Shown: positions 1 to 57,097 of the stretch, piece after piece | Position numbering within the stretch: position 1 is the stretch's first letter | How the letters are laid out: every line of letters begins with the position of its first letter | From: a virus | Taxonomy: Duplodnaviria > Caudoviricetes | IMG/VR virus record: IMGVR_UViG_3300031977_001254 | Span: 1 to 57,097 of that record | Length of the DNA stretch: 57,097 nucleotides | Strand: one strand, 5' to 3' | Position numbers and translations under genes: made by a program | Notes under the pieces: generated by a model | Databases searched by the model: none | Told to the model about the DNA's origin: nothing | Seen by the model: only the letters and a program-made list of their open reading frames with translations

Positions 1-1062
1 AAAGAATGGCAGTATCCAAAGTCTGTTGGTCTCGTTTATACTACAGTCACCAAGTTCTTAGGTTTACGTCCATTAGAAGATGAATACGTCGTTATGGGTC
101 TTTCTGCTTACCACGATACTTCGCCAGAATCTAAAGAGATATCTGATTGGTTGATTGCTTGGTGGGATGACCTAGAAGATTTAGCTCCTGAACTTGCTGA
201 AGGTATTCCTATCGGCGATATGGAAAAGTCTCAACGTGAACGGGATAGAATCCAGTTCCGTGAAAGATTGAGAGACCGAGTATTAGCCGTAGAAGATAAA
301 GTTGCTGCTCGTGCGGTTCAAGACTTTGCTGAATATGCGATTATGCAGATTATGACCGAAGCAGCCAAGTATGGTAAGAAGTTATGTTATTCTGGTGGTT
401 GTGCTCAGAACGTTGTAATCAACTCACGCTTGTTTGAATTGTTTGATGAAGTACATATTGCTTGCTCACCTACTGATGCTGGTTCTGGTTTAGGTACAGC
501 TGCTCGCTCTTGGGCAAAAGCTACTGGTAAAGATAAGCTTGATTGGTCACCATATTGTGGTTATAATATCGACCGAGAAATTGATGTTCAAGCTGTTGTT
601 GACCATTTGATGGAGCATAAAGTTTGTGGTATCGCTAACGGTAAAGCCGAGTTTGGTCCACGTGCGTTAGGGAATCGTTCCCTTATCGCTGATGTACGTT
701 ATGATGTAAAAGATACAGTCAACACAATTAAACGTCGCCAGAAGTATCGTCCGTTCGCTCCTGCTATACTAGAAGAACACGCACACGAATACTTTGAAGG
801 TCCGATGAATGAACATATGCAGTTTACTTCTAAAGCGTTACACCCTTATTCATCGGTAACTCACGTTGATGGTACAGCACGTGTTCAGATAGTTAAGAAA
901 GATTGTGAGTCAGTATTCCGTAAGATTATCGAGGAATACTACAAGCGAACAGGAATTCCTATGCTACTAAATACCAGTCTAAACATACGTGGTCGCCCTA
1001 TGGTGAACGACGAACACGACGCTGAGTTGTGGGAACAAAAATACGGTGTGAAGGTATTCTAA
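1..1062 (+). CDS. Carbamoyltransferase (NodU/CmcH/TobZ family), 5' truncated by window edge
   Basis: Frame open from base 1 (KEWQYPKSVGLVY...EDEYVVMGLSAY); motifs SGGCAQNV, DAGSGLG, EFGPRALGNRS, RPFAP, HVDGTARVQ, LLNTSLN. Confidence 0.9.
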   Translation, partial: KEWQYPKSVGLVYTTVTKFLGLRPLEDEYVVMGLSAYHDTSPESKEISDWLIAWWDDLEDLAPELAEGIPIGDMEKSQRERDRIQFRERLRDRVLAVEDKVAARAVQDFAEYAIMQIMTEAAKYGKKLCYSGGCAQNVVINSRLFELFDEVHIACSPTDAGSGLGTAARSWAKATGKDKLDWSPYCGYNIDREIDVQAVVDHLMEHKVCGIANGKAEFGPRALGNRSLIADVRYDVKDTVNTIKRRQKYRPFAPAILEEHAHEYFEGPMNEHMQFTSKALHPYSSVTHVDGTARVQIVKKDCESVFRKIIEEYYKRTGIPMLLNTSLNIRGRPMVNDEHDAELWEQKYGVKVF

Positions 1063-1063
1063 A

Positions 1064-1228
1064 ATGAGTCATCTGAAGGAAATTGATTTGAGCTACTTAG
1101 AGCATCTAAGACGTGCTTGGACAATCTCCTTCGTCTCCTTTGTCCATGGAGTACTACCATGGGTTTGGGAAACCAAGACAAAAGAATTGGTTAATGGTGA
1201 TCCAAAAGACTTTAAGGTGAAGAAATGA
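1064..1228 (+). CDS. Small protein, DUF6356-like (54 aa, not in ORF track)
   Basis: Hand translation MSHLKEIDLSYLEHLRRAWTISFVSFVHGVLPWVWETK...; ATG 1 nt after upstream stop, ATGA overlap with next gene. Confidence 0.65.
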   Translation: MSHLKEIDLSYLEHLRRAWTISFVSFVHGVLPWVWETKTKELVNGDPKDFKVKK

Positions 1229-1551
1229 CTGAAGAAGTGCAAGCAGTAAAACGTAAAGTAGAACTTGAATTAGAGTTTGATACTACACAGAAAGAACAAC
1301 TAGAAAATAGATTTCAAGTTATGTTGGAATTGGCAGAAGCGGTCGATGCGTGGCGTATCTTCCCTCGTGCCTTTATTACAGTCTATATTGTATTATTATA
1401 TCAAACTGTAAATTGGTTTATGACATTAGCTGAACCTAATACAGCACAGGCTGGATTAATATCTGTTGTGGTAGGTGCTGGTGCTGCTTGGTTTGGCTTA
1501 TATGCGAATACAGGTTCTGGAAGACAACTAAAAAAACTCACTAAAGGTTAA
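1225..1551 (+). CDS. Hypothetical membrane protein (2 TM)
   Basis: Two hydrophobic segments after WRIFPR; tight operon packing. Confidence 0.7.
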   Translation: MTEEVQAVKRKVELELEFDTTQKEQLENRFQVMLELAEAVDAWRIFPRAFITVYIVLLYQTVNWFMTLAEPNTAQAGLISVVVGAGAAWFGLYANTGSGRQLKKLTKG

Positions 1552-1552
1552 C

Positions 1553-2428
1553 ATGAACAGAGAAAAGGTGAGTTGGCGTGGCACTCCTGGAGTCGGCGAC
1601 TTCATGTGGGCACTTAACTCTTGTTATACTTATGCAATGAAACAAGATGTATATGTAGAGCTAGAAATGCATTGGGAACATTCAGAAGATTATTATCATC
1701 ATTTTGAAGACCCAGAAACTATAATTGAACGTATGGAATACGTCCATAACTTCTACGTGAATAAAGAACGAGTAGAAGTAAGTCATGTTTTCAATTCAAC
1801 TGGAAGATACACAGACTGGAAATATGATGACGATGTTGTGCTAGAAGCAGATGGAAATAAACGTGTATCAGCTCGCTCAGGAAACAAACCAAAGAATCGG
1901 TTCTGGTTTGAATCTGGAGCATATGATGATTTAGATGGGACACCAGTTCCTAATAATCATGGGATATTCAGAGAAAGCGCTTTTCAACCAACAGCTAGGA
2001 AGCGTATCGTAATATGGACCCCTAATCAAAACGCAGAAGCACCAAGGACATGGAAAAGAATGTTTACCTTCCGTGATTGGAGAATGTTGATTAATGAGCT
2101 AAAAGATAAAGGATTTGAAGTTCACGAAATATCTTATCGCACCCCGATACGTGAAGCAATGTATTTAATCTCAACAGCTCGTATGTGTATCTGTTATGAT
2201 GGGATGTGGCACTATATGGCAAAAAACTTTGCCCGTCCTATGGCTGTGATTAGCCCAGAAGGAGTTACTATATATCATACTCCAAATGCTTTAAGGTGTC
2301 ATCCATTAGATACTGAGGAATTGAATATCTGGTGGTGGATGGATCACTTTAAAGACTTTTTAGGGCACAGTAAAATAAAAGCAATGAAATACGAAAAAAC
2401 TATGAGAGAACTTTATGGAACTGACTAG
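1553..2428 (+). CDS. Putative glycosyltransferase (GT-B/GT9-like)
   Basis: N-terminal GVGDFMW and C-terminal CICYDGMWHY..KNF..P resemble GT-B motifs; glycan-gene context. Confidence 0.5.
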   Translation: MNREKVSWRGTPGVGDFMWALNSCYTYAMKQDVYVELEMHWEHSEDYYHHFEDPETIIERMEYVHNFYVNKERVEVSHVFNSTGRYTDWKYDDDVVLEADGNKRVSARSGNKPKNRFWFESGAYDDLDGTPVPNNHGIFRESAFQPTARKRIVIWTPNQNAEAPRTWKRMFTFRDWRMLINELKDKGFEVHEISYRTPIREAMYLISTARMCICYDGMWHYMAKNFARPMAVISPEGVTIYHTPNALRCHPLDTEELNIWWWMDHFKDFLGHSKIKAMKYEKTMRELYGTD

Positions 2429-3407
2429 AGAAACATTTCACATTGATCGAGCAGTAATTGAAGTTGCGGGTGGATGTAACTATTCTTGCTCTATGTGTCC
2501 ACAGGACCTTAGAGAAGGCGGTCGCGATAAGCGATTCCGTCGTATTATGAAGCTAGATGAATTTGAGAAATACGTAGCAGATTGTGCTCAGCATGGTTTA
2601 CGAGTAGTAAACTTAGATGGCTCAGGTGAAGCTACTATGGCAAAGAACTTACCTGAGTATATCAAAGTCGTTAAGAAGTATGGCGCTCAGGCTATCATCT
2701 TCTCTAACGGGTTTAAGATGGAAGGTCAATATATGAAGGACTGCGTCGATGCTGGCTTAGACTTTTATAGATTCTCTTTCATCGGATCTACTGGTGAAGA
2801 TTATACGAAGTGGATGTATAACAGCATCGGAGGAGCTTATGAAAAAATCAAACAGAACATCAAGGATATGGTGGCATACGTCGAGGAGAGCGGAGCGGAT
2901 TGCACGGTTGCGACATATCACCTCATTACGGACAACGAGAAGATTGAACAAGAACTAGAGCAATACAAAGCGCTAGTTAATGAGCTTGGTGTTAAGACTG
3001 AGATCTGGAAAATGCATAACTGGTCTGGCGTCTATGATATTGGCGATAACGCTCGTACAGGTAACACTAAGACGTGTGGACGTCCGTTCTCTCCTGACCT
3101 AGTAATACGTGCTGGTGGTATGGAAAAGGGTAAGACAGGCGCTGTACACCCTTGCTGTCAGGTGCTAGGTCAAGACGAGAATGCAGTACTAGGTCACGCA
3201 TCTGAAGAATCAGTTATTGATATCTTCTTTGGTGAAGAGTATGAAGCGTTACGTGAAGGTCATCGTACAGGAAACTATCCTGACTATTGTAAGACTTGTG
3301 ACTTCTTGATTGATGATCCTGAGACGTTAGTCTACAGCAATCATGATCGAGACTTACACAAGATGATGGGAACTAACTTCTCACTTGATGACTTTAGACC
3401 TGACTGA
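2415..3407 (+). CDS. Radical SAM protein with C-terminal SPASM/twitch domain
   Basis: CNYSCSMC (CxxxCxxC), GSGEA, FSNG; C-terminal CGRPF...PCC...CKTC. Confidence 0.9.
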   Translation: MELTRETFHIDRAVIEVAGGCNYSCSMCPQDLREGGRDKRFRRIMKLDEFEKYVADCAQHGLRVVNLDGSGEATMAKNLPEYIKVVKKYGAQAIIFSNGFKMEGQYMKDCVDAGLDFYRFSFIGSTGEDYTKWMYNSIGGAYEKIKQNIKDMVAYVEESGADCTVATYHLITDNEKIEQELEQYKALVNELGVKTEIWKMHNWSGVYDIGDNARTGNTKTCGRPFSPDLVIRAGGMEKGKTGAVHPCCQVLGQDENAVLGHASEESVIDIFFGEEYEALREGHRTGNYPDYCKTCDFLIDDPETLVYSNHDRDLHKMMGTNFSLDDFRPD

Positions 3408-3424
3408 TTAAAATACTACGTAAT

Positions 3425-3451
3425 AAAGGCAGACTTGGTTCTGCCTTTTTT
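3425..3451 (+). terminator. Rho-independent terminator
   Basis: AAAGGCAGA-cttggt-TCTGCCTTT followed by T run. Confidence 0.8.
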
Positions 3452-3501
3452 ATGTCTAAGAGTTTCCCTATATAAAGTACAAATTAATTATAGGATGAAC
3501 G

Positions 3502-3768
3502 ATGAAAGTTTTACATAATAATGTACTCGTGACGCAAGATACTCAAAAGGAAACCACTACAGCAAGTGGACTTATTATCTCTGGAGCAAAACCAACTGGA
3601 CATAAACCTGCAAAGGTGATTGGTATGAGCATGGAAGTTGCTCAGATAGGCACACTCTCTGCAGGGAATACCGTTATATTTGATTGGGGTAATGCCATTG
3701 CAGTTGAGCTTGACGGCGTACAATGCGCTGTAATAGACTATGACGAGATAAAGCTTATACTAGATTGA
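3502..3768 (+). CDS. groES: GroES-like co-chaperonin
   Basis: MKVLHNNVLV...ETTTASGLII mobile-loop motif, 88 aa. Confidence 0.8.
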   Translation: MKVLHNNVLVTQDTQKETTTASGLIISGAKPTGHKPAKVIGMSMEVAQIGTLSAGNTVIFDWGNAIAVELDGVQCAVIDYDEIKLILD

Positions 3769-3769
3769 T

Positions 3770-4423
3770 ATGAAGTATTTTGTAATTACTATACCACACC
3801 ACAAAGGTTCGCGAGAGAATGCCGAACGGTGTATTGAATCAGGCAAACGTTATGGCATTGACATACAAACGTTTGATGCTATTACTCCAGAGACCCATGA
3901 CGTAGAAGGCATATTCAGACAACAAGGTATTTCTACCAGTAATTTCTCTACGAAGTATTCTAGGTGGGAAAATGTGTTGGCGTGTTTCTTATCGCACTAC
4001 ACGTTATGGATGTCATGCGTTAATAATAAAACAGAAGCATACACTATATTTGAACATGACGCTGTCATAAATTCACCTCTCCCATCTAAACCACCTATGT
4101 TTGTTGGCACGTTTGGAAAACCTTCATATGGTAAGTATATTACTCCATCACATTTAGGTTGGGATAGTCTAACATCTAAACCATACTTCCCTGGAGCGCA
4201 TGCATACACAGTTACAACAATGGGTGCTAAGATGCTAGTGGAAGCAGCAAAAGAAGAGGCATGCACGCCAGACCTCTTTCTTAACCGACGTAGATTTCCA
4301 TGGCTGCAGGAATTTTATCCATGGTGTGCGTATGTAGATGATTCGTTTAGTACAATCCAGAAAGTAGAAGGATGTTTGGCAAAACATAACTTTAGTTCAG
4401 AATTTGAATATTTGGAGCAATAA
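3770..4423 (+). CDS. Glycosyltransferase family 25
   Basis: YFVIT, FDAI, ACFLSHYTLW, IFEHDA, GAHAY.V...GAKML motifs. Confidence 0.8.
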   Translation: MKYFVITIPHHKGSRENAERCIESGKRYGIDIQTFDAITPETHDVEGIFRQQGISTSNFSTKYSRWENVLACFLSHYTLWMSCVNNKTEAYTIFEHDAVINSPLPSKPPMFVGTFGKPSYGKYITPSHLGWDSLTSKPYFPGAHAYTVTTMGAKMLVEAAKEEACTPDLFLNRRRFPWLQEFYPWCAYVDDSFSTIQKVEGCLAKHNFSSEFEYLEQ

Positions 4424-5100
4424 TGGTTAATGTAGTATGTGTATTCTCTGGTACAAAATTCAGCAAGGATTATGTTTATAATCTAAAGAATGCGGTTGAA
4501 CGTAATACAACAGTCCCACACAGATTCATCTGTCTATCAGATTTAAACACTGAATTACCTGGAATTGATACAATGCAATTAAAGCCTGGATATTCTGGTT
4601 GGTGGAACAAAATACAATTGTTTGATGGTAGATTGAAAGGGCAGGTTGTCTACCTTGATCTTGATACTCTGATTACAGGTAACATAGACTGGTTACTAAA
4701 TCACAGAGGATTCTTCGCAGGCATTGAAGACCTAGGAGCAATCAACTCTCATCAACCATGGCTCAAAGGTAGATTACAAAGTGGCATTTTATCTTTTAAC
4801 GCAGACCAATTTGGTTGGGTTTGGACAGACTTCATATTATCAATATCAAGTGTTATGAAAACACACAGAGGTGATGGTGAATATCTCAACTCTCTAATCA
4901 CTAAAAGAGAGTTGCTTCAAAATATATATCCGGACGCTATAAAATCTTATAAGTACCAAGTATATCCTGACAATATTGGGAATGCGTCTATCGTGTGTTT
5001 TCACGGCAGACCAAGCATCATTCAATCAATGTCAGAAACGATTACAACACCCAAAGCTGTATATGAACCTCAGCTTTGGGTTAAAGAATATTGGAAATAG
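4423..5100 (+). CDS. GT-A fold glycosyltransferase
   Basis: WWNKIQLF, DxD motif YLDLD, SGI, GD, VCFHGRP. Confidence 0.75.
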   Translation: MVNVVCVFSGTKFSKDYVYNLKNAVERNTTVPHRFICLSDLNTELPGIDTMQLKPGYSGWWNKIQLFDGRLKGQVVYLDLDTLITGNIDWLLNHRGFFAGIEDLGAINSHQPWLKGRLQSGILSFNADQFGWVWTDFILSISSVMKTHRGDGEYLNSLITKRELLQNIYPDAIKSYKYQVYPDNIGNASIVCFHGRPSIIQSMSETITTPKAVYEPQLWVKEYWK

Positions 5101-5109
5101 GAGTAAATT

Positions 5110-5577
5110 ATGATCAGTGGATTAATTGGTTCTTTGCTTGGGTTCGGTTCTTCCGTTGTCCCAGCAATAACAGACCACTTCAAATCAAAGCGACAATATG
5201 AATTTGAGTTGGCCAAGATGGATAAAGTTGCTGAGTTAACAGCAAAAGGTTATGACCAAGAAATTAAACGATTCCAAGAAATGGGATTACACGAAGAACA
5301 ACAAGCGTTATTGCGACACGATACTGCTATCTCTGAAGGAACTGGCTTTATGTCAGCACTACAGAAGTCAGTACGACCAGTAATAACATACGCATTCTTT
5401 ATTCTATTTGCCACAATAGAGTTAATGCTATTAAGAGAAGCATTAAATGGTGGTATGGAATTAACTGATGCATTATTAATATTGTGGGATGAGGACACAG
5501 AAGCAATCTTTGCTGCGGTAGTATCATTCTGGTTTGGTTCACGAGCTATAGAAAAGGCTAGAGGAAGAACATTATGA
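5110..5577 (+). CDS. Holin-like protein (3TM/GTA-holin type)
   Basis: SVRPVITY...hydrophobic helices...FWFGSR signature; AGGAG SD. Confidence 0.6.
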   Translation: MISGLIGSLLGFGSSVVPAITDHFKSKRQYEFELAKMDKVAELTAKGYDQEIKRFQEMGLHEEQQALLRHDTAISEGTGFMSALQKSVRPVITYAFFILFATIELMLLREALNGGMELTDALLILWDEDTEAIFAAVVSFWFGSRAIEKARGRTL

Positions 5578-5774
5578 GAGAACAAATTTTAGAAACACTT
5601 AGGTCTCATGCGGTTGGTAAAATCAATAAGCATAAGATGAACGTTGAAATATACTTAGCTAATCCAGTAGGTATTGGCGAGCATTCAGACTTAATGGAAT
5701 CAATTGAAGTTGAATTGAAAGCTATTTCTGAGTATGAAGACCAGCTTGAAGTGTTATCAAAGTATTTCGGTTAG
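5574..5774 (+). CDS. Hypothetical protein
   Basis: ATGA overlap with previous gene; 66 aa. Confidence 0.7.
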   Translation: MREQILETLRSHAVGKINKHKMNVEIYLANPVGIGEHSDLMESIEVELKAISEYEDQLEVLSKYFG

Positions 5775-5778
5775 TAAG

Positions 5779-6120
5779 ATGTATGAATATAATTGTAAAG
5801 TTCTTAGAGTCGTTGACGGTGATACTGTCGACGTTGATATTGACCTTGGCTTTTCTGTTGTCCTTCGTAATCAGCGTATTCGTTTACTTGGCATTGATGC
5901 TCCTGAGTCTCGTACTCGTGACCTTGAAGAAAAGAAGTTGGGTAAAAACGCCACCAGATTCCTTGAGGGCATCTTGGGAGAAACATGTATCCTCAGAACA
6001 ACGCTTGACAAAAAGGGAAAATACGGACGAATCTTAGGGACGTTGTATGACAATCCTTATGATATCAGTATTAATGAACAGATGGTCCAAGCAGGACACG
6101 CAACGTGGTATGAGTCATGA
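5779..6120 (+). CDS. Thermonuclease (SNase-like)
   Basis: RVVDGDT, RIRLLGIDAPE, KYGRIL, INEQMVQAGHA; start placed at ATG 5779. Confidence 0.9.
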   Translation: MYEYNCKVLRVVDGDTVDVDIDLGFSVVLRNQRIRLLGIDAPESRTRDLEEKKLGKNATRFLEGILGETCILRTTLDKKGKYGRILGTLYDNPYDISINEQMVQAGHATWYES

Positions 6121-6464
6121 AAAAGATATTAGCTATAGCCATAGTTCTACTTACTATAAGTTGTACAGACGCAGATAAAAGTACTGGTATAGAAGGCACT
6201 CATGATGTAAGTTCTGATGCATTTACAATAGTAGTACACGTATTTGATACTAAAAATGAAATGTGGAAAAGACTTAAAGAAGAAGGACTAGACCGAAGAA
6301 AGGTTGAAGGTAAAGCAGCATGGACTATTTCCAGAGATATGTCACAGCTTTATGGTTGCGATATATATGTGACAAAGCCAAAAACTGTAAATGACAGTAA
6401 CACAATGGAGACTTGGGGGCATGAGTTAGCCCATTGTGTATACGGAACATATCACCCTGAGTAG
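6117..6464 (+). CDS. Putative lipoprotein with HExxH metallopeptidase motif
   Basis: Signal peptide MKKILAIAIVLLTIS-C (lipobox-like); GHELAHC. Confidence 0.6.
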   Translation: MKKILAIAIVLLTISCTDADKSTGIEGTHDVSSDAFTIVVHVFDTKNEMWKRLKEEGLDRRKVEGKAAWTISRDMSQLYGCDIYVTKPKTVNDSNTMETWGHELAHCVYGTYHPE

Positions 6465-6471
6465 GAAATTT

Positions 6472-7119
6472 ATGAGAGTTAATGTATTAGGAAACGGAGA
6501 TCACTGGAAGCTTTATAAGCGAGGAACGGAAGGGAAGCTATTAGTATGCAACGCGCCACCAATATCGCTTGATTCGTCAGAAGTCTATGCTACTTGTATG
6601 GTAGACTTTAAAATGATGAAAGCTTTACAAGAAGGTAAAAGCGATCTTGGTAAGTATGATTGGGTTCTCGGCACGCGCCCACGTAAGTGGATGGAAATGC
6701 AGCCGACATTCTATTTGAAGTATTCGCAGAACATTAAGGGATTTCATAAACACGTTCCGACGTATGCTCAGCTTCCAGGACACACTTTAGCTCAAGCAGC
6801 GACTAACTATTCTTGTGGTCATATGGCGGTAGACTATGCTTGTCGTACTATGAAAGCTACAGAGGTTCACTTGTATGGCTTCGATTCTATGTTTGATATG
6901 AATCTTAAAAGTCATACAGATAACTTTTTACAGAGTGACCGAAGCGCATTAAACACGCATCGTATGGCAAGTAACTGGCGACCTATTTGGCACAAATTCT
7001 TCAGAGAGTTTGACAAAGTACAATTTTTCATATATCATAGTCACGATGGTTTGAAGTTCAAAGCACCTGATAATGTAACTGTTATTGTTGAGGAAATTAA
7101 GAGTGAAGAAAGTAATTGA
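6472..7119 (+). CDS. Sialyltransferase/MAF(DUF115)-like transferase fold protein
   Basis: VNVLGNG...CN...SCG..A...EVHLYGFD motif order; AGGA SD before ATG 6472. Confidence 0.55.
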   Translation: MRVNVLGNGDHWKLYKRGTEGKLLVCNAPPISLDSSEVYATCMVDFKMMKALQEGKSDLGKYDWVLGTRPRKWMEMQPTFYLKYSQNIKGFHKHVPTYAQLPGHTLAQAATNYSCGHMAVDYACRTMKATEVHLYGFDSMFDMNLKSHTDNFLQSDRSALNTHRMASNWRPIWHKFFREFDKVQFFIYHSHDGLKFKAPDNVTVIVEEIKSEESN

Positions 7120-7222
7120 TTTTGTTAAGCTAACCGCGATTGATTTTAAAACGTGTTGGGAGTATTATCCTAACGTTATAATCTGGATGGGTGTGGTAGC
7201 GATCATTGCATTAGCAATATAA
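7103..7222 (+). CDS. Small membrane protein (39 aa, GTG start)
   Basis: Hand translation ends in hydrophobic VIIWMGVVAIIALAI; GAGGA upstream. Confidence 0.4.
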   Translation: MKKVIDFVKLTAIDFKTCWEYYPNVIIWMGVVAIIALAI

Positions 7223-7255
7223 AAAAAGGGAGCGTTTAGCTCCCTTCTTGTTTTT
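7221..7255. terminator. Bidirectional terminator between convergent genes
   Basis: A7-GGGAGC-gttta-GCTCCCTT-T-rich tail. Confidence 0.8.
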
Positions 7256-8120
7256 AGTAGACGTTAAATATCCGCTTAAAGATATCTAATTCTTCTGGAC
7301 GTCCACCGTCCTCTTGGAAGTTTTCTTCCCACTGAGCACGTGTAGTCCAAACGATATCTGCATCAACAGAATTATCTTTTGGCTCACCGCCAACGAAACG
7401 ACCTTCATCTGGTACACCATACCATAGATCAATCATCTCGAACCCTTCTTTACAGAATGGTGCGAATACGTCACGAACTTCACCAGCACTAAAGTCTTGG
7501 CCATCATTCTTAGGTACACCCAAGAATACAACAGCGTCAAAACGTTCACCTTCTGGCATATCAATCTTAAGATCTTCTGCCGACATTCCATGACGGTATT
7601 GGCTAACTGTTTTTACCATTCCACTACGTAGACCATTAAGATCATATAATGAGTGCATTACACCACGGTGACGGTTAGCATCTGGTGATGTATAACAGAA
7701 CCCACCTTTATAGCCATACATTTTAGCTACAAGTGGTAAGAACTGAAACACAACGTGCATATCAGCAACCGTATCCAACTCAGCTCTTTCTGGCGGTAGA
7801 GCGTCAGGAAGGCGATCTGACTTAGTTGACATAATCCAACTTGTTTGATCTTGGTTAAAGTGACCCACGAAAAGAACACTTTGATGTCCACGGTTCTTAA
7901 TTGCATTAAGAAACATAGGCGCACGGTTAAGACCTTCCTCAATCGTGTTAACGTCAGGAGACGAATGCATTAAGCGAATGTTGTGGTTTGCTAACTCAGC
8001 GCCAAGTTGGCCATTGAGTTTACGAGCGACTTCTTCTTTCTCATGAGATTGGACGTATTGATAAACATGTCCTTCTGAAGTATCACGTAGGATTTTTTCA
8101 TTTAATAGGTTGAAAAACAT
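7254..8120 (-). CDS. Hypothetical protein (288 aa), late operon
   Basis: Long ORF downstream of minus-strand TATAAATA; no family recognised. Confidence 0.75.
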   Translation of the reverse strand: MFFNLLNEKILRDTSEGHVYQYVQSHEKEEVARKLNGQLGAELANHNIRLMHSSPDVNTIEEGLNRAPMFLNAIKNRGHQSVLFVGHFNQDQTSWIMSTKSDRLPDALPPERAELDTVADMHVVFQFLPLVAKMYGYKGGFCYTSPDANRHRGVMHSLYDLNGLRSGMVKTVSQYRHGMSAEDLKIDMPEGERFDAVVFLGVPKNDGQDFSAGEVRDVFAPFCKEGFEMIDLWYGVPDEGRFVGGEPKDNSVDADIVWTTRAQWEENFQEDGGRPEELDIFKRIFNVY

Positions 8121-8125
8121 TAGTG

Positions 8126-8380
8126 TTATTTCCCTTGGTAGATGTTAAGAATATATTCTTCAAATTCCTCGATCTTGTCTAAACGGTTTGGCCATAAGAT
8201 GTAATCCTTCTCAGGGTTACTCTTTAAGTTTGCTAGCAGTGGCTGTATAGCGTTGTAGAGATTATCGAGTCGGTCTTGGGTATCACTGGCTGCTGAAGTC
8301 AGTTGCTCAACCTGTTGTACAGATTCAAGCTCCTGTTCGTCTACAATCGTAAACCCAAAATCGAATAGTTCATTTTTCAT
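8126..8380 (-). CDS. Hypothetical protein
   Basis: 84 aa ORF directly after late promoter. Confidence 0.75.
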   Translation of the reverse strand: MKNELFDFGFTIVDEQELESVQQVEQLTSAASDTQDRLDNLYNAIQPLLANLKSNPEKDYILWPNRLDKIEEFEEYILNIYQGK

Positions 8381-8386
8381 ACATGT

Positions 8387-8394
8387 TATTTATA
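8387..8394 (-). promoter_or_regulatory. T4-type late promoter
   Basis: TATAAATA on minus strand 6 nt before ATG 8380. Confidence 0.7.
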
Positions 8395-8407
8395 TTAAAA
8401 ATAATTG

Positions 8408-8436
8408 TTGTCGAACCGCCAAACATAAGATATAAT
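8408..8436 (+). promoter_or_regulatory. Sigma70-like promoter
   Basis: TTGTCG-17 nt-TATAAT. Confidence 0.6.
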
Positions 8437-8475
8437 ATATTCTCTTCCCCAGTGGGAATACTATAGGATTATATT

Positions 8476-9039
8476 ATGAATATTTTTATGTTAGACGAAG
8501 ATCCAGTCACGGCTGCAGTATCTCAATGTGACAAACATGTAGTTAAAATGATTGTCGAATCTGCTCAAATGCTATCAACAGCACACCGTATGTTAGATGG
8601 CAGTATGGAAATTCGCTTATCTAAATCTGGTAAGAGAAATATAAAATACTACAACCACCCATATTTAGACAATGTTTTATATAAGGCTGTGCACCATGGA
8701 CATCCTTCTACTGTATGGACTATGGAGTCTCTAGACAATTATATATGGCATTACGAACACTTTGTTGCCCTGTGTGACGAGTATCAATACCGTTATGGCA
8801 AAAAACACTTGACGGACACTTTACTTAGGGATACACTAAGAACATATCCTAAAAACATACCTCAGATTGGATTTACTCCTATCAAGCTTGCGATGGGTAG
8901 TAATCCAGAGTGTATGTTTCCGGAAGATCCTGTTAAGTCATATCGTCTGTTCTATCAGACCAAGCAGGATCGGTTCAAGATGGTATGGTCTAAGCGTGAC
9001 GTGCCACATTGGTTTAATGTTTTGGAGAATGCAGCATGA
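8476..9039 (+). CDS. Pyrimidine-dimer DNA glycosylase (endonuclease V/DenV-related family)
   Basis: MNIF.LD...DKHVVKMIVESAQMLSTAH...H..HP..W...EY..RYGK.H. Confidence 0.7.
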   Translation: MNIFMLDEDPVTAAVSQCDKHVVKMIVESAQMLSTAHRMLDGSMEIRLSKSGKRNIKYYNHPYLDNVLYKAVHHGHPSTVWTMESLDNYIWHYEHFVALCDEYQYRYGKKHLTDTLLRDTLRTYPKNIPQIGFTPIKLAMGSNPECMFPEDPVKSYRLFYQTKQDRFKMVWSKRDVPHWFNVLENAA

Positions 9040-9347
9040 TACATGGTGATATGAGAACGTATTCTAATGGACGTAAAAAGAAATACAATGCATGGAGCAA
9101 GAAAAGTGATGAGTCTAAACAAAGTAAGAGACCTTTTGTTGAATATAAACCCAGTTCACAGGGATACCGTCGTGGCGATACTAGCCACATTCCTTCTTAT
9201 GTGGGGACTGGACATTCCTGTGGAAGGATTGATTCACCCGTTTATTCAGGGACGCTTGTAAAAGGCATCAGCACGATGCATAAGTCTAACGCTGTACCAA
9301 TCATTGATGAGCAGGAAGCTAAAGATCATGCGAGTATGCGCCGATGA
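9036..9347 (+). CDS. Small basic phage protein (HKSNAVP motif)
   Basis: ATGA overlap; C-terminal GISTMHKSNAVP motif recurrent in T4-like phages. Confidence 0.65.
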   Translation: MIHGDMRTYSNGRKKKYNAWSKKSDESKQSKRPFVEYKPSSQGYRRGDTSHIPSYVGTGHSCGRIDSPVYSGTLVKGISTMHKSNAVPIIDEQEAKDHASMRR

Positions 9348-9465
9348 TTTCTATATTCTATGCAATTGACTTTTGGTTGTATAAGTTGAATAGGAATCAG
9401 AGTAATCGTGATCTTGGCAGGCACCATTGCGTAGATGAAGATTTCTACAATAATTATTAAAAAGT

Positions 9466-9508
9466 TGTTGACTATTGTTTTCAATACAGGTATACTTCGT
9501 CTTGTAAA
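9466..9508 (+). promoter_or_regulatory. Early promoter cassette, copy 1 of a 43-bp direct repeat
   Basis: TTGACT-17 nt-TATACT; identical to 10098-10140. Confidence 0.85.
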
Positions 9509-9528
9509 CTGAATTAAGGAATTTTATT

Positions 9529-9699
9529 ATGGCTAAAGTGACTCGTGTTAAGTATTCAAGCAAGAAGTTTGAACAGGTGTTTGGTGAGCGTCCTATTATG
9601 GAAGCACCAGAGGTGAAGCATTCTTTCTCTAAGAAGTTAAAGTTCAATGCTTGGGAACGTCAGTTTTGTACTCCAGGTTTAAAGTATTCATTTAATTAG
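9529..9699 (+). CDS. Small early protein (56 aa, not in ORF track)
   Basis: MAKVTRVKYSSKKFEQVFGERP...; AAGGA SD; directly downstream of promoter. Confidence 0.6.
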   Translation: MAKVTRVKYSSKKFEQVFGERPIMEAPEVKHSFSKKLKFNAWERQFCTPGLKYSFN

Positions 9700-9707
9700 G
9701 AAGTTCT

Positions 9708-9965
9708 ATGTTAAGACATAATGATAGTTGTACTGAGTTACTCACCATACTCCAAGAAGAGTGTGCTGAGGTAATCGTTGCTGCGTCTAAGATAAAACGT
9801 TTTGGACAAGACCGTGAATCCCTCAATAGACTTGCACGAGAGTTGGGTGATCTCCAATGTATGATAAACCTTTGTCAAGAATATGACTTAGTGTCATTTA
9901 CTGCTATCGATGATTATGCTGAGATGAAGCGAGAAAAACTAAAAGAATGGTCTAATCTAATATGA
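9708..9965 (+). CDS. MazG-like NTP pyrophosphohydrolase
   Basis: LQEECAEV...SK..RFG...ELGDL. Confidence 0.75.
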   Translation: MLRHNDSCTELLTILQEECAEVIVAASKIKRFGQDRESLNRLARELGDLQCMINLCQEYDLVSFTAIDDYAEMKREKLKEWSNLI

Positions 9966-10097
9966 ACAATATGTGTGAAGAACGTACTTACATAATTGAA
10001 GCTATCAAACAAGGTAAGACCAACGAACAGATAAAATTTGGTCGTATCAACGATGCTTTAATTAATCATTATAGAATCACTTTATTTTCAAAATAAG

Positions 10098-10140
10098 TGT
10101 TGACTATTGTTTTCAATACAGGTATACTTCGTCTTGTAAA
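10098..10140 (+). promoter_or_regulatory. Early promoter cassette, copy 2 of the 43-bp direct repeat
   Basis: TTGACT-17 nt-TATACT; identical to 9466-9508. Confidence 0.85.
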
Positions 10141-10159
10141 TTGAGTTGAGGATATAAAA

Positions 10160-10609
10160 ATGTATAATATGATTATCAAAGGTACTACGAGTAAAAAGCT
10201 ACTATCATATATAGAGCGAGTTTACGACCACTTAGGTTTAGCAGAGTACCAAGATTGCGATTTTGAAGTAAACCTAGTACCTAAATGTCACGCAAACGCA
10301 GGCGGTTTTTGTAACGGAGACGACGAGTTCGTTGAAGTAGAACTAGCACGTAGCGACGCAGCAGGACGTATTCCGACAGAAGAGCTTAAAATAAACATAG
10401 CTCATGAATTAGTTCACGCCCAACAGTTAGCAAGCGGAAGATTAGTTAACAAGGGATTTGCTTTACGTACTAACGAACAAGGCGAACAGACTTTAACTAC
10501 TCAACAAGTATTTGACGGAGTTAACTATATTGGGGTAGAATATAAAGACCAGCCTTGGGAGATTGAGGCATATGAAAAAGAAAGCAAAATCTACGAAGCT
10601 TGCAGGTAA
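10160..10609 (+). CDS. Zinc metallopeptidase-like protein
   Basis: IAHELVHAQQ (HExxH) and PWEIEAY. Confidence 0.7.
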   Translation: MYNMIIKGTTSKKLLSYIERVYDHLGLAEYQDCDFEVNLVPKCHANAGGFCNGDDEFVEVELARSDAAGRIPTEELKINIAHELVHAQQLASGRLVNKGFALRTNEQGEQTLTTQQVFDGVNYIGVEYKDQPWEIEAYEKESKIYEACR

Positions 10610-10709
10610 GATAAACCCTGTAAAGAAAAACATGGACAAATTTACTCGTCCTTCTACACATTTAGATAAGAAAAAAGAGGCAAAGAAAAATGGGGAATTC
10701 TACTTATAG
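10572..10709 (+). CDS. Small basic protein (45 aa, not in ORF track)
   Basis: MKKK...NPVKKNMDKF..PSTHLDKKKE; GAGG SD upstream. Confidence 0.45.
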   Translation: MKKKAKSTKLAGKINPVKKNMDKFTRPSTHLDKKKEAKKNGEFYL

Positions 10710-10914
10710 CGCTGAGCACTTATTGTTGTCAATGTATGTGGTATTACTACTGGTTGATTTGGCAACTGCTTATCGAAATAAAATTAGGCATAAGATAAAG
10801 TACTTCTATGAAGTCTCTTATGCAAGTTGTTTTTATACCGAACACCGATGGACTTTTGTTGGTATCGTTGGGTTCTATGTAATGATGAATATTTTTTCAT
10901 ATTTTTTTCAATAA
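10690..10914 (+). CDS. Hypothetical membrane protein
   Basis: Two hydrophobic segments; start uncertain. Confidence 0.4.
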   Translation: MGNSTYSAEHLLLSMYVVLLLVDLATAYRNKIRHKIKYFYEVSYASCFYTEHRWTFVGIVGFYVMMNIFSYFFQ

Positions 10915-10918
10915 AAGC

Positions 10919-10947
10919 TTTACTTTTTAAATCTACTGGAGTATAAT
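10919..10947 (+). promoter_or_regulatory. Sigma70-like promoter
   Basis: TTTACT-17 nt-TATAAT. Confidence 0.6.
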
Positions 10948-10949
10948 AT

Positions 10950-11174
10950 ATGAACATTAGTAAAGAAGAGCGTTATGCGATTATTCGCCGAGCAGCTTTG
11001 AAAGTGCAAAAGCAGAGTAAAATTATCAAGTCTAATAAGAAACTCGCTGAGGAAGTTATTAGATTGGATAACGATACTACTAACAATGATGTTAACTATG
11101 AAACGAATGACGCTTATATTAGCGCTTACTTTTCTGATGTAATTTCTGCCAACAACCAAGAGGAAACTTTATAA
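10950..11174 (+). CDS. Hypothetical protein
   Basis: 74 aa, TAATG overlap with next gene. Confidence 0.5.
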   Translation: MNISKEERYAIIRRAALKVQKQSKIIKSNKKLAEEVIRLDNDTTNNDVNYETNDAYISAYFSDVISANNQEETL

Positions 11175-11467
11175 TGGCTGAACAACAAATGGAAAACCTA
11201 ATCGATTTAGGTAAATACCCACGCAACGATGTAGAACTAATTGCTCGTGAATTCCTTCGCGTCGTTTATCTTGAAACCCTTGATCAGTACGTACAAGAGC
11301 AACAGCAAGAAACTCCTGATACTACTGTAACAGGTAATATGGAAGATGCTTTGAAAGGTCTTGAAACTTCTATCATTATTCTTGATGGTGGTCCAGAGTT
11401 CCTTGAGTATGTGCATGCAGACGCTGACACCTCTGCGGAGAATGACGACGAATTTGATCGTTTCTAA
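11174..11467 (+). CDS. Hypothetical acidic protein
   Basis: GAGGA SD, 97 aa. Confidence 0.7.
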   Translation: MAEQQMENLIDLGKYPRNDVELIAREFLRVVYLETLDQYVQEQQQETPDTTVTGNMEDALKGLETSIIILDGGPEFLEYVHADADTSAENDDEFDRF

Positions 11468-11478
11468 GGAGAACTGTC

Positions 11479-11736
11479 ATGGGTGAACTTACTTTTGAAA
11501 CATTAATCAATCAACTAAAGTCTGCTGTGTATGAAGTCACTTTCATGAAGGTGAATGGAGAGAAGCGAGTAATGCCGTGTACTCTACTTTCTGAGTATCT
11601 TCCTGAATCTGATTCGACCAAAGTGCACAATAACGCTGAAGTCAATAAATCTGTCATTAGAGCATATGCTATTGACAAACAAGCTTGGCGTTCATTTAAA
11701 GTTGAGAATGTAATCTCAACGAGTCTGGTAGATTGA
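11479..11736 (+). CDS. WYL_2/DUF2693-like SH3-fold phage protein
   Basis: VTFMKVNGEKRVMPCTL...AWRSFK. Confidence 0.7.
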   Translation: MGELTFETLINQLKSAVYEVTFMKVNGEKRVMPCTLLSEYLPESDSTKVHNNAEVNKSVIRAYAIDKQAWRSFKVENVISTSLVD

Positions 11737-11972
11737 TGCCAGAATCTAATGACGTTTTTCTTACAAAGAAAACTTTCTCTCGCATGGTCGAGAACCTAGT
11801 GAGAGAAAGTAATAATGTCTCCTATATGGATGCCATTATTCATATTTGTGAGAAAAACGGAATAGAGCTAGAAGATATTAAGAAGTTCTTAACAGCTTCA
11901 TTGGTCGGTCGGCTTGAGGCAGAAGCCAGAGGTCTTAATTATCTTCCAAGGGTTAACACTCTCGATGTTTAG
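11733..11972 (+). CDS. gp33: Late transcription coactivator gp33
   Basis: SYMDAIIHICEKNGIE...EAEA..LNYL; located upstream of gp32. Confidence 0.8.
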   Translation: MMPESNDVFLTKKTFSRMVENLVRESNNVSYMDAIIHICEKNGIELEDIKKFLTASLVGRLEAEARGLNYLPRVNTLDV

Positions 11973-12471
11973 TATTATTAAATTAATTCCTGACGATCTT
12001 ATAGATGATCTCTTGGTATATGGCGACACTTCTCGTCAATATAAAGTGGGGGTTATGAATAATGGAGAGAACACTTATAATCCAAGTTTGCGTAGCACGA
12101 CTGGAATAAGAATCAATCCAAAATTATTCACAGAAGTAAATGAACTTCTCGAAACTTATATTGACGATGATAGTGTTGTTAACCAATTTGATTTCTTGAT
12201 ATATCATAAAGGTGATTTCTTCAGAAGGCATGTTGATACCTTTTCTGAACCTCATCTTAAAGATGCTCGTGTGTGGACAACCATCACGATGCTTGAACGA
12301 TCGGAAGACTTAGAAGGCGGTGGATTGATAGTGGGAGATAGTGATCCTATCCATTTAAAGAATGGTGAGACTATTATCTTTAAATCTAATCTTGAGCATG
12401 AAGCGTTAGAAGTCTTACAAGGCACTAGAAAGGTTTTGGTGGCTTGGTTAGGAATGTATAAATATGATTGA
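11965..12471 (+). CDS. 2OG-Fe(II) oxygenase (PKHD/prolyl hydroxylase type)
   Basis: Y..GDFF..HVD, EGGGL, F.SNLEH, GTRKVLVAW. Confidence 0.85.
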   Translation: MFSIIKLIPDDLIDDLLVYGDTSRQYKVGVMNNGENTYNPSLRSTTGIRINPKLFTEVNELLETYIDDDSVVNQFDFLIYHKGDFFRRHVDTFSEPHLKDARVWTTITMLERSEDLEGGGLIVGDSDPIHLKNGETIIFKSNLEHEALEVLQGTRKVLVAWLGMYKYD

Positions 12472-12496
12472 CTTTATGTCAAAAATATACGATAAT
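12457..12496 (+). promoter_or_regulatory. Tandem late and sigma70-like promoters for gp32
   Basis: TATAAATA 12457-12464; TTGACT-17 nt-GATAAT 12468-12496; AT-rich leader follows. Confidence 0.7.
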
Positions 12497-12557
12497 ACAA
12501 TCTGTAATATAACTGTTAATATTTAAGTAATACAATTTAATATATAAGGAATACAAT

Positions 12558-13502
12558 ATGTCTTTTGCAAACCTCAAGTCCAAATCTATGGACATCAACT
12601 CTCTAGTATCTGCTGCACAACAAGCATCAGGATCTACTAAAACTACAAACAAATATCAAGACGACCGTAAATGGAAGCCAACCGTTGATGATAACGGCAA
12701 TGGTTACGCTGTATTGCGTTTCCTTCCTGCTGGCGATGGTCAAGACCTTCCTTGGGTACGTTACTGGGATCATGCATTTAAAGGTCCAACTGGCCAATGG
12801 TATATCGAGCGTTCTTTGACAACTCTTGGTCAAGCTGACCCAGTAGGTGAGATGAACTCTCGTCTATGGAACAGCGGTATCGAAGCTGATAAAGAAACAG
12901 CCCGTACACAGAAACGTCGTCTTCACTATGTCACTAACGTTCTAATCGTTAATGATCCAGCAAACCCTGCTAACAATGGCAAGGTGATGTTATACGAATT
13001 CGGTAAGAAGATCTTTGATAAAATCATGGATATGATGCAGCCTGAATTCCCTGGAGAGACTCCAGTTAATCCTTTCGACTTCTGGAAGGGTGCTGACTTT
13101 GAATTGAAGATTCGTAAAGTTGAAGGCTATCGTAACTACGACAAGTCTGGCTTTAAAGCTCCTTCTCCATTGTTCGACGGTGACGACGGCAAGCTTGAAT
13201 CAACATATAACGCAATGTACGACTTGAATGAGTTCACCACTCCTAACTTCCCTGGAGCGCATGATCCTAATTACTTTAAGTCTTATGAAGAACTTAAAGC
13301 TCGTTTGGAAACTGTACTAGGTATGGCAACTGGTGTAGGTGCTACTTTGAAGAATGAAGGAATTGCGCAGTCTGCTGAGACAGCTCCGATTAAGGAAGCT
13401 TCTGAGCCAACGATTGTTGCTGCTGAACCTGCTCCTGTGGCAAGTGCTTCGGATGAAGATGATACATTATCTTACTTCGCGCAGATGGCTCAGGAAGATT
13501 AA
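12558..13502 (+). CDS. gp32: Single-stranded DNA-binding protein gp32
   Basis: D.R.WKP..D..GNGYAVLRFLP, GQWYIE, GKKIFDKI, NPFDFW.GADF.LKIRKV.GY.NYD.S, acidic tail. Confidence 0.95.
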   Translation: MSFANLKSKSMDINSLVSAAQQASGSTKTTNKYQDDRKWKPTVDDNGNGYAVLRFLPAGDGQDLPWVRYWDHAFKGPTGQWYIERSLTTLGQADPVGEMNSRLWNSGIEADKETARTQKRRLHYVTNVLIVNDPANPANNGKVMLYEFGKKIFDKIMDMMQPEFPGETPVNPFDFWKGADFELKIRKVEGYRNYDKSGFKAPSPLFDGDDGKLESTYNAMYDLNEFTTPNFPGAHDPNYFKSYEELKARLETVLGMATGVGATLKNEGIAQSAETAPIKEASEPTIVAAEPAPVASASDEDDTLSYFAQMAQED

Positions 13503-13526
13503 TTCTGACACCCCATGACGTCCTTT

Positions 13527-13552
13527 AGCCACCTTCGGGTGGCTTTTTTTTT
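13527..13552 (+). terminator. Rho-independent terminator with UUCG tetraloop
   Basis: AGCCACC-TTCG-GGTGGCT-T run. Confidence 0.9.
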
Positions 13553-15125
13553 ATCTAGTGCCTTGATCAAATGTATCCATAGATGACATACTACCACCAA
13601 TAGATAATGACATTGGAGCGCTGTTATTAACTGTGCTAGTTGGAGCGCTGACAATAACAGGCGCTTGTTTGTTATTCATTGAAGTCAATGTTGTTGTAGT
13701 GGTAGTAATTGTTTGCCCTGCAGTGTTAGGTTGAACCCCAGCAATTTGAGAAATACCAGTAAGTTGAGCAGTAGCATCTTCGATAACACCAGACTTCAAT
13801 CCAGGTTGGAAGTTCATTTCAGGTAATCCATCAAACCAACCTGAACCAACTGTAGACCCTTCCCACATAGCATTTAGAAGATAGATAGTCTTAGCTGTTG
13901 CTTCAGAGAATGCTGTCATTTGATCTGAGTAATTATCAAAGTCAATTGAGTTAACGTTGGCAATACCTGCGCCAAGATCATTGAATGCACTAGCTAGTAA
14001 AGTGATACGTCCTATCTTCTCAGGATCAATATCAAGAGCATCTAGCGACTTTCTTGTTTTGGTAAAGATGTCGTCATCTTCGCTTTTACCGAAGATCCAA
14101 TCCATCGCACCACCTATTAGATCGCCAATAGCACCAATACCTTTAGCGCCATACAATGCTGCGATACCAGCACCAACAGCAATCATACCACCGCCAACAG
14201 CAAGTAGGTTTACGCCGTCTATCTCTGTGAGTGGATTTAAACCTTCTGCAGTATTTTTGAGTAGAGGAGCAAGTTCTTCACCTGTGATCCCCATCGCAGC
14301 AATTATTTTGCCCATTCCAGCGAAGCTACCAAAGAATCCCCCAACAGCTGCACCCATTAAAGTCATTGCAACAACGCCTTTTGGATTACCAAGTAACTTA
14401 CTTGCCGCAAATATCGCACCTAAAGCAATTAGAGATGAATCGGAGAATGCGTTAAGACCTTCACCAACAGACTTCATCATGCCAGCTACTTTGGCTCCAT
14501 CTGTTTCCAGAAGATTCATGCCTGCGTCACCAAGAGCAAGACCAGCAAAGAATCCGCCGATACCAGCACCCATTGCTGTCATACCAGCAGCTGCTTTCAT
14601 AGAGTTACCAACTCCAGCTAATGCGCCAAGGATACCACCACCAGCCATGATGCCCCCCATGATCATTAAACCACGTTCTGGAGTTTCAGCTAAAGCTTCA
14701 CCAAGGGTAATCATATTACGTTTGGTTGCTTGCATATCAGTATTGATCAACGCTTGAGCTTTATCGCCCATTGCAAGACCAGTGAAGAATCCACCGATAC
14801 CAAAACCAAGTGCTGCAAGACCAACCCCTGCGCCAACGCCCATAGCGCCAACTTTAACACCAGAACCAACCGCACTAGCAATAGACTTAGCCATAGCGCC
14901 GTCTTTCTTACCACCACCACCACCGCCACCAGATCCAGCAGGCGCTCCTGCAGGTGCACCAGACTGATTGTTGTCTCGTTGACTCTCAAGATCATCTAGT
15001 CTTCGTTGTTCTTCCTTAATGGATTCAGCTTCAAGGTGCTCGTGTATATTACCGACGATACTGTTAGTATCTACAGCGATATAATTCGACTCCTTCATCT
15101 CTTGGACAACTTGTGCGATTGACAT
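13551..15125 (-). CDS. Probable tape measure / baseplate hub protein (gp29-like)
   Basis: Gly/Ala-rich helical repeats (GIGGFFxGLA x3); directly downstream of gp26/gp51. Confidence 0.6.
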   Translation of the reverse strand: MSIAQVVQEMKESNYIAVDTNSIVGNIHEHLEAESIKEEQRRLDDLESQRDNNQSGAPAGAPAGSGGGGGGGKKDGAMAKSIASAVGSGVKVGAMGVGAGVGLAALGFGIGGFFTGLAMGDKAQALINTDMQATKRNMITLGEALAETPERGLMIMGGIMAGGGILGALAGVGNSMKAAAGMTAMGAGIGGFFAGLALGDAGMNLLETDGAKVAGMMKSVGEGLNAFSDSSLIALGAIFAASKLLGNPKGVVAMTLMGAAVGGFFGSFAGMGKIIAAMGITGEELAPLLKNTAEGLNPLTEIDGVNLLAVGGGMIAVGAGIAALYGAKGIGAIGDLIGGAMDWIFGKSEDDDIFTKTRKSLDALDIDPEKIGRITLLASAFNDLGAGIANVNSIDFDNYSDQMTAFSEATAKTIYLLNAMWEGSTVGSGWFDGLPEMNFQPGLKSGVIEDATAQLTGISQIAGVQPNTAGQTITTTTTTLTSMNNKQAPVIVSAPTSTVNNSAPMSLSIGGSMSSMDTFDQGTR

Positions 15126-15131
15126 CTGTTA

Positions 15132-15320
15132 TTAACCTTTTTGCTTAGACCTTTCAGTCTTTTCTTTAATATCTTCTATTAACATAGTGAGATATATCTC
15201 CCTCTCCCAAGGCATCATCGTTTCAACTTCATCTAGTGAATAATGGTAGTTATTCATTAACTGAAAATTAACCTGATAATAATTTGTCAAGTTATCATGA
15301 GAGAGGTTGATTAAAAAAAA
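15132..15320 (-). CDS. gp51: gp51-like baseplate hub assembly protein (open frame; start uncertain, probably reached by frameshift)
   Basis: Hand translation FFLINLSHDNLTNYYQVNFQLMNNYHYSLDEVETMMPWEREIYLTML...; PWER motif. Confidence 0.75.
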   Translation of the reverse strand, partial: FFLINLSHDNLTNYYQVNFQLMNNYHYSLDEVETMMPWEREIYLTMLIEDIKEKTERSKQKG

Positions 15321-16018
15321 TCATCCATTCCCTTTAACGTCCGAACGTTATCATGCCCACAACTTGTACAAGTATATTTGATGTCTTGGAACACAAACGG
15401 AATACCATTTATGAAGTTAGCCATCATATCATATTGACTTGTTGTCATAGACTCAATAAACGCTATAACGTCTTCACGCGATTCTTCTTTCATCGAAATA
15501 CGTTCTTCTTCCGTATGTACCGATTCCATACAAATTAGCATGAGTTCGAATATAGCTTCGGCGCTTGTCTTTGCTTGAGAAAGTGCTTCGTTATTTAAAA
15601 ATTCTTCATATGTTGGATATCTCATCTTCACTGCGATATCCGGAGTTATTTGTAAAACAGGATCTACGACTTCATTAGAGATCTCTGACTTATCAAGATC
15701 TACTTTGACGTTGTTTCTTGTTTCACATTCACTACACGGTATTTCAATTTCTACCGTTTCGCCCACTGACTTTGATCTAATCATCGTAAACAGATAATCA
15801 ATATCAAACGTAGTCAATGGTGTTTTAACTTCAACTTCTAAACAGGACTTTATTGTTCTTGTGATAGCTCGAAGTAAATCCTTTCTATCTTGTGTCTCAA
15901 GAGCAATCAATAAATTCTTCTGTTCTTTCACTAGGAATGGGCGGTATGTTGCCAACTGTCCAGTGGAAGGAATTGTCACTTCATAACTCGGTGTAGAGTT
16001 TAATTTAGGTAATGCCAT
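15311..16018 (-). CDS. gp26: Baseplate hub subunit/chaperone gp26
   Basis: MALPKL..P.Y...IPSTG....YRPFLVKEQK.LL, IRSKSVGE, two CxxC, ends DFF. Confidence 0.85.
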   Translation of the reverse strand: MALPKLNSTPSYEVTIPSTGQLATYRPFLVKEQKNLLIALETQDRKDLLRAITRTIKSCLEVEVKTPLTTFDIDYLFTMIRSKSVGETVEIEIPCSECETRNNVKVDLDKSEISNEVVDPVLQITPDIAVKMRYPTYEEFLNNEALSQAKTSAEAIFELMLICMESVHTEEERISMKEESREDVIAFIESMTTSQYDMMANFINGIPFVFQDIKYTCTSCGHDNVRTLKGMDDFF

Positions 16019-16033
16019 TTTATAGTCCCATTG

Positions 16034-16666
16034 TTAAATGTCGAACTTGATTCCTCGGTTCAACGTTGATAATAAATCTCTCTTGACTTCCCAGTTTGTA
16101 TATGAAAACTGAACTGTCATTTCAACTAACCCATCTGGGTCATTTGTTAATTCTATTCCTGATATAGTAGTTGGGAATGCATCTATCAACTCAACTGTAT
16201 AGATTGAGTTAGCAAAGAAGTCAAACCCGATATTAAATATACCACCAATACTTATCTCTTTGCTATACTCCTGTCCAAGTATGCCTGTACCGTCTGGTTT
16301 GCGTAGTTGGTGTATAGTAACGCGCTTGGCGTAATCTTTCTTATAACCAACCTCACCGCGTTTCTCTCCGACCATTAGCTTACGCCACTCATCGAAATAC
16401 AGCTTAGTGTGGTAATCATTAAGGACGTAGAATGTCATAGACACATCATCAACAAGGAAACCATCAACAATCTTTTCATTATAAAGACCAATGTTAAGAT
16501 CCTTTGTGGTGACCTGCTTTCCAGGCATGGTGACGCTTTTACACATAAGGTTTAATGTGCGTCCAGTAAATCCACCAATCGTTGGTAGCTGAACAGCAAA
16601 CTGGTTGGTCATCGCCACACCATTTGCTCTATTCATCTGGGACTTTAATTGTTCTATACTAGCCAT
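16034..16666 (-). CDS. Tail tube initiator gp54-like (gp19 fold)
   Basis: C.SV.MPG...DDV.MTFY...YF.EW...FP......L...V.F.Y tube-fold pattern; synteny. Confidence 0.65.
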   Translation of the reverse strand: MASIEQLKSQMNRANGVAMTNQFAVQLPTIGGFTGRTLNLMCKSVTMPGKQVTTKDLNIGLYNEKIVDGFLVDDVSMTFYVLNDYHTKLYFDEWRKLMVGEKRGEVGYKKDYAKRVTIHQLRKPDGTGILGQEYSKEISIGGIFNIGFDFFANSIYTVELIDAFPTTISGIELTNDPDGLVEMTVQFSYTNWEVKRDLLSTLNRGIKFDI

Positions 16667-17249
16667 TGATCATCTTCCTACTGTCTGAATATACTTTCTG
16701 ACTATTACTCTTACGGAAATCAGCAGTTGGCAAGAACGTCGCTATCTCCCATTCTGGTGCAGGCACCAACGCAAAGTTACCTTGTACTTGGCTATTAAGG
16801 TAATGCTTAACGCATGGTTTAAAGTACTTCAGTTTTGCGGTTGAAGCTAACAACGCATATGTTGCTTTAAATCTAGTTGCGTTGGTAAACTTCTTATCTG
16901 ATGTAATATCCATTAAGCCATCAAGCATCTTAGCTCGTAGCTGTGGTGGTAGGTAATGAAGGTTCAACCCAAGGAATCCACCTTCGGCTGGACCAATCAC
17001 AACAACCAACGGAAATCTATCATAATACGGCAGAGTGTCTTTATGCTTCGGATCGTAGAAGAACATATACATTGAACCAACTATCTCACTACTTGTCTGT
17101 TTTAGTGGTTCAGACTTCATTAAGTTATCTCGGTTGATACTGCGCATATTTTTAATCTTGTTCATGAACCAAGCGCGGGATTCCTTTGTGCGTGGCGTGA
17201 TACCAGCACGGAATGCTTCGATCTCTAGTTTTTGAAATAGATTAGACAC
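16659..17249 (-). CDS. gp2: DNA end protector protein gp2
   Basis: MFFYDPKHKDTLPYYDRFPL, GLNLHYLP..R. Confidence 0.9.
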   Translation of the reverse strand: MSNLFQKLEIEAFRAGITPRTKESRAWFMNKIKNMRSINRDNLMKSEPLKQTSSEIVGSMYMFFYDPKHKDTLPYYDRFPLVVVIGPAEGGFLGLNLHYLPPQLRAKMLDGLMDITSDKKFTNATRFKATYALLASTAKLKYFKPCVKHYLNSQVQGNFALVPAPEWEIATFLPTADFRKSNSQKVYSDSRKMING

Positions 17250-17276
17250 TTATGTCTCCGTTAAAAAATATAAATC

Positions 17277-17284
17277 TATTTATA
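17277..17284 (-). promoter_or_regulatory. Late promoter for gp2
   Basis: TATAAATA on minus strand. Confidence 0.7.
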
Positions 17285-17285
17285 A

Positions 17286-17807
17286 CTATTTTTTAGATTT
17301 CTTTCTCGGAGTGAACTTCTTTAGTGGTTTGAATGCGAACTTGCCCTTGGGTTTTTGAGTTGACTTGGGCATAATACCCATAGCGGTGAGTTCTTTCTCT
17401 GTCCATATCTCAAAATGCCAACCACGGTCAAGAGCAAATGCTTTGGCTGCATGCCATTTAGATTGGTTCTTTATGTATGTCATACTCTCATTCAATAATG
17501 TTTGCCGACGTTTACCTTGTTTCTTTTCTGGTTTTAATGTCTGGGCATATGGCTTAACTTCAACCAGAATCTTCTTACCATCAGAGAACTGAATCGCAAA
17601 GTCCATAAAGTATCGATGTGGCTTCTTATCAGTCTGACAGATATAAGGTATGACAACTTCTTCAGAGACCCATTGAGTGACGTTGGTATTTTCGTCGCAC
17701 CACTTCATAACGTGACGCTCCCACATGCTTCTGTACACTACATTATCAGGATCGCCTGCATATTTTTTAGGGTTCTTTGGTTTGTATCTTCCTTTATATG
17801 TTTTCAT
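17286..17807 (-). CDS. gp4: Head completion nuclease gp4
   Basis: YKGRYKPKNPKKY.GD, YRSMWE, W.SEE..IPY, HRYF.DF, EVKP; start placed at ATG 17807. Confidence 0.9.
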   Translation of the reverse strand: MKTYKGRYKPKNPKKYAGDPDNVVYRSMWERHVMKWCDENTNVTQWVSEEVVIPYICQTDKKPHRYFMDFAIQFSDGKKILVEVKPYAQTLKPEKKQGKRRQTLLNESMTYIKNQSKWHAAKAFALDRGWHFEIWTEKELTAMGIMPKSTQKPKGKFAFKPLKKFTPRKKSKK

Positions 17808-17821
17808 TATTATTATTTTGT

Positions 17822-17846
17822 TATAAATAGTTAACAAGTATTTATA
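17822..17846. promoter_or_regulatory. Face-to-face late promoters for gp48 (+) and gp4 (-)
   Basis: TATAAATA on + at 17822-17829 and on - at 17839-17846. Confidence 0.75.
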
Positions 17847-17859
17847 CCGAGAGCCAAAA

Positions 17860-19059
17860 ATGGAAACTATTGAAGTAAACACAAGCGGACCAAAAGTAGG
17901 TGACGTATTAGATGAACAGAAAGATGACGTAGAGACAACATCAGAATACGAGCCACCAGAAAAAACAGAAACTGCTTCTGAAACTGATTTGCTCGATGGT
18001 CCATTGCGTTATCCTCTTGATCATCAGGATAGATATCAAGCATTCATTAAGTTCAGCCAATATGAGATTGAAGCTGCTACTGGTAGTGACGCTACACAAG
18101 ACGCACTTGAAGGCGGAATAAATGCTACAGCAAAAGCTGTTTCCACAGCTGCTGACGAATCTTCTGGATTTCTTGACTTCGTGGGGGGTTTACTTAGTGA
18201 TGCTGGTGATGCTATTTCAGATGCTATTTTTGGAGATGATGAAGAACCTCAAGACGCTGCCTCGGTTGATGGTAAAGATCCGGATAGTTCACCAATTATA
18301 GTAAACAGACGCGTGACTGGTAAAGGAGATCCAATTACACTATATTTACCAACCGCGTTGACATTTAATGATGGGTTACAATATGATAAACCAGCACTTG
18401 GGTTAGCAGGCGCAACTGCCTTTGAAGCAGCTTCACAAGGCGGTGGAATGTTAGAAGCATTAGGAAATGCAATTACTCAAGAAGCTAAAAGTATGTCCGA
18501 AATGTTTAGTGGTTCTGCAAGTGTGGGCGACTTGGCTAGACTTGGGTCAATTCGTGCTATGTCAAGACTTCCAGGTGCAGGTGCTCTACAAGAAGGTGCT
18601 TCCATTGCCTTCGGCGTAACTCTCAACCCTAATGTACGTGCTTCTTTTAAGGGTGTAACTCTACGTGAATTTACTTTCCAATTTAAGTTTATTCCAAAGT
18701 CTAAAGAAGAATCCAAAGTCGTTGAAGATATTATAAAACGTTTTCGCTATGCTGCATACCCAAATACAATAGCACTAGATGGAACTATCGAAGATGGAGA
18801 CGCATCGGTCGAAACTTCTTTGTCTGCTGGCTATAAGTATCCTGACCTATTTGATATACAAGTTAAATACAAAACAAAGGGGGGAGAAGTTAGAGTAGGT
18901 AATAAATTCCAGAAATGTTTCTTGCAATCAATCTCAACTAATTATAATCCAGGTTCTATGTCATTTCATAAAGATGGTAAACCTGTAGAGATTGACCTGA
19001 CGTTGAACTTTGTAGAAGAAAAAACAATAGACAGAAACTCTATTATGCAAGGATATTAA
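17860..19059 (+). CDS. gp48: Baseplate tail tube cap gp48
   Basis: LRYP, ITLYLP, NP....F.GV..R.F.F.FKF.PKS..E, YP..F.I, L.F.E. Confidence 0.8.
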   Translation: METIEVNTSGPKVGDVLDEQKDDVETTSEYEPPEKTETASETDLLDGPLRYPLDHQDRYQAFIKFSQYEIEAATGSDATQDALEGGINATAKAVSTAADESSGFLDFVGGLLSDAGDAISDAIFGDDEEPQDAASVDGKDPDSSPIIVNRRVTGKGDPITLYLPTALTFNDGLQYDKPALGLAGATAFEAASQGGGMLEALGNAITQEAKSMSEMFSGSASVGDLARLGSIRAMSRLPGAGALQEGASIAFGVTLNPNVRASFKGVTLREFTFQFKFIPKSKEESKVVEDIIKRFRYAAYPNTIALDGTIEDGDASVETSLSAGYKYPDLFDIQVKYKTKGGEVRVGNKFQKCFLQSISTNYNPGSMSFHKDGKPVEIDLTLNFVEEKTIDRNSIMQGY

Positions 19060-19061
19060 TA

Positions 19062-19820
19062 ATGGCATATTTTAGTAAATTCCCTAAAACACTATATTCT
19101 TTTGGAGACGGTAAAGTAGCACTTGCACAGAATTTAACTGTGTATGCCGAAATCATAGACGAATTAAAACAGAATAGTGCTTACTATAAACCATATAATA
19201 TTATAACAGGAGAACGTCCTGATCAAGTAGCATTCAAGTTATATAAAGACCCTAATCTTTATTGGACATTATTCTTATTGAATGACACGTTAAGAGAAAA
19301 GGGATGGCCACTAGATCATTCTGAAGTAATACAAAAAGCTAAAAAAGACTTTCCTGATTATGTTATCCATACTCATGACGAGATCTTTGATAAATTACAA
19401 GTCGGCGAATCAATAATCTGCACTCGTTCTGGTTTACACGGAGACATTGTATATCGTAATTTAAAGAATGGTGATATTACTATTACTAATCTAAGAAAAC
19501 TTCAGGGTGACACATATGTCCCTGTGTTATTCTCGGATACTGATATAAGAGAAGGCGATGAAATAAGAAGCATTAATACTGATGAAACCATTATTGCAGA
19601 GTACTTCACTCCAGAATATTATGCTGCTCGCCACCACATAGACAGCGACGGGAATATTGTTGATTACCTACCATTTACTGGTGTTGGCGAAGATATTGAA
19701 AGAGTAACCAATTTAGAATACTACACTCAAGAAAATGATAAGCTAAAACAAATAAATGTAATTAAACCAATAGTAATCACAAAGGTTGTTAGCGCATTTA
19801 ATGATTCTGTGAGATCGTAA
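19062..19820 (+). CDS. gp53: Baseplate wedge protein gp53
   Basis: YFSKFP, GERPDQVA.KLY, W...L.N....WP, END....I..IKP. Confidence 0.85.
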   Translation: MAYFSKFPKTLYSFGDGKVALAQNLTVYAEIIDELKQNSAYYKPYNIITGERPDQVAFKLYKDPNLYWTLFLLNDTLREKGWPLDHSEVIQKAKKDFPDYVIHTHDEIFDKLQVGESIICTRSGLHGDIVYRNLKNGDITITNLRKLQGDTYVPVLFSDTDIREGDEIRSINTDETIIAEYFTPEYYAARHHIDSDGNIVDYLPFTGVGEDIERVTNLEYYTQENDKLKQINVIKPIVITKVVSAFNDSVRS

Positions 19821-21136
19821 TGAGTAATTTTGCGCCTGAAACTGCCACCCCAGTATTGATTGAAGAAGTACTTATAACTTCTCCGATGAATCCAATTAAA
19901 ATTAATATCGCTAATACTACGGTGGAACTTGAAATATATGAGCATATAGACAAGCCATATACAACTGGATTATTAACTTTTATAGACGGCGACAGGGTAA
20001 TGTCATCACTTAATGTGAGTGGGGCTGAGACTGTAGATATTAAACTTAAAGCCAATACTATCATTTCTAAATCTCGAAACGCTAGATTTTATATTGATCG
20101 AGTTATTACCACCAAGAAAAGTAATGAAAGCAATGAGATGATTCTTCTGCATTTGACTGAAGATATTAACTATCATTCTAATCTACAAAATGTTAACTCT
20201 GCTTATAGTGGTACTCCAACTTCTATAATGAGTAAGATTGCCTCGGATTTCTTAAATACTAAATTTAGTCCAAGCAAAGAACCACCTCAAGCCACGAAAG
20301 TAATTATCCCTAACCTTACTCCATTAAATGCTATGTGTTGGATTAAGAACAAGTTATGTACCGAAAAGGGATATCCGTTCTATATGTTCTCACACTTTGG
20401 TGGTGATGGTTTATACATGGTTGATCTAAAAACCATGATAGATAGACCAGCTATGAATAAGGGTAAACCATATTTGTATTCACAGGCAGTTATATCTGCA
20501 GGTGGCGATGCACCAAACCCAACTGTTATGCGCCGAGTGATGCTAGATTATCAAGTTAATAATACAGAGAATTTGTATAACCTTATAGACCAAGGGATGA
20601 TTGGCGCTACACACCAATCTATAGATGTGACTAAGAATACTAAGTTCGATCATAAACATGATATGAATAAAGTTGTTCAAACCATGGCAGAGGATAACTT
20701 AATAAAACGTAATCCATTATTCTCTGAAAAATATAAGCTTGGTACTGAATCTTATAATAAGATACAAAGCAGACATATATCCCAGATTACAAGTACTGAA
20801 GCATTTGAGGGTTTTAATTCTTATGGCCAAAGTCCTACTAATGGTGAGTATAAATTAAACTCAACTCAAAGGGCAATGGATTCTTTGTTTAAAAAACAAC
20901 CACTAGATATTAAGGTTAATGGACTAGACTTCATAGAAGTTGAGGGAAACAACACTATTGGTAATAAAATAGAAATTAAATTTCCAGCTAACTTAAATGA
21001 TGAAGGTAATAGTTCCGAAAGGTTTGATACTAAAAAATCTGGTGATTATTTAATATATTCAGCTAAACATATTTTCACAACAAATAGCTATGTTGTGTCG
21101 TTAACATGCCTGAAACTTTCAAATGGTGAAGTATGA
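19820..21136 (+). CDS. Baseplate hub protein (gp27-like)
   Basis: IYE.I.KPY.TG, SG.YLI...KH.F; located between gp53 and gp5. Confidence 0.65.
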   Translation: MSNFAPETATPVLIEEVLITSPMNPIKINIANTTVELEIYEHIDKPYTTGLLTFIDGDRVMSSLNVSGAETVDIKLKANTIISKSRNARFYIDRVITTKKSNESNEMILLHLTEDINYHSNLQNVNSAYSGTPTSIMSKIASDFLNTKFSPSKEPPQATKVIIPNLTPLNAMCWIKNKLCTEKGYPFYMFSHFGGDGLYMVDLKTMIDRPAMNKGKPYLYSQAVISAGGDAPNPTVMRRVMLDYQVNNTENLYNLIDQGMIGATHQSIDVTKNTKFDHKHDMNKVVQTMAEDNLIKRNPLFSEKYKLGTESYNKIQSRHISQITSTEAFEGFNSYGQSPTNGEYKLNSTQRAMDSLFKKQPLDIKVNGLDFIEVEGNNTIGNKIEIKFPANLNDEGNSSERFDTKKSGDYLIYSAKHIFTTNSYVVSLTCLKLSNGEV

Positions 21137-21753
21137 TTCCACAAACTTATATTGATTACTATGGTGATGCGGTACGTTGGTTCGTAGGACACGTTGTAGA
21201 CGTCGAGAATGATCCGTTAAAGATCGGTCGTGTCAAAGTAAGGGCGTTGGGCGTATATGATAATATCAAAGACAAAGACCTGCCTTGGGCGCAGATAGTC
21301 GTACCTATTACACAAGGCGTACACGAAGGCAAGGGGCAGTATCTAGGTGTTCTTAAAGACACCCAAGTATTTGGTATATTCTTAGATGGACAAAACTCAC
21401 AACTGCCTATGGTGATAGGAACTATCCCTAAGAAGGGTGATGCTAACGCTAAAGCTGAAGGCAACTATCCATTTAATAAAGTATATGAGACGGAGTCTGG
21501 TCATTATAAAGAATGGGATGATACGGAAGATAATGGGCGAATTAAAGAAGTCCATAGATCAGGTTCGTATTATGAATTCATGCATGATGGTTCACGTACT
21601 ACTCTTATCCAAGAAAATGACACTTTAGTAATAACAGGAAACATGAATATTGTTGTCATAGGTGATGCTAATATTAGCTGTAATAACACTGTTAACCTTC
21701 AAGGAAAGAATGTTAATATTAGTGCGGGCGAAGAAATTAGAATTAATTCATAG
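21133..21753 (+). CDS. gp5: Central spike gp5 (OB fold plus short beta-helix, no lysozyme domain)
   Basis: WF.G.V....DPL..GRVKVR, LPWA, VFG.FLDG, YP.N.V.ETESGH..E.DD. Confidence 0.9.
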   Translation: MIPQTYIDYYGDAVRWFVGHVVDVENDPLKIGRVKVRALGVYDNIKDKDLPWAQIVVPITQGVHEGKGQYLGVLKDTQVFGIFLDGQNSQLPMVIGTIPKKGDANAKAEGNYPFNKVYETESGHYKEWDDTEDNGRIKEVHRSGSYYEFMHDGSRTTLIQENDTLVITGNMNIVVIGDANISCNNTVNLQGKNVNISAGEEIRINS

Positions 21754-21761
21754 GAAATATT

Positions 21762-21956
21762 ATGTTAGATATAGATGCGAGTATTGCTGATGCGCTAAGA
21801 GACCAGAACAATCGTGAAGACGCTTCTGGTTTAATGACAGCAAAAATGATTTGGACTGGAACTCAAGCAGAGTATGATGAACTTGATAGTTACGATGACC
21901 AGATGTTGTACTTTATTGTGGCTGAAACTGGCACAGGTTCTGTTGCTTCAAGTTAA
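21762..21956 (+). CDS. Small virion protein with upper-tail-fibre motif
   Basis: IWTGTQAEYD.L..YD...LYFI. Confidence 0.6.
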   Translation: MLDIDASIADALRDQNNREDASGLMTAKMIWTGTQAEYDELDSYDDQMLYFIVAETGTGSVASS

Positions 21957-21965
21957 GGAATTATA

Positions 21966-23345
21966 ATGGCGTCTATTCAAAAGGTATATCTTGGTTCTAA
22001 ACAGATAAAAACAATATATCTTGGTGAAGAAATTGTTACGATGGGTATCGGCTCGGACGCAACGTCGGGCGGTATCTTCACGCCTGACTTACCTTCAATT
22101 CCTAATCCTGTAGCTTCGATGGTTCCGAAGATACCAAACTCTAATCTAAAATCAACTACCTCTCAAGGACTTGCCGTACTTGGTCAACTTGGACTTGATT
22201 CTAGCATACTCACCGCTACAATCGAAATACCTTGTGACGGTGGGTTCCCAACGAAAGCTGATATTGTCAATGAGTTTAATAAGATAGCTCAGATTCCTGG
22301 GAAACTTAAACAAGCATTGATAGAGAAGGCTGAGGATCTTACTGAAGACGTCGTAGCTGACATCAGGGCGCTTATTAAAGACGTAGAGGAATTAGTTAAG
22401 AAGATTGAAGATTTACTCTCTCCGTATTGGGAGAAGGGTAAGATTCGTAATTGGCAGAAAGAAGCGAAAGACGCTTGGGATGAATTGATTCAAGAGTTTC
22501 ATATATTCATTCCTGTCAAGATGTTAGAAATGATTAGTAAGCTAATACCAATTGACTTCAATATTAACATTCTTGGTATCGAGATTAACTTACTCAAGAT
22601 ATTCACTGAAGAAGAACAAACACGAATCAAGACTGAAATCATTAAAAAGATTCCAAAACTACCTGACCCATATGATAGAATGTTCAACGGTGAGTTTGGC
22701 GTTGTTTGTGATGAATGGCGAGCAAAGTACACTTGGCAATATATCAAGAATGAAATCATTCAATGGTGTACCAACGCTTTATTTAAAGCATTTGAAGCAT
22801 TAATCAAAAAGTTTAAGAAGATATGGAAGGCATTAGGTCTCCCAGCAATCCCTGACATTCTATCATTTGACATTGATGCTTGGATGAAGGAACTTATAGA
22901 CAGGCTAAAAGAAGAAGCGTTGGCCAAGGTCAGGGCAATACAAGAAGAACTCGAGGGATATCTCCAACAAGCCGAGAAATTCGCTGAAGATGTCCAGGAA
23001 AAAATAACTAAGCTTCAAGAAGATATAAAGAACTTTAGTGTCACAGGGTACATTATATCTGAACTTGAACAGGTAGAAATATTTGATAAGAAGCTGATTG
23101 ATATAATCGGTGGACCAATAGACGAAAACGTAAAGACTGGTGAAGAGATCATTGCTGACCTAATGAGACAAGCTAAAGAATGGTTTGCTCAGTGGCAGAA
23201 AGAGTTGTTTATGATGTGGGTCAGAAAGATTAAAAAGTTTTTGAAGAAAATTGGACTGGATAAACTGCTTGAACTACTCACCCTAGACTTCTGTGATGTA
23301 TTAAAACTCATAGGAATCCCAACCACGTTTACTTTTTCTGTATAA
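21966..23345 (+). CDS. Hypothetical helical protein in baseplate module (459 aa)
   Basis: Long ORF, AAGGA SD, amphipathic Lys/Trp-rich helices. Confidence 0.75.
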   Translation: MASIQKVYLGSKQIKTIYLGEEIVTMGIGSDATSGGIFTPDLPSIPNPVASMVPKIPNSNLKSTTSQGLAVLGQLGLDSSILTATIEIPCDGGFPTKADIVNEFNKIAQIPGKLKQALIEKAEDLTEDVVADIRALIKDVEELVKKIEDLLSPYWEKGKIRNWQKEAKDAWDELIQEFHIFIPVKMLEMISKLIPIDFNINILGIEINLLKIFTEEEQTRIKTEIIKKIPKLPDPYDRMFNGEFGVVCDEWRAKYTWQYIKNEIIQWCTNALFKAFEALIKKFKKIWKALGLPAIPDILSFDIDAWMKELIDRLKEEALAKVRAIQEELEGYLQQAEKFAEDVQEKITKLQEDIKNFSVTGYIISELEQVEIFDKKLIDIIGGPIDENVKTGEEIIADLMRQAKEWFAQWQKELFMMWVRKIKKFLKKIGLDKLLELLTLDFCDVLKLIGIPTTFTFSV

Positions 23346-23348
23346 ATA
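23341..23348 (+). promoter_or_regulatory. Late promoter
   Basis: TATAAATA upstream of gp25. Confidence 0.75.
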
Positions 23349-23372
23349 AAACAAAAAGAGTTTAACACTACT

Positions 23373-23816
23373 ATGGCAAAAGCATTTTCTATCGAAGATG
23401 GTAACTTGTCAAATAAACCAATCACTACTACTAAGTCAAGAACTTATAAAGATATTGATTGCTCATTTGAAAAGAAACTAACTTCTGGTGACATCTATAA
23501 AAAAACAGACGCAGATGCTGTGAAGCAATCTGTGCGTAATCTATTGCTCACCAATAAAGGAGAAAAGCCCTTTCAGCCATACTTCGGTTCACGTCTTCAG
23601 CGTCTAATGTTTTCATTGGATATGGAAACAGACGAGAGTGACGTTGAAGATATTGTTCGTGAGGCAATCAAAAACTATGAGCCAAGAGCAACAGTGTTGA
23701 AAGTAAAGGCTAATTTTTCACCAGATTATAATTCTGCTAACGTTACTGTGTTCTTAAGAATCCGTAATACGATGCAAGATGTGTCAGTGACAGTAACTAT
23801 TGCGAGGGTACGATAA
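23373..23816 (+). CDS. gp25: Baseplate wedge subunit gp25
   Basis: YKDID, AVKQSVRNLLLT..GEKPF.P.FGS, I.NYEPR. Confidence 0.9.
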   Translation: MAKAFSIEDGNLSNKPITTTKSRTYKDIDCSFEKKLTSGDIYKKTDADAVKQSVRNLLLTNKGEKPFQPYFGSRLQRLMFSLDMETDESDVEDIVREAIKNYEPRATVLKVKANFSPDYNSANVTVFLRIRNTMQDVSVTVTIARVR

Positions 23817-25586
23817 ATGTCAATCTCAACTTCTGATCTAGATTTTGAAAAGATTAAAACTAAGTTAAAAACATACTTCAAACAAAGTGATGAGTTTACG
23901 GATTATGATTTTGACGCGAGCGGTCTTTCTAACATACTAGACGTGCTTGCATATAACACACATGTAAATGGCTTGACCGCTAATATGGCGATCAATGAGT
24001 CTTTTTTGTCTACTGCGCAACTAAGGTCTTCCATACTACATCACGCAGAAGCGCTTGGATATTATCCAAAGTCAGCAACCGCTTCATCTGCATACCTTAA
24101 TGTATCTGTAAATATACCAAGTGGTCCAGGAAGAATAGTACTGCCAGAGAATACGCAATTTAGAGCAGATGCTAATGAGAATTCATTTATCTTCAGATCA
24201 GTCTCTAACGTTGGCGCACCAAAGATTGACGGCACATATACATTTGACATTCAAGTTAAAGAAGGCGAACCAAAAGTAAGAACTTTTGTGGTCGGCGCTC
24301 ATGATGATGATCAGGTATTTGTTATTCCAGATGAGAATCTAGATAGCAGCACTGTTGTAGTTAAAGTATTTGATAACTTCAACACAGTAAACTATACTCC
24401 TTATGTTAATGTAAATGAAGCGCTTACTATAAACGAAGATTCTAACGTTTATATGTTAAGAGAAGTTGCTAAAGGTCATTATGAATTATTCTTTGGTGAT
24501 GGCAATGTGTTGGGTAAAGCTCCAGTCGCAGGTAATAAGATACGTGTAGAATATTTATCTACTCGAGGTGCTGCTGCAAACACAGCTAGTGATTTCATCG
24601 GAAGTCTATTATCTGTAGGCGCAGAAGAATATCCTATTGTAGTAAATCAGGCAACTGAATCATCAGGCGGTTCGGATAAAGAATCCAACGCATCAATTAA
24701 AAGAAATGCTCCTGCATTACACGCTACTCAAAAGAGATTAGTTACTGCTCAAGATTATAAATCTTTAATTGGTTCTACGTTCTCTCAGTATCTTGATGAT
24801 GTGGTTGCTTGGGGCGGAGAGGACAATGATCCTCCTAAGTTTGGTACAGTATTCGCTTCACTTAACTTTAAAGATGGGTTGAGCGATCAAGCAAAGACAG
24901 AGGTTCAGAGATTAATTAAAGACCAATTGACTTCCAACGTTTCTATAATGTCTATTGATACTGAATTTGTAGATCCTAATTTCTCTTACCTTGAATTATC
25001 TGTATCTTTTAACATAGACACATCAAAGACTACCTTGTCAGCTCAGTCTGCAGAAATACAGGTGAGTCAATTAGTACAAGCGTACTTTACAAATAACTTA
25101 GAAACGTTTGATGCTACATTTAGACGTTCTAATATTCTTTCCCGTATAGATGATATCTCTCCAGCGATTCTAAATTCTAGAATGGATGTTAAGCTACAGC
25201 AACGCATTGACGATGTGTTGGCTGGTTATGATAAGAACTATACGTTGACATATCCTGTTTCTTTATCTTCTCCTGATAAAGACCACCATGTTATAACAAC
25301 ATCTGTTATTAGGTCGTTAGGGCAAGATGTAATTATTAAAAATGAGTTAGGTTCAACTAGACTACAAATGCTCAATATGGACAATGAGGTAGTGTTGGTG
25401 AATATCGGCGAATATGATCCTGTTACGGGCGTTGTTAATATCAACGCATTGAACGTTGAAAGCAATGATGTAATCAAGGTGAGTGTAATTCCTGCTAACA
25501 CAAGTACAATAAAACCACCAAGGAACTATATACTTTCATTAGACGCTAACATGTTAAATGTCTCTGGTGTTAGAGAGGATTCATAA
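23817..25586 (+). CDS. gp6: Baseplate wedge subunit gp6
   Basis: LDF..IK..L..Y......FTDYDF..SGL..LLD.LAYNTH, ESFL.TAQLRSS, R.VT..DY, WGGEDN.PP. Confidence 0.92.
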   Translation: MSISTSDLDFEKIKTKLKTYFKQSDEFTDYDFDASGLSNILDVLAYNTHVNGLTANMAINESFLSTAQLRSSILHHAEALGYYPKSATASSAYLNVSVNIPSGPGRIVLPENTQFRADANENSFIFRSVSNVGAPKIDGTYTFDIQVKEGEPKVRTFVVGAHDDDQVFVIPDENLDSSTVVVKVFDNFNTVNYTPYVNVNEALTINEDSNVYMLREVAKGHYELFFGDGNVLGKAPVAGNKIRVEYLSTRGAAANTASDFIGSLLSVGAEEYPIVVNQATESSGGSDKESNASIKRNAPALHATQKRLVTAQDYKSLIGSTFSQYLDDVVAWGGEDNDPPKFGTVFASLNFKDGLSDQAKTEVQRLIKDQLTSNVSIMSIDTEFVDPNFSYLELSVSFNIDTSKTTLSAQSAEIQVSQLVQAYFTNNLETFDATFRRSNILSRIDDISPAILNSRMDVKLQQRIDDVLAGYDKNYTLTYPVSLSSPDKDHHVITTSVIRSLGQDVIIKNELGSTRLQMLNMDNEVVLVNIGEYDPVTGVVNINALNVESNDVIKVSVIPANTSTIKPPRNYILSLDANMLNVSGVREDS

Positions 25587-26506
25587 TGGCAGACTTTAGA
25601 AACAACACAAGAAGGTTGCCGACAAAGTTCCATCAAAGTCTTGTTTCCCACATTTTACCTGAGATATTTTCTCAGGATTATCCTAAACTTATATCCTTCT
25701 TAGAAACTTATTATGAGTATGAAGGTGATTTAGGAGAACAATCATTTGACTCTATTATCCGTGAGTTATTTGATATAAGAGATATTTCTTCAACTTCGCT
25801 AGAACACCTTGATTATATCCTATATGAGATTGGTGATGGCTTAGACCATACTCAGTTTGCTGCTAATCCTAGATTGATGGCCAAATTAGTCTCTGCTTTG
25901 TATAGAGCAAAGGGTACACAAATATCTGCTGAGCAGTTCTTCAAGTCATTTTATAATGAGGCTGTTGAGGTTGTGTATCCAAAGTACAACTTATTTGTAC
26001 TCAACTCAAGCTTGATTGGACCACAGTACTTACACTTCATACAAGATGATAAGCGATATCAAATATTCTCTGTTGTTTTGAAAACAGGGTTATCAATATC
26101 TGATTATGAGAAGTTATATAAAAAGTTTATACACCCAGCTGGCTGGCATTTGTCAGCAGATGTTGTTACACAATCAAACGTTGATGTTAATATTTCGGCA
26201 GGTGAACCTGTAGATCCGCTAGAAATACCTAATTATCCAATTGTAATGGGTAACTCTGTAGACGTCGACGCGAATGTTGAATATACATTACTTACTATGA
26301 GGGAGACAGATGTTGCTGATGCTGATATCATTATTAGTTCAGTACCGTTAATGTCAACATATGCAGACCAATCATTTGAATCACTACAAACCGAAGGGTA
26401 TCAAACGTTTGGTGATTTAGTTGACCTTAATACACCAGCAACAATCGATGCTGCTATTTCAGCATCTAGCGTGACACAAACGTTAGATGAAGACGAATAC
26501 AAATAA
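25586..26506 (+). CDS. Baseplate wedge protein, gp7-like
   Basis: LP.....YP..I.FL..YY, LYRAKGT, IQD...YQ.FS, HPAG. Confidence 0.7.
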   Translation: MADFRNNTRRLPTKFHQSLVSHILPEIFSQDYPKLISFLETYYEYEGDLGEQSFDSIIRELFDIRDISSTSLEHLDYILYEIGDGLDHTQFAANPRLMAKLVSALYRAKGTQISAEQFFKSFYNEAVEVVYPKYNLFVLNSSLIGPQYLHFIQDDKRYQIFSVVLKTGLSISDYEKLYKKFIHPAGWHLSADVVTQSNVDVNISAGEPVDPLEIPNYPIVMGNSVDVDANVEYTLLTMRETDVADADIIISSVPLMSTYADQSFESLQTEGYQTFGDLVDLNTPATIDAAISASSVTQTLDEDEYK

Positions 26507-26517
26507 AGAGAACTAAA

Positions 26518-29500
26518 ATGGCTAGACTTATTCTTAATACTGGTATTGGGGCAAACGACGGGAGCGGTGATACGCTACGCGATGCAACCAATAAAATAAA
26601 CGCTAACTTTACCGAGCTATACAGTCTTGTATCGCTTGGTGATGGACTTACACCTGAAGCTCTATCTGCAATGATACTTGACACTGTAAATGAACAGTTG
26701 GTCAACGTCGATGTAGAAAATTCTCCGAGCGTGGTAACATTAGGCGACCGTATAACACAGCACGATTCAATCCTAACTCAATTGCAGCAAGAAGTCTCCT
26801 TACTTGACTCGGAAAATACTGCGCTTGATGTTATATTGTCAGACCAAGCTATCCAAGTCGCATCACTATCCGCACTACTAGATCTCAATGAAGATGCTTT
26901 GAGTGAAGTCGCAGCAAGAATAACTTCTCTTGAAAATACTGATGTATCGGTATCTGACTCTGATGTTCAAGCAGCAGTAGCAGTAGCGGTCGCAGAACTT
27001 AATGCTCGTCTTGCAGCTGACTCTGATGCGTTAACTGCTCTTGCCAATAACTTTAATCTGTTATCATCGCAAGCAACTCAGACGGATAATGAGGTTGAAT
27101 CTCTAGCTCAACAGATTAGTGTATTGGGCGCAGCGCTTGATGCGGTTGATTCTGATTACATTCTTGACGCAACGAATACAGCATTATCTGCTCTTACAAC
27201 TAGAATAAACCAAGATAGTGATTCACTTACAACCCTAGCCAACCAAGTGACTCAACTATCAACTCAGCTTAGTAATCTTGATATTAACGGAGATGCACTT
27301 ACCGCTACAGCTGACCTATTCAATCAAGTACATAGTCGTATTGACCTTGATAGCGCAAGATTAGATGTTGTCTCTCAAGACCTTACTACTTTACAATCTA
27401 CTCTTTCTACAGATATCGTAGACGCAACTGCAGCTTTACAAGGTACGTTGACCACACAAATAAGTGATGTTGATAGCGACTTAGCCATACTAGCACAAGA
27501 CTTAGTACAACTAGAAGCTGACCTACAAGGCGATATAACATCAGCGGTATCAACGGCTGAGTTACAGCTAAACACTCGTATAGATCAAGACAGTGCTGCC
27601 CTACAAGCAGTTTCACAACAACTTATTCAACTTGAAACTGATTTCCAATCATTGGATATTTCAGGTCAAGCAATTGCAGCAACATCATCTGCGGTTAATA
27701 ATTTACAAACTCAGATTACCGCTACTGATAGCGATGTAACCGCATTATCGCAAGACTTAACTGAACTGTCAAGTCAATTAGACACTTTAGATATAGCAGG
27801 CGAAGCAGTTGCTGCCACAGCCGACGCTATTAACAATCTACAGACTCAGATTACTGCGAGTGATAGTGGAATTGAAACTGTCGCGAATGATGTGACTACA
27901 TTAGAAGCATCATTAACTTCTACGCAAAATAACTTGACTTCTACGTCAAATGCGTTACAATCATTAGAGACTCGAGTAAATCAAGATAGTGATCGACTCA
28001 CTTCAGAATCTTCAAGGCTAACTCAACTAGAAACTGTGGTACAAGCCATTGATTCTGACTTCCTATTATCAGGAACTGCAGCTGCTCGTGATGAATTACG
28101 TACATTAATAGAGCAGGGTGATAGCGCGATTGCTTTACTTGCCGAAGATATTACGACTCTTGAAGTTGCTCTTGCTAACGCTGGACTAGATTCAGCATTC
28201 GTTTCAGACTTAGTTGCTTCCGCAGAACAAACATTAAATGCTCGTATAGATGCAACGGATAGTTCTTTATCAGCTGTATCTTCAGATGTGACTACACTCA
28301 CAGCAGACCTTGCTCAACTAGAAACTGACTTATCTGGCTTAGACTTATCAGGTATTGATGCGAATGCGACAGCGCTTAACGATCTTACTGCCCGTGTAGA
28401 TGTTACTGATAGTGGTTTATCATCACTTGCTTCGGACGTTACTAGCCTATCTGCTACGGTTGATGGATTAGATTTCTCTGGCATATCAGCTAATGCTACT
28501 GCAATTGATGCCTTAGAAGTATCTGTTTTAGAAACAGACAGCGCTCTCACAGCAGTTGCTCAAGACGTTACTCAACTAGCAATTGACTTGAATGACCTAG
28601 ATGGTCGTGCTGCAAGCGCTACTGCGTTGAACAACTTAACGACTCGTGTAACATCTACCGAATCATCTATTATATCAAACGCTTCTGATATTACTACGCT
28701 TCAGACTCAAGTAGACAACATTGATGTTGCAGGGGAAGCGGTTGCTGCTACAGCAGACGCAATTACTAATTTACAAACACAGATTACCGCTACTGATAGT
28801 GACTTATCAGTCGTCGCTTCGGATGTAACTCAATTATCAGCAGACCTATCGGGTATTGATCTATCTGGAATTACCGCAAACGCTGATGCTATAACATCAC
28901 TCACTACTCGTGTTGACGCTGACTCTGACTCTCTATCTGTAGTTGCTTCAGATGTTACTCAGCTACAAGCTGACTTGGGTGCAATTGACTTATCAGGTAT
29001 TGCTGCGAATGCTACAGCGCTTGAGTCTCTTGAGACTCGTGTTGATCAAGATAGCGATTCACTTTCTACAGTCGCAAGTCGTGTAACTTCTCTTGAAGCA
29101 ACATTAGCTGAAGGTTTGGACTCAGACGAGATTCTACAAGCAGTTGGCGGAGCGCTTGCTTCTCTAGAAACACGTGTTGATCAAGATAGTGATGCCCTTG
29201 TAATTCTATCCCAAGACGTTACTACATTAAGCGGTTCTTTAGTTGATGCACAAAACGATATCGTAGCGAACACTAATGCTCAAAATGTATTGAGTAATCG
29301 TATTACTGCTACTGATAGTGACTTGATTGCTGTTGCTTCGGACGTTACTCGTTTAGAAGCTGACCTTGGTTCAATTGACTTATCTGGCATCCAAGCAAAT
29401 GCTACTGCCATACAAGGTCTATCAACTACCGTCCAAGATAACATCAATGGTATCAGTACTGTATCGCAATCAGTTACTCAACTTGAAGCAGAGTTTGATG

Positions 29501-32500
29501 CGTTAGATATCTCAGGTATCCAAGCAAATGCCACCACATTGGCTGAACTTACTGCTCGAGTAGATCAAGATAGTGATTCTCTTAACGTATTAACCAGTGA
29601 TGTGGTACAATTATCAACAGAATTATCTGATCTTGATAGTAACACAGGTGCTTCTTTATTCGCATTATCTGATGCGGTATCAACTTTACAATCAAGTGTT
29701 TCACAAACAGATAGCTCTTTATCAATTGTTTCTTCAGAAGTAACTCAGTTAAGTGCTGATCTAGATGCAATTGACTTATCTGGAATTGCCTCAAACGCAA
29801 CTGCGATTCAGTCATTAACAACTAAGGTTCTACAAGATAGCGACCGTCTTACTTCTGTTGCTTCAGACGTGACTGAACTATCAGCTGAACTTGATGCGAT
29901 TGACCTATCTGGAATTACAGCAAATGCAACCGCAATAAGCTCATTAGAGACTTCGGTCCAAAGCACCGATAGTAGTTTAACTGCTCTTGCTTCAGATGTT
30001 ACTGCTATCTCGGCTGAACTTGATGGATTAGACTTATCTGGTATCGCTGCGAATGCTGATGCGTTAGAATCTTTAGATACTCGCGTAACATCTACTGAAG
30101 GAACTGTTACAAGTCAAGCAACCAAACTTGTTAACTTAGAAGCAGCAATTAACGCTGTTGACTTATCAGGTATTGATTCTAACTGGACTTCTATTACAGC
30201 AAACGCTGCTTCACTATCAGATTTAACATCTCGTGTTACTGCGACAGAGGGAAGTGTAACTTCTATATCTGAAGACGTAACTCAATTACAAACTGACTTA
30301 GCAAATGCTGATTCATCATTAGCAGTTACGCAGACAGCCCTTAATACATTAACCTCTCGTGTTGATTTAGATAGCGCAAGTTTAGTTTCTGTTCAATCCG
30401 ACATCACTTCACTCCAAGCAGACGTTACTGGACTGAATAGTTCAAAGGCTACAACAACGGCAGTTAATGCTTTAACCTCTCGTGTAACAGCTACTGAAGG
30501 TGATATTACTGCGGTACAAGGTGATGTTACAACCCTCGAATCTAGCGTAACCGCATTAGATGGAGCCAAAGCAAGTAATACGGCAGTGAACGCTTTAACA
30601 TCTCGTGTTACTGCTACTGAAGGTTCAATCACCTCTGCTCAATCGGACATTACTACATTACAGACCGACGTATCAAATGCTGAAGGAACATTAGCTACAC
30701 AAGGTACAGCGATTGCTGGATTACGTACAGATGTTGATGCTACTGATAGCGCTCTAAGTGTAGCTCAATCAGATATTACTACTCTTGAAACTTCGGTTAC
30801 TGGATTGAATAATTCTAAAGCTACCACAACTGCTGTCAATGCCCTGACTTCTCGTGTAACAGCTACTGAATCAGACATTACGGCGGTCCAAGGTGACATT
30901 ACTACGTTAGGGACTACTGTCGACGGCAAGGCGTCTACGACTGCCGTGAACGCTCTAACGACCCGTGTAACGGCTACTGAGGGCGAGATTAGTACAGTAC
31001 AGGGCGACTTAACATCTCTATCAACTACGGTTGATGGTAAAGCAAGTACAGCAGCACTCAGTAATCTAACAACTCGTGTTACTGCTACTGAAGGTTCAAT
31101 CACTTCTATCAATGAAGACATTGTTGATCTCGGTACTGATATTGATGGTAAGGCAAGTACAGGCGCATTGAGTGCGTTGACTGATCGTGTTGACGCTGAC
31201 AGCGATCGTCTAACAAGCACACAGTCTGACATTACTTCGCTTACTACCACTGTGAATGGTAAGGCATCTTCCTCTGCGGTAAGCGCATTAACAACTCGTA
31301 TGACTGCTGCTGAAGGTGAGATTGATACTGTTCAGTCAGATATCACCACGTTGACTAATAACGTAAATGGTAAAGCAAGCACAACTGCGTTGAATTCATT
31401 AACGACTCGTGTGACAGCTACTGAAGGTGATATTGAAGCTGTTCAAGAAGATGTTACACAACTAACAACTGACCTTGGTACTAAAGCTTCAACAACTGCC
31501 TTGAACACGTTATCAAATCGTGTAACTGAAACTGAAGGTGATATTACTGCGGTTCAGGGAGATATAACATCCCTGACTGCTACCGTCGGCACTAAAGCTT
31601 CAACCACAGCGTTGAATGCTTTACAACAACAAGTAACTTCGGAAGCTGGATTACTTGATACACTACAGACTGATGTTACTAACTTAACAAGTACTGTTGG
31701 CGGTAAGGCTTCAACAACTGCATTGAATACTCTGACGAACCGTGTAACGGCTACTGAGGGTGATATCTCTACGGTTCAATCTGACATCACTAGCTTAACA
31801 AGTACTGTTGGAACTAAAGCTTCAACTAGCGCATTAACATCCCTATCTAATACCGTAAATGATACTGAAACTGGTTTGTCTGCGGTTAATACTAAAGTCA
31901 CCAACTTGTCAACGACAGTTAGTGGTAAAGCAGATACTAGCGCATTAACTACTTTATCTAATACTGTGAATGATACTGAAACTGGATTATCCGCAGTTAA
32001 CACTAAATTGACCAATTTAAGTACAACGGTTGAAGGTAAAGCAACAACTGGAGCAGTAGAAACTTTATCTAATACCGTAAATGATACTGAAACTGGTTTG
32101 TCTGCGGTTAACACTAAACTGACAAGCTTAACTGCGACCGTCGGTACTAAAGCAGCAACTAGCGCATTAACAGCTCTATCTAATCAAATAAATGATAGCG
32201 AAACTGGACTTGAAGCTTTACAAGGTAGTATAACTTCTCTATCAGCTGACCTTGGCAATAAGGCTGAAGCTTCTGCTGTTACTGGGTTAACACAACGTGT
32301 AACTGCTACTGAAGGTAAACAGACCCAAGTAGAACAACGCCACTTTGTTAACTTAGATGCTAACGGACGTGTTGCTGGTACTGAATTATATAATGGAACT
32401 GGTGGTTCTGCGTTTAAAGTTGTAGCCGATAAATTCCAAATATTTAATGGAACTTCAGATGTTTCTCCGTTTACTGTAGCGAATGGTCAGATTAATATGA

Positions 32501-32631
32501 GCGGTGCTACGGTCACTGGCCAGCTAGATGTTAAGTCTGCTACGAGTGGTCAACGTATGGAAATTAACAACTCAACGATTACCATTTATGACGCGTCAGG
32601 AAACATTCGAGTAAAACTTGGAGATATCTAA
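26518..32631 (+). CDS. Giant coiled-coil tail fibre (2037 aa)
   Basis: N-terminal G..ANDGSGDTLR....KIN.NF.ELY attachment motif; about 1850 aa of heptad repeats; C-terminal beta domain (F.V.ADKF...PF.V, RVKLG). Confidence 0.8.
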   Translation: MARLILNTGIGANDGSGDTLRDATNKINANFTELYSLVSLGDGLTPEALSAMILDTVNEQLVNVDVENSPSVVTLGDRITQHDSILTQLQQEVSLLDSENTALDVILSDQAIQVASLSALLDLNEDALSEVAARITSLENTDVSVSDSDVQAAVAVAVAELNARLAADSDALTALANNFNLLSSQATQTDNEVESLAQQISVLGAALDAVDSDYILDATNTALSALTTRINQDSDSLTTLANQVTQLSTQLSNLDINGDALTATADLFNQVHSRIDLDSARLDVVSQDLTTLQSTLSTDIVDATAALQGTLTTQISDVDSDLAILAQDLVQLEADLQGDITSAVSTAELQLNTRIDQDSAALQAVSQQLIQLETDFQSLDISGQAIAATSSAVNNLQTQITATDSDVTALSQDLTELSSQLDTLDIAGEAVAATADAINNLQTQITASDSGIETVANDVTTLEASLTSTQNNLTSTSNALQSLETRVNQDSDRLTSESSRLTQLETVVQAIDSDFLLSGTAAARDELRTLIEQGDSAIALLAEDITTLEVALANAGLDSAFVSDLVASAEQTLNARIDATDSSLSAVSSDVTTLTADLAQLETDLSGLDLSGIDANATALNDLTARVDVTDSGLSSLASDVTSLSATVDGLDFSGISANATAIDALEVSVLETDSALTAVAQDVTQLAIDLNDLDGRAASATALNNLTTRVTSTESSIISNASDITTLQTQVDNIDVAGEAVAATADAITNLQTQITATDSDLSVVASDVTQLSADLSGIDLSGITANADAITSLTTRVDADSDSLSVVASDVTQLQADLGAIDLSGIAANATALESLETRVDQDSDSLSTVASRVTSLEATLAEGLDSDEILQAVGGALASLETRVDQDSDALVILSQDVTTLSGSLVDAQNDIVANTNAQNVLSNRITATDSDLIAVASDVTRLEADLGSIDLSGIQANATAIQGLSTTVQDNINGISTVSQSVTQLEAEFDALDISGIQANATTLAELTARVDQDSDSLNVLTSDVVQLSTELSDLDSNTGASLFALSDAVSTLQSSVSQTDSSLSIVSSEVTQLSADLDAIDLSGIASNATAIQSLTTKVLQDSDRLTSVASDVTELSAELDAIDLSGITANATAISSLETSVQSTDSSLTALASDVTAISAELDGLDLSGIAANADALESLDTRVTSTEGTVTSQATKLVNLEAAINAVDLSGIDSNWTSITANAASLSDLTSRVTATEGSVTSISEDVTQLQTDLANADSSLAVTQTALNTLTSRVDLDSASLVSVQSDITSLQADVTGLNSSKATTTAVNALTSRVTATEGDITAVQGDVTTLESSVTALDGAKASNTAVNALTSRVTATEGSITSAQSDITTLQTDVSNAEGTLATQGTAIAGLRTDVDATDSALSVAQSDITTLETSVTGLNNSKATTTAVNALTSRVTATESDITAVQGDITTLGTTVDGKASTTAVNALTTRVTATEGEISTVQGDLTSLSTTVDGKASTAALSNLTTRVTATEGSITSINEDIVDLGTDIDGKASTGALSALTDRVDADSDRLTSTQSDITSLTTTVNGKASSSAVSALTTRMTAAEGEIDTVQSDITTLTNNVNGKASTTALNSLTTRVTATEGDIEAVQEDVTQLTTDLGTKASTTALNTLSNRVTETEGDITAVQGDITSLTATVGTKASTTALNALQQQVTSEAGLLDTLQTDVTNLTSTVGGKASTTALNTLTNRVTATEGDISTVQSDITSLTSTVGTKASTSALTSLSNTVNDTETGLSAVNTKVTNLSTTVSGKADTSALTTLSNTVNDTETGLSAVNTKLTNLSTTVEGKATTGAVETLSNTVNDTETGLSAVNTKLTSLTATVGTKAATSALTALSNQINDSETGLEALQGSITSLSADLGNKAEASAVTGLTQRVTATEGKQTQVEQRHFVNLDANGRVAGTELYNGTGGSAFKVVADKFQIFNGTSDVSPFTVANGQINMSGATVTGQLDVKSATSGQRMEINNSTITIYDASGNIRVKLGDI
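30750..32330 (+). repeat. Degenerate ~36-39 aa coding repeats (KASTTALN.LT.RVTATEG.I..VQ.DIT.L)
   Basis: More than a dozen copies visible in the translation; boundaries approximate. Confidence 0.8.
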
Positions 32632-32640
32632 AAAAAATCG

Positions 32641-32648
32641 TATAAATA
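32641..32648 (+). promoter_or_regulatory. Late promoter
   Basis: TATAAATA upstream of gp8. Confidence 0.75.
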
Positions 32649-32677
32649 CCTTATATGATTTTTAACAGGATATTAAA

Positions 32678-34015
32678 ATGCCAGCTATAATTCGACAAAC
32701 AATGAGCAGGAACCTCGCAAGAGACCTGCTCAATGACGTCACAGATAATTCTAACAATAGTAACTATTATATCGGTATTGGTAAATCCGATGTATTCAAT
32801 GATGAAGATACAGTAATTGCACCAGTTGACAGTATTCTTGAAGAACAAGAATTCAGAAACAACCTTCAATCAATCAAGAAAGTAGAAGGTGCTACATTTG
32901 TAGCTAAACGTTACAACTGGTCATCTGGTTCTGTTTATTCTGGAACTAGCAATGCACTAGGATCATCTACTCCATATCCGTTCTATGTATTAAATGACGC
33001 AAAAGAAGTTTATATTTGCCTCGAGACAGGAACGACTGAGACTGGAGAAGTAAACGTTTCTACTATTGAACCAAACTATGGTACACTAGGCGTTGATCAT
33101 ACTATTCAGTTTAGAACTGGAGACGGATATGTCTGGAAATTCTTATTTTCACTAACTCCCGAAAACATCTATCAGCATTTATCGTCTAACTGGATTCCTG
33201 TTGACCTTCCGGAAGAATCACTAGCTGGCGGTGACTCTATCGAAGATCTACAATTTGAAGTTAAGTCGGCTGCTGTTGGCGGTCAAATAATTCGCAGTGA
33301 GATTATTAATCCTGGATCTAACTTCACCAACGCTCCTACAATAACAATAGAAGGTGATGGCGAAGGTGCTTCTGCGACTGCATATATTAATAATGGTTCT
33401 ATCTCTAAAATCGCAATGGATAGTTATGGCCATGGTTATTCATATGCAACAATTGTTGTAAATGGTGACGGTCAAGATGCTAAATTAAGAGCGGTTATTA
33501 CTGATTCTAATGGTATCGGATATGATCCAATTAATGATTTAAAAATAAGCTCCGTTATGTTTAACATTAAACCAAATGGCGAAGAAGGCGGTGAGTTCAT
33601 CGTTGAAAACTCTTTCCGTCAAATGGGTCTTATGAAGAATCCAAATACTCCGACAGGCATCCCATTTACTGCTTCGGTAGCGAAAGTATTACCAACGCTT
33701 GAACTTTCTTCAACTTCACCGTTTCAATCTGGTAAGACTATTACTGGAATGCAATCTGGTGCGGTCGCATATTTAAACCAGTCTGAAGATAATATATTAC
33801 ATTATCACCAAAATGAATCTACTGGGTTCTTACCTTTCCAAAATGGAGAAAGTATATCTCAAGAAGGTGTATCAACGATAGCAACCTTATCCCAGAAACA
33901 AGACAAGAATGGTATAGACCGTTTTTCAGGTGACGTGCTTTATATTGAGAATAGATATCGTATCAGAAGAGACGCTGAACAGCAAGAAGATATCAAAATA
34001 GTTATCACACTTTAG
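32678..34015 (+). CDS. gp8: Baseplate wedge subunit gp8
   Basis: R.NW.SG..Y, FYV.....VYICL, DGYVWKFL, SGD.LYIENR..I.R...Q.EDIKI. Confidence 0.85.
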   Translation: MPAIIRQTMSRNLARDLLNDVTDNSNNSNYYIGIGKSDVFNDEDTVIAPVDSILEEQEFRNNLQSIKKVEGATFVAKRYNWSSGSVYSGTSNALGSSTPYPFYVLNDAKEVYICLETGTTETGEVNVSTIEPNYGTLGVDHTIQFRTGDGYVWKFLFSLTPENIYQHLSSNWIPVDLPEESLAGGDSIEDLQFEVKSAAVGGQIIRSEIINPGSNFTNAPTITIEGDGEGASATAYINNGSISKIAMDSYGHGYSYATIVVNGDGQDAKLRAVITDSNGIGYDPINDLKISSVMFNIKPNGEEGGEFIVENSFRQMGLMKNPNTPTGIPFTASVAKVLPTLELSSTSPFQSGKTITGMQSGAVAYLNQSEDNILHYHQNESTGFLPFQNGESISQEGVSTIATLSQKQDKNGIDRFSGDVLYIENRYRIRRDAEQQEDIKIVITL

Positions 34016-34023
34016 GATACCCG

Positions 34024-37000
34024 ATGAGCAATTTTACTAATAAAACATTTAAAGAAACATATCGTGATTCCTTCGATAAAACAAACGGCTATCATCGTGT
34101 ATTATTTAATGCAGGTAAGGCGCTACAAGCAAGAGAACTAAATGAGCTACAATCTATCTTCCATGAAGAACTTGCTCAATTTGGTCGTAACATCTTTAAA
34201 GAAGGCGCTATGGTCCATGCTGGTGGTTCTATGGTGGATAATTCTAAAGAATATATCCGACTACAACCAAGCAGTTTAGTACCAGACAATATTGTAGGTC
34301 AAGAATATCAAAACAGTCAAGGGATTAAATTCTTAATTGAAGAGTATCATCAAGCAACTGATACTGCACCCCAAACTCTCATTGTAAAATATACAGATAC
34401 AACAGCTGTATCTGATGCGTCAGAAGCACCACGTGTGTCTGCTAATCAGACATTAACTCCTGTGGGCGCAACTACATTCCCATTAACTGTAGCAAGCGAT
34501 GACGCTATCCCTGCAGTTGGAACGGGTACACTTATCTCAATTAGTGAAGGTGTATTTTTCGTAGATGGTCACTTCGTACAAGTAGAACAACAGTCAATAT
34601 ACATTGACATGTATAATTCAAAACCAACTGTTGACTTTGGTTTTAAAATAGTAGAAACTATAGTTACAGAAAGTGAAGATGATGGCTTGTATGATAACCA
34701 AGGAGAATTTCCAAATACTGCTGCTCCAGGTGCTCATAGATTTAAAATTGAACTTACTCCAGCAACAAGAGATCAAGTTCCAGAAGAAGAAAACTTCGTA
34801 TTTGTTGCTCGCATAGTTAACGGTGTTATTACTCGCGAAGTTGAAAGTAACGATGCATATAACATTATTAATGACTTGCTCGCTACCCGCACAAAAGAAG
34901 AATCTGGCGATTACGTAGCAAAAGAATTTAAAACTGTTGTTAATGAAAAAGACGATAGTAATTTAGATTTAGAAGTAACCCCTGGAACTGCTTACGTTGA
35001 TGGATATCGACTAGACTTTGGTACTACAAATTTAGATTTAGAAAAGGCTCGTGATACAGACAGTCTAAACAACGATAGCGTAATTGCTCAATATGGCAAC
35101 TATGTTGTTATCGATGAAGCATTAAGCACAGGTCTTTCTGAATTATCAACATTCGGTGAAGTAAGTTTAGGTGGTTCAAGTACTGCTAATGTAAGAGCTA
35201 TTGAAAATGTTGGCGGAGAATATAGACTATATCTCTTCAATATTAATATGGAAGTGGGTTCAAGCTTCAGAGACGTTACTACTATTACAGGTTCTAATGG
35301 TTCTGTTACAGTTAAGTCTTCAGGATTGTTAGGTGGTATCGATAATACATTATTGTTCCCATTATCTAATCCACGCCCTCAAGCGATAACTGACACTAAC
35401 TATACAGCACAACGTACAATTGAAGCATCGTCAGACGCATCGGGTGAAGTATTTATCTCTGAGACTGTTGACGCATCATACAACCCAGTTATATTTGAGG
35501 TTGGTGTTGGTCCTGCTACTGGTTGGTCTGTCTCTTCTAATAAAATAACAGGGTTATCTCCTTCAACAGCATATATTATAACATATTACTTTGCTGTTCC
35601 TTCTCCTGCAGTAAGATCAAAAGGTATGGCAACCGTAACCGAGAGTGTAACTCTAGGCTCTGGTGCTGCCCCTATAGATGGTCCAAACTTTACCCAAGGC
35701 GAAACTATGTGGCGTGTAGAAAACTCTACAGGCGCTGCGAGCATTGTCTGGAACGGAGAATTAATAACATCTGCGAGTTCAGCAAGTGGAATCACTACAC
35801 TAAATGCTGAGGGTTATCAATACACTCGCGGAAGCGCACAAACTCCAACGTTTACTCAATCATTTGCCCCTACATTTACAAATACAACATATGTAAACTT
35901 TGTGGGGAATTACACTAGGGATTTAAGCTTTACTGCCAGCAGAACAAGTAGCTATACGGCTTCTTATGCTGGAGAAAGGGTTCAATACTTTACTCGCTTT
36001 GGTGGTAATCCTAGAGAACCTATTTTCATAATAACTTCATCTGTGGTTCCTGGAACATTTACTGGAACACCATCAACCCGTGCGTTCACAAGTGACTTCA
36101 CTCGTTCATCTTCATATACTAGATCCCGTGCAAGTTCATACACTGGAACGTATACCCAAGGTGGAGATACTGGTACCAACGGAAACTTTACATATTATGA
36201 AGTTTCTCGTCAAGCATTGGCAAGTAGTACTTCAGACGCTTCTGTAATTGAACTTGATTATGCCGATGGTATTGAATTACTTTCTGTTTTAGATGATAGT
36301 GGTACTAACGTTACAGCTTCATTTGAATTTGATGGTGGTCAACGTGATAACTTCTATGGACCAATTAAGCTGAGACTTAAATCTGGTCTTACAGCTCAAG
36401 CAGGTTCTACATATACGGTACAATTCTCTCACTTCTATCATGAAGAAGGAGATTATTTCAGCGTGGAATCATATCCACAAGACTATGGTTTAATCCCATC
36501 ATATAAGAATTCCGCAGGTAATACAATCGCATTAACAGACGTTCTTGATTTCCGTCCAGTGGTTTTACCTTCTGGTGTAGATACTAACAGCATTAATGTA
36601 CTACCTAAGAATAAAAGTATTATTAGTGTAGACGCTACTTACTATCTACCACGTATCGATACTCTTGTTGCTAATACGTTAGACGCTAAAGGCAGAATTG
36701 GTACTGGCCGACTACAACTAATTCAAGGTGAGTCTTCATTAGACCCACGTCCACCTCAAATTCCAACTGGTTCATTACCATTATTCCAGTTTGATTTGAA
36801 TCCTTACACTGTAGACAAGACGGACTTAACAGTTACTAAGATTCCACACAAGCGTTTCACTATGAAAGATATCGCTAAGTTGGAAGAACGTGTTGAAGAA
36901 CTGTATGAATTAACGACTCTTAGTTTACTTGAAGCTGATACAGCTTCTCTTATGGTATTGGATGAGAATGGCAATAACCGCACTAAGTCTGGTTTTATTG

Positions 37001-39345
37001 CAGACAACTTTAACAGCTTAAACTTCTGTGATCTCAGCAATCCTGATTATCGCGCTTCAGTTGAGCCTGTTAATGGCGAACTAATGCCATCATTTAGAGA
37101 GAACTCAATTCGCTTATCAATGCGTGCTAATTCAACTGCACGTAAACAAGGCGATGTTGCTATATTACCATATACTAACGATTTAATGGCTTCTCAGTTA
37201 TTGGCGACTGGTAAGATGAATGTTAACCCATTTGCGGTTATCACTCAAACTGGCCACATGACACTATCACCTGCTTCAGATGAGTGGGTTGAAGTTCGTA
37301 AACTTCCAGATATTATGCAAAGCAATATCCGTAGAGTACGTACTGACAACAGAGCAACAACTAGAGGTAAACGTATTCGCACTCGTGTAGTTGAAAGAAC
37401 TATCCAAGAATTCTTGGGCGAGCAAGTTGTAGATGTTGAAGTAGTACCATTTATGCGTTCACGTGAAGTATTCTTCCGTGTTGAAGGTCTACGTCCTAAC
37501 ACTAATATGTTTGCTTTCTTTGGTAACAAACCAGTACAAGATTGGGTTCGTCAAGAAATTCGATTCAAGCACTTCTCTGACAATCCTAAAGAATATGGAA
37601 GCGAGTTTGCTAATGCTACCAGCCACCCAAGTGGAAACACTGAATTGGTAACTGATGAAAATGGTATGCTAATTGGTTCTTTCTTCTTACCAAATACCCC
37701 TAGCTTGTCATTCCGTACTGGACAGCAAGAATTTAAACTACTTGATATTGTAGTGAATGACGATGAGAATGCTATTGCTTCTTCACGTGCTATGTATGAA
37801 TCTGTAGGTCGTATTGACTCAGTACAACGTACAATTCGCTCAACCCGTATCGTAGAAAGTATTACAGAAAGATATGACCCATTAGCTCAAACGTTCTTTG
37901 TTGATCAGATTGAGAATCCAAATGGATTGTATCTATCTAAAGTAAGAATCTTCATGGAAAGTAAAGATGATACTATTCCTTTACAAGTACAAATTCGTCC
38001 TGTAGAAAATGGTATTCCGACTACACGTTTGGTTCCAGGTTCTTCTAAGTTTATATCTCCTTCTCTCATCAACGTAACACCGATGACGGATCAGACTGAT
38101 ATTGCTGACATCAGAACACAAGGCGGTACTGATGTTCAATTTGATGAACCAGTTTACTTATCTCCAGGCGAAGAATATGCAGTAGTACTATTAGCAGAGT
38201 CTGTTAAGTATAACGCATATGTTGCTGAAACTTATGAATTCATTCTTGGTCCAAACCGACGCGAAGGACGTGTTAACAAGCAACCAACTCTTGGTTCTTT
38301 ATTCTTATCGCAGAATGGTTCTACTTGGACAGCAGACCAAACTAAAGACTTGATGTTTGAATTATATAACGCATCGTTCTCGACTTCTGCTAACGTGGTT
38401 TTATCTAATGTAGAAGTTCCTAAGATTACTCTTGGTAATGATCCTATTTCAGTTGAACGTAGTAGTGCTTTGGTTCATATCGCGCATCAAGGACATGGAT
38501 TTAACGCTAATGATGAAGTTGAAATCTCAGGCGTACAAGGTACAATTGGTGGGGTAAGCGCATCAAGTATTAACGGCAATCATATTATCGCAAGTGTTTC
38601 TTGGGATGGTTATACAATTAATGCTGGCACAGTCGCTACTTCATCTGTATTAGGTGGTGGTGATCAGGTTGTAGTTAATGAACAAATTATGATTGATGAG
38701 TTGATCCCTAACATCGCTAACATCATTCCAAATGGAACAAGCATTACTGCTACAGTCCGCCAGACTTCTGGCGCTTCTTATGGCGGTAATCGTAACAATC
38801 CATTGTATAATAACTCATATTCTTCGGTTGCGTCTAAGCAGGTATTCCTGAATGACTCTAACCTAAATGATAAGCCAACTATTGTTGCTTCTCCTGAAGA
38901 TATGGAATTTGTTGTAACGTTGTCAACAAATGATACTAAAGTATCTCCTTTGATTGACCTTCAACGAACTTCTGTAATGACTATAGAAAATGTTATAGAT
39001 ATGAATGATGCTGCTCAACATATCACAACTCCAGTAATCTTAGATGAAGCTGCTGAAGGACTTAAAATATTGTTCTCTGCGCACCGTCCAAGTGATGCTC
39101 AGTTTGATGTGTATGTTAAAACTGCCACAGACGATTCATCTTTAGAGATCGCTGATTGGGTTAAAGTTGATATTGAAGCTGAAGTTCCAAGCGATGAAAG
39201 TCGTGATGTTGTACGTGAATACTCATACAGCATAGAAACTCTAGACCAATTTAGCATATTCCAAACTAAGCTTGTTATGAAATCAACTAACTCAAGTAAA
39301 GTTCCTATTGTTACTGATTTCAGAACTATAGCGCTGGCGGTATAA
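34024..39345 (+). CDS. Large baseplate/virion structural protein (DUF4815/VrlC-like) with a Tyr/Thr/Arg hairpin insert
   Basis: Y.D.FD...YHRVLF..G.ALQARELN.LQS, APGAHR, R...ESGDY, YYLPRID, KSGF..DNF, DPLAQTF, GSLF.SQNGSTW. Confidence 0.85.
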   Translation: MSNFTNKTFKETYRDSFDKTNGYHRVLFNAGKALQARELNELQSIFHEELAQFGRNIFKEGAMVHAGGSMVDNSKEYIRLQPSSLVPDNIVGQEYQNSQGIKFLIEEYHQATDTAPQTLIVKYTDTTAVSDASEAPRVSANQTLTPVGATTFPLTVASDDAIPAVGTGTLISISEGVFFVDGHFVQVEQQSIYIDMYNSKPTVDFGFKIVETIVTESEDDGLYDNQGEFPNTAAPGAHRFKIELTPATRDQVPEEENFVFVARIVNGVITREVESNDAYNIINDLLATRTKEESGDYVAKEFKTVVNEKDDSNLDLEVTPGTAYVDGYRLDFGTTNLDLEKARDTDSLNNDSVIAQYGNYVVIDEALSTGLSELSTFGEVSLGGSSTANVRAIENVGGEYRLYLFNINMEVGSSFRDVTTITGSNGSVTVKSSGLLGGIDNTLLFPLSNPRPQAITDTNYTAQRTIEASSDASGEVFISETVDASYNPVIFEVGVGPATGWSVSSNKITGLSPSTAYIITYYFAVPSPAVRSKGMATVTESVTLGSGAAPIDGPNFTQGETMWRVENSTGAASIVWNGELITSASSASGITTLNAEGYQYTRGSAQTPTFTQSFAPTFTNTTYVNFVGNYTRDLSFTASRTSSYTASYAGERVQYFTRFGGNPREPIFIITSSVVPGTFTGTPSTRAFTSDFTRSSSYTRSRASSYTGTYTQGGDTGTNGNFTYYEVSRQALASSTSDASVIELDYADGIELLSVLDDSGTNVTASFEFDGGQRDNFYGPIKLRLKSGLTAQAGSTYTVQFSHFYHEEGDYFSVESYPQDYGLIPSYKNSAGNTIALTDVLDFRPVVLPSGVDTNSINVLPKNKSIISVDATYYLPRIDTLVANTLDAKGRIGTGRLQLIQGESSLDPRPPQIPTGSLPLFQFDLNPYTVDKTDLTVTKIPHKRFTMKDIAKLEERVEELYELTTLSLLEADTASLMVLDENGNNRTKSGFIADNFNSLNFCDLSNPDYRASVEPVNGELMPSFRENSIRLSMRANSTARKQGDVAILPYTNDLMASQLLATGKMNVNPFAVITQTGHMTLSPASDEWVEVRKLPDIMQSNIRRVRTDNRATTRGKRIRTRVVERTIQEFLGEQVVDVEVVPFMRSREVFFRVEGLRPNTNMFAFFGNKPVQDWVRQEIRFKHFSDNPKEYGSEFANATSHPSGNTELVTDENGMLIGSFFLPNTPSLSFRTGQQEFKLLDIVVNDDENAIASSRAMYESVGRIDSVQRTIRSTRIVESITERYDPLAQTFFVDQIENPNGLYLSKVRIFMESKDDTIPLQVQIRPVENGIPTTRLVPGSSKFISPSLINVTPMTDQTDIADIRTQGGTDVQFDEPVYLSPGEEYAVVLLAESVKYNAYVAETYEFILGPNRREGRVNKQPTLGSLFLSQNGSTWTADQTKDLMFELYNASFSTSANVVLSNVEVPKITLGNDPISVERSSALVHIAHQGHGFNANDEVEISGVQGTIGGVSASSINGNHIIASVSWDGYTINAGTVATSSVLGGGDQVVVNEQIMIDELIPNIANIIPNGTSITATVRQTSGASYGGNRNNPLYNNSYSSVASKQVFLNDSNLNDKPTIVASPEDMEFVVTLSTNDTKVSPLIDLQRTSVMTIENVIDMNDAAQHITTPVILDEAAEGLKILFSAHRPSDAQFDVYVKTATDDSSLEIADWVKVDIEAEVPSDESRDVVREYSYSIETLDQFSIFQTKLVMKSTNSSKVPIVTDFRTIALAV

Positions 39346-39346
39346 C

Positions 39347-39547
39347 ATGTTACAAAAAGTGAAAGGTCATACTAATTTAATGAGAGACAAAAGAACTGGC
39401 GCGATCCTTAATACCGATCGCGCTGGTATAGCCCAAGCAAAGGCACGTAAATTGGCAAGAATCCAAGAAGCGCAAAGATTAGATAAATTAGAGAAAGATG
39501 TAACCGATATAAAAGCATTACTCTCTCAAATAGCGGAGAAACTTTAG
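39347..39547 (+). CDS. Small conserved phage protein
   Basis: KV.GH..L.RD..TGAILN followed by a coiled coil. Confidence 0.7.
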   Translation: MLQKVKGHTNLMRDKRTGAILNTDRAGIAQAKARKLARIQEAQRLDKLEKDVTDIKALLSQIAEKL

Positions 39548-39548
39548 A

Positions 39549-41207
39549 ATGTCATTCCAAATAATAAATCTAACAGACCATATCAATGCTGGTATAGACA
39601 AGATTAATGAAAACTTTGAATTGGCGAGTTGGGTAGTAGATAGTGATGCTATCGAAAATGTATTTAATAGCTACATTAACAGCGATACTATTAATAACTA
39701 TATTGACCAAAGTACATTTATTAATATAATAGACTCTGATTATATCCAGTCAATCATATTCAATACTGAAATTCAAGGACAAATAGACTCTGGTCAAATC
39801 TACGATATAATAGCCGAGACTGGAATAGTATCAAGGATTGATAGTGTTGAAGGTGGATTCATTCTACTTGCTCAAGACTTCACTAACTTGTCAACTAGCT
39901 ACAATGATCTTAATACAGGGTTATCGGCACTCGCCACAGCAAATAGTTCATTGACTGCTCAAATATCGGTACTTGATAGTGGTATTGAGGTGCTGGCTCA
40001 AGACTTAGTTGATCTTCAAGCTGAGTTTACTGGTAGTATCGATATAGACTCTGCTACTATAGTTGAAGCTGTTGGTGGCGCAATCAGTACATTAGAAACA
40101 AGAATCAATGCTAACTCAGATGAGATTAGTGTTGTATCTCAGTCAGTTACAGACTTATCTGCAGATCTATCATTACTTGATAGTAACTTAACTCCACTCA
40201 TACAAGCCAATGCAACTGCTATATCAAACCTTGTTGCTGCAGCTTCAGCCACTGATAGTGGAATTGAAGTCTTATCTGGTCGCTTTGATAGCTTCCAAGT
40301 ATCTCTACAGCAAGCTCTTGACAGCGGATTAGAAGTTAATCCAGAAGATGTCGCGAATGCGGTTGGCGGTATTACAGATGACCTATATGCTCGAATACAT
40401 GCTAACAGTGATTCGATCACCGTAGTAACAGCAGACATCACTACACTAAATTCAAAACTAACATTGCTCGACAGTAATGGCGCATTGTTTGATGTCATTG
40501 CGACAGCTGATCAAACATTACGATCTGAAGTAATCAGACGTGACTCGGATAACCTAGTCCAAGCTATCTCAGAATTCAATACTGCATTAGAATCTTATAT
40601 AGATGAAGATGCTTTATCAACAGCTGATCAAAACCTTCGTACATATGTAAGACAACAAGATTCAGACAACCTAGTCCAAGCTATCTCAGAATTCAATACT
40701 GCACTTAGCTCATATGTAACAGGAGCTGCTGCAGCAACAGCCGATCAAGCTCTCCGTACATTTGTCACTCAAGGAGATACTGCGACATTAGCCAGCGCTA
40801 GATCAGAATTCACAACAGCATTATCAACATATGTAGATTCGGCTCAGTTCGCCACGGCAACAGAAGAACTCTACACTGCCATCGGAGAAGCTGGCACAGA
40901 AGTAGGCTATACACTAAACCTAAATGCTAACAACCATGTTGCTGGTATTGAGTTTAATAATGACGGCGCGACTGCTGATATGGTTATCATTGCTGATAAG
41001 TTTGGTATCGTGAACGCATCAAATAATGCTGTTAAGCCATTCACAGTAGATGGCGACCAAGTATTACTCTCAAATGCTACTGTTACTGGACAGCTAAATA
41101 TAAGCTCTACTGGTAATAATGGTTCTATGACGATGACTAATGATGTAATGAATATTTTTGATGGGTCGGGTAACTTACGTGTTAAGTTTGGTCGACTTAC
41201 AGCATAA
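39549..41207 (+). CDS. Second coiled-coil tail fibre (552 aa), paralog of 26518-32631
   Basis: KINENF near N-terminus; heptads; C-terminal L.AN..VAG, ADKF, PFTV, ATVTGQL, GN.RVK.G shared with the long fibre. Confidence 0.75.
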   Translation: MSFQIINLTDHINAGIDKINENFELASWVVDSDAIENVFNSYINSDTINNYIDQSTFINIIDSDYIQSIIFNTEIQGQIDSGQIYDIIAETGIVSRIDSVEGGFILLAQDFTNLSTSYNDLNTGLSALATANSSLTAQISVLDSGIEVLAQDLVDLQAEFTGSIDIDSATIVEAVGGAISTLETRINANSDEISVVSQSVTDLSADLSLLDSNLTPLIQANATAISNLVAAASATDSGIEVLSGRFDSFQVSLQQALDSGLEVNPEDVANAVGGITDDLYARIHANSDSITVVTADITTLNSKLTLLDSNGALFDVIATADQTLRSEVIRRDSDNLVQAISEFNTALESYIDEDALSTADQNLRTYVRQQDSDNLVQAISEFNTALSSYVTGAAAATADQALRTFVTQGDTATLASARSEFTTALSTYVDSAQFATATEELYTAIGEAGTEVGYTLNLNANNHVAGIEFNNDGATADMVIIADKFGIVNASNNAVKPFTVDGDQVLLSNATVTGQLNISSTGNNGSMTMTNDVMNIFDGSGNLRVKFGRLTA

Positions 41208-41217
41208 GGATTAAATA

Positions 41218-41688
41218 ATGGCTGATTATACTTTATCATATACAAGGACATTATCATTTGCTGGTAATTATGTTGCCGTAACTTCTTCTCGGGATTATAC
41301 CAGATATCGCGACAGTACATTTTCGCAAGGTTTTACAACAAGCTATGACGGCACGTATTCAAGGGATTATATAGGAAACTATTCAAGGGATTATACAGGC
41401 TATTATAGCAGATCCTTTTCGCGTACAAGAATAGAATCATATGCGGGCGATAGAACACAGAACTTTACTGCTGTCAGAACATCTGTAACAAGTACAAGAT
41501 TCGACGAAGATTACTTTAGTAGAACGCTAAACTATACTACTTATTATTCAAGAGCTAGAGCACAGAACTTCCTAAGAGATTATACCGCATTTTATGGCGG
41601 TTCATACACACGTGTTTGTACTCGTTCATCTGAAGTTGTTACTTGTACAGTGTTTGTTGGCGCGCCACCAGGATTCCAGGAGAACTAA
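41218..41688 (+). CDS. Tyr/Thr/Arg tetrapeptide-repeat protein (156 aa)
   Basis: YSRD/YIGN/YTGY units; AAGGA SD. Confidence 0.75.
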   Translation: MADYTLSYTRTLSFAGNYVAVTSSRDYTRYRDSTFSQGFTTSYDGTYSRDYIGNYSRDYTGYYSRSFSRTRIESYAGDRTQNFTAVRTSVTSTRFDEDYFSRTLNYTTYYSRARAQNFLRDYTAFYGGSYTRVCTRSSEVVTCTVFVGAPPGFQEN

Positions 41689-42473
41689 TGCCAACTTACG
41701 ATTATACAACCACTCAATATTTTTCCAGAACTATAACACGTGCTGGTGGAACATCAGCTGATTTTACTGGGTTTAGTAGAACTGGATACTTTTCAAGATA
41801 CCGCCCTGAAGTCACGAGTACTCGTATTGGTACATACGCCCGAAGTTATTATAATCCCCAAGGCGAACCAAATATATTATTCTACGCTACCTCATACACC
41901 GGAGATTTCGTAGGTAATTTTACTCGAACTACATATGGATACTTTAGTAGAACATCTGTTGAAGATTATACTGGATATTATTCTAGAGCCTTTATCGGGA
42001 ATTACTCTAGAGATTTTGTAGGCACATATTCTAGATCTTCGACTGGAGTCTTTACTGGAACATTCACAAGATCGTATAGCAGAAACTTTACTAGAGATTA
42101 TACAATAACATCTACCAGAACAAGTACATACACACGTACAATATCAGGTGGTTCTGGGGAAGCTCCTACATATACAGCATCGTCAGGTTCTGATGCTGAA
42201 TACGGATTAGTTGTATATGGTCCAGATGGTACTACAGAAATAATTAATCCTACAACGCGAGTTATTAATTTGGCATTCTACGGAACTGTTGCGGTTAACG
42301 CTAACTCATCAGCTACCGTAACAATCGAAGATGTTGGTGATCCTAGTAAAGTCACAGTATCCTTAGTTGTATTCTATGAGGGTATTAATTTAACAACATC
42401 GGGCAATACGTTGACAGTTACTAATACTAGAAATTACAATGTTAGTCCTACCTTAATTGCGATAAGGATTTAG
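41688..42473 (+). CDS. Tyr/Thr/Arg tetrapeptide-repeat protein with C-terminal tail-tip-like beta domain
   Basis: TAATG overlap and AGGAGA SD place the start at 41688; YGLVVY..DG domain. Confidence 0.75.
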   Translation: MPTYDYTTTQYFSRTITRAGGTSADFTGFSRTGYFSRYRPEVTSTRIGTYARSYYNPQGEPNILFYATSYTGDFVGNFTRTTYGYFSRTSVEDYTGYYSRAFIGNYSRDFVGTYSRSSTGVFTGTFTRSYSRNFTRDYTITSTRTSTYTRTISGGSGEAPTYTASSGSDAEYGLVVYGPDGTTEIINPTTRVINLAFYGTVAVNANSSATVTIEDVGDPSKVTVSLVVFYEGINLTTSGNTLTVTNTRNYNVSPTLIAIRI

Positions 42474-42476
42474 AAA

Positions 42477-43220
42477 ATGAGTTACGGATTACAGGTTCAA
42501 TCATATGATAGTGGTGGCAATGTCATCACTCAAATTGATACAGAAAAAGGTTACGTCCAGTATGTAGTAACTCACATTGGAACAGGAAGTTCTGTAAATG
42601 TGACAGGCATTAGCCCAAGAGCTAAAATATTGGTGAAGCCATTACTTAATACTGCTGGAACAGGATATGCTGCTGTACAAACATTTACTGGCGGTGCATT
42701 AGGTGACTATCCTTTATGCATAAAAGCTGGAACTAGAAATGGTCCAACTTTGAAGTTCGTTACCAGTGATTCTGGTGCATACTATGGCGATGGTATGGCT
42801 TGGAATGATGCATTTAATCCTGTTGCTTGTAACTACATGATAATTCAAGATGTTACTGATGTCACTCCAACAGGCGACTATGGATTACAAACATTAACTG
42901 CAGCTGGTGCTAGTTCATTTGATTCGCGTAAAATAAAATATAATACTAAAGTGACTATCAATTCAATTATACCAGCTAGATCAGTGGGTGGAGCAGGCAA
43001 CGCTTCTGACCAGATAAGTAACAATCTAAATAATTATATTGATATGAGTGGTTCGTTCTGGGACACGTTAGGTAGTTATAGTGGACTACGAGTAATAGCT
43101 GATACTACATCAGTAAGATACGTTCATCAATATCAAAATGAACCATCACCAACAGAAAATTTTAATCCGATATACTATTATGATAATTATGGTACTATCT
43201 GGATTGCAGGAATATCTTAA
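42477..43220 (+). CDS. Tail-tip/fibre-associated beta protein
   Basis: Two YGLQ modules (MSYGLQV, GDYGLQT...FDS). Confidence 0.6.
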   Translation: MSYGLQVQSYDSGGNVITQIDTEKGYVQYVVTHIGTGSSVNVTGISPRAKILVKPLLNTAGTGYAAVQTFTGGALGDYPLCIKAGTRNGPTLKFVTSDSGAYYGDGMAWNDAFNPVACNYMIIQDVTDVTPTGDYGLQTLTAAGASSFDSRKIKYNTKVTINSIIPARSVGGAGNASDQISNNLNNYIDMSGSFWDTLGSYSGLRVIADTTSVRYVHQYQNEPSPTENFNPIYYYDNYGTIWIAGIS

Positions 43221-43237
43221 TTAGAGGAAATGATAAA

Positions 43238-43708
43238 ATGAGTAAAGTAGTAAAATATGTGGCTACTATTGAGGAAAGTACAGGTCGCATTATGAATGTA
43301 GAATTTCCTCAAGCAACATTAAAGCCAGAAGGTACAACGGATGGGATGACGGTAATCCATATTACTGAAGATAACATGCCAGAAGGGTTCATGAACATTG
43401 GGTGGAATCCAATGCTTCACTTTTGGGATGGTGAGACATTCATTCACGTAGGTACACCGCCTAATCGTCACGCTATATATAATGGTACAGATTGGGAATG
43501 GGATCAAGAGTTATTGGTGAGTGATGTTAGAACACATCGTGACCGTTTACTAGCTCAAAGCGATTGGACTCAAATGCCAGACGCTCCATTCACAGAAGAA
43601 GAAAAGACTGCTTGGCAAGCATATCGTCAAGAACTCAGAGACTTTATGTCTAGTCTACCAAATGAATTTGATTCTGTGCAATCATTATCATGGCCAATTC
43701 AACCATAG
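43238..43708 (+). CDS. Tail fibre assembly chaperone
   Basis: R..RDRLLAQSDWTQ.PD.P......W..YRQELRD...WP..P. Confidence 0.85.
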   Translation: MSKVVKYVATIEESTGRIMNVEFPQATLKPEGTTDGMTVIHITEDNMPEGFMNIGWNPMLHFWDGETFIHVGTPPNRHAIYNGTDWEWDQELLVSDVRTHRDRLLAQSDWTQMPDAPFTEEEKTAWQAYRQELRDFMSSLPNEFDSVQSLSWPIQP

Positions 43709-43718
43709 TATCTGAACA

Positions 43719-43738
43719 AGGGAGTCTCTGTACTCCCT
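43719..43738. terminator. Stem-loop after fibre operon
   Basis: AGGGAGT-ctctgt-ACTCCCT. Confidence 0.6.
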
Positions 43739-43764
43739 ATTCTCTTTCCCCTTTCTACAAGAAT

Positions 43765-43835
43765 ATTATATACTATAAATTCAATTTAGTCAAGTTATTT
43801 TTTACCTTTACTTTACATCCTAAATAAGTTATACT
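43765..43835. promoter_or_regulatory. Divergent sigma70-like promoters
   Basis: Minus: TTGACT(43793-43788)-17-TATAAT(43770-43765); plus: TTTACT(43807-43812)-17-TATACT(43830-43835). Confidence 0.55.
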
Positions 43836-43894
43836 ATCAGGTGTGTGTGTTAAAGCATTCACTGATTTTTGATATCCCTACTGGGTAAAATTTA

Positions 43895-43902
43895 TATAAA
43901 TA
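43895..43902 (+). promoter_or_regulatory. Late promoter
   Basis: TATAAATA upstream of the 2059-aa gene. Confidence 0.75.
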
Positions 43903-43941
43903 AACGCATCCTATTAACTTTTAAAAAAGAGAGCGATTAAA

Positions 43942-46900
43942 GTGTCAGCATCTAGTATCCCATTAAAAATACTAAATTCAGATGGTGACCTGAGGGAATT
44001 CACGCCAATAGAAGAAAACTATTTGGCGTATGCAGTCGGACAAGCATTATTGACACCAGATACTGGCTCATTAACTCTTGATCCTAGTGGCGTTGCGGTT
44101 GGTTCATATGTTGATACATATTTCAACGAATCACCTGGAACTCACCCTGCTAGTCAGATCACATCTGGATCAACTACTACGACCTTGCGTCAAGTGGCTG
44201 GACCAGCAAGTGAATCTGGTCAGAATATTCCTGTAGGTTACTACGAACAAGACCCAAATCCAGGCTTCTACGAAATGGTAGACGCGGATTTAACTAATCT
44301 CGCTAAACGTGTATTGGGTAATATGGTCGAAAATGACTATATTGGAACATACAGATTAGCATCTTCTTCTCCAGGTTCTGATTATTCTATTCACATTTCT
44401 AATGTGTTTTCAGATACCCGTGGCGACGGAGCATCAACTAACTATCACATCTATGTCCGTAATTCAATGGCATCTGTTGCAGCAACTCGTCCTGTTCGTA
44501 TTCGTTATGACGGTTCAAGCTTCGACGGCTTCCAAGAAATGACAGACGCTGAGATCCAACAAGTATTGGGTCAACGCATTAAAACATTAAGAGCAAGTGC
44601 AGGCGAGATTGGTTCATACCAGTTACGTTCTTCAGCACAAGGTGCTCCAATCGGTGGTGGTGTATGGAGAGCAGTTGGTACAGCTTTTAATACAAAATTA
44701 ACAACAGCACAGATTGACTATACTCGCACACGTAACTCTGCTTATGTTCAGACTCGCGTGTCGGCATATACTCGTAACCGTATTTCAACTTTTGTTGGTA
44801 CATACTCAAGAACAACAAGCAATGTATTCGCAGGTAACTACATTGGAAACTACTCACGTGGTTTTACTGGTAACTACTCACGTGGTTTTGCTGGTGAATA
44901 CACTGGTGATTTCATTGGCGTATATTCTCGTCTACGTTCTTCTGCATATTCTGCAAACTATACTCGCGAAAGAATTTCAACATATACTGGAACTTATTCA
45001 CGTACTCGTGTAAGCACATACGTTGGTAACTATGCTCGCGCATTTGCTGGCGAATACACTCGTGGGTTTGCTGGTAACTATACTGGTGAGTTTACTCGTA
45101 CTCGTATAAGCTCTTATGTTGGTGTATATGCGCGTACACGTACATCTACTTACTCAGGTAACTACTCAAGAAACTTTGCGGGCAACTATTCTCGTGGATT
45201 TACTGGTGAATACTCTCGTGCATATACTCGCGAACGTATCTCATCATACACAGGAACCTATTCGCGCACTCGTGTAAGTACATATGCTGGTAACTATTCT
45301 CGTGGATTTGCTGGCAACTATAGCCGTGGATTTGCTGGTAACTATAGCCGTGCATTTACTCGTAGCCGTGTATCAGCTTATGCTGGAACATATTCTAGAG
45401 ATCGTGTAAGTACATATGCTGGCAACTACGCTCGCAACTTTATAGGTAATTACTCACGTGCATTTGCTGGTAACTATAGCCGTGCATTTACTCGTGGTCG
45501 TGTTTCTACGTTTACTGGAACATATTCACGTACACGTAATTCATCTTATGCTGGTACTTACTCTCGTGGATTCACAGGCAACTACAGCCGTGCGTTCGGC
45601 GGTAACTATGCTCGTGCGTTTACACGTGGTCGCGTTTCTACCTTTACTGGTGAATATGCTCGTACTCGTAACTCAGCTTACTCAGGTACATATGCCCGTG
45701 GATTCGTAGGTAACTATGCTCGTGGATTCGTTGGTAACTACGCTCGTGCGTATACTCGTGGTCGTGTTTCTACTTTCAGTGGTACATATTCACGTACTCG
45801 CCCATCTAGCTACTCTGCAGACTACACGCGTAATCGTGTAAGCACATATGCTGGTACTTACTCACGTAACCGCGTTTCAGTTTATTCACGTAACCGTGTT
45901 TCTGCTTATGCAGGTACATATGCTCGTAACCGTGTAAGCTCTTATGCTGGTACATATTCACGTAACCGTGTATCATCTTACGCTGGTACTTACGTTAGAA
46001 CTCGTTCAAGCGCATACTCGCGCGTTCGCTTAACTGCGTTTGCTGCTGATTACACAGGCGTTTATACTCGTGCTCGCGCTTCAGTTTATACTCGTGCTCG
46101 TGTAAGTTCATACGCTGCTGATTACACAGGCGTTTACTCACGTAACCGTGTAAGCACATACGCCCGTACTCGTACTTCTGCTTATGCTGCTGACTACACT
46201 GGCACATATTCACGTAATCGTGTAAGTACATATGCTCGTACTCGTAGCTCTGCTTATGCTGGTACATATACAGGCGTTTATTCACGCAACCGTGTATCAA
46301 CATACTCGCGTGCTCGTACATCAGCTTATGCTCGTGACCGTGTAACGAACTTTGCTGGTAACTTTATCGGTAACTATTCACGTGGGTTTGCTGGTAACTA
46401 TTCTCGTGGATTCGTTGGTAACTATTCTCGTGGGTTTGCTGGTAACTATATCGGTAACTATGCAAGAACAAGTACTCGTACTTCTACGCGTGGTCGTGTT
46501 TCATCTTACGCTCGTACTCGTGTTACTAACTATGTTGGCGACTTTACTAGAAACAGACTTGTAACATATACTGGCGATTTCATCGGTAATTATGCAACTA
46601 CATTTACTGGTGACTTCGTAGGCAACTATGCTCGTAACTATGTTGGCGATTTTGCTGGTAACTTTACTGGTAATTATGCAACTACGTTTACTGGCGACTT
46701 TGTTGGTAACTATGCTCGTGGATACGCAGGCAACTATGCTGGTAACTTTGTTGGCGAATATGCCCGTACACGCGTTACTGACTATGCTGGCGATTTCGTA
46801 GGTAACTATGCAACTACATTTACTGGTGACTTCGTAGGTAACTATGCTCGTGGATATGCTGGTAACTTTGCTGGTAACTTTGTTGGTGAATATGCTCGTA

Positions 46901-49900
46901 CACGTGTTACTAACTCAACACGTACTTCTACTCGTACACTAGCTTATACTCGTACATTGTATTACACTGGTAACTATGCTCGCGCATTTGCTCGTACACG
47001 TGTTACTAACTATACAACTACACCTTCATACAGCCGTACTCGTGTAACAAACTATACAACCTCACCTTCGTATAGCCGTGAGCGTCCTTATTACCCAACG
47101 TACTCACGTGAACGTGGTTTCTACTACACTGGCAACTACTCACGCACATTGTATTATGCTGGCAACTATGCTCGTACATTGTATTACACAGGTAATTACG
47201 CTCGTACATTGTATTACACTGGCAACTATGCTCGTACATTGTATTACACAGGTAATTACGCTCGTACAGTTTACTATACTGGTAACTATGCTCGTACAGG
47301 TTATTATGCTGGTAACTATACTCGTCCGATAACTTCGACTAGAACTTCAACGAGAGTCTCTACTCGATATGGACCACCAATGGGTCCAGATCCAGGTGAT
47401 ATTGAGTTCTATACTAGCTACTATACTGGTAACTTCGTTGGAACTGGATATTATACGCGTACTTCAACTCGTTCATTAGTATACACTCGTGCACGCGGTA
47501 TTACTCCATCATATTCTCGTGACCGTGCTTACTATCCATCATATGCTCGTGACCGTGCTTACTATCCATCATATGCTCGTGACCGTGCTTACTATCCAGC
47601 ATATACTCGTAACCGCCCATACTACCCATCGTATGCTCGTGACCGTTTAAGCTACTATACTGGTAACTATGCGCGTACTTACTACTATACTGGTAACTAT
47701 GCTCGTACATTAGTATATACTGGTGACTTCGTAGGTAACTATGCTCGTACGAATGTCTATACTGGCGACTTCGTTGGTAACTATGCTCGCGCATACGCTG
47801 CTGATTATACTCGTACAGGTTATTATACTCGTACAGGTTACTACACTGGTGACTTCGTAGGCGACTTCGTAGGTAACTACGCTCGTACTTCAACGCGTAC
47901 ATCTACACGTACTCGTTACAGTGCATACGCTCGTACTCGTATCACAAACTATGTTGGTGACTTTACGCGTAACCGTGTAACAAACTTTGCTGGTAACTTC
48001 GTTGGTAACTACGCAAGAACTTCTACTAGAACTTCTACACGTACTCGTTACAGTGCATACGCTCGTACTCGTATCACAAACTATGTTGGTGACTTTACTC
48101 GAGTTTCTACACGTAACTCTACCCGTAATCGTTATAGCGCTTATGCTCGTACTCGTATTACCAACTATGTTGGTGACTTCACGCGCAACCGTACAGCAGG
48201 CTATGTTGGTGACTTTGTTGGTAACTATGCGACTACATTCGCAGGTAACTTCGTCGGTAACTATGCTAGAACGTTTGCTGGTGAATATGCAGGTAACTTT
48301 GTTGGCGAATACGCTCGTACTTCTACTCGTACTCGTTACAGCGCTTATGTCCGTACTCGTGTTTCAGCTTATGCTCGCAACCGTGTCTCAACATATGCTC
48401 GTGATCGTGTAACTAACTTTGCTGGCAACTTCGTAGGAAACTACGCAAGAACATTCACTGGTAACTATGCTCGTGGATTCGCTGGTGAGTACACTGGTAA
48501 CTACGTCGGCAACTATGCTCGCAACTATGTTGGTAACTATGCTCGTGGATTCTCTGGTCAGTATGTTGGTAACTACGTTGGCAACTATGCGCGCAACTAT
48601 GTTGGTAACTATGCTCGCGGTTTCTCTGGTCAATACACTGGTAACTACGTCGGCAACTATGCTCGTACATTCGGCGGTAACTACGCAAGAACATTTGCTG
48701 GTAATTACACTGGTAACTATGTCGGTAACTACACTGGCGACTTTACTGGTAACTATAGCCGTGGATTCGTAGGTGAGTACACTGGTACTTACTCAAGAGG
48801 ATTCTCTGGTCAGTATGCTGGCACATATAACCGTACATTTGTCGGTGAATACACTGGTACTTACTCTCGTGGATTCTCTGGTCAGTATACCCGTGGATTC
48901 TCTGGTCAATACGTAGGTAACTATGCTCGTGGATTTGCTGGTAACTATGTTGGTAACTATTCACGTAACTTCGTCGGTGAGTACACAGGCGCTTATGCTA
49001 CCACTTATACTGGTAACTATGCTCGTGGCTTTACTCGTACTCGTGTAAGTTCTTATGCTCGCACACGTACTTCGACATATGCTGGTAACTATTCACGTAA
49101 CTTTGCTGGCGAATATACTGGTGCGTATGCAACTACATACACTGGTAATTATTCTCGCAACTATACACGTTCACGCGTTTCTGCTTACGCTCGAGTTCGT
49201 TCTTCTGCTTACGCAGGTAACTACTCTCGTGACTTTGTAGGTGAATACACTGGTACATATGCGACAACATATACTGGCAACTACTCTCGCAACTATACAC
49301 GTTCACGTGTTTCTGCTTATGCTCGAGTTCGTCCGTCAACATATGCTGGTAACTATGCTAGAACGTTTACTGGTGAATACACTGGTACATATAACCGTGC
49401 CTTTGCTGGTAACTACTCACGTAATTACTCACGTAACCGCGTATCTGTATATGCTCGCACTCGTGTTTCTGCTTATGCAGGTACATATGCTCGTAACTTT
49501 GTAGGTGAATACACTGGTACTTACTCTCGCGGATTCGCAGGTAACTACTCACGTGACTTCACTCGCTTACGTATGTCAACTTACACTCGTTCACGTCCAT
49601 CTGCTTATGCAGGTACATATGCTCGTAACTTTGTAGGTGAATACACTGGTTACTATAGCCGTGGGTTTGCTGGTAACTATTCGCGTGACTTTACACGTAA
49701 CCGTATCAGCACATACTCACGTACTCGTTTCTCAACATATGCTGGCAACTATGCTCGCAACTTTGCTGGCGAATACACTGGAACTTATTCTCGTGGCTTC
49801 GCAGGTGATTATGTTGGTAACTATAGTCGTGGTTTTGCTGGTGAATATACTGGTAACTACACAAGCGTGTTCTCACGTACTCGTGTAAGTGCATATTCTC

Positions 49901-50121
49901 GTTTACGTACTTCAGCTTATAGTGCTGATTATACTCGTGATCGTGTATCAACTTATGTTGGTAACTACATTGGTGAATATGCTACTGGATACACTGGTAA
50001 TTATTCGCGCGACTTTATAGGAAACTATTCAAGAGCGTTTGTAGGTAACTACACTGGTATGACTATCCAACCTACATTTAACATTGTTGAAACATACACG
50101 TTATATGTAAGGGTTGCTTAA
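43942..50121 (+). CDS. Giant Tyr/Arg/Thr/Gly tetrapeptide-repeat virion protein (2059 aa), predicted self-complementary beta-hairpin fibre
   Basis: GTG start; ~259-aa non-repetitive N domain, ~1780-aa repeat region, 19-aa tail; late promoter; fibre-region context. Confidence 0.85.
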   Translation: MSASSIPLKILNSDGDLREFTPIEENYLAYAVGQALLTPDTGSLTLDPSGVAVGSYVDTYFNESPGTHPASQITSGSTTTTLRQVAGPASESGQNIPVGYYEQDPNPGFYEMVDADLTNLAKRVLGNMVENDYIGTYRLASSSPGSDYSIHISNVFSDTRGDGASTNYHIYVRNSMASVAATRPVRIRYDGSSFDGFQEMTDAEIQQVLGQRIKTLRASAGEIGSYQLRSSAQGAPIGGGVWRAVGTAFNTKLTTAQIDYTRTRNSAYVQTRVSAYTRNRISTFVGTYSRTTSNVFAGNYIGNYSRGFTGNYSRGFAGEYTGDFIGVYSRLRSSAYSANYTRERISTYTGTYSRTRVSTYVGNYARAFAGEYTRGFAGNYTGEFTRTRISSYVGVYARTRTSTYSGNYSRNFAGNYSRGFTGEYSRAYTRERISSYTGTYSRTRVSTYAGNYSRGFAGNYSRGFAGNYSRAFTRSRVSAYAGTYSRDRVSTYAGNYARNFIGNYSRAFAGNYSRAFTRGRVSTFTGTYSRTRNSSYAGTYSRGFTGNYSRAFGGNYARAFTRGRVSTFTGEYARTRNSAYSGTYARGFVGNYARGFVGNYARAYTRGRVSTFSGTYSRTRPSSYSADYTRNRVSTYAGTYSRNRVSVYSRNRVSAYAGTYARNRVSSYAGTYSRNRVSSYAGTYVRTRSSAYSRVRLTAFAADYTGVYTRARASVYTRARVSSYAADYTGVYSRNRVSTYARTRTSAYAADYTGTYSRNRVSTYARTRSSAYAGTYTGVYSRNRVSTYSRARTSAYARDRVTNFAGNFIGNYSRGFAGNYSRGFVGNYSRGFAGNYIGNYARTSTRTSTRGRVSSYARTRVTNYVGDFTRNRLVTYTGDFIGNYATTFTGDFVGNYARNYVGDFAGNFTGNYATTFTGDFVGNYARGYAGNYAGNFVGEYARTRVTDYAGDFVGNYATTFTGDFVGNYARGYAGNFAGNFVGEYARTRVTNSTRTSTRTLAYTRTLYYTGNYARAFARTRVTNYTTTPSYSRTRVTNYTTSPSYSRERPYYPTYSRERGFYYTGNYSRTLYYAGNYARTLYYTGNYARTLYYTGNYARTLYYTGNYARTVYYTGNYARTGYYAGNYTRPITSTRTSTRVSTRYGPPMGPDPGDIEFYTSYYTGNFVGTGYYTRTSTRSLVYTRARGITPSYSRDRAYYPSYARDRAYYPSYARDRAYYPAYTRNRPYYPSYARDRLSYYTGNYARTYYYTGNYARTLVYTGDFVGNYARTNVYTGDFVGNYARAYAADYTRTGYYTRTGYYTGDFVGDFVGNYARTSTRTSTRTRYSAYARTRITNYVGDFTRNRVTNFAGNFVGNYARTSTRTSTRTRYSAYARTRITNYVGDFTRVSTRNSTRNRYSAYARTRITNYVGDFTRNRTAGYVGDFVGNYATTFAGNFVGNYARTFAGEYAGNFVGEYARTSTRTRYSAYVRTRVSAYARNRVSTYARDRVTNFAGNFVGNYARTFTGNYARGFAGEYTGNYVGNYARNYVGNYARGFSGQYVGNYVGNYARNYVGNYARGFSGQYTGNYVGNYARTFGGNYARTFAGNYTGNYVGNYTGDFTGNYSRGFVGEYTGTYSRGFSGQYAGTYNRTFVGEYTGTYSRGFSGQYTRGFSGQYVGNYARGFAGNYVGNYSRNFVGEYTGAYATTYTGNYARGFTRTRVSSYARTRTSTYAGNYSRNFAGEYTGAYATTYTGNYSRNYTRSRVSAYARVRSSAYAGNYSRDFVGEYTGTYATTYTGNYSRNYTRSRVSAYARVRPSTYAGNYARTFTGEYTGTYNRAFAGNYSRNYSRNRVSVYARTRVSAYAGTYARNFVGEYTGTYSRGFAGNYSRDFTRLRMSTYTRSRPSAYAGTYARNFVGEYTGYYSRGFAGNYSRDFTRNRISTYSRTRFSTYAGNYARNFAGEYTGTYSRGFAGDYVGNYSRGFAGEYTGNYTSVFSRTRVSAYSRLRTSAYSADYTRDRVSTYVGNYIGEYATGYTGNYSRDFIGNYSRAFVGNYTGMTIQPTFNIVETYTLYVRVA
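44719..50061 (+). repeat. 12-nt (4-aa) periodic coding repeat with 44-aa and 10-aa super-repeats
   Basis: Units [YF]xG[NEDTQ], [YF]xRx, Rx[ST]x, STRx; near-exact 60-bp (47161-47268) and 30-bp (47521-47598) DNA repeats. Confidence 0.95.
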
Positions 50122-50172
50122 TTGTACTCTTTATAGTATAATAGGAACAAGTGGGTCAAGGAAGACCCACTT
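50114..50172 (+). promoter_or_regulatory. Sigma70-like promoter followed by stem-loop
   Basis: TTGCTT-17-TATAAT (50114-50142); AAGTGGGTC-aaggaa-GACCCACTT (50149-50172). Confidence 0.6.
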
Positions 50173-50228
50173 TATTATACGACTATATAATGACTGAAAT
50201 GAATTTTTAATACCAATTGGAGTTTATA

Positions 50229-50675
50229 ATGGCTAGTAAAAAATGGCTGGATAATGCGTTCTGGGAAACAGAAGAAAAAAATCAACTTAACTGTATCTTA
50301 GAAATTGTTGACGATGAAGGTCGAGAAATTCGACAAGTTATGAAATTAAACCGCAATGAACGTGATGGTTCGCCAAACGAAATGTTTGATGAGGTTGTAG
50401 CTACACTAGGTGAAGAAGCTATTGACCGCGAAACTGCAGAACGTGTAGAGCGTAAAAAAGCTGAAGCTGAAGAAAACAAACAACGTGACCTTGAGCATCA
50501 GAAAGCAAGAAAATTAGAAAAACTTTTCAACTATAAACTAGAAGCGTTTGAAGTTGAAGAGATTAAAAACTCAAAGAACCGAAAACTTAAAGGTAAGTTG
50601 CGTCGAGCTAAATCTCGAATAGAAGTAGATCTATACTCTATTATGATTTTACAAGAATCGCTTGAGGTTGAGTAA
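50229..50675 (+). CDS. Hypothetical protein with charged coiled coil
   Basis: GGAG SD before ATG 50229. Confidence 0.75.
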   Translation: MASKKWLDNAFWETEEKNQLNCILEIVDDEGREIRQVMKLNRNERDGSPNEMFDEVVATLGEEAIDRETAERVERKKAEAEENKQRDLEHQKARKLEKLFNYKLEAFEVEEIKNSKNRKLKGKLRRAKSRIEVDLYSIMILQESLEVE

Positions 50676-50676
50676 A

Positions 50677-51417
50677 ATGGAAAATAAAAGTAAAGGGTTT
50701 GTTATCGTCGCGAGTCGCAATCGCAACTTTTATTTGTATGCTATTAATCTAGCAGAATCGCTTCGAGACTTTTATGAACCTGAAGACGAGTGTAACATTT
50801 GTATTGTTACCGAAGAAAGATTTATTGACGATCGTGGATACGATGTTGCAGATCAAGTTATTTTCTGTGATGACCACTATCGAGCGAAATTGTGGGGTAT
50901 GGCAAGATCGCCATATGACCTTACAATGTATATTGATGCTGATATGGAATGTGAGCACGAAGATATCGTTAAAGTTTGGGATGAGATGAAAGACCATGAT
51001 ATGGTATTCTCTGAACTAACTGATGATCGTGACTACATATATGCAGAACGTGATTTTGATACACCAGAAGGCAAAGCTAAATTTGTCCTTTGTGGTGGCG
51101 TTTGTTTGTATGATATGTCTAAACCAATTGTGCGCGAATTCATGCAAGATTGGTGGGACTTAACCCAAAGGCAGATGAACGATACTTGGTGGCCAGAAGG
51201 TTATGCTGACTCCCTTAAATCTTGGGATCAGTTTAGCTTGTGGTGGTTGACCGAGAAAGAAGAAAAATATAAAGATCTTAAAGTCGGTATCTTTGATGAC
51301 GACTTACGGTGGAACTATTACAACGCTCTTAATTGGGCAAGAACTCAGCCTAAAGATGGACCAGTGATTTTACGTCACTTCTCTGCTGGCTTAGAAAAGG
51401 ATAAACCAATCTTATGA
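50677..51417 (+). CDS. GT-A fold glycosyltransferase (GT8-like)
   Basis: KGFVIVA, K......SPYD.T.YIDAD (DxD), GG..LY, WDQFSLW, RWN, H. Confidence 0.75.
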   Translation: MENKSKGFVIVASRNRNFYLYAINLAESLRDFYEPEDECNICIVTEERFIDDRGYDVADQVIFCDDHYRAKLWGMARSPYDLTMYIDADMECEHEDIVKVWDEMKDHDMVFSELTDDRDYIYAERDFDTPEGKAKFVLCGGVCLYDMSKPIVREFMQDWWDLTQRQMNDTWWPEGYADSLKSWDQFSLWWLTEKEEKYKDLKVGIFDDDLRWNYYNALNWARTQPKDGPVILRHFSAGLEKDKPIL

Positions 51418-52121
51418 CACAGATTAACGACTCATATCTCAAGCACGTGGATGTCAACAATCCAGAACTGTTAGAGATTCTAAACGAATACGCAAGCCTT
51501 CACCAGATGGAAGGGTTTGTTGAAAATTGTCATCTAACAGCAGAAGAACATGCACGTCAACGTCCTCATTGGATGGGTGATACGTATCGTCAAGAAGTTG
51601 TTGATCAAGGATCTGCCCATGAAGGCTTCCCTGATATGTTGGTGGCATATAACTTTAAACTGTCTGAACGCGCTCATACCTTTTTCAAAGGTGATGCTGA
51701 CCCAGTATTCAAACGCGACATGACCCAAAAGCTAGGCGAGCTTAATGACCGCATGATGAACTTCTTGTCGGTTAAGCATAACGCATTGTGTGCAGTATAT
51801 CCTCCAGGTGGATTCATTTCATGGCACAACAACGCAAATGCTCCAGGTTATAACCTAGTCTTTACTTGGTCTGAAACTGGCGACGGGCACTTCTCTTATA
51901 TTCACCCTGAGACAAAAGAAATTGTCAAGTGTGAAGATAGTGCTGGTAAATGGACTTGCAAAGCTGCTTATTTTGGTTCTCATGCTGAACCTGAAAAGCA
52001 ACTGTACCATGCTGCTGAGAGTGAATGTTGGCGCGTTACTGTTTCTTATGTATTTGACTGGAGTGATACTTCAGAAGAATTCCGTGAAATGGTATTAGAA
52101 GATATATCTTCGGAAGTTTAA
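51414..52121 (+). CDS. Cupin/2OG-Fe(II) oxygenase-like protein
   Basis: YPPGGFISWHNN...G.G.F.Y...LYHAA....WRVTVSY double-stranded beta-helix pattern. Confidence 0.6.
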   Translation: MTQINDSYLKHVDVNNPELLEILNEYASLHQMEGFVENCHLTAEEHARQRPHWMGDTYRQEVVDQGSAHEGFPDMLVAYNFKLSERAHTFFKGDADPVFKRDMTQKLGELNDRMMNFLSVKHNALCAVYPPGGFISWHNNANAPGYNLVFTWSETGDGHFSYIHPETKEIVKCEDSAGKWTCKAAYFGSHAEPEKQLYHAAESECWRVTVSYVFDWSDTSEEFREMVLEDISSEV

Positions 52122-52134
52122 TTTAATAAAACAT

Positions 52135-52203
52135 AAAAATCCTAGTTTCTAATTCTTATAAATACATTTAACTGTTTTGTAGGAATTTAGAACTAGGATT
52201 TTT
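52135..52203 (+). promoter_or_regulatory. RNA hairpin containing a late promoter (5' arm) and SD (3' arm)
   Basis: AAAAATCCTAGTT...AACTAGGATTTTT inverted repeat extended by G-U pairs; TATAAATA 52157-52164; AGGA 52195-52198. Confidence 0.75.
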
Positions 52204-52206
52204 TTA

Positions 52207-52566
52207 ATGTCAACAACTTATGAAGACTTTACTATATCTCAAGGTTCGGACGTAGCGTTTGAACTTGAGCTTGTAGAACTTGATGGTTCTACAAAAGACC
52301 TCACTGGATACGCTGTTGAAGCGAAGATGAAAAAGTCTTTCAACAGTGACACCGATAAGACTATTGACTTTACTGCTATCGTTTCTCAACCTGCGACCGA
52401 TGGTATTGTAGTCCTTTCCCTTACAAACGAACAAACAGACGATTTATCTACAAGAGGTAGGTATGTTTATGACGTTGAATTAAGTTACAGCGATAGTGAC
52501 GGTAATTTAATGGTAGAACGCATTCTAGAAGGTAAGATTAAAGTCTCTCCTTCAGTAACAAGGTAA
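52207..52566 (+). CDS. Virion structural protein (Ig-like, BppU-N-like)
   Basis: I.QG.D, DLTGY...A.M.K, G...LSLT..QT, GRYVYDVE, R.LEG...V.P.VT. Confidence 0.7.
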   Translation: MSTTYEDFTISQGSDVAFELELVELDGSTKDLTGYAVEAKMKKSFNSDTDKTIDFTAIVSQPATDGIVVLSLTNEQTDDLSTRGRYVYDVELSYSDSDGNLMVERILEGKIKVSPSVTR

Positions 52567-52570
52567 GCGC

Positions 52571-52843
52571 ATGCCAGTCAGAAAGATATCTAAATCGAAC
52601 TCAGACACGAAACATATCGTCTCAGGAGTTTCAACAGGCACAACAACTAAAGTTAAAAGAGTTACTCTTGGTCGACCTGTTCGCCGTGTGACTTCAGATA
52701 ACGGTACATTGTCTGGTCTGAATGATATCAACCTAAATGGCGGTCCAACAGAAGGGGATGTCTTAGTATATCACGAAAGTGATGAAGCTTGGCATGCTCA
52801 AAAATTATTAGAGAAGCAAGAAATTAATGGAGGTCAGTACTAA
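52571..52843 (+). CDS. Small fibre-type protein
   Basis: L..L.DI......GDVLVY.....W fibre repeat; ends INGGQY. Confidence 0.65.
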   Translation: MPVRKISKSNSDTKHIVSGVSTGTTTKVKRVTLGRPVRRVTSDNGTLSGLNDINLNGGPTEGDVLVYHESDEAWHAQKLLEKQEINGGQY

Positions 52844-54132
52844 TGGCATCACTCATTAGGATTAAACGTTCCGGAGTCCAGGGAAATCCCTCGCTACTAG
52901 GACAAGGTGAATTAGCCTATTCATATTATAATGGCGAAGGTGGTGATAGATTATATATCGGTACTGGCGTCGAAACTAATGGCGACGCGATAAATCACGA
53001 AGTCATCGGTGGTAAATACTTTGTTGACCTATTAGGCGGTGAAGGACAAGCACCCTTTGGTCAACTAACACCAAATACGGCACTTATCGTTGACGCTGAC
53101 GGTAAAGTAAATGAGTTTAAAGTTGATGACTTAGTCTTTGACGGAAATGTAATTTCAACTACTGCTGGTGATATTGTATTCACTCCAGCTGCTGGTCAGA
53201 ATATTGACGTTAGTGGGACTCGTATTACGAATCTCGCTGAACCAGTTGATTCTGCTGACGCGACAACCAAATTCTATGTTGACAATACATTAGCCAATTA
53301 TGTTGCTGATGCTATTGCCCCTACAGGCGTTGTTGCAGGTTCGTATGGTTCTGAAACTGAAATACCTACATTTACTGTAGACTCAGACGGACGCTTGTCT
53401 GCTGCTGGTTCAGTTGACATAGCGACCAATTTAACAATTAATGGTGATGCGATTTCACTATTAGATTCAGACCTATCATTTACAGGTTCTGATAATGTTG
53501 AAGTCACATATGACTCTCTAACAAATACTATTAATGCTGCGTTATCCAGCGAAGTTACTGACTTAACAAAAGTTGAAGTTGGTAATTTAAAATTAGAAGG
53601 AAATACACTTTCTTCTACAGATAGCTCAAACACTATGTACATCGACCCTGCTCCGACGGATTCGGACGGTGGTACATTAATTATTCGTGGTGACTTAGTC
53701 GTACAAGGTACACAGACTATAATCAACTCTACGGTAATGTCGGTTAATGACCTAACACTTACCCTAGCTGATTCTGCCACAACTCCAGCCGAAGCAGACG
53801 GTGCTGGAATATTCATCGCTGGCGCTGACGTATCAATCGTTTATGATGCGACACGCGACCAAGTAAATATCGATAAAGGTCTTAACGTACTTGCTCCACT
53901 TTCAATTAATGATATTGAGATTGGCGAGTTTATTGATGACCGTGTTTCAAATCTATTTACTGCAGGCGAAGGAATTGACCTAGCATATAATGATGTAAAC
54001 GACGAATTAATCGTTTCTGCTGAATTTGCTTCTACAACTAATGCTGGTATTGCTAAATTTGATTCAGACCAATTTACAGTTTCTGCTGAAGGTCTTACAC
54101 ATGTCTATCAAATAGACGGTGGAACATATTAA
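52843..54132 (+). CDS. Fibre/spike structural protein
   Basis: IRIKRS...P..L..GELAY N-domain, ITNLAEP...DA.TK.YVD, AGSYG...IP.FTVD..GR, ends IDGGTY. Confidence 0.7.
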   Translation: MASLIRIKRSGVQGNPSLLGQGELAYSYYNGEGGDRLYIGTGVETNGDAINHEVIGGKYFVDLLGGEGQAPFGQLTPNTALIVDADGKVNEFKVDDLVFDGNVISTTAGDIVFTPAAGQNIDVSGTRITNLAEPVDSADATTKFYVDNTLANYVADAIAPTGVVAGSYGSETEIPTFTVDSDGRLSAAGSVDIATNLTINGDAISLLDSDLSFTGSDNVEVTYDSLTNTINAALSSEVTDLTKVEVGNLKLEGNTLSSTDSSNTMYIDPAPTDSDGGTLIIRGDLVVQGTQTIINSTVMSVNDLTLTLADSATTPAEADGAGIFIAGADVSIVYDATRDQVNIDKGLNVLAPLSINDIEIGEFIDDRVSNLFTAGEGIDLAYNDVNDELIVSAEFASTTNAGIAKFDSDQFTVSAEGLTHVYQIDGGTY

Positions 54133-54231
54133 TAAATAAGATTGTTACATAATTCGTATATACGAAGTGACACATATTATTTTAAATTACAACCCTTATA
54201 TAAGGGATGACTGAAGTAGGAGTAGCCTAAA

Positions 54232-56538
54232 TTGGCTCGCAATGTAGATATTAAACTGCGTCGTTCCGCAGTCCCAGGAAGAGTACCGTTAGTTGACCAA
54301 CTAAACTTAGGTGAGTTGGCGGTTAACACGGCTGACGGTAAACTATACTTAAAACGTGCTTATGATGGTGTTGAACAAGTCATCGAAGTTGGCGGTGACG
54401 CTCGCTCTGGACTTGTCAGTACTTTCAATACGTATATCTACACATCTGACGGTACGCTACAAAATATTACTGGCGCAGATGATTACGGCAATTATCTCTC
54501 TTACGATTTAGCATCCCCTAGACGAATTCAAGTTTACCTCAATGGTGTATTACTCCACCAAGGAATCGATTATACTGCTATTGACGGCTCTTCAATCTCT
54601 CTGGGTTATCCAGTTGATGAAGGAATGGTCGTTCAAATCGCAGCATATAACTCAGACGGCGCATCAATCGACGCGGATTTAATCTTAGATGACGGATTCT
54701 CGTTTACCGTTGGTACTGATGAAGAAACTAAATTTTATCATAACGGTTCTAACACAGTAATCAAGCATAATGCGTATGGCGACAATACGTTTAAGATGTT
54801 ATGGCGAGATTCAGATAGACTTGAAATGGGTGAGTTTGGAATCTCACTAACTGGCAATTTAACCATTAATGGCAACACCGTTGTAACAGATTCAGATGTT
54901 CTTGTTTCTATTAATGATGTTGTAACTAAGCAATATGTCGAAGATTTAAACTTAGATGCTGGCGCTATAGCGTTTGACGATACTGGTACGGATATGAATT
55001 CTACCAACGTCCAAGAAGCTATTGACCATTTACATTCTACTAAATTAGATATCAACTCTCTTACCTCTGCGATTACTTTCTTCCCTACAACTACGTTTGT
55101 GGATATTGATGGCGGTTACACTCAGATGGTAACGTCGTTAGATGATTCTGATTTTAATACAACTCCTGTTGATATTAATACGGGCTTGATTGATTCAGAT
55201 AGAACCTTTATTGCGCAGTTAGTTTCTGATGCTGGTGTTCTTGTTGGTTCAACTGGTATCATAAATGTTCATACTGTTGGTAATGTTCGCAGACACGAAG
55301 CTGATGGAACTGGTGACGCTGAGTTCTTCTTTGAAGTTTATAAAATTGATTCAGATTTAAATGAGACTTTACTCGCAACCAGTTCTATGACTGACGTTGT
55401 TAGTGATATTCAATATGGCGAGTTTCAAGCTGACGCATTATTACAGAATACGCTATTTAATGAAGGCGACCGTGTAGCATTTAAATACTATGGTGTAAGT
55501 CGTAGTTCTAATATCACTTCATTTGATTTTCAGTTTGGTGGTTCTCAACCAGTTCGCTCAACGTTCCCTGTACCTTTATCAGTAATTCCTCAAGAAGCTA
55601 AGTTTGCTTCTGACATTATTTCGCTTACAGCTAACTTTGATGGTGTACTATCTGGTAATGATGATACTGTTCAAAAGGCATTAGAAACGATTGATGGAAT
55701 GACAACATCTGTTGTTACCGAAGGCAATAACTTATACTTTACAGATGAACGTGCTAGATTAGCTGTTGACGGATCTTCTACAATAGACTATAATAGTACA
55801 ACTGGTGTAATATCAGCTAACACAAATATCTTAGCGACAAGAAACTACGCTGAAGCATATGCTGAAGCTGTCTCTGATTCAGATTCACTTGTTACGCTTT
55901 TATCAGCTAACAACTACACAGACCAAGCTATCTCAGACTTGGACTCCGACTTTAATTCTGAACTTAATAATTTACAGTCTGCTGTTGATTCTGATTTACT
56001 TGTTTTAGAAACATCGCTACAATCTAACATCGATAGTGCTTATGATGGTGCTATTGCTCACGCTGATACAGTTGCTTTAAACGCGGTTACGACCGCTGAA
56101 ACTTATACTGACTCAGCTATCAGCCTAGCGCTTACTAACCTCGTAGACGGTGCTCCAGAGGTCTTGGACACATTAAATGAGTTAGCTGAAGCGATGGGTA
56201 ATGATTCTGATTTCGTTGGTACAGTTCAAAACTGGATTAACCAAAAATTAGACAAAACCGCTACAACTGATGTCATCACCGAAGGTGCTAACAATCAATA
56301 CTTCACCGAAGAACGCTCACGTAACTCTGTTTCAGCAGGTAATGGATTACTATATAATCCTGTTACTGGCGAGTTTTCTACTGATAGTTCCTATGATGCA
56401 GTGTTCAATTCAGTAACATCTTCTGTATTTGTAGGCGATCTAAATGGGACGGCAACCAACGCTAACCAGTTAGATGGACAAGACGGCTCATATTATCGTA
56501 TCAACGTATATGATCAAACAGGTAATTTGATAAATTAG
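54232..56538 (+). CDS. Fibre/spike structural protein (768 aa, TTG start)
   Basis: AGGAG SD; I.LRRS.VPG..P....L..GELAVNT.DGKLY; VYLNGV; EG.NLYFT..R repeats; GAPE.LDTL.ELA.A.G.D. Confidence 0.75.
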   Translation: MARNVDIKLRRSAVPGRVPLVDQLNLGELAVNTADGKLYLKRAYDGVEQVIEVGGDARSGLVSTFNTYIYTSDGTLQNITGADDYGNYLSYDLASPRRIQVYLNGVLLHQGIDYTAIDGSSISLGYPVDEGMVVQIAAYNSDGASIDADLILDDGFSFTVGTDEETKFYHNGSNTVIKHNAYGDNTFKMLWRDSDRLEMGEFGISLTGNLTINGNTVVTDSDVLVSINDVVTKQYVEDLNLDAGAIAFDDTGTDMNSTNVQEAIDHLHSTKLDINSLTSAITFFPTTTFVDIDGGYTQMVTSLDDSDFNTTPVDINTGLIDSDRTFIAQLVSDAGVLVGSTGIINVHTVGNVRRHEADGTGDAEFFFEVYKIDSDLNETLLATSSMTDVVSDIQYGEFQADALLQNTLFNEGDRVAFKYYGVSRSSNITSFDFQFGGSQPVRSTFPVPLSVIPQEAKFASDIISLTANFDGVLSGNDDTVQKALETIDGMTTSVVTEGNNLYFTDERARLAVDGSSTIDYNSTTGVISANTNILATRNYAEAYAEAVSDSDSLVTLLSANNYTDQAISDLDSDFNSELNNLQSAVDSDLLVLETSLQSNIDSAYDGAIAHADTVALNAVTTAETYTDSAISLALTNLVDGAPEVLDTLNELAEAMGNDSDFVGTVQNWINQKLDKTATTDVITEGANNQYFTEERSRNSVSAGNGLLYNPVTGEFSTDSSYDAVFNSVTSSVFVGDLNGTATNANQLDGQDGSYYRINVYDQTGNLIN

Positions 56539-56584
56539 TTCATTCCCAGTCGAACTAATTAAGCTTGTCGGCGTCTAAGATATG

Positions 56585-56592
56585 TATAAATA
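56585..56592 (+). promoter_or_regulatory. Late promoter
   Basis: TATAAATA. Confidence 0.7.
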
Positions 56593-56629
56593 CAGTCACC
56601 TATATTAACTGTTTGGTAGTGTTGTCTGT

Positions 56630-56989
56630 ATGATCAAAAATAAATCTTTTAATCGAGTCCTTGCGGAGTCACTTTTTAATTTGGCTAAGTCAAAGAAAAA
56701 TGTGATAGAAGCTGGGGACGGAAATGAAACAGAAATCTTTGACTTGATTGAAGGTACATCCTCATCTACAAATGATAATACAGCAATCCCAGAAGCGCAA
56801 TCTATTGTCGCTCCTGGAGATACTGCTGCATTCACTTTGAACGGTACACCAGCCCGAGCGGATCTTATTGACGTTTGGGTCAATGATGTACTGCAACATC
56901 CAGAAGAAACTTATGAAACTATAGGCAACGTTATACAATTTTATGAAATTCCAGCTTCTGGCTGGGACATCTATATTAAATTTCGTTAG
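56630..56989 (+). CDS. Small virion structural protein
   Basis: FTL...P.....V.VN.VLQ.P...Y...GN.I.F...P module. Confidence 0.7.
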   Translation: MIKNKSFNRVLAESLFNLAKSKKNVIEAGDGNETEIFDLIEGTSSSTNDNTAIPEAQSIVAPGDTAAFTLNGTPARADLIDVWVNDVLQHPEETYETIGNVIQFYEIPASGWDIYIKFR

Positions 56990-57046
56990 TATATTATTAT
57001 TTTAAACGTTTATAACAATCAATCAAACTAACTAGGAGATATCCGA

Positions 57047-57097
57047 ATGTCATTTAGACAGATTAAATCACCTGCATTAGCCGATAAAGCGGTCATC
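57047..57097 (+). CDS. Start of next CDS (3' truncated)
   Basis: AGGAGA SD; MSFRQIKSPALADKAVI open to window end. Confidence 0.65.
   Translation, partial: MSFRQIKSPALADKAVI

Follow-up and report, generated by a model that had tools for sequence, protein, structure and literature searches.

The closest known family to the protein described here comprises the tripod protein of Staphylococcus phage 812 and the VrlC proteins of Vi1-like, SPO1-like, cyano- and pelagimyophages. In the accessible part of the phage 812 report the tripod protein is a trimer bearing putative receptor-binding/glycan-binding domains, and as far as that text goes a tripod trimer docked on a baseplate arm is known for phage 812 only (PMC13433997). 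VrlC is described, in the accessible text of its source, as a core gene in pelagi- and cyanomyophages, with a host-recognition cluster coming after it (PMC7029224). We analysed a member of this family encoded in a 57,097-nt stretch of uncultured Caudoviricetes DNA (the window; positions 1 to 57,097 of IMG/VR record IMGVR_UViG_3300031977_001254). A first-pass annotation, made from the sequence alone, had proposed that a miniature complementary hairpin is inserted in it.

The host protein matched Pfam PF16075 (DUF4815) in three stretches (E 1.8e-61, 208.6 bits, cutoff 30) and, by sequence, the PDB chain 9euf_0, 'DUF4815 domain-containing protein' (E 4.9e-38), in four stretches, at query aa 12-66, 170-359, 858-1095 and 1129-1476. 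We take this chain to be the tripod protein gp119 of the phage 812 report, whose accessible text gives neither accession nor length (PMC13433997). Nothing in the phage 812 chain (1152 aa) corresponds at sequence level to aa 360-857 of the window protein. Baseplate neighbors are a gp6-like gene (23817..25586), a wedge subunit gene (25586..26506) and a gp8-like gene (32678..34015), the same baseplate gene order as in C48C1, and the window protein shares its place in the baseplate gene block with the phage 812 tripod protein and the VrlC relatives. Taken by itself, the host protein is unremarkable within a widespread baseplate family. The features discussed below are as follows.

34024..39345, plus strand: host gene, a single ORF for a 1773-aa DUF4815/VrlC (tripod-type) baseplate protein, from Pfam PF16075 and the PDB 9euf_0 match.
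35617..36444, plus strand: host domain of beta-sandwich type (aa ~532-807), interrupted by the insertion; AlphaFold pLDDT 72-91 outside the putative hairpin.
35656..35832, plus strand: N-terminal part of the small beta module (aa 545-603, ...TMWRV...IVWNGE...GYQYTRG), from homolog presence/absence; pLDDT 69-84.
35833..36186, plus strand: whole insert, 118 aa (aa 604-721), between Q-Y-T-R-G and F-T-Y-Y, from alignment to relatives.
35833..36000, plus strand: N arm of the putative hairpin (aa 604-659), conserved base at aa ~604-644, from alignments, invariant residues and model strands.
36001..36021, plus strand: turn GGNPREP (aa 660-666), midpoint of the insert, with P663 and P666 invariant.
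35956..36084, plus strand: hypervariable distal third of the putative hairpin (aa 645-687), from pairwise identity among homologs.
36022..36159, plus strand: C arm of the putative hairpin (aa 667-712), conserved base at aa 688-712, from invariant residues, model strands and the pairing code.
36160..36186, plus strand: Gly/Thr/Asn linker returning into the module (aa 713-721), from alignment; coil in the AlphaFold model.
36187..36228, plus strand: closing strand of the small beta module (aa 722-735, FTYYEVSRQALASS); model strand at aa 722-734, pLDDT 76-82; contiguous with the module in L017-L019.
41218..42473, plus strand: two overlapping ORFs (156 aa; ~261 aa from ATG 41688) of the same material as the insert, from motif density and translations.
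43942..50121, plus strand: 2059-aa giant repeat protein of the same material, source of the pairing code, with a turn at the repeat midpoint and mirror statistics.

The insert had been placed at 35842-36195 (aa 607-724); an insert is indeed there, and alignment shifts its limits three codons upstream. Its GGNPREP loop lies exactly where it was annotated, flanked by arms of 56 and 55 aa. Among 25 aligned homologs 16 carry neither module nor hairpin, so the segment is not universal, three (L017, L018 and L019) carry the ~70-aa module only, with just an 8-aa loop at the hairpin site, and six carry both. This nested series of presence and absence establishes the block as an insertion into a loop and upholds the view that it interrupts a small beta module, itself modeled at pLDDT 69-84. 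Five further database proteins carry module and hairpin, and in a separate alignment of nine sequences the block is present in eight and absent in C48C1. The inserts of P0010 and P0011 are longer (184 and 194 aa) and hold an extra domain of ~65-75 aa at the hairpin midpoint, for which a BNR/Asp-box domain was considered from a likeness of motif; Pfam searches of both proteins at E up to 1 returned only DUF4815 in both plus a chance-level E1_FCCH match in P0010 (E 0.14, 12.7 bits, cutoff 29.5) at aa 1552-1573, outside the tip domain, and no BNR or sialidase-type match.

Related loci were obtained with an alignment query, the single-protein query having come back empty. A profile search of 1.84 billion proteins (representatives) gave four matches: three were spurious repeat proteins, and the one true relative was of the giant type. 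When 5.8 billion proteins were searched, module plus hairpin turned up in VrlC relatives only. The metagenome scan gave two loci, both on contigs already in the set, and the ESM Atlas search gave nothing usable. The hairpin-bearing clade is one of uncultured marine T4-like phages with a lineage-specific insert, sampled here in 10 distinct variants. No isolate of it appears among 50,697 phage records, C48C1 having the giant and lacking the mini. In the tree the 13 hairpin rows fall together with a support of only 82, and the module-only rows group with the module-less rows (support 96), a tree that leaves module first and hairpin later as no more than a candidate order.

Conservation within the insert is uneven. 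Mean pairwise identity among six homologs is 0.34 in the distal third, vs 0.60-0.81 everywhere else in the protein, making the tip hypervariable; the arm bases, at 0.68 and 0.76, match the conservation of the remaining protein. Across eight sequences 23 of the 118 insert positions are invariant, in an every-second-residue pattern in both arms: F626, G628, N629, Y630, R632, R640 and Y644 in the N arm, and F688, S696, Y698, R700, R702, S704, Y706 and Y710 in the C arm. The turn residues P663 and P666 are likewise kept in all eight.

The same material occurs, by motif density, in four ORFs of the window. Neither the insert nor the giant repeat protein contains Lys, His, Cys or Trp, and Y/F/T/S/R/G are over-represented in each; the composition of the insert (Y+F 16%, T+S 36%, R 7.6%, G 9.3%) is a Thr/Ser-rich 'dialect' of that of the giant. 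Seven of the 18 spacings between aromatic residues in the insert equal 4 and two equal 8, and in the giant 242 equal 4 and 62 equal 8. With composition adjustment, the best BLASTP match of the insert to the 2059-aa protein had E 2e-7, which together with the shared lack of K/H/C/W bears out the vocabulary in common that was first read by eye. Turns are alike as well: the mini turn of one relative aligns to the giant's turn (31.6 bits, E 2e-5), the insert turn G-P-D-P-G-E-P of relatives resembles the central G-P-D-P-G-D of the giant, and the P-P-x-G-P-D-P-G-E-P turn of four mini variants matches the central P-P-x-G-P-D-P-G-D of the giants. The small beta module gave an hhalign probability of 88% (E 3e-6) against the tip modules of the L021 and L022 giants, the hhalign and BLASTP segments having been picked for excision after being seen; a plain HMM of the VrlC module did not recover those tip modules, not even when filtering was switched off and E values to 50 were allowed, and only hhalign and BLASTP of the excised segments did. 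From these comparisons the module is probably homologous to the tip modules of the two relatives' giants. The insert is internal to VrlC and lacks both the ~250-aa N-terminal domain of the giants and their C-terminal E-T-Y-T-L-Y-x-R-V-A end; judged by sequence, it has its material in common with the giants but does not belong to their protein family. The giant itself has no Pfam or PHROG family, no precedent for the material was found in Pfam, PHROGs, PDB, ESM Atlas or the literature searched, and the literature gave no description of such hairpin fibers.

At the DNA level similarity to the giant is confined to 31 nt at 81% (E 0.016), and to the small ORF to 27 nt at 85% (E 0.005), and we rejected a recent intragenomic copy. 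The same figures, with the Thr/Ser-rich dialect, would suit a hairpin that grew by local duplication in the module loop and converged on the giant's material with no transfer of a module. We regard such an origin as very improbable, given the turn motif that four mini variants have in common with the giants' center and the probable homology of the hairpin-bearing module to the giants' tip modules. The proposal that the hairpin is a portable module is upheld in part: its material recurs in four window ORFs and its beta module probably at giant tips, but only one graft site of the hairpin is known.

The giants show how such material can be arranged about a turn. In the window giant, arms of 886 and 887 aa flank a Pro/Gly turn at aa 1144-1153, the midpoint of the repeat region 258-2040, and among 1800 centers scanned the mirror correlation of G density has its minimum, r = -0.69, at 1149.5. 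Mirror pairs of R and G peak at the turn or the tip module in all six giants (e.g., 91 pairs vs a mean of 16.6, sd 12.5); in the truncated giants L016 and L020 the mirror minima are weak (r -0.36 and -0.45) and do not coincide with any turn. A pairing code (Y:Y, R:F, R:G, N:A, V:T), learned from 3374 pairs in giants, is seen in six giants.

The mirrored units first noticed in the insert, FVGN-YTRD-LS-FTAS-RTSS (aa 626-643) and FTSD-FTRS-SS-YTRS-RASS (aa 688-705), are both in the sequence. Their match is weak alone, with three of five units alike and only two unit types, and the mirror relation goes beyond chance only if it is scored with the code learned from the giants. So scored, the best local mirror segment of the window insert is equaled by 2 of 300 shuffles; the shuffles reaching the score in the same test numbered 0 for P0005, 1 for P0006, 0 for L004, 0 for P0011, 7 for P0007, 9 for P0008 and 8 for P0009. 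This segment pairs both conserved arm bases in eight of nine homologs, and in seven of those eight its center falls no more than 4 aa from the P-x-E-P turn; by this local test the insert's arm bases appear to follow the giants' pairing code. For P0011 the center is 100.5 (insert midpoint 97.5) and the segment spans the tip domain; the best segment of P0010 lies elsewhere, not on the arm bases. In all nine homologs the mirror score is higher than the parallel one, by a small margin in the window insert (14.2 vs 11.3), where two registers compete, centered at 65.0 and 61.0. Ungapped whole-arm scores were not significant for the window insert (162/500 shuffles) or for P0007, P0008 and P0009, that is for four of seven minis, and the mirror count of invariant residues, which peaks at center aa 664.0 with six pairs, was not significant either (reached by 2282 of 20000 permutations). 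A DNA palindrome was rejected as source of the mirror: the sole inverted match has a 22-nt arm with 77% complementarity, and Y:Y, R:G and R:F are not reverse-complement codon relations.

Such a code could in principle also act between chains, and the hairpin might then be a docking strap that pairs in trans, by beta-sheet augmentation, with the 156/261-aa pair (41218..42473) or with the giant arms, tying fibers to the baseplate. The occurrence of one material in four window ORFs fits this, as does the homologous overlapping small-ORF pair that accompanies the mini hairpin in L002, L005 and L023. Giants, however, adjoin hairpin-less VrlC genes in C48C1, L014, L019, L021 and L022, so the hairpin is not needed for giant attachment; pairing of the two small ORFs by the code is ambiguous (mirror 24.4 vs parallel 23.5), and the hypervariable distal third, like the nested tip domain of two relatives, suits an exposed tip better than a buried strap. 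We consider docking in trans unlikely.

Structure prediction agrees in outline with a hairpin. In the AlphaFold model, strands at aa 630-644 and 647-657 have symmetric counterparts at aa 670-680 and 684-698, reflected around aa 664; we infer the fold rather than read it from the model, because pLDDT over aa 611-719 is only 30-47. Taken together, the pair-code test, the mirror-symmetric model strands and the domain nested at the midpoint in P0010 and P0011 point to the hairpin as the best-supported fold. The surrounding host domain (model residues 93-368; pLDDT 72-91 outside the hairpin) matched residues 240-406 of 9euf_0 weakly by VIA-align (Z 6.6, rmsd 2.6, 84 aligned); VIA-align of the model gave middling Z values only (best 7.6), and Foldseek of the 421-residue model found no PDB match at E <= 0.001. 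A prediction of the giant center (aa 1000-1300, 4-row alignment) was uninformative, with a mean pLDDT of 27.9 and strands that are not symmetric.

Low pLDDT is also what a flexible loop without defined fold would give, the likeness to the giant being then one of composition only; Thr plus Ser make up 36% of the insert, the whole-arm score of the window insert is not significant, and the ESM Atlas and profile searches were nearly empty. Against an unstructured spacer of this kind stand the 23 invariant positions of 118, alternating on both arms, arm bases conserved like the remaining protein, a BLASTP E that is still 2e-7 after composition adjustment, and a mirror score that just 2 of 300 same-composition shuffles reach. 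We give this reading little credence.

The reading that we think probable is a two-stranded beta-ribbon stalk, whose variable tip would project from the tripod-type baseplate protein and probably serve host contact; its ribbon fold, length and function are the deduced parts. The 118-aa insert would fold as an antiparallel ribbon that leaves and re-enters one loop of the ~70-aa beta module, a module that itself appears to be inserted in the beta-sandwich domain of the DUF4815/VrlC protein. The two arms would extend to the turn G-G-N-P-R-E-P and then return, their conserved basal halves presumably joined by the cross-strand pairs of the giants, Tyr:Tyr, Arg:Phe or Arg:Gly, and small:small. Since the distal third evolves fast and two relatives have an extra tip domain, the stalk would act as a spacer holding a variable tip; distal third and turn may together form the fast-evolving end, with the extra domain of those relatives, probably globular, placed there. 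Held 10-19 nm off the baseplate periphery, that tip would probably be an accessory contact with the host surface. The ~20 nm projection first estimated stands as an upper bound, the part supported by pairing being 28 residue pairs (~10 nm) in the window insert and up to 38 pairs in P0005. On the whole, the initial interpretation of a complementary hairpin and portable module is partly supported.

Several known structures resemble this arrangement in part. One is the receptor-binding needle of the T4 long tail fiber protein gp37, reportedly described by Bartual et al. in 2010. There the chain likewise goes to the distal tip and back, so that both ends are proximal, and the tip is the site of host contact. 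According to the accessible text of one source, the needle is an intertwined trimer whose His-x-His motifs bind seven iron ions (PMC6957217). Insert and giant arms alike have 0 His and hence none of these motifs, and no sequence or Pfam similarity to gp37 was found for the insert. An alternative is that the three hairpins of a tripod trimer join as one six-stranded fiber, as the gp37 chains do. The homologous phage 812 protein is trimeric in the accessible text (PMC13433997), each arm has a face made up solely of small residues (N:A, V:T, S and T pairs) that could pack in a core, and obligate oligomeric fibers commonly give low monomer pLDDT. We judge a bundle improbable all the same: the insert belongs to a module at the periphery and is separated from the conserved core by two levels of insertion, nothing puts its copies near the threefold axis, and His-x-His metal sites are lacking.

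Designed tryptophan zippers, and the aromatic rescue of glycine in beta sheets, rely on cross-strand aromatic or cation-pi stabilization. The proposed code of the insert would similarly oppose Y:Y and, on one side of the two-stranded sheet, set Arg against Phe or Gly. The difference is one of scale and setting: the known cases are 12-20-residue peptides or local features, whereas a natural virion protein would here carry 28-38 such rungs in the insert and ~880 in the giant. The G5-E repeats of SasG/Aap and the single-layer sheet of OspA are thin beta rods without a hydrophobic core. They are elongated monomeric spacers that project a functional end, as proposed for the insert; they are built of three-stranded tandem domains, whereas the insert would be a single out-and-back hairpin with complementary arms. 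A sequence relation of the insert to SasG/Aap or OspA was sought by Pfam only and gave no match.

If the ribbon fold fails, the insert is simply a fast-evolving low-complexity loop. If it holds, the insert with its module is an expressible fragment of ~190 aa for solving the fold and testing the pairing code. More tentatively, and as a possibility we would not yet lean on, the Tyr/Phe-Arg-Gly material may be a register-encoding 'protein zipper', whose code folds one chain into a two-stranded ribbon of almost any length (118 aa to ~1800 aa), as a stalk cut to length between baseplate or fiber and interchangeable tip domains. Were this true, no natural example would be smaller than the VrlC insert, which would offer a tractable model for an undescribed class of fiber fold. 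The hypervariable tip, and the nested tip domain of two relatives, point to a likely host-range determinant in uncultured marine T4-like phages.

We found the insert within the single long ORF of VrlC, the DUF4815 tripod-type baseplate protein of the window, whose residue numbers are used here.

34024..39345, + strand: VrlC ORF, 1773 aa, containing the insert
35833-36186, + strand: insert, aa 604-721; N arm 56 aa, C arm 55 aa, the turn between them

The first-pass annotation had reported a miniature hairpin inserted at this place; its coordinates translate to aa 607-724, its loop G-G-N-P-R-E-P lies at aa 660-666 (nt 36001-36021) as it had stated, and all the repeat units that it quoted are found in the translation. 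Alignment with DUF4815/VrlC homologs agrees that the segment is an insert, the block being present in some and absent from others. The aligned set combined database relatives (P numbers) with loci from viral contigs (L numbers), of which 45 were found. In the database-relative alignment a block of ~190 aa occurs in 8/9 sequences, and Phage C48C1 is without it. A second alignment held 25 sequences, the window's protein and 24 of the 45 loci, leaving out L015 (which matches L014) and 20/23 loci of a group at 31-38% identity, from which L026, L035 and L043 were kept. Both module and hairpin are missing from sixteen of these 25. A beta module of ~70 aa is present alone in three, L017, L018 and L019, where Y-x-R-G is joined to the closing strand by a loop of 8 aa; in the remaining six (the window, L002-L005, L023) this loop of the module holds an insert of 118-126 aa. 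The same type of module and hairpin is found in P0005-P0009, and a fragment, P0020, supplies a tenth insert variant. These alignments show the insert to be nested, a hairpin within a module within a host domain.

The insert is longer in P0010 (184 aa, aa 602-785) and P0011 (194 aa, aa 609-802), where a domain of ~65-75 aa is added at the hairpin midpoint. This tip domain has no Pfam match; it carries a D-G-G-x-x-W motif that we take to be Asp-box-like. A FastTree phylogeny was built from the N-terminal 530 aa of VrlC (33 rows, insert left out). All 13 hairpin-bearing rows form one group (support 82), module-only rows cluster with 14 module-less rows (support 96), and the two tip-domain rows fall in separate subclades, a pattern that makes exchange of the distal part of the hairpin between phages likely. 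Among six hairpin-bearing homologs, mean pairwise identity falls to 0.34 in the distal part (aa 645-687), where the sole invariant residues are turn prolines; the VrlC body reaches 0.75-0.81, the module 0.76, and the two arm bases 0.68 and 0.76. The stalk base is thus constrained like the rest of VrlC, and the tip diversifies.

The composition of the insert is peculiar: zero Lys, His, Cys and Trp, with Tyr+Phe 16%, Thr+Ser 36%, Arg 7.6% and Gly 9.3%. VrlC outside the insert is of ordinary composition (Lys 3.3%). The signature is matched by that of a giant repeat protein, and two small ORFs are of the same material.

41218..41688, + strand: first small ORF
41688..42473, + strand: second small ORF, its start overlapped by the stop of the first
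43942-50121, + strand: giant, 2059 aa, an N-terminal domain of ~257 aa then two mirror-register arms, 0 Lys and 0 His

With composition adjustment, BLASTP of the insert against the giant gave a best E of 2e-7, and the turn of the L004 insert was aligned onto the giant's turn in one alignment (E 2e-5). At the DNA level there is no copy of the insert (best match 27 nt at 85%), and no inverted repeat was found beneath its arms. A convergent local origin of the insert seems very improbable. The second small ORF has an N-P-Q-G-E-P turn like that of the insert and ends in a non-repeat, beta-rich C-terminal domain. A sequencing frameshift was ruled out as the source of the overlapping pair because L002, L005 and L023 have conserved a homologous pair, of 179-180 and 284-285 aa. 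The insert might be a docking strap for such other proteins of the same material, which we consider unlikely.

The giant belongs to no Pfam or PHROG family, and its N-terminal domain was found in 1 of 50,697 phage records. Its repeat region (aa 258-2040) has at its midpoint the turn G-P-P-M-G-P-D-P-G-D (1144-1153), between arms of 886 and 887 aa. The arm-arm mirror correlation of smoothed Gly density was computed for 1800 centres and is lowest, r = -0.69, at 1149.5 (background 0.005 +/- 0.16); that of Arg density has its minimum, -0.55, at 1144.0. Arg-Gly mirror pairs peak at 1148.5 (91; mean 16.6, sd 12.5), with registers one repeat unit off nearly equal (81, 80, 78). Their maximum lies at the turn or tip module in 6/6 giants (window, L005, L019, L021, L022 and truncated L014); no centre stood out in the mirror scan of two other truncated giants. 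From 3374 mirror pairs in five giants we derived a pairing code of enriched direct pairs: Y:Y, R:F, F:R, G:R, R:G, N:A, A:N, V:T and T:V. Mirror statistics and pair enrichment together indicate that each giant is very probably a chain doubled back on itself, its two arms complementing each other; the giants of L005, L014, L019, L021 and L022 share the architecture of the window's. Directly upstream of the giant is a gene (43238-43708, + strand) for a tail-fibre assembly chaperone (Phage_tail_APC, PF16778, E 2.6e-18), and this position supports the giant being a fibre. A metagenome protein of 1067 aa, P0016, is a distant relative sharing the N-terminal domain and the C-terminal E-T-Y-T-L-Y-A-R-V-A end; its arms are in a Val/Asp-rich dialect around a central non-repeat domain of ~280 aa.

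The code was trained without the small hairpins, and could therefore be used as a scoring matrix for the insert. The best local mirror segment joins the conserved arm bases (N-F-V-G-N-Y-T-R-D-L-S-F with Y-T-R-S-S-S-Y-T-R-S-R-A) in 8/9 homologs, P0010 having its best segment elsewhere, and the centre is <=4 residues from the P-x-E-P turn in 7/9; in P0011 it lies across the extra domain. Composition-preserving shuffles reached the local score in 2/300 cases for the window, 0 for P0005, 1 for P0006, 0 for L004 and P0011, 7 for P0007, 9 for P0008, and 8 each for P0009 and P0010. Mirror pairing outscored parallel pairing in 9/9 homologs, by a narrow margin in the window (14.2 vs 11.3), which has two competing centres, 65.0 and 61.0. 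The window (162/500), P0007, P0008 and P0009 gave no significant ungapped whole-arm score, and the invariant-residue register (centre aa 664.0, 6 pairs) was matched or exceeded by 2282/20000 permutations. AlphaFold2 (aa 440-860, 22-row alignment) gave pLDDT 69-93 for flanks and module. In the insert it placed strands at aa 630-644 and 647-657 that mirror aa 670-680 and 684-698 about aa 664, at low confidence (pLDDT 30-47). That the insert is an unstructured spacer we think doubtful. Topology argues for a hairpin, since the insert enters and leaves through one loop of a compact module and has no hydrophobic core residues; the whole domain nested at the midpoint in two relatives argues likewise.

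The VrlC module resembles segments at the centres of two giants.

L021 9470-14683: giant with one copy of a small beta module (aa ~960-1040)
L022 19531-24978: giant with two copies (aa ~948-1128)

BLASTP gave 32% identity over 47 aa (E 7e-4), and hhalign of small alignments a probability of 88% (E 3e-6, 59 columns, closing strand included). We regard the modules as probably homologous and the link as not firm, because the giant segments were selected post hoc, after being seen, and were missed by a plain HMM search with the module. If it holds, one small domain would serve giant hairpins as their distal tip and would be, in VrlC, the socket out of which a small hairpin grows. Hairpin-less VrlC homologs in L007, L008, L012, L016 and L022 are ~90-120 aa longer than the window's; the module HMM matched their C-terminal stretch (aa ~1770-1850) faintly and non-significantly (full E 0.07-4.3).

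VrlC itself is an ordinary protein, of which the insert makes a novel form. The ORF matches Pfam DUF4815 (PF16075, E 1.8e-61), PHROG 358 and, at E 4.9e-38, a chain of 1152 aa in the baseplate structure of phage 812 (9EUF) that is named 'DUF4815 domain-containing protein'; the domain split by module and insert (aa ~532-807) aligned weakly to 9euf_0 residues 240-406 (Z 6.6, rmsd 2.6, 84 residues). Gp6-like, wedge and gp8-like baseplate genes adjoin it. In the nearest GenBank genome, Phage C48C1 (Kyanoviridae), VrlC is 47.6% identical and gene order is identical. A 2037-aa coiled-coil protein (26518-32631, + strand; PHROG 2589 'tail protein' in 18 stretches) is encoded after the wedge genes and before the gp8-like gene; its counterpart in C48C1 bears the annotation baseplate wedge tail fibre connector. 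VrlC is described as a core gene of pelagi- and cyanomyophages, followed by a region named the host recognition cluster (PMC7029224). We infer that the DUF4815 chain of 9EUF is the phage 812 tripod protein; in that phage twelve trimers of tripod proteins sit on the baseplate arms, and cell-wall binding is attributed to the CBM-like and lectin-like domains that they carry (PMC13433997). Three hairpins of one trimer could assemble into a six-stranded bundle, an arrangement that we hold to be improbable.

The explanation that we favour, and think reasonably likely, is that the insert is a two-stranded ribbon holding out a variable tip. With the 28 supported rungs of the window's protein it would reach ~10 nm, and at most ~19 nm were all 56 residues per arm extended; the tip at its end would touch the host surface as an accessory contact. 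Neither the literature, Pfam, PHROGs, PDB and ESM Atlas nor two large protein searches yielded a precedent for the material or the code, and the insert is valuable mainly as the smallest entry point to a fibre architecture that is apparently undescribed.

Follow-up and report, generated by a model that had tools for sequence, protein, structure and literature searches.

Mirrored Repeat Arms and Paired Length Changes Point to a Fold-Back Fibre Protein in a Marine T4-like Phage

Introduction

The receptor-binding tip of T4 gp37 is the subject of a structure paper, reportedly by Bartual et al. in 2010. In gp37 the chain of the collar (D10) and needle (D11) runs out to the tip and back, two separated segments make one proximal domain, and the receptor-binding part lies mid-sequence. 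Collar D10 comprises residues 811-881 plus 1010-1026, and seven iron ions, coordinated by His residues in His-x-His repeats, hold the needle together (PMC6957217). The length of SMC arms is functionally tuned (PMC5344682). SMC and Rad50 proteins are helical coiled coils of conserved arm length, in which the two halves of the arm, outgoing and returning, need to be equally long. The chain of streptococcal antigen I/II folds back, and its A-region and P-region repeats pair as a long stalk, an alpha helix wound with a polyproline helix in 3-4 long repeats. Antigen I/II carries a variable head at the tip and has both ends at the base, and its two regions correspond in repeat number.

Here we analyse a putative fibre gene in a 57,097-nucleotide stretch of viral DNA (IMG/VR record IMGVR_UViG_3300031977_001254, hereafter the window). 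The source is a marine T4-like phage whose nearest named relative is in the Kyanoviridae. As in gp37, the chain would run out to a tip at mid-sequence and back, and two separated segments would make one proximal domain. Unlike the gp37/gp12 collar or needle, to which it has no sequence or family relation, the protein has no His among the 1780 residues of its shaft and no HxH motif anywhere. The gp37 fold-back spans ~130 residues, whereas here it would take 2 x 890, and gp37 is not known to have a tetrad repeat, an Arg/Gly rule or paired variation in length. The protein works like the length-matched arm proteins (SMC/Rad50, antigen I/II) in that its arms co-vary, but it is not a member of either group: its repeats are of four residues, Tyr/Gly/Arg-rich and beta-like, in arms that reach ~1000 residues and vary freely in length, without coiled-coil or polyproline chemistry (period 4 aa, Leu 0.8%, Lys 0, Pro 1.0%). 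RNA stem-loops are likewise built of two antiparallel arms with a pairing rule, insertions in them persist only when matched on the opposite arm, and their structure is readable from covariation; the protein differs from them in following a looser rule by residue classes. We found no structure or paper describing a fibre built on this stem-loop principle.

Results

The fibre gene occupies positions 43942-50121 of the window on the plus strand, as do all features given below, and encodes 2059 aa in an open reading frame with a GTG start and a stop codon at 50119-50121. The protein had no match in Pfam, PHROG or NCBIfam and no PDB sequence at E<=0.01, and no solved structure, family model or paper matching it was found. 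The gene sits in a baseplate/tail-fibre block, with baseplate wedge, tail tube cap and tail fibre PHROGs on both sides, and the gene order is identical in phage C48C1. A neighbouring gene (43238-43708) encodes a tail-fibre assembly chaperone (PF16778, E 2.6e-18; PHROG tail fibre assembly), whose client may be the fibre gene before it. The protein is a putative virion component and may bind the host; in the literature we found no proteome or micrograph for any phage carrying this gene. A profile of the base domain collected 435 clusters at 50% identity, and this fibre gene itself is present in 20 runs from 7 studies.

The protein begins with a base domain common to all relatives (aa 1-258; 43942-44715) and ends with a tail (aa 2039-2059; 50056-50118) that finishes in ETYTLYVRVA, is kept in all complete relatives and is predicted to enter the base domain as a strand. 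An AlphaFold2 model of a shorter relative, L004, has pLDDT 70-90 across residues 1-256, and its last strand (1175-1187) reaches pLDDT 60-85 despite lying 900 residues from the folded domain. Foldseek comparison with the PDB returned nothing at E<=0.001. The base domain with the C-terminal strand gave weak beta-prism/MABP-like fold matches (Z 5.0-6.3), those of the L004 model covering residues 41..1189. Against 3tow, 2qp2 and 8b6v the values were Z 5.6-6.3 with 113-119 residues aligned at an rmsd of 3.9-4.5 A; these lie within the background range of the tool, in which models lacking any true match typically give a best Z of 7-8, and the resemblance is therefore at most a tentative one.

When aa 1-265 were modelled as a complex with the last 45 aa, the score was 0.80 (0.79-0.82 between runs), compared with 0.00 for the best of three controls. 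Of 157 solved complexes, 116 attain this mark, as do 2 of 215 mismatched pairs; these counts apply only roughly here because our own alignments were used. Contact agreement between runs was at least 77%, with a partner pLDDT of at least 55. In the model the last 23 residues dock on the N-terminal domain in the register of the shaft: the best contacts (244:40, 243:41, 242:42 and 241:43) give i+j=284, or 2298 in full-length numbering, at most 1 from the shaft register derived below. The complex model supports, rather than demonstrates, binding of the tail to the base domain. At the level of the model, outgoing and returning segments of one chain would complete one proximal domain.

Between base domain and tail, from aa ~259 to 2038, the sequence repeats every four residues, with Tyr or Phe (or Arg) at each fourth position. 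This shaft of 1780 aa contains 15.5% Tyr, 13.9% Thr, 13.7% Arg and 11.7% Gly. It divides into an outgoing arm (aa 259-1143, 44716-47370; 890 aa to the axis at 1148) and a returning arm (aa 1154-2038; 47401-50055), both of tetrad repeats, separated by the turn GPPMGPDPGD (aa 1144-1153; 47371-47400), with the pairing axis at G1148/P1149 (nt 47385/47386). AlphaFold2 gave no fold for the shaft (pLDDT ~25 for L004 residues 257-1173; mean 28.9 for aa 1000-1300 of the window protein).

Tandem Repeats Finder located an array of 44-aa (132-nt) super-repeats in each arm, with ~6.4 units at aa 340-619 (44959-45797) and ~6.4 at ~aa 1671-1955 (48952-49796). The individual arrays, of period 132/264 nt, lie at 44959-45627, 45175-45428 and 45283-45797 (73-75% matches) in the outgoing arm and at 48952-49650, 49203-49806 and 49329-49796 in the returning arm. 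Under the register i+j=2297 the mirror of aa 340-619 is 1678-1957, so the two arrays occupy mirrored places with equal span. The units are of different types, sharing only ~60% DNA identity between arms (families D6 and D10), and are complementary in Arg and Gly. When the six outgoing and six returning units were compared, to see whether the two arrays had duplicated in matching order, the order of unit similarity was not significantly mirrored (Mantel-type r=0.16, equalled by 27.5% of 720 permutations).

Near the centre the repeats are of 10 aa. Seven outgoing units of the YYTGNYARTL type (47122-47331) include a young 60-nt duplication at 47152-47271, and returning units of the AYYPSYARDR and then the YYTGNYAR type (47497-47706) include an exact 30-nt duplication at 47527-47586, units 47527-47556 and 47557-47586 being identical. 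Tandem Repeats Finder reported period 60 at 47125-47298 (2.9 copies, 88%) and period 30 at 47125-47325 on the outgoing side, and period 30 at 47505-47646 (4.7 copies, 88%) on the returning side; 51 of 54 positions in 47161-47214 match the stretch 60 nt downstream. In the protein the central duplications correspond to aa 1074-1109, whose mirror is 1188-1223, and to aa 1194-1219. Given the register statistics below, the mirrored placement of the repeats is far beyond chance. No pair of DNA inverted repeats was found, so the symmetry is in the protein and not in the DNA. A preliminary description of this locus had proposed different but complementary 44-aa super-repeats in mirrored arms, and near-exact 60-bp and 30-bp duplications mirrored near the centre; both hold, its coordinates and copy numbers being right within one unit.

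The register is fixed by a residue rule, in which Arg stands opposite Gly, Tyr/Phe opposite Tyr/Phe, and Arg almost never opposite Arg. The value i+j=2297 was derived from those pairs in the shaft that lie over 150 aa away from the centre. At this register the 890 pairs of the window protein comprise 93 Arg-Gly pairs (28.6 expected from counts), 124 aromatic-aromatic pairs (38.8 expected) and 6 Arg-Arg pairs (16.6 expected), five of the six following one another at exact 44-aa intervals within the super-repeat zone. Local scans within that zone did not favour any one register, and neither plain counts of aromatic-aromatic pairs nor an initial scan of mutual information showed a sharp one.

We compared the register from residue pairs with that set by the two terminal landmarks in 39 unique proteins, 663-2,282 aa long. 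In 37 of the 39, scoring 201 registers by residue pairs placed the best one at offset -2 to 0 from the landmark register. The densities of Arg at mirrored positions are anticorrelated, with a minimum within 2 aa of the landmark register in 32 of the 39 (601 registers). Pooling 35 proteins, Arg was opposite Arg for 2 of 2531 outgoing-arm Arg residues (observed/expected 0.01), Arg-Gly reached 2.4-2.8x and Tyr-Tyr 3.3x the expected value, and mutual information was 0.345 bits vs 0.15-0.20 in same-phase control registers. In the wider family (50%-identity representatives), of 76 complete proteins only 26 had their best register within -3..+1 of the landmark register; the remainder mostly contain little Arg or a large central domain.

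The motif at the axis has homologues, GPDPG or GGDPG, at the axis of L004 and L003. The axis is also where relatives have the centres of unrelated globular tip domains, each ~90 aa long; comparison of centre and axis gives 914 vs 916 in L074, 856.5 vs 857.5 in L054, 901.5 vs 902.5 in L042, and 888 vs 885 in L043. In C48C1 the inner hairpin pairs residues 864-1294 with 1370-1800 at i+j=2664, and its axis, 1332, is the centre of the tip domain 1296-1368. Closely related proteins give the appearance of having exchanged their tip regions.

Close relatives differ freely in length (half-spans run from 187 to 999 aa), and nearly all terminal forks of the base-domain tree separate proteins of unequal length. 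Aligned with L004 (1,189 aa, 80% identical), the window protein is longer by blocks of 288, 48 and 116 aa in its first half and by blocks of 116, 48 and 288 aa in its second. Both 44-aa arrays are missing in L004, each as a 288-aa block. The 48-aa block at aa 728-775 (46123-46266), missing in L004 and L012, has its partner at aa 1517-1564 (48490-48633), and the 116-aa block at aa 836-951 (46447-46794), missing in L004, has its partner at aa 1343-1458 (47968-48315), where the mirror of 836-951 is 1346-1461. The contig of one run, X7, skips 144 nt at the returning 48-aa block (48477 to 48622).

Mirrored series recur throughout the family: 176/48/44/16 against 16/44/48/176 aa for the window protein and L012, 112/56/10 against 10/56/112 for L012 and L004, and 196/100/24/10 against 10/24/100/196 for L003 and L004. 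L056 and L058, 97% identical, differ by 28 aa at 713-740 and 1061-1088, exact mirrors. Matched indels were also seen between L063 and L057 (56/56 and 24/24), L023 and L033 (60/60), and L037 and L032 (24/24); between L005 and L007, 120+56 stands against 176, and in a distant subfamily (P0004 and P0007) 36 against 38. Among 16 phylogenetically independent pairs, chosen greedily at >=70% identity and >=16 aa length difference, the length changes of the two halves correlate with r=0.94 and agree within 4 aa in 10. For the shaft only, the net change is identical in 10 pairs and, by our reading, within 2 aa in 14.

Compensation between the arms is not absolute. L070, 94% identical to L043, is short of one 44-aa unit, corresponding to L043 aa 613-656, and only in its outgoing arm, an absence that could be assembly collapse since a direct repeat of ~45 nt is spaced 132 nt. 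The tip of L041 lies ~43 aa off centre, between arms of ~539 and ~625 aa. C48C1 has five globular inserts in the returning arm only, together with an exact 75-aa tandem duplication in that arm without a partner. The earlier proposal that an expansion in one arm must be compensated in the other is therefore borne out as a tendency, since homologs of 663-2282 aa keep their arms equal and relatives show mirrored, equal indels, while its "must" is too strong in view of L070, L041 and C48C1. The associated idea of length tuning would be a further step, which we infer.

Discussion

We consider it likely that this is a fold-back fibre, with an outgoing arm, a turn and an antiparallel return, whose length evolves by paired indels. 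The chain very probably makes an 890-residue outgoing run, turns, and pairs with itself the whole way back. From the 258-aa base domain, a tetrad arm of 890 residues would run out to the turn at GPPMG/PDPGD, and 890 residues would return antiparallel, the last ~20 inserting, according to the complex model, as a strand into the base domain. The two arms would lie in a single register without gaps, i+j=2297, which would continue the base domain's own hairpin. Pairing would be of Tyr/Phe with Tyr/Phe and of Arg with Gly (or Phe or Ser), Arg-Arg being avoided, and under this rule Arg-rich xRxRVSxY in one arm is answered by Gly-rich xGNYxxGF in the other. The two arms would touch as a beta ribbon within one chain.

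Since the register would be counted from the closed base, gain or loss of a repeat in either arm would shift everything beyond it out of register. A change in one arm would thus be kept only with an equal change at the mirrored place, and, unmatched changes being lost, length would evolve by pairs of indels in two tandem arrays ~3-4 kb apart. Shaft indels would be multiples of 4 aa, and those close to the tip multiples of 10 or 14 aa. Slippage or unequal recombination presumably makes them, selection presumably removes unpaired intermediates, and fibre length would matter for reaching the host. A more specific reading, in our view reasonably likely, is a protein "stem-loop": a two-armed beta ribbon of up to ~1000 residues per arm, its register clamped by the last strand, with a residue pairing code and with modular length and tip swapping. 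The ribbon would measure ~0.3 micrometre if fully extended. As the pairing code would make the shaft modular, compensatory indels could change its length and tips could be swapped.

The arms might instead pair between chains, as an antiparallel dimer or by strand exchange in a trimer, under the same mirrored-length constraint. Phage fibres are usually trimers, and our statistics constrain facing residues, not chain membership. We nevertheless regard interchain pairing as unlikely: the axis coincides exactly with a Pro/Gly turn or with a variable globular tip, which a head-to-tail dimer would not need; base domains at both ends of a fibre fit attachment to the baseplate poorly; and the tail is predicted to dock on the base domain in the shaft register.

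It is very unlikely that the arms do not pair at all and that DNA-level copying of both arrays, or recombination swapping symmetric cassettes, produced the symmetry. Recombination is probably frequent, as length differs on almost every terminal fork of the tree, and the swapped appearance of the tips fits this explanation. The arrays, however, share ~60% DNA identity and have no inverted repeats, and the paired indels flank segments that are still 80-97% homologous and are therefore not single cassette swaps. The near absence of facing Arg residues, in one register only, has no DNA-level explanation. Least probable, and scarcely credible, is that low-complexity repeats and global alignment created the mirrored pattern. 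The aromatic counts and the first mutual-information scan do lack a sharp register, and indel boundaries in repeats are ambiguous by several residues. The lengths of the indels, however, stay the same wherever their boundaries are put, and they agree exactly, in mirrored order; the best register, moreover, meets the independent terminal landmarks in 37 of the 39 unique proteins. A fold-back of a single chain remains the reading that we prefer.

If the fold-back model holds, it would represent an undescribed way to build a very long, thin virus fibre, with contacts readable from sequence covariation, and it would offer a designable self-pairing beta scaffold. It accounts for the exactly central turns in giant repetitive ORFs of marine T4-like phages and provides a testable rule of length evolution, paired indels in multiples of four residues. 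Short-read assemblies of such genes call for caution, because repeats of a single arm can be collapsed in them. Marine metagenomes commonly contain the family, and the fibre therefore probably matters for adsorption of abundant phages, for which it would be, if the model is true, a rapidly evolvable organ of reach and host recognition.

Genomic setting and family of the fibre gene

The IMG/VR virus record of 57,097 bases, with a completeness of about 35%, carries one ORF of 2059 aa at 43942-50121 (+) inside a T4-like block of baseplate and tail-fibre genes. Baseplate wedge, tube cap and tail PHROGs are found upstream of this fibre ORF and fibre-like proteins downstream; a tail-fibre assembly chaperone gene is located at 43238-43708 (PF16778, E 2.6e-18). 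The module contains two more giant ORFs, one at 26518-32631 (2037 aa) with 13 stretches matched to PHROG 2589 (tail protein), the other at 34024-39345 (1773 aa) matching PHROG 358 (unknown function) with 1102 bits.

The fibre ORF matched no model in Pfam, PHROG or NCBIfam and no sequence in the PDB. Its sole relative among 50,697 phage records is in phage C48C1 (Kyanoviridae), a 3347-aa "hypothetical protein" with 63.7% identity over the first 273 aa and the same gene order as in the window. From IMG/VR, a protein database and metagenome contigs we gathered 40 unique complete proteins of 663-3347 aa, to all of which the N-terminal domain and a C-terminal end of the ...YTLYVRVA type are common. 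In the tree of the base domain (window residues 1-258) length differs on nearly every terminal fork, and the window protein (half-span 890) is sister to L004, a 1,189-aa relative with a half-span of 454. In the relative P0001 (1798 aa, truncated by the contig end) the base domain is interrupted by about 700 aa with precomputed PF14312 and PF13385 matches, showing that a second site of the domain can take up a large insertion.

Mirrored repeats in the two arms

Residues 259-2038 of the window protein form a four-residue repeat. This shaft is devoid of His, Cys, Trp and Lys and is composed of 15.5% Tyr, 13.9% Thr, 13.7% Arg and 11.7% Gly. Tandem Repeats Finder detected arrays with 132/264-nt periods, each of about 6.4 units, at 44959-45797 in the outgoing arm and at 48952-49806 in the returning arm. 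Near the centre it detected 60/30-nt periods on the outgoing side (47125-47325) and a 30-nt period on the returning side (47505-47646). The stretch beginning at 47161 is identical at 51 of 54 positions to that 60 nt downstream, and the 30-nt units 47527-47556 and 47557-47586 are identical; the central duplications are young. When residue i of the outgoing arm is paired with residue j of the returning arm under i+j=2297, every array and duplication falls on the mirror image of its partner, and xRxRVSxY stretches in one arm lie opposite xGNY/xxGF stretches in the other. The preliminary description, which reported mirrored repeat arrays with central duplications and called the super-repeats of the two arms complementary, is borne out on both points.

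The mean identity of the 132-nt units is alike in both arrays (~0.68 and ~0.69) and is little informative, and a co-phylogeny of the mirrored units, aimed at the order of duplication, gave a correlation that was not significant (r=0.16). Within about 150 aa of the turn (window 47000-47800 and the homologous parts of the relatives L003, L004 and L012) the 4-aa period gives way to periods of 10 and 14 aa, and YY doublets and Pro occur. These periods are also mirrored, 14-aa units lying opposite 14-aa units and 10-aa opposite 10-aa, and the change suggests a different local structure near the tip.

A pairing rule defines the register

Between mirrored positions, Arg densities are negatively correlated. 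Over 601 registers, the minimum fell within 2 aa of the landmark register, defined as (QGxP landmark + 27) + (YTLYVR landmark - 14), in 32 of 39 proteins. At the level of single residues the best of 201 registers was at an offset of -2 to 0 in 37 of 39, the exceptions being the short proteins L052 and L064. When 35 proteins were pooled in that register, an Arg faced only 2 of the 2531 outgoing-arm Arg residues (observed/expected 0.01 vs 1.1-1.8 in same-phase control registers), Arg-Gly pairs occurred at 2.4-2.8 times and Tyr-Tyr pairs at 3.3 times the expected frequency, and mutual information was 0.345 bits in register vs 0.15-0.20. Of 76 proteins from the wider, mostly Arg-poor family, 26 favour the landmark register, where about 2 are expected by chance.

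Of the 890 pairs that i+j=2297 gives in the window protein, 93 are Arg-Gly, 124 aromatic-aromatic and 6 Arg-Arg. Although only pairs lying over 150 aa away from the centre were used to derive this register, its axis passes between G1148 and P1149 of the motif GPPMGPDPGD; a homologous GPDPG or GGDPG motif is on the axis in L004 and L003. Mirrored aromatic-aromatic counts alone, in 5 proteins, gave no sharp register because any in-phase register scores alike, and a first mutual-information scan on the window protein placed 2293 on top by a narrow lead.

Length changes are mirrored among relatives

Indels were read from global alignments and are given in order for the first and then the second half. 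The window protein and L004 (80% identity) differ by 288, 48 and 116 aa and by 116, 48 and 288 aa; the window protein and L012 by 176, 48, 44 and 16 aa and by 16, 44, 48 and 176 aa. The same palindromic order is seen for L003 vs L004 (196, 100, 24, 10 and 10, 24, 100, 196 aa) and L012 vs L004 (112, 56, 10 and 10, 56, 112 aa), while L005 vs L007 shows 120+56 aa and 176 aa. L056 and L058 (97% identity) differ by 28 aa at 713-740 and at 1061-1088, which are exact mirrors. Equal changes in both halves were also found for L063 vs L057 (56 and 56, 24 and 24 aa), L023 vs L033 (60 and 60 aa) and L037 vs L032 (24 and 24 aa), and a pair from the distant subfamily shows 36 and 38 aa. Indels of the shaft have lengths in multiples of 4 aa; those close to the tip go by tens and fourteens, as do the local, themselves mirrored, repeat periods.

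For statistics we selected 16 independent pairs by greedy choice, using each sequence once and requiring at least 70% identity and a length difference of at least 16 aa. The length changes of the two halves correlate with r=0.94. With the count restricted to indels over 150 aa away from the centre, the net changes are identical in 10 of the 16 pairs and, as we read the tabulated values, differ by no more than 2 aa in 14. Six of the 16 appeared unequal when the midpoint of one protein was mapped onto the other. The inequality of L046/L065, L053/L054 and L051/L042 is an artefact of non-homologous tip domains, each protein being symmetric about its own tip, and the pair of the window protein and L011 has a 9-aa difference near the centre.

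Tips and inserted domains

In many relatives the axis bears a globular tip of about 90 aa, dissimilar even between close relatives. The tip centre and the axis are at 914 and 916 in L074, 856.5 and 857.5 in L054, 901.5 and 902.5 in L042, and 888 and 885 in L043. Finding tips by local alignment with that of L043 gave clear scores in only 5 of 40 proteins, all close kin. L053, L051 and L068 have central domains of about 90 aa on the axis that are unrelated to those of L054, L042, L074 and L041 (76-85% overall identity). This pattern resembles an exchange of tips, which would be expected of a receptor-binding module.

The C48C1 protein (L002:612-10655; OQ984149.1 141011-151054) contains five globular inserts of ~130-340 aa; the returning arm holds all of them, the outgoing arm none. 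In its inner hairpin N 864-1294 is paired with C 1370-1800 in one register, the axis of which (1332) is the centre of the tip domain 1296-1368, and N 265-333 is the partner of the returning piece closest to the base. That leaves 599 outgoing residues opposite 581-610 returning tetrad residues split by the inserts. Placement succeeded only for the innermost 431 aa and for the 69 aa nearest the base; the short outer returning pieces fit equally at many places on the monotonous outgoing arm. As pairing persists despite the inserts, globular domains can bulge from one arm with the register unbroken.

Modeling of the base

AlphaFold2 modeled residues 1-256 of full-length L004 (15-row alignment) with pLDDT 70-90 and the last strand, 1175-1187, with pLDDT 60-85, leaving the 900 residues of the shaft in between without structure. 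For window residues 1000-1300 (4-row alignment) the mean pLDDT was 28.9. Foldseek found no match in the PDB at E≤0.001. The fold matches of the confident part of L004 are weak, to MABP/beta-prism domains (Z 5.0-6.3), and span residues 41 to 1189, therefore taking in the last strand.

We also modeled residues 1-265 in complex with the last 45 residues, each as a 25-row alignment. The score was 0.80 (three runs, 0.79-0.82), while the best of three controls scored 0.00; the mark of 0.80 is reached by 116 of 157 solved complexes and 2 of 215 mismatched pairs, which is only a rough guide because our own alignments were used. The runs share at least 77% of contacts, with a partner pLDDT of at least 55. 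The model supports, rather than shows, binding of the C-terminal tail to the base domain. The modelled tail strand is antiparallel and is flanked by strands 221-232 and 239-260; where it touches the latter, the contacts follow i+j=284, equivalent to 2298 in full-length numbering, so that in the model the base hairpin runs on into the shaft register with a difference of no more than one residue. Four estimates of the register are therefore in agreement: 2288-2294 from the indel mirrors, 2297 from both the pairing rule and the turn motif, and 2298 from the modelled base hairpin.

Exceptions and natural variants

L070 lacks, in the outgoing arm alone, a 44-aa unit that is present in L043 (94% identity). 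A direct repeat of about 45 nt, with a spacing of 132 nt, borders this unit, and the difference could stem from natural slippage or from assembly collapse. In L041 (3909-8567) the tip is about 43 aa off the pairing axis, the arms measure ~539 and ~625 aa, and additional repeats of 10 to 14 aa occur in the inner part of the returning arm; the shaft is still in the landmark register, and the mismatch is therefore confined to the near-tip part. C48C1 has an exact, partnerless 75-aa tandem duplication (aa 2011-2085 and 2086-2160) comprising the end of one insert and 34 tetrad residues. The preliminary description proposed that an expansion in one arm must be compensated in the other. Compensation itself is supported by the equal mirrored indels, but "must" is too strong in view of L070, L041 and C48C1; it holds "nearly always, and strictly in the shaft".

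Five Arg-Arg pairs of the window protein (426/1871, 470/1827, 514/1783, 558/1739 and 602/1695) are spaced by exactly 44 aa in both arms, one per unit pair, so the arrays match in phase, each unit with its partner. This spacing fits amplification of one already paired module and proves no order of events.

Contigs of 4 metagenome runs were aligned to the window gene; all break inside the arrays, so the arms could not be phased. In X7, a marine metagenome, one contig lacks 132 nt of the outgoing arm at 45329>45462, equal to a single 44-aa unit, and a second, more diverged contig lacks 144 nt at 48477>48622 (an L004-type 48-aa block, returning arm). Copy-number variants of the fibre gene therefore coexist in nature.

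Discussion

Comparison of the relatives establishes equal mirrored indels and a register-specific residue rule. A literature search, with subscription journals and supplements outside its coverage, returned no relevant description of the fibre family or of the fold-back design, which appears to be undescribed so far. Length-matched antiparallel arms are present in the stalks of antigen I/II, as proposed for the fibre protein, but with helical chemistry. The nearest described design is the tip of T4 gp37, the structure of which is reportedly given in Bartual et al. 2010; it shares an out-and-back topology. It differs from the fibre protein in sequence, metal sites and scale, and no repeat code is described for it. 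Its collar domain is formed by residues 811-881 and 1010-1026 around the needle (PMC6957217). SMC arms are also length-matched and antiparallel, but again helical (PMC5344682).

We propose that the two arms of a single chain run next to each other in an antiparallel ribbon that is clamped at the base. An unpaired variant would arise when one of the tandem arrays undergoes replication slippage or unequal recombination; all residues distal to the change would then move by a multiple of 4 aa, to a register that sets Arg against Arg. Variants of this kind would be lost unless the mirrored array changes equally, or could be kept if the excess can bulge, near the tip or beside an inserted domain. 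Since a fully extended strand rises by about 0.33 nm per residue, the 890-residue arm of the window protein would reach about 290 nm if fully extended, and coiling would shorten it.

Follow-up and report, generated by a model that had tools for sequence, protein, structure and literature searches.

The coiled-coil arms of SMC and Rad50 proteins are formed by a chain that runs out and back, with the N- and C-terminal parts sharing a head, and the two halves of each arm must therefore stay equal in length; these arms are α-helical heptad coiled coils of ATPases that act on DNA. Each arm of the needle of the T4 fibre protein gp37 is some tens of residues long. In this short six-stranded antiparallel needle each chain runs to the tip and back. 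Seven iron ions bound by His motifs hold the needle together (PMC6957217). Folding of gp37 requires dedicated chaperones (PMC3004832). In streptococcal antigen I/II, a cell-wall-anchored bacterial adhesin, two repeat arrays flanking an apical domain pair into a long stalk (PMC6586375), with the A-region as an α-helix and the P-region as a PPII helix. Finally, T4 gp5C and gp12, fibres of the triple-stranded β-helix and β-spiral types, are trimeric β fibres of T4-like tails built from repeats, in which Gly at fixed positions is set against larger side chains (PMC3004832).

Here, we analyzed a giant repeat ORF in a 57,097-nt stretch of viral DNA (IMGVR_UViG_3300031977_001254), the whole of which we refer to as the window. 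We consider it likely that this ORF encodes a folded-back antiparallel β fibre and belongs to the tail-fibre module of an uncultured T4-like phage. Its parts are listed in Table 1. Homologs begin at the same residues as the window ORF (VSASSIPLK/MSASSIPLK), and the C-terminal closing motif ends 96 of the 157 family proteins examined. The repeat periods of the arms differ (24, 36, 72, and 132 nt), which leaves the mirror register described below unaffected.

Table 1. Features of the fibre locus in the window
Feature	Coordinates	Strand	Evidence or remark
Two small ORFs with Y/R/G/S/T tetrad-like repeats	41218-41688, 41685-42473	+	Sequences
Tail-fibre assembly chaperone gene	43238..43708	+	PF16778 Phage_tail_APC, 66.1 bits (cut-off 26.6); phrog_4912
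TATAAATA, T4-type late-promoter-like motif	43895..43902	+	40 nt upstream of GTG start
Whole ORF, 2059 aa + stop	43942..50121	+	GTG start
N-terminal globular domain, aa 1-259, the family's conserved signature	43942..44718	+	Homolog search, P0116 model
N arm, 185 tetrapeptide units, aa 260-999	44719..46938	+	Tetrad parse, mirror test
Inner N-side region, aa 1000-1143, 5/10-residue periodicity, YARTLYYTGN type	46939..47370	+	
30-nt array inside inner N-side region	47125-47325		
Pro/Gly-rich turn GPPMGPDPGD, aa 1144-1153, at the symmetry axis	47371..47400	+	2299/2 = 1149.5
Inner C-side region, aa 1154-1300, YARDRAYYPS-type decamers opposite the N-side decamers	47401..47841	+	
30-nt array inside inner C-side region	47505-47646		
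C arm, 185 tetrapeptide units, aa 1301-2040, mirror complement of the N arm	47842..50061	+	Mirror test
C-terminal closing strand TIQPTFNIVETYTLYVRVA, aa 2041-2059, family-conserved	50062..50118	+	

The original prediction held that the two arms parse into tetrapeptides and complement each other when one of them is read in reverse. We therefore set the N-arm units, forward from residue 260, against the C-arm units, backward from residue 2037. The parse from Y260 was reproduced, and the 185 unit pairs (residues 260-999 against 1301-2040) align without a single gap. All 77 units beginning with Arg or Ser, 43 in the N arm and 34 in the C arm, lie opposite an [FY]xG[NEDQ] unit, and all eight YAT[TG] units lie opposite a unit beginning with Phe. 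The controls with shifted and shuffled registers that had been proposed left this register without a competitor (77/77, no alternative above 0.65): the runner-up among antiparallel shifts from −60 to +60 reached 47/73 (0.64, at +11), the best parallel alignment gave 31/48 (0.65, compared with 1.00 antiparallel), and 20,000 shuffles of the units yielded a mean of 25.1 (S.D. 3.9) and a maximum of 43 of 77. The residue log-odds score was also highest at i + j = 2299, with 783 bits compared with 260 for the next register, a peak that is partly circular because the matrix was trained at that same register. The symmetry axis at residues 1149/1150 falls inside GPPMGPDPGD, where it had been expected, and four YARTLYYTGN-type repeats face four YARDRAYYPS-type repeats in the same register as the arms. 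These data confirm the mirror complementarity of the arms as a real observation. It distinguishes the window protein from gp5C and gp12, whose chains are parallel and whose repeats are related by translation; the relation found here is a mirror, and the parallel control shows no register.

A mirror geometry is what a DNA or RNA hairpin would yield, and the relation between the arms might accordingly stem from an inverted DNA repeat or a long mRNA hairpin, or else from a gene encoded by the other strand. The probability that we assign to such a nucleic-acid origin is close to nil. The arms had been described as lacking DNA inverted repeats, and this is what we observed, the longest inverted pair being just 23 nt at 74%. 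Watson-Crick complementarity at the mirror register was 17.9%, which is under the mean of 24.9% (S.D. 5.9) over 601 shifts. Furthermore, the two arms agree in the sign of their AT skew, and minus-strand ORFs reach at most 133 aa. DNA or RNA pairing was ruled out by the inverted-repeat search and the mirror-register complementarity, and opposite-strand coding was likewise rejected.

The cross-strand code put forward in the original prediction is borne out by the residue counts at the mirror register. Tetrad positions 1 and 3 share a face, on which a position-1 Arg lies opposite Gly alone (66/66), Phe mainly opposite Ser or Thr (64/87), and Tyr opposite Arg or Gly in 186 of 201 cases. At the same mirror position, one homolog carries R over G and another G over R in the pairs listed, an exchange that reads as a compensatory swap. 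The repeats are composed of 15.5% Tyr, 13.6% Arg, 11.8% Gly, and 9.3% Ser, with 9.9% Ala and 1.0% Pro. They are Lys-free and strongly cationic; the net charge of about +178 is odd for a fibre. No His occurs in residues 260-2040, and the HxH motif is absent from the entire protein, in contrast to the His-bound iron of the gp37 needle.

The mirror relation is not confined to the window protein. The best anti-diagonal was found at L+238 to L+246 in 16/16 complete IMG/VR homologs (850-2282 aa) as well as in the window protein, and in each of these homologs a single mirror register spans the protein from the exit of the N domain to the C-terminal strand. For the R units on the best anti-diagonal, the counts were 13/20 in the shortest homolog (L016) and 31/32, 76/86, 78/84, and 90/103 in others. 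The check for mirrored indels that the original prediction had suggested was carried out with blind global alignments of the window protein with its relatives. Compared with the 1189-aa homolog L002, the N arm shows gaps of 288, 48, and 116 aa and the C arm gaps of 116, 48, and 288 aa, the latter at most 11 aa from the predicted mirror sites. Net indels of the outer arms were −152/−152 for L003, −112/−112 for L007, and +56/+60 for L004. Close to the tip (within about 150 aa), the alignments show indels that are not cleanly mirrored. The same homolog lengths were obtained from independent assemblies (L002 = L006, L004 = L005, L007 = L008, and L013 = L014), and therefore assembly collapse is unlikely.

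In the larger, 3347-aa homolog C48C1, the inner arms pair in one register (257 bits compared with −9), and the axis at residue 1333 lies within a non-repeat segment (~1296-1369). Scoring of whole segments placed three of the six outer C-arm repeat segments uniquely and collinearly and the other three without a unique position; the repeats proved too degenerate for scans with 32-residue windows to place the segments. The N and C arms match roughly in repeat length, and a 75-aa duplicated block, if real, would leave them unequal by 28 repeat residues. The globular inserts of C48C1 are confined to the C arm. In P0021, the predicted axis of 449.5 compares with a motif at 445-471. Among the distant members, a whole-protein mirror signal was found in 35/88 (18/28 below 700 aa, 12/38 between 700 and 1000 aa, and 5/22 above 1000 aa); whole-protein mutual information is a weak mirror test that serves solely as an enrichment statistic, and it is crude because the runner-up register of the window protein itself scores 642 bits compared with 685 for the best. 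In three members, P0061, P0085, and P0011, the repeat types of the N arm differ from those of the C arm and follow in mirror order, as judged by eye.

We further investigated the base of the arms by structure prediction and covariation. The AlphaFold2 model of the 436-aa member P0116, built from 71 sequences, had a mean pLDDT of 78.1. Its N domain was modeled above 90 and its C-terminal blocks at 90-98, with the C-terminal strand placed together with the N domain, whereas residues 294-398 remained below 50. Two base strands of ~35 residues (260-294 and 398-434) have end sums of 694 and 692, compared with the 694 predicted from the units of this protein; strand pairing in the model is read from the strand extents and the confidence. 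In the MAFFT alignment A2, the top covarying pair, 274-420, also sums to 694, and sums of 688-697 are found for 14 of the top 25 (19.8% expected, p = 6e-5). Family covariation thus agrees with the predicted anti-diagonal at the arm base. The base strands of P0116 also bear on two of the known systems. The window protein shares with antigen I/II arms that are complementary rather than identical, with unlike arrays flanking the apex. However, antigen I/II pairs an Ala-rich helix with a Pro-rich PPII helix from few long repeats and has no sequence relation to the window protein, in which strand would be paired with strand, Pro and Ala are at the levels given above, and the period is 4 with aromatic, Arg, and Gly residues. 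The arms of SMC and Rad50 are likewise unlike those of the window protein, which have a period of 4 and 1% Pro and are rich in β-branched and aromatic residues; the arm base is modeled as strands in P0116.

Outside the base, prediction fails: for the 850-aa homolog L016 (13-sequence alignment), the mean pLDDT was 31.6, and all repeats scored about 20. Phase-separating low-complexity domains are rich in Tyr, Arg, Gly, and Ser "stickers." The Y/R/G/S composition resembles such domains, and the very low AlphaFold2 confidence over the repeats would suit a disordered, sticky region or a parallel β-solenoid, the mirror then being a by-product of repeat evolution. We regard this explanation as very improbable. 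Neither disorder nor a solenoid predicts one anti-diagonal register over 185 units or its persistence among homologs that range in length from 850 to 2282 aa, and neither predicts indels that balance exactly or mirror-placed exchanges of R and G. A solenoid would, in addition, imply translational repeats of fixed coil length, and the relation is specific to the antiparallel orientation, with no comparable signal in the parallel alignment.

Together, the register, the indels, the covariation, and the P0116 model strongly support antiparallel arms, a turn at residue ~1149, and closure by the N domain and the C-terminal strand, and to this extent the predicted hairpin stands; β structure along the whole arms, pairing within one chain, a lone two-stranded form, a length of 290-300 nm, and a place in the virion are its conjectural parts. 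In the folded-back fibre that we propose, one polypeptide would run out for about 890 residues, turn in the Pro/Gly loop (residues 1144-1153), and come back, such that residue i would adjoin residue 2299 − i over the full length, and the base would be closed by the N-terminal domain together with the last 19 residues. The arms would be extended strands with a four-residue period, their register set on the face of positions 1 and 3, where Arg/Gly, Phe/Ser-Thr, and Tyr/Arg-Gly would lie opposite each other; positions 2 and 4, small or polar, would be weakly coupled. Length may evolve as repeat modules, such as those of the 44-aa (132-nt) arrays, are gained or lost in step on the two arms. The fibre is probably an oligomer, possibly a trimer, which would give six strands, and if straight it would be roughly 0.25-0.3 μm long. 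Receptor-binding parts would be located at the tip or, in larger relatives, in globular domains along the returning arm.

From sequence alone, this fold-back is indistinguishable from intermolecular pairing, in which the N arm of one chain would lie on the C arm of another in antiparallel head-to-tail dimers or oligomers. A two-fold antiparallel dimer equally predicts the mirror complementarity, the balanced indels, and the covariation. We nevertheless consider it improbable, as the axis always falls on a Pro/Gly turn-like segment or a small inserted domain (window protein, C48C1, and P0021), and attachment by one end is normal for phage fibres. The P0116 monomer model likewise places its own C-terminal strand with its N domain at pLDDT above 90, although a monomer prediction would be blind to a swap.

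A folded-back fibre would follow the principle of gp37, in which the path to the tip and back has its counterpart here in the mirror register. The original claim that no such fibre design had been described is thus too broad in one respect, as the short gp37 needle makes the out-and-back principle already known; what is not known from other fibres is this scale, a repeat code, or a hairpin that takes in the whole protein. The needle is the distal part of its fibre only, whereas here the proposed hairpin would take up the entire chain apart from the N domain and the last 19 residues, with about 890 residues in each arm and tetrapeptide repeats that obey a pairing rule. The family profile (alignment A2) finds no PDB sequence (0 matches at E ≤ 1). 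We found neither the family nor the design described in the literature searched (open-access papers and bioRxiv), and the main text of a tail-fibre atlas (PMC12143355) does not contain the words "antiparallel," "hairpin," or "tetrapeptide." Somewhat short of an even chance is the estimate that we would put on a new fold class, namely a self-zipped antiparallel β ribbon of ~890 residue pairs, alone or bundled in an oligomer, with a cross-strand code and a length tunable from ~30 to >1000 residues per arm.

At 50% identity, the family defined by the N domain comprises at least 352 clusters (E ≤ 1e-3), and the 96 full-length members identified are 318-2503 aa long. Nearly all of the family stems from uncultured phages; a single one of 50,697 isolate records (OQ984149.1) carries a homolog, annotated as hypothetical. 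Searches of Pfam and PHROGs with the whole protein and with the N domain returned 0 families. With the P0116 model, whose repeat part is unreliable, Foldseek found no match in the PDB at E ≤ 0.001, nor was there a match among the BFVD viral models at the same cut-off. The VIA wide search with the same model, and the same unreliable repeat part, had the C-terminal domain of Mp2Ba1 as its best match (Z 7.1), followed by MACPF-associated and MABP β-prism-like domains (Z 6.6, 6.0, and 5.3), and T4 gp11 reached a Z of 2.8 only. We do not take these matches as assigning the N domain to a β-prism-like family, as Z values of 7.1-5.3 are middling by the tool's own calibration. ESM Atlas features of the N domain pointed, as a lead only, to unnamed viral clusters (best score 0.85).

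This lack of family annotation, the weak and not phage-like fold matches of the N domain, and a cationic, Lys-free, Tyr/Arg-rich composition atypical of known fibres would fit a folded-back β fibre in another role, such as an appendage of the neck, head, or baseplate or a late non-virion protein that binds the cell surface or matrix. The genomic context argues against this role, which we consider unlikely. Genes matching baseplate wedge and tail-fibre PHROGs flank the ORF on both sides, and the PF16778 chaperone gene lies directly upstream, a further likeness to gp37. Of 21 related loci, 18 have the chaperone gene. It directly precedes the fibre gene in 16 of these, and its match is located at the locus start in L012 and L015. 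The four genes downstream of the fibre ORF are syntenic among related loci. The motif TATAAATA ahead of the gene, which we take to be the T4 late promoter consensus, has 10 matches in the window compared with 6.3 expected by chance, and eight of the 10 precede an ORF of matching orientation, at 25-94 nt from its start. By tblastn, the two small ORFs listed in Table 1 match inside the fibre ORFs of other loci. Because of the baseplate and tail-fibre module, the late-promoter-like motif, and the adjacent chaperone gene, we read the product as a tail-associated host-capture fibre, for which a location at the virion tail and a role in host capture would be expected.

These results define a large unannotated family. 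For a giant protein, they provide evidence on long-range topology that comes from the sequence only and is of a kind usual for RNA alone, in which compensatory changes and mirrored indels inform where structure predictors fail. The extreme variation in length on a fixed base makes the reach of the fibre testable as a factor in host capture, e.g. in dilute waters. If the proposed fold is true, it would contain the longest known intramolecular β pairing. The simple pairing rule is testable by design and, if true, would be reusable for long β fibres of defined length. The confinement of globular inserts to the returning arm in larger relatives points to a general means of presenting binding modules along a fibre, and the family would then offer a natural design template for β fibres of chosen length with domains along the returning strand.

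The putative fibre protein consists of an N domain (residues 1-259), a repeat region, and a C-terminal strand (residues 2041-2059). Its tetrapeptide parse runs from Tyr-260 to Met-2040, save for the central 300 residues, where the period is 5 or 10, and yields three main kinds of tetrad: [YF]xRx, RxSx (or STRx), and [FY]xG[NEDQT]. The repeat region contains 15.5% Tyr, 13.9% Thr, 13.6% Arg, and 11.8% Gly, and Cys, His, Lys, and Trp are all absent from it. With 243 Arg + Lys, all of them Arg, versus 65 Asp + Glu, its net charge is near +178. Repeats that use only Arg and are free of Lys suggest a specific role for the guanidinium group, such as stacking on Tyr. At the nucleotide level, the ORF has a G+C content of 0.435-0.444 versus 0.355-0.422 for most of the window (57,097 bases, IMG/VR completeness estimate 35%), both of its halves have a negative AT skew, and each arm carries a 132-nt (44-aa) array that varies between relatives.

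The original prediction placed residue i of the N arm (residues 260-999) opposite residue 2299 - i of the C arm (residues 1301-2040). We scripted this alignment, running N-arm units forward from residue 260 against C-arm units backward from residue 2037, and the hand-made observation was confirmed in every particular. All 185 unit pairs remained in frame without a gap. Arg- or Ser-initial units faced an [FY]xG[NEDQ] unit without exception (77/77), the YAT[TG] units stood opposite F-initial units (8/8), and four YARTLYYTGN-type inner decamers lay in register with four of the YARDRAYYPS type. The symmetry axis, at 1149.5, fell inside GPPMGPDPGD (residues 1144-1153). The proposed register was the best: with the arms antiparallel and shifted by -60 to +60 units, the runner-up scored 47/73 (0.64), at the spacing of an 11-unit super-repeat; the best parallel orientation of the arms reached 31/48 (0.65); and 20,000 shuffles of the C-arm units gave a mean of 25.1 (S.D. 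3.9) with a maximum of 43/77. At the residue level (i + j = 2299), the coupling was carried by tetrad positions 1 and 3 and was weak at positions 2 and 4. Arg at position 1 was opposite Gly in 66 of 66 cases, Phe was opposite Ser or Thr in 64 of 87, and Tyr was opposite Arg (124) or Gly (62) in 186 of 201.

Nucleic acid pairing was considered as the source of the pattern and rejected. Watson-Crick complementarity was 17.9% at the mirror register versus a mean of 24.9% over 601 shifts. The longest inverted repeat was 23 nt at 74%, in agreement with the earlier statement that the arms are not DNA inverted repeats.

A search with the N domain (residues 1-260) matched one of 50,697 phage records, Phage C48C1 (OQ984149.1, 63% identity), and 20 IMG/VR loci, 16 of them with complete ORFs. 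These encode proteins of 850, 1189 (twice), 1320 (twice), 1510, 1527, 1554, 1575, 1583, 1630, 1837, 1911 (twice), and 2282 (twice) residues; four of the lengths were each found in two independent assemblies, so that collapse during assembly is unlikely. All 16 have this N domain and end in ...E[TS]YTLY[VC]R[VL]A. In every one of these homologs and in the window protein, the anti-diagonal richest in R-over-G pairs was L + 238 to L + 246, which begins where the chain leaves the N domain and ends where it enters the C-terminal strand. R units on this diagonal ranged from 13/20 in the shortest homolog (L016) up through 31/32, 76/86, 78/84, and 90/103, with about half the best count on the runner-up diagonals.

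Indels were taken from ordinary global alignments, which are blind to the mirror. Their expected mirroring between the arms was borne out in the outer arms, where they were balanced, but not within about 150 residues of the tip, where gaps were not cleanly paired and the alignments were poor. Between the window protein and its homolog at locus L002, the N-arm gaps were 288, 48, and 116 aa and the C-arm gaps 116, 48, and 288 aa, the latter at most 11 residues from the mirror positions of the former. Net outer-arm changes were -152/-152 (L003), -112/-112 (L007), and +56/+60 (L004), and exactly equal pairs of 20/20, 16/16, +24/+24, +10/+10, +12/+12, and +40/+40 were found across the arms. In a comparison of 10 of 14 homologs, a given mirror position could have R over G in one and G over R in another.

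The C48C1 homolog lies behind a gene annotated as tail assembly chaperone. Its N arm (about 267-1295) is continuous, whereas its C arm contains five or six non-repeat segments, presumably globular, within about 1801-3270. A small domain occupies the symmetry axis (about 1296-1369). The inner arms, N 875-1164 and C 1502-1791, align in a single register (257 bits versus -9 for the next best). Two outer segments were also placed, 2128-2407 on N 574-853 and 3256-3327 (the last) on N 266-337; the placements are collinear. Three shorter segments have no unique placement because the N-arm stretch that they face has a 12-residue period; they sum to 246 residues, roughly filling the remaining 236. A 75-aa block at about 2010-2082 recurs unchanged at 2083-2155, either as a real duplication or as an assembly artefact; if real, it would leave 28 extra repeat residues without a partner.

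Against 1.84 billion representatives, the N domain matched 352 proteins at E <= 1e-3 and 261 at E <= 1e-10. Of 157 family proteins examined, 96 have both this domain and the C-terminal motif; these 96 span 318 to 2503 aa and vary in repeat type. In short members, the repeat types of the two arms are unlike and in mirror order, as judged by eye; in P0061, one of the distant members, TRNSTS-type units at the start stand opposite FxGD/N units at the end, again by eye. In a crude mutual-information test on whole proteins, the highest of 321 anti-diagonals lay within 20 residues of L + 242 in 35 of 88 members versus about 11 expected (p = 2e-10); the others were not contrary, and success dropped as length rose (18/28, 12/38, 5/22).

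An apex motif, W/V-N/G-G..V..G...TY.RG, is shared by P0021 (445-471), P0008 (739-764), P0009 (731-756), and C48C1 (about 1320-1345). It is at or near the predicted symmetry axis in P0021 and C48C1 and about 45 residues beyond the L + 242 estimate in P0008 and P0009; the apex of the window protein is only the 10-residue Pro/Gly turn. In P0002 (1798 aa, incomplete), the N domain is interrupted by an insert of about 690 aa, the probable location of the Pfam domains PF14312 (FG-GAP-like repeat) and PF13385 (Laminin_G_3). Judging from this insert, the fibre base may be a further site for grafted binding modules.

We further examined predicted structures. P0116, a family member of 436 aa, was modelled from a 71-sequence alignment with a mean pLDDT of 78.1 (N domain above 90; last three 10-residue blocks 90, 96, and 98). 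The model has long strands at 260-294 and 398-434, and residues 294-398 have a pLDDT below 50. The first unit of P0116 is at 278 and the last at 414, so that the unit rule predicts i + j = 694; sums of 694 and 692 are obtained from the ends of the two strands. From these extents, the base strands appear to pair in the model. In the same MAFFT alignment, the highest APC-corrected mutual information between the base of the N arm and the end of the C arm was at the pair 274-420 (sum 694), and 14 of the top 25 pairs had sums of 688-697 (19.8% expected, p = 6e-5), a band that outscored every other one tested. Prediction of the 850-aa homolog gave no usable model, and the family profile had no match among PDB sequences. 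Fold searches with the P0116 model matched its N domain to beta-prism-like domains at no more than middling scores (Z 7.1-5.3); the matches cover residues 43-436 of the model, C-terminal strand included.

The 185-unit register, its conservation despite a near three-fold range in length, the balanced indels, and the compensatory swaps together argue for physical pairing of i with 2299 - i, which is the sole account that covers all four. In the simplest model, the chain would turn back at the Pro/Gly loop, with the N domain and the C-terminal strand closing the base. Given a four-residue period in an extended strand, tetrad positions 1 and 3 would lie on the same face, and the register would be set by a face rule (Arg·Gly, Phe·Ser/Thr, Tyr·Arg, and Tyr·Gly); the coupled face could either form an oligomer core or be a ladder along a two-stranded ribbon. 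A head-to-tail dimer would fit the sequence data as well as a fold-back within one chain, but it is harder to reconcile with an axis that falls on a turn or tip domain and with a C-terminal strand that is predicted to close its own chain. With the rise of 0.30-0.34 nm per residue of an extended strand, the 890 residue pairs of the folded-back chain would measure about 270-300 nm in a straight fibre, and twisting would shorten this.

The fibre gene has T4-type neighbours, namely a baseplate tail tube cap, baseplate wedge subunits, two other giant tail proteins, and tail-fibre genes. The baseplate wedge protein has 48% identity to that of C48C1 and 31-33% to those of Methylophilales, Pelagibacter, and Synechococcus myophages. 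The chaperone gene was found in 18 of 21 related loci and just upstream of the fibre gene in 16; in L012 and L015, it was instead matched at the start of the locus. Four syntenic genes downstream (55-89% identity) are kept in 17, 17, 15, and 13 of the 21 loci (those reaching that far). Three have no Pfam or PHROG family, and the fourth weakly matches LtfC-like and L-shaped tail fibre assembly families. The motif TATAAATA, which we take to be the T4 late-promoter consensus, occurs 40 nt upstream of the fibre ORF start. Eight of its 10 copies in the window are upstream of ORF starts in the same orientation, a placement that fits the presence of T4-type late promoters across the structural module; the count itself (10 versus 6.3 expected) is not significant. 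Two adjacent small ORFs contain Tyr/Arg/Gly/Ser/Thr tetrad-like repeats as in the fibre (YSRDYIGNYSRDYTG..., STRTSTYTRT...), have no Pfam family, and match by tblastn to stretches within the giant fibre ORFs at other loci. They may encode either short fibres of this kind or partners of the large one.

Coordinates of the fibre genes and of neighbouring features
Feature	Record	Position	Strand	Description
Fibre ORF	Window	43942-50121	+	GTG start, 2059 aa
Repeat region	Window	44719-50061	+	Residues 260-2040
132-nt arrays	Window	44959-45797; 48952-49806		One in each arm
Tail assembly chaperone gene	Window	43238-43708		Directly upstream of fibre gene; PF16778, 66 bits
Downstream genes	Window	50217-52566	+	Four genes; the fourth at 52207-52566
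Small repeat ORF	Window	41218-41688	+	156 aa
Small repeat ORF	Window	41685-42473	+	About 262 aa
Giant ORF	Window	26518-32631	+	2037 aa; many tail/structural PHROGs in repeated stretches (phrog_2589, 13 stretches)
Giant ORF	Window	34024-39345	+	1773 aa; phrog_358 (unknown function), 1102 bits
TATAAATA near ORF starts	Window	12457, 17822, 23341, 32641, 43895, 52157, 56585; 17277	+; - (17277)	25-94 nt upstream
C48C1 homolog	OQ984149.1	10001-20044		3347 aa, annotated 'hypothetical protein'

Searches of open-access papers and bioRxiv found no description of the family or its design. The original claim of novelty stands to this extent, but the out-and-back principle is already known from the T4 gp37 needle (PMC7291167). 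A similar course is proposed for the window fibre, which has no His/iron motifs. In antigen I/II adhesins, two unlike repeat arrays pair into a stalk (PMC6586375); the window protein also has two unlike, complementary arrays but is without helices or PPII composition. No sequence relation to either was seen, and the window protein appears to belong to neither type. We read it as a folded-back beta fibre, with a substantial chance that its structure would reveal a new fold class. From the gene context, we infer a long tail-associated capture fibre. Other subfamilies, such as that of P0011, are acidic, so charge is not a trait of the family; in the window subfamily, the cationic fibre surface may favour first contact with anionic cell surfaces.
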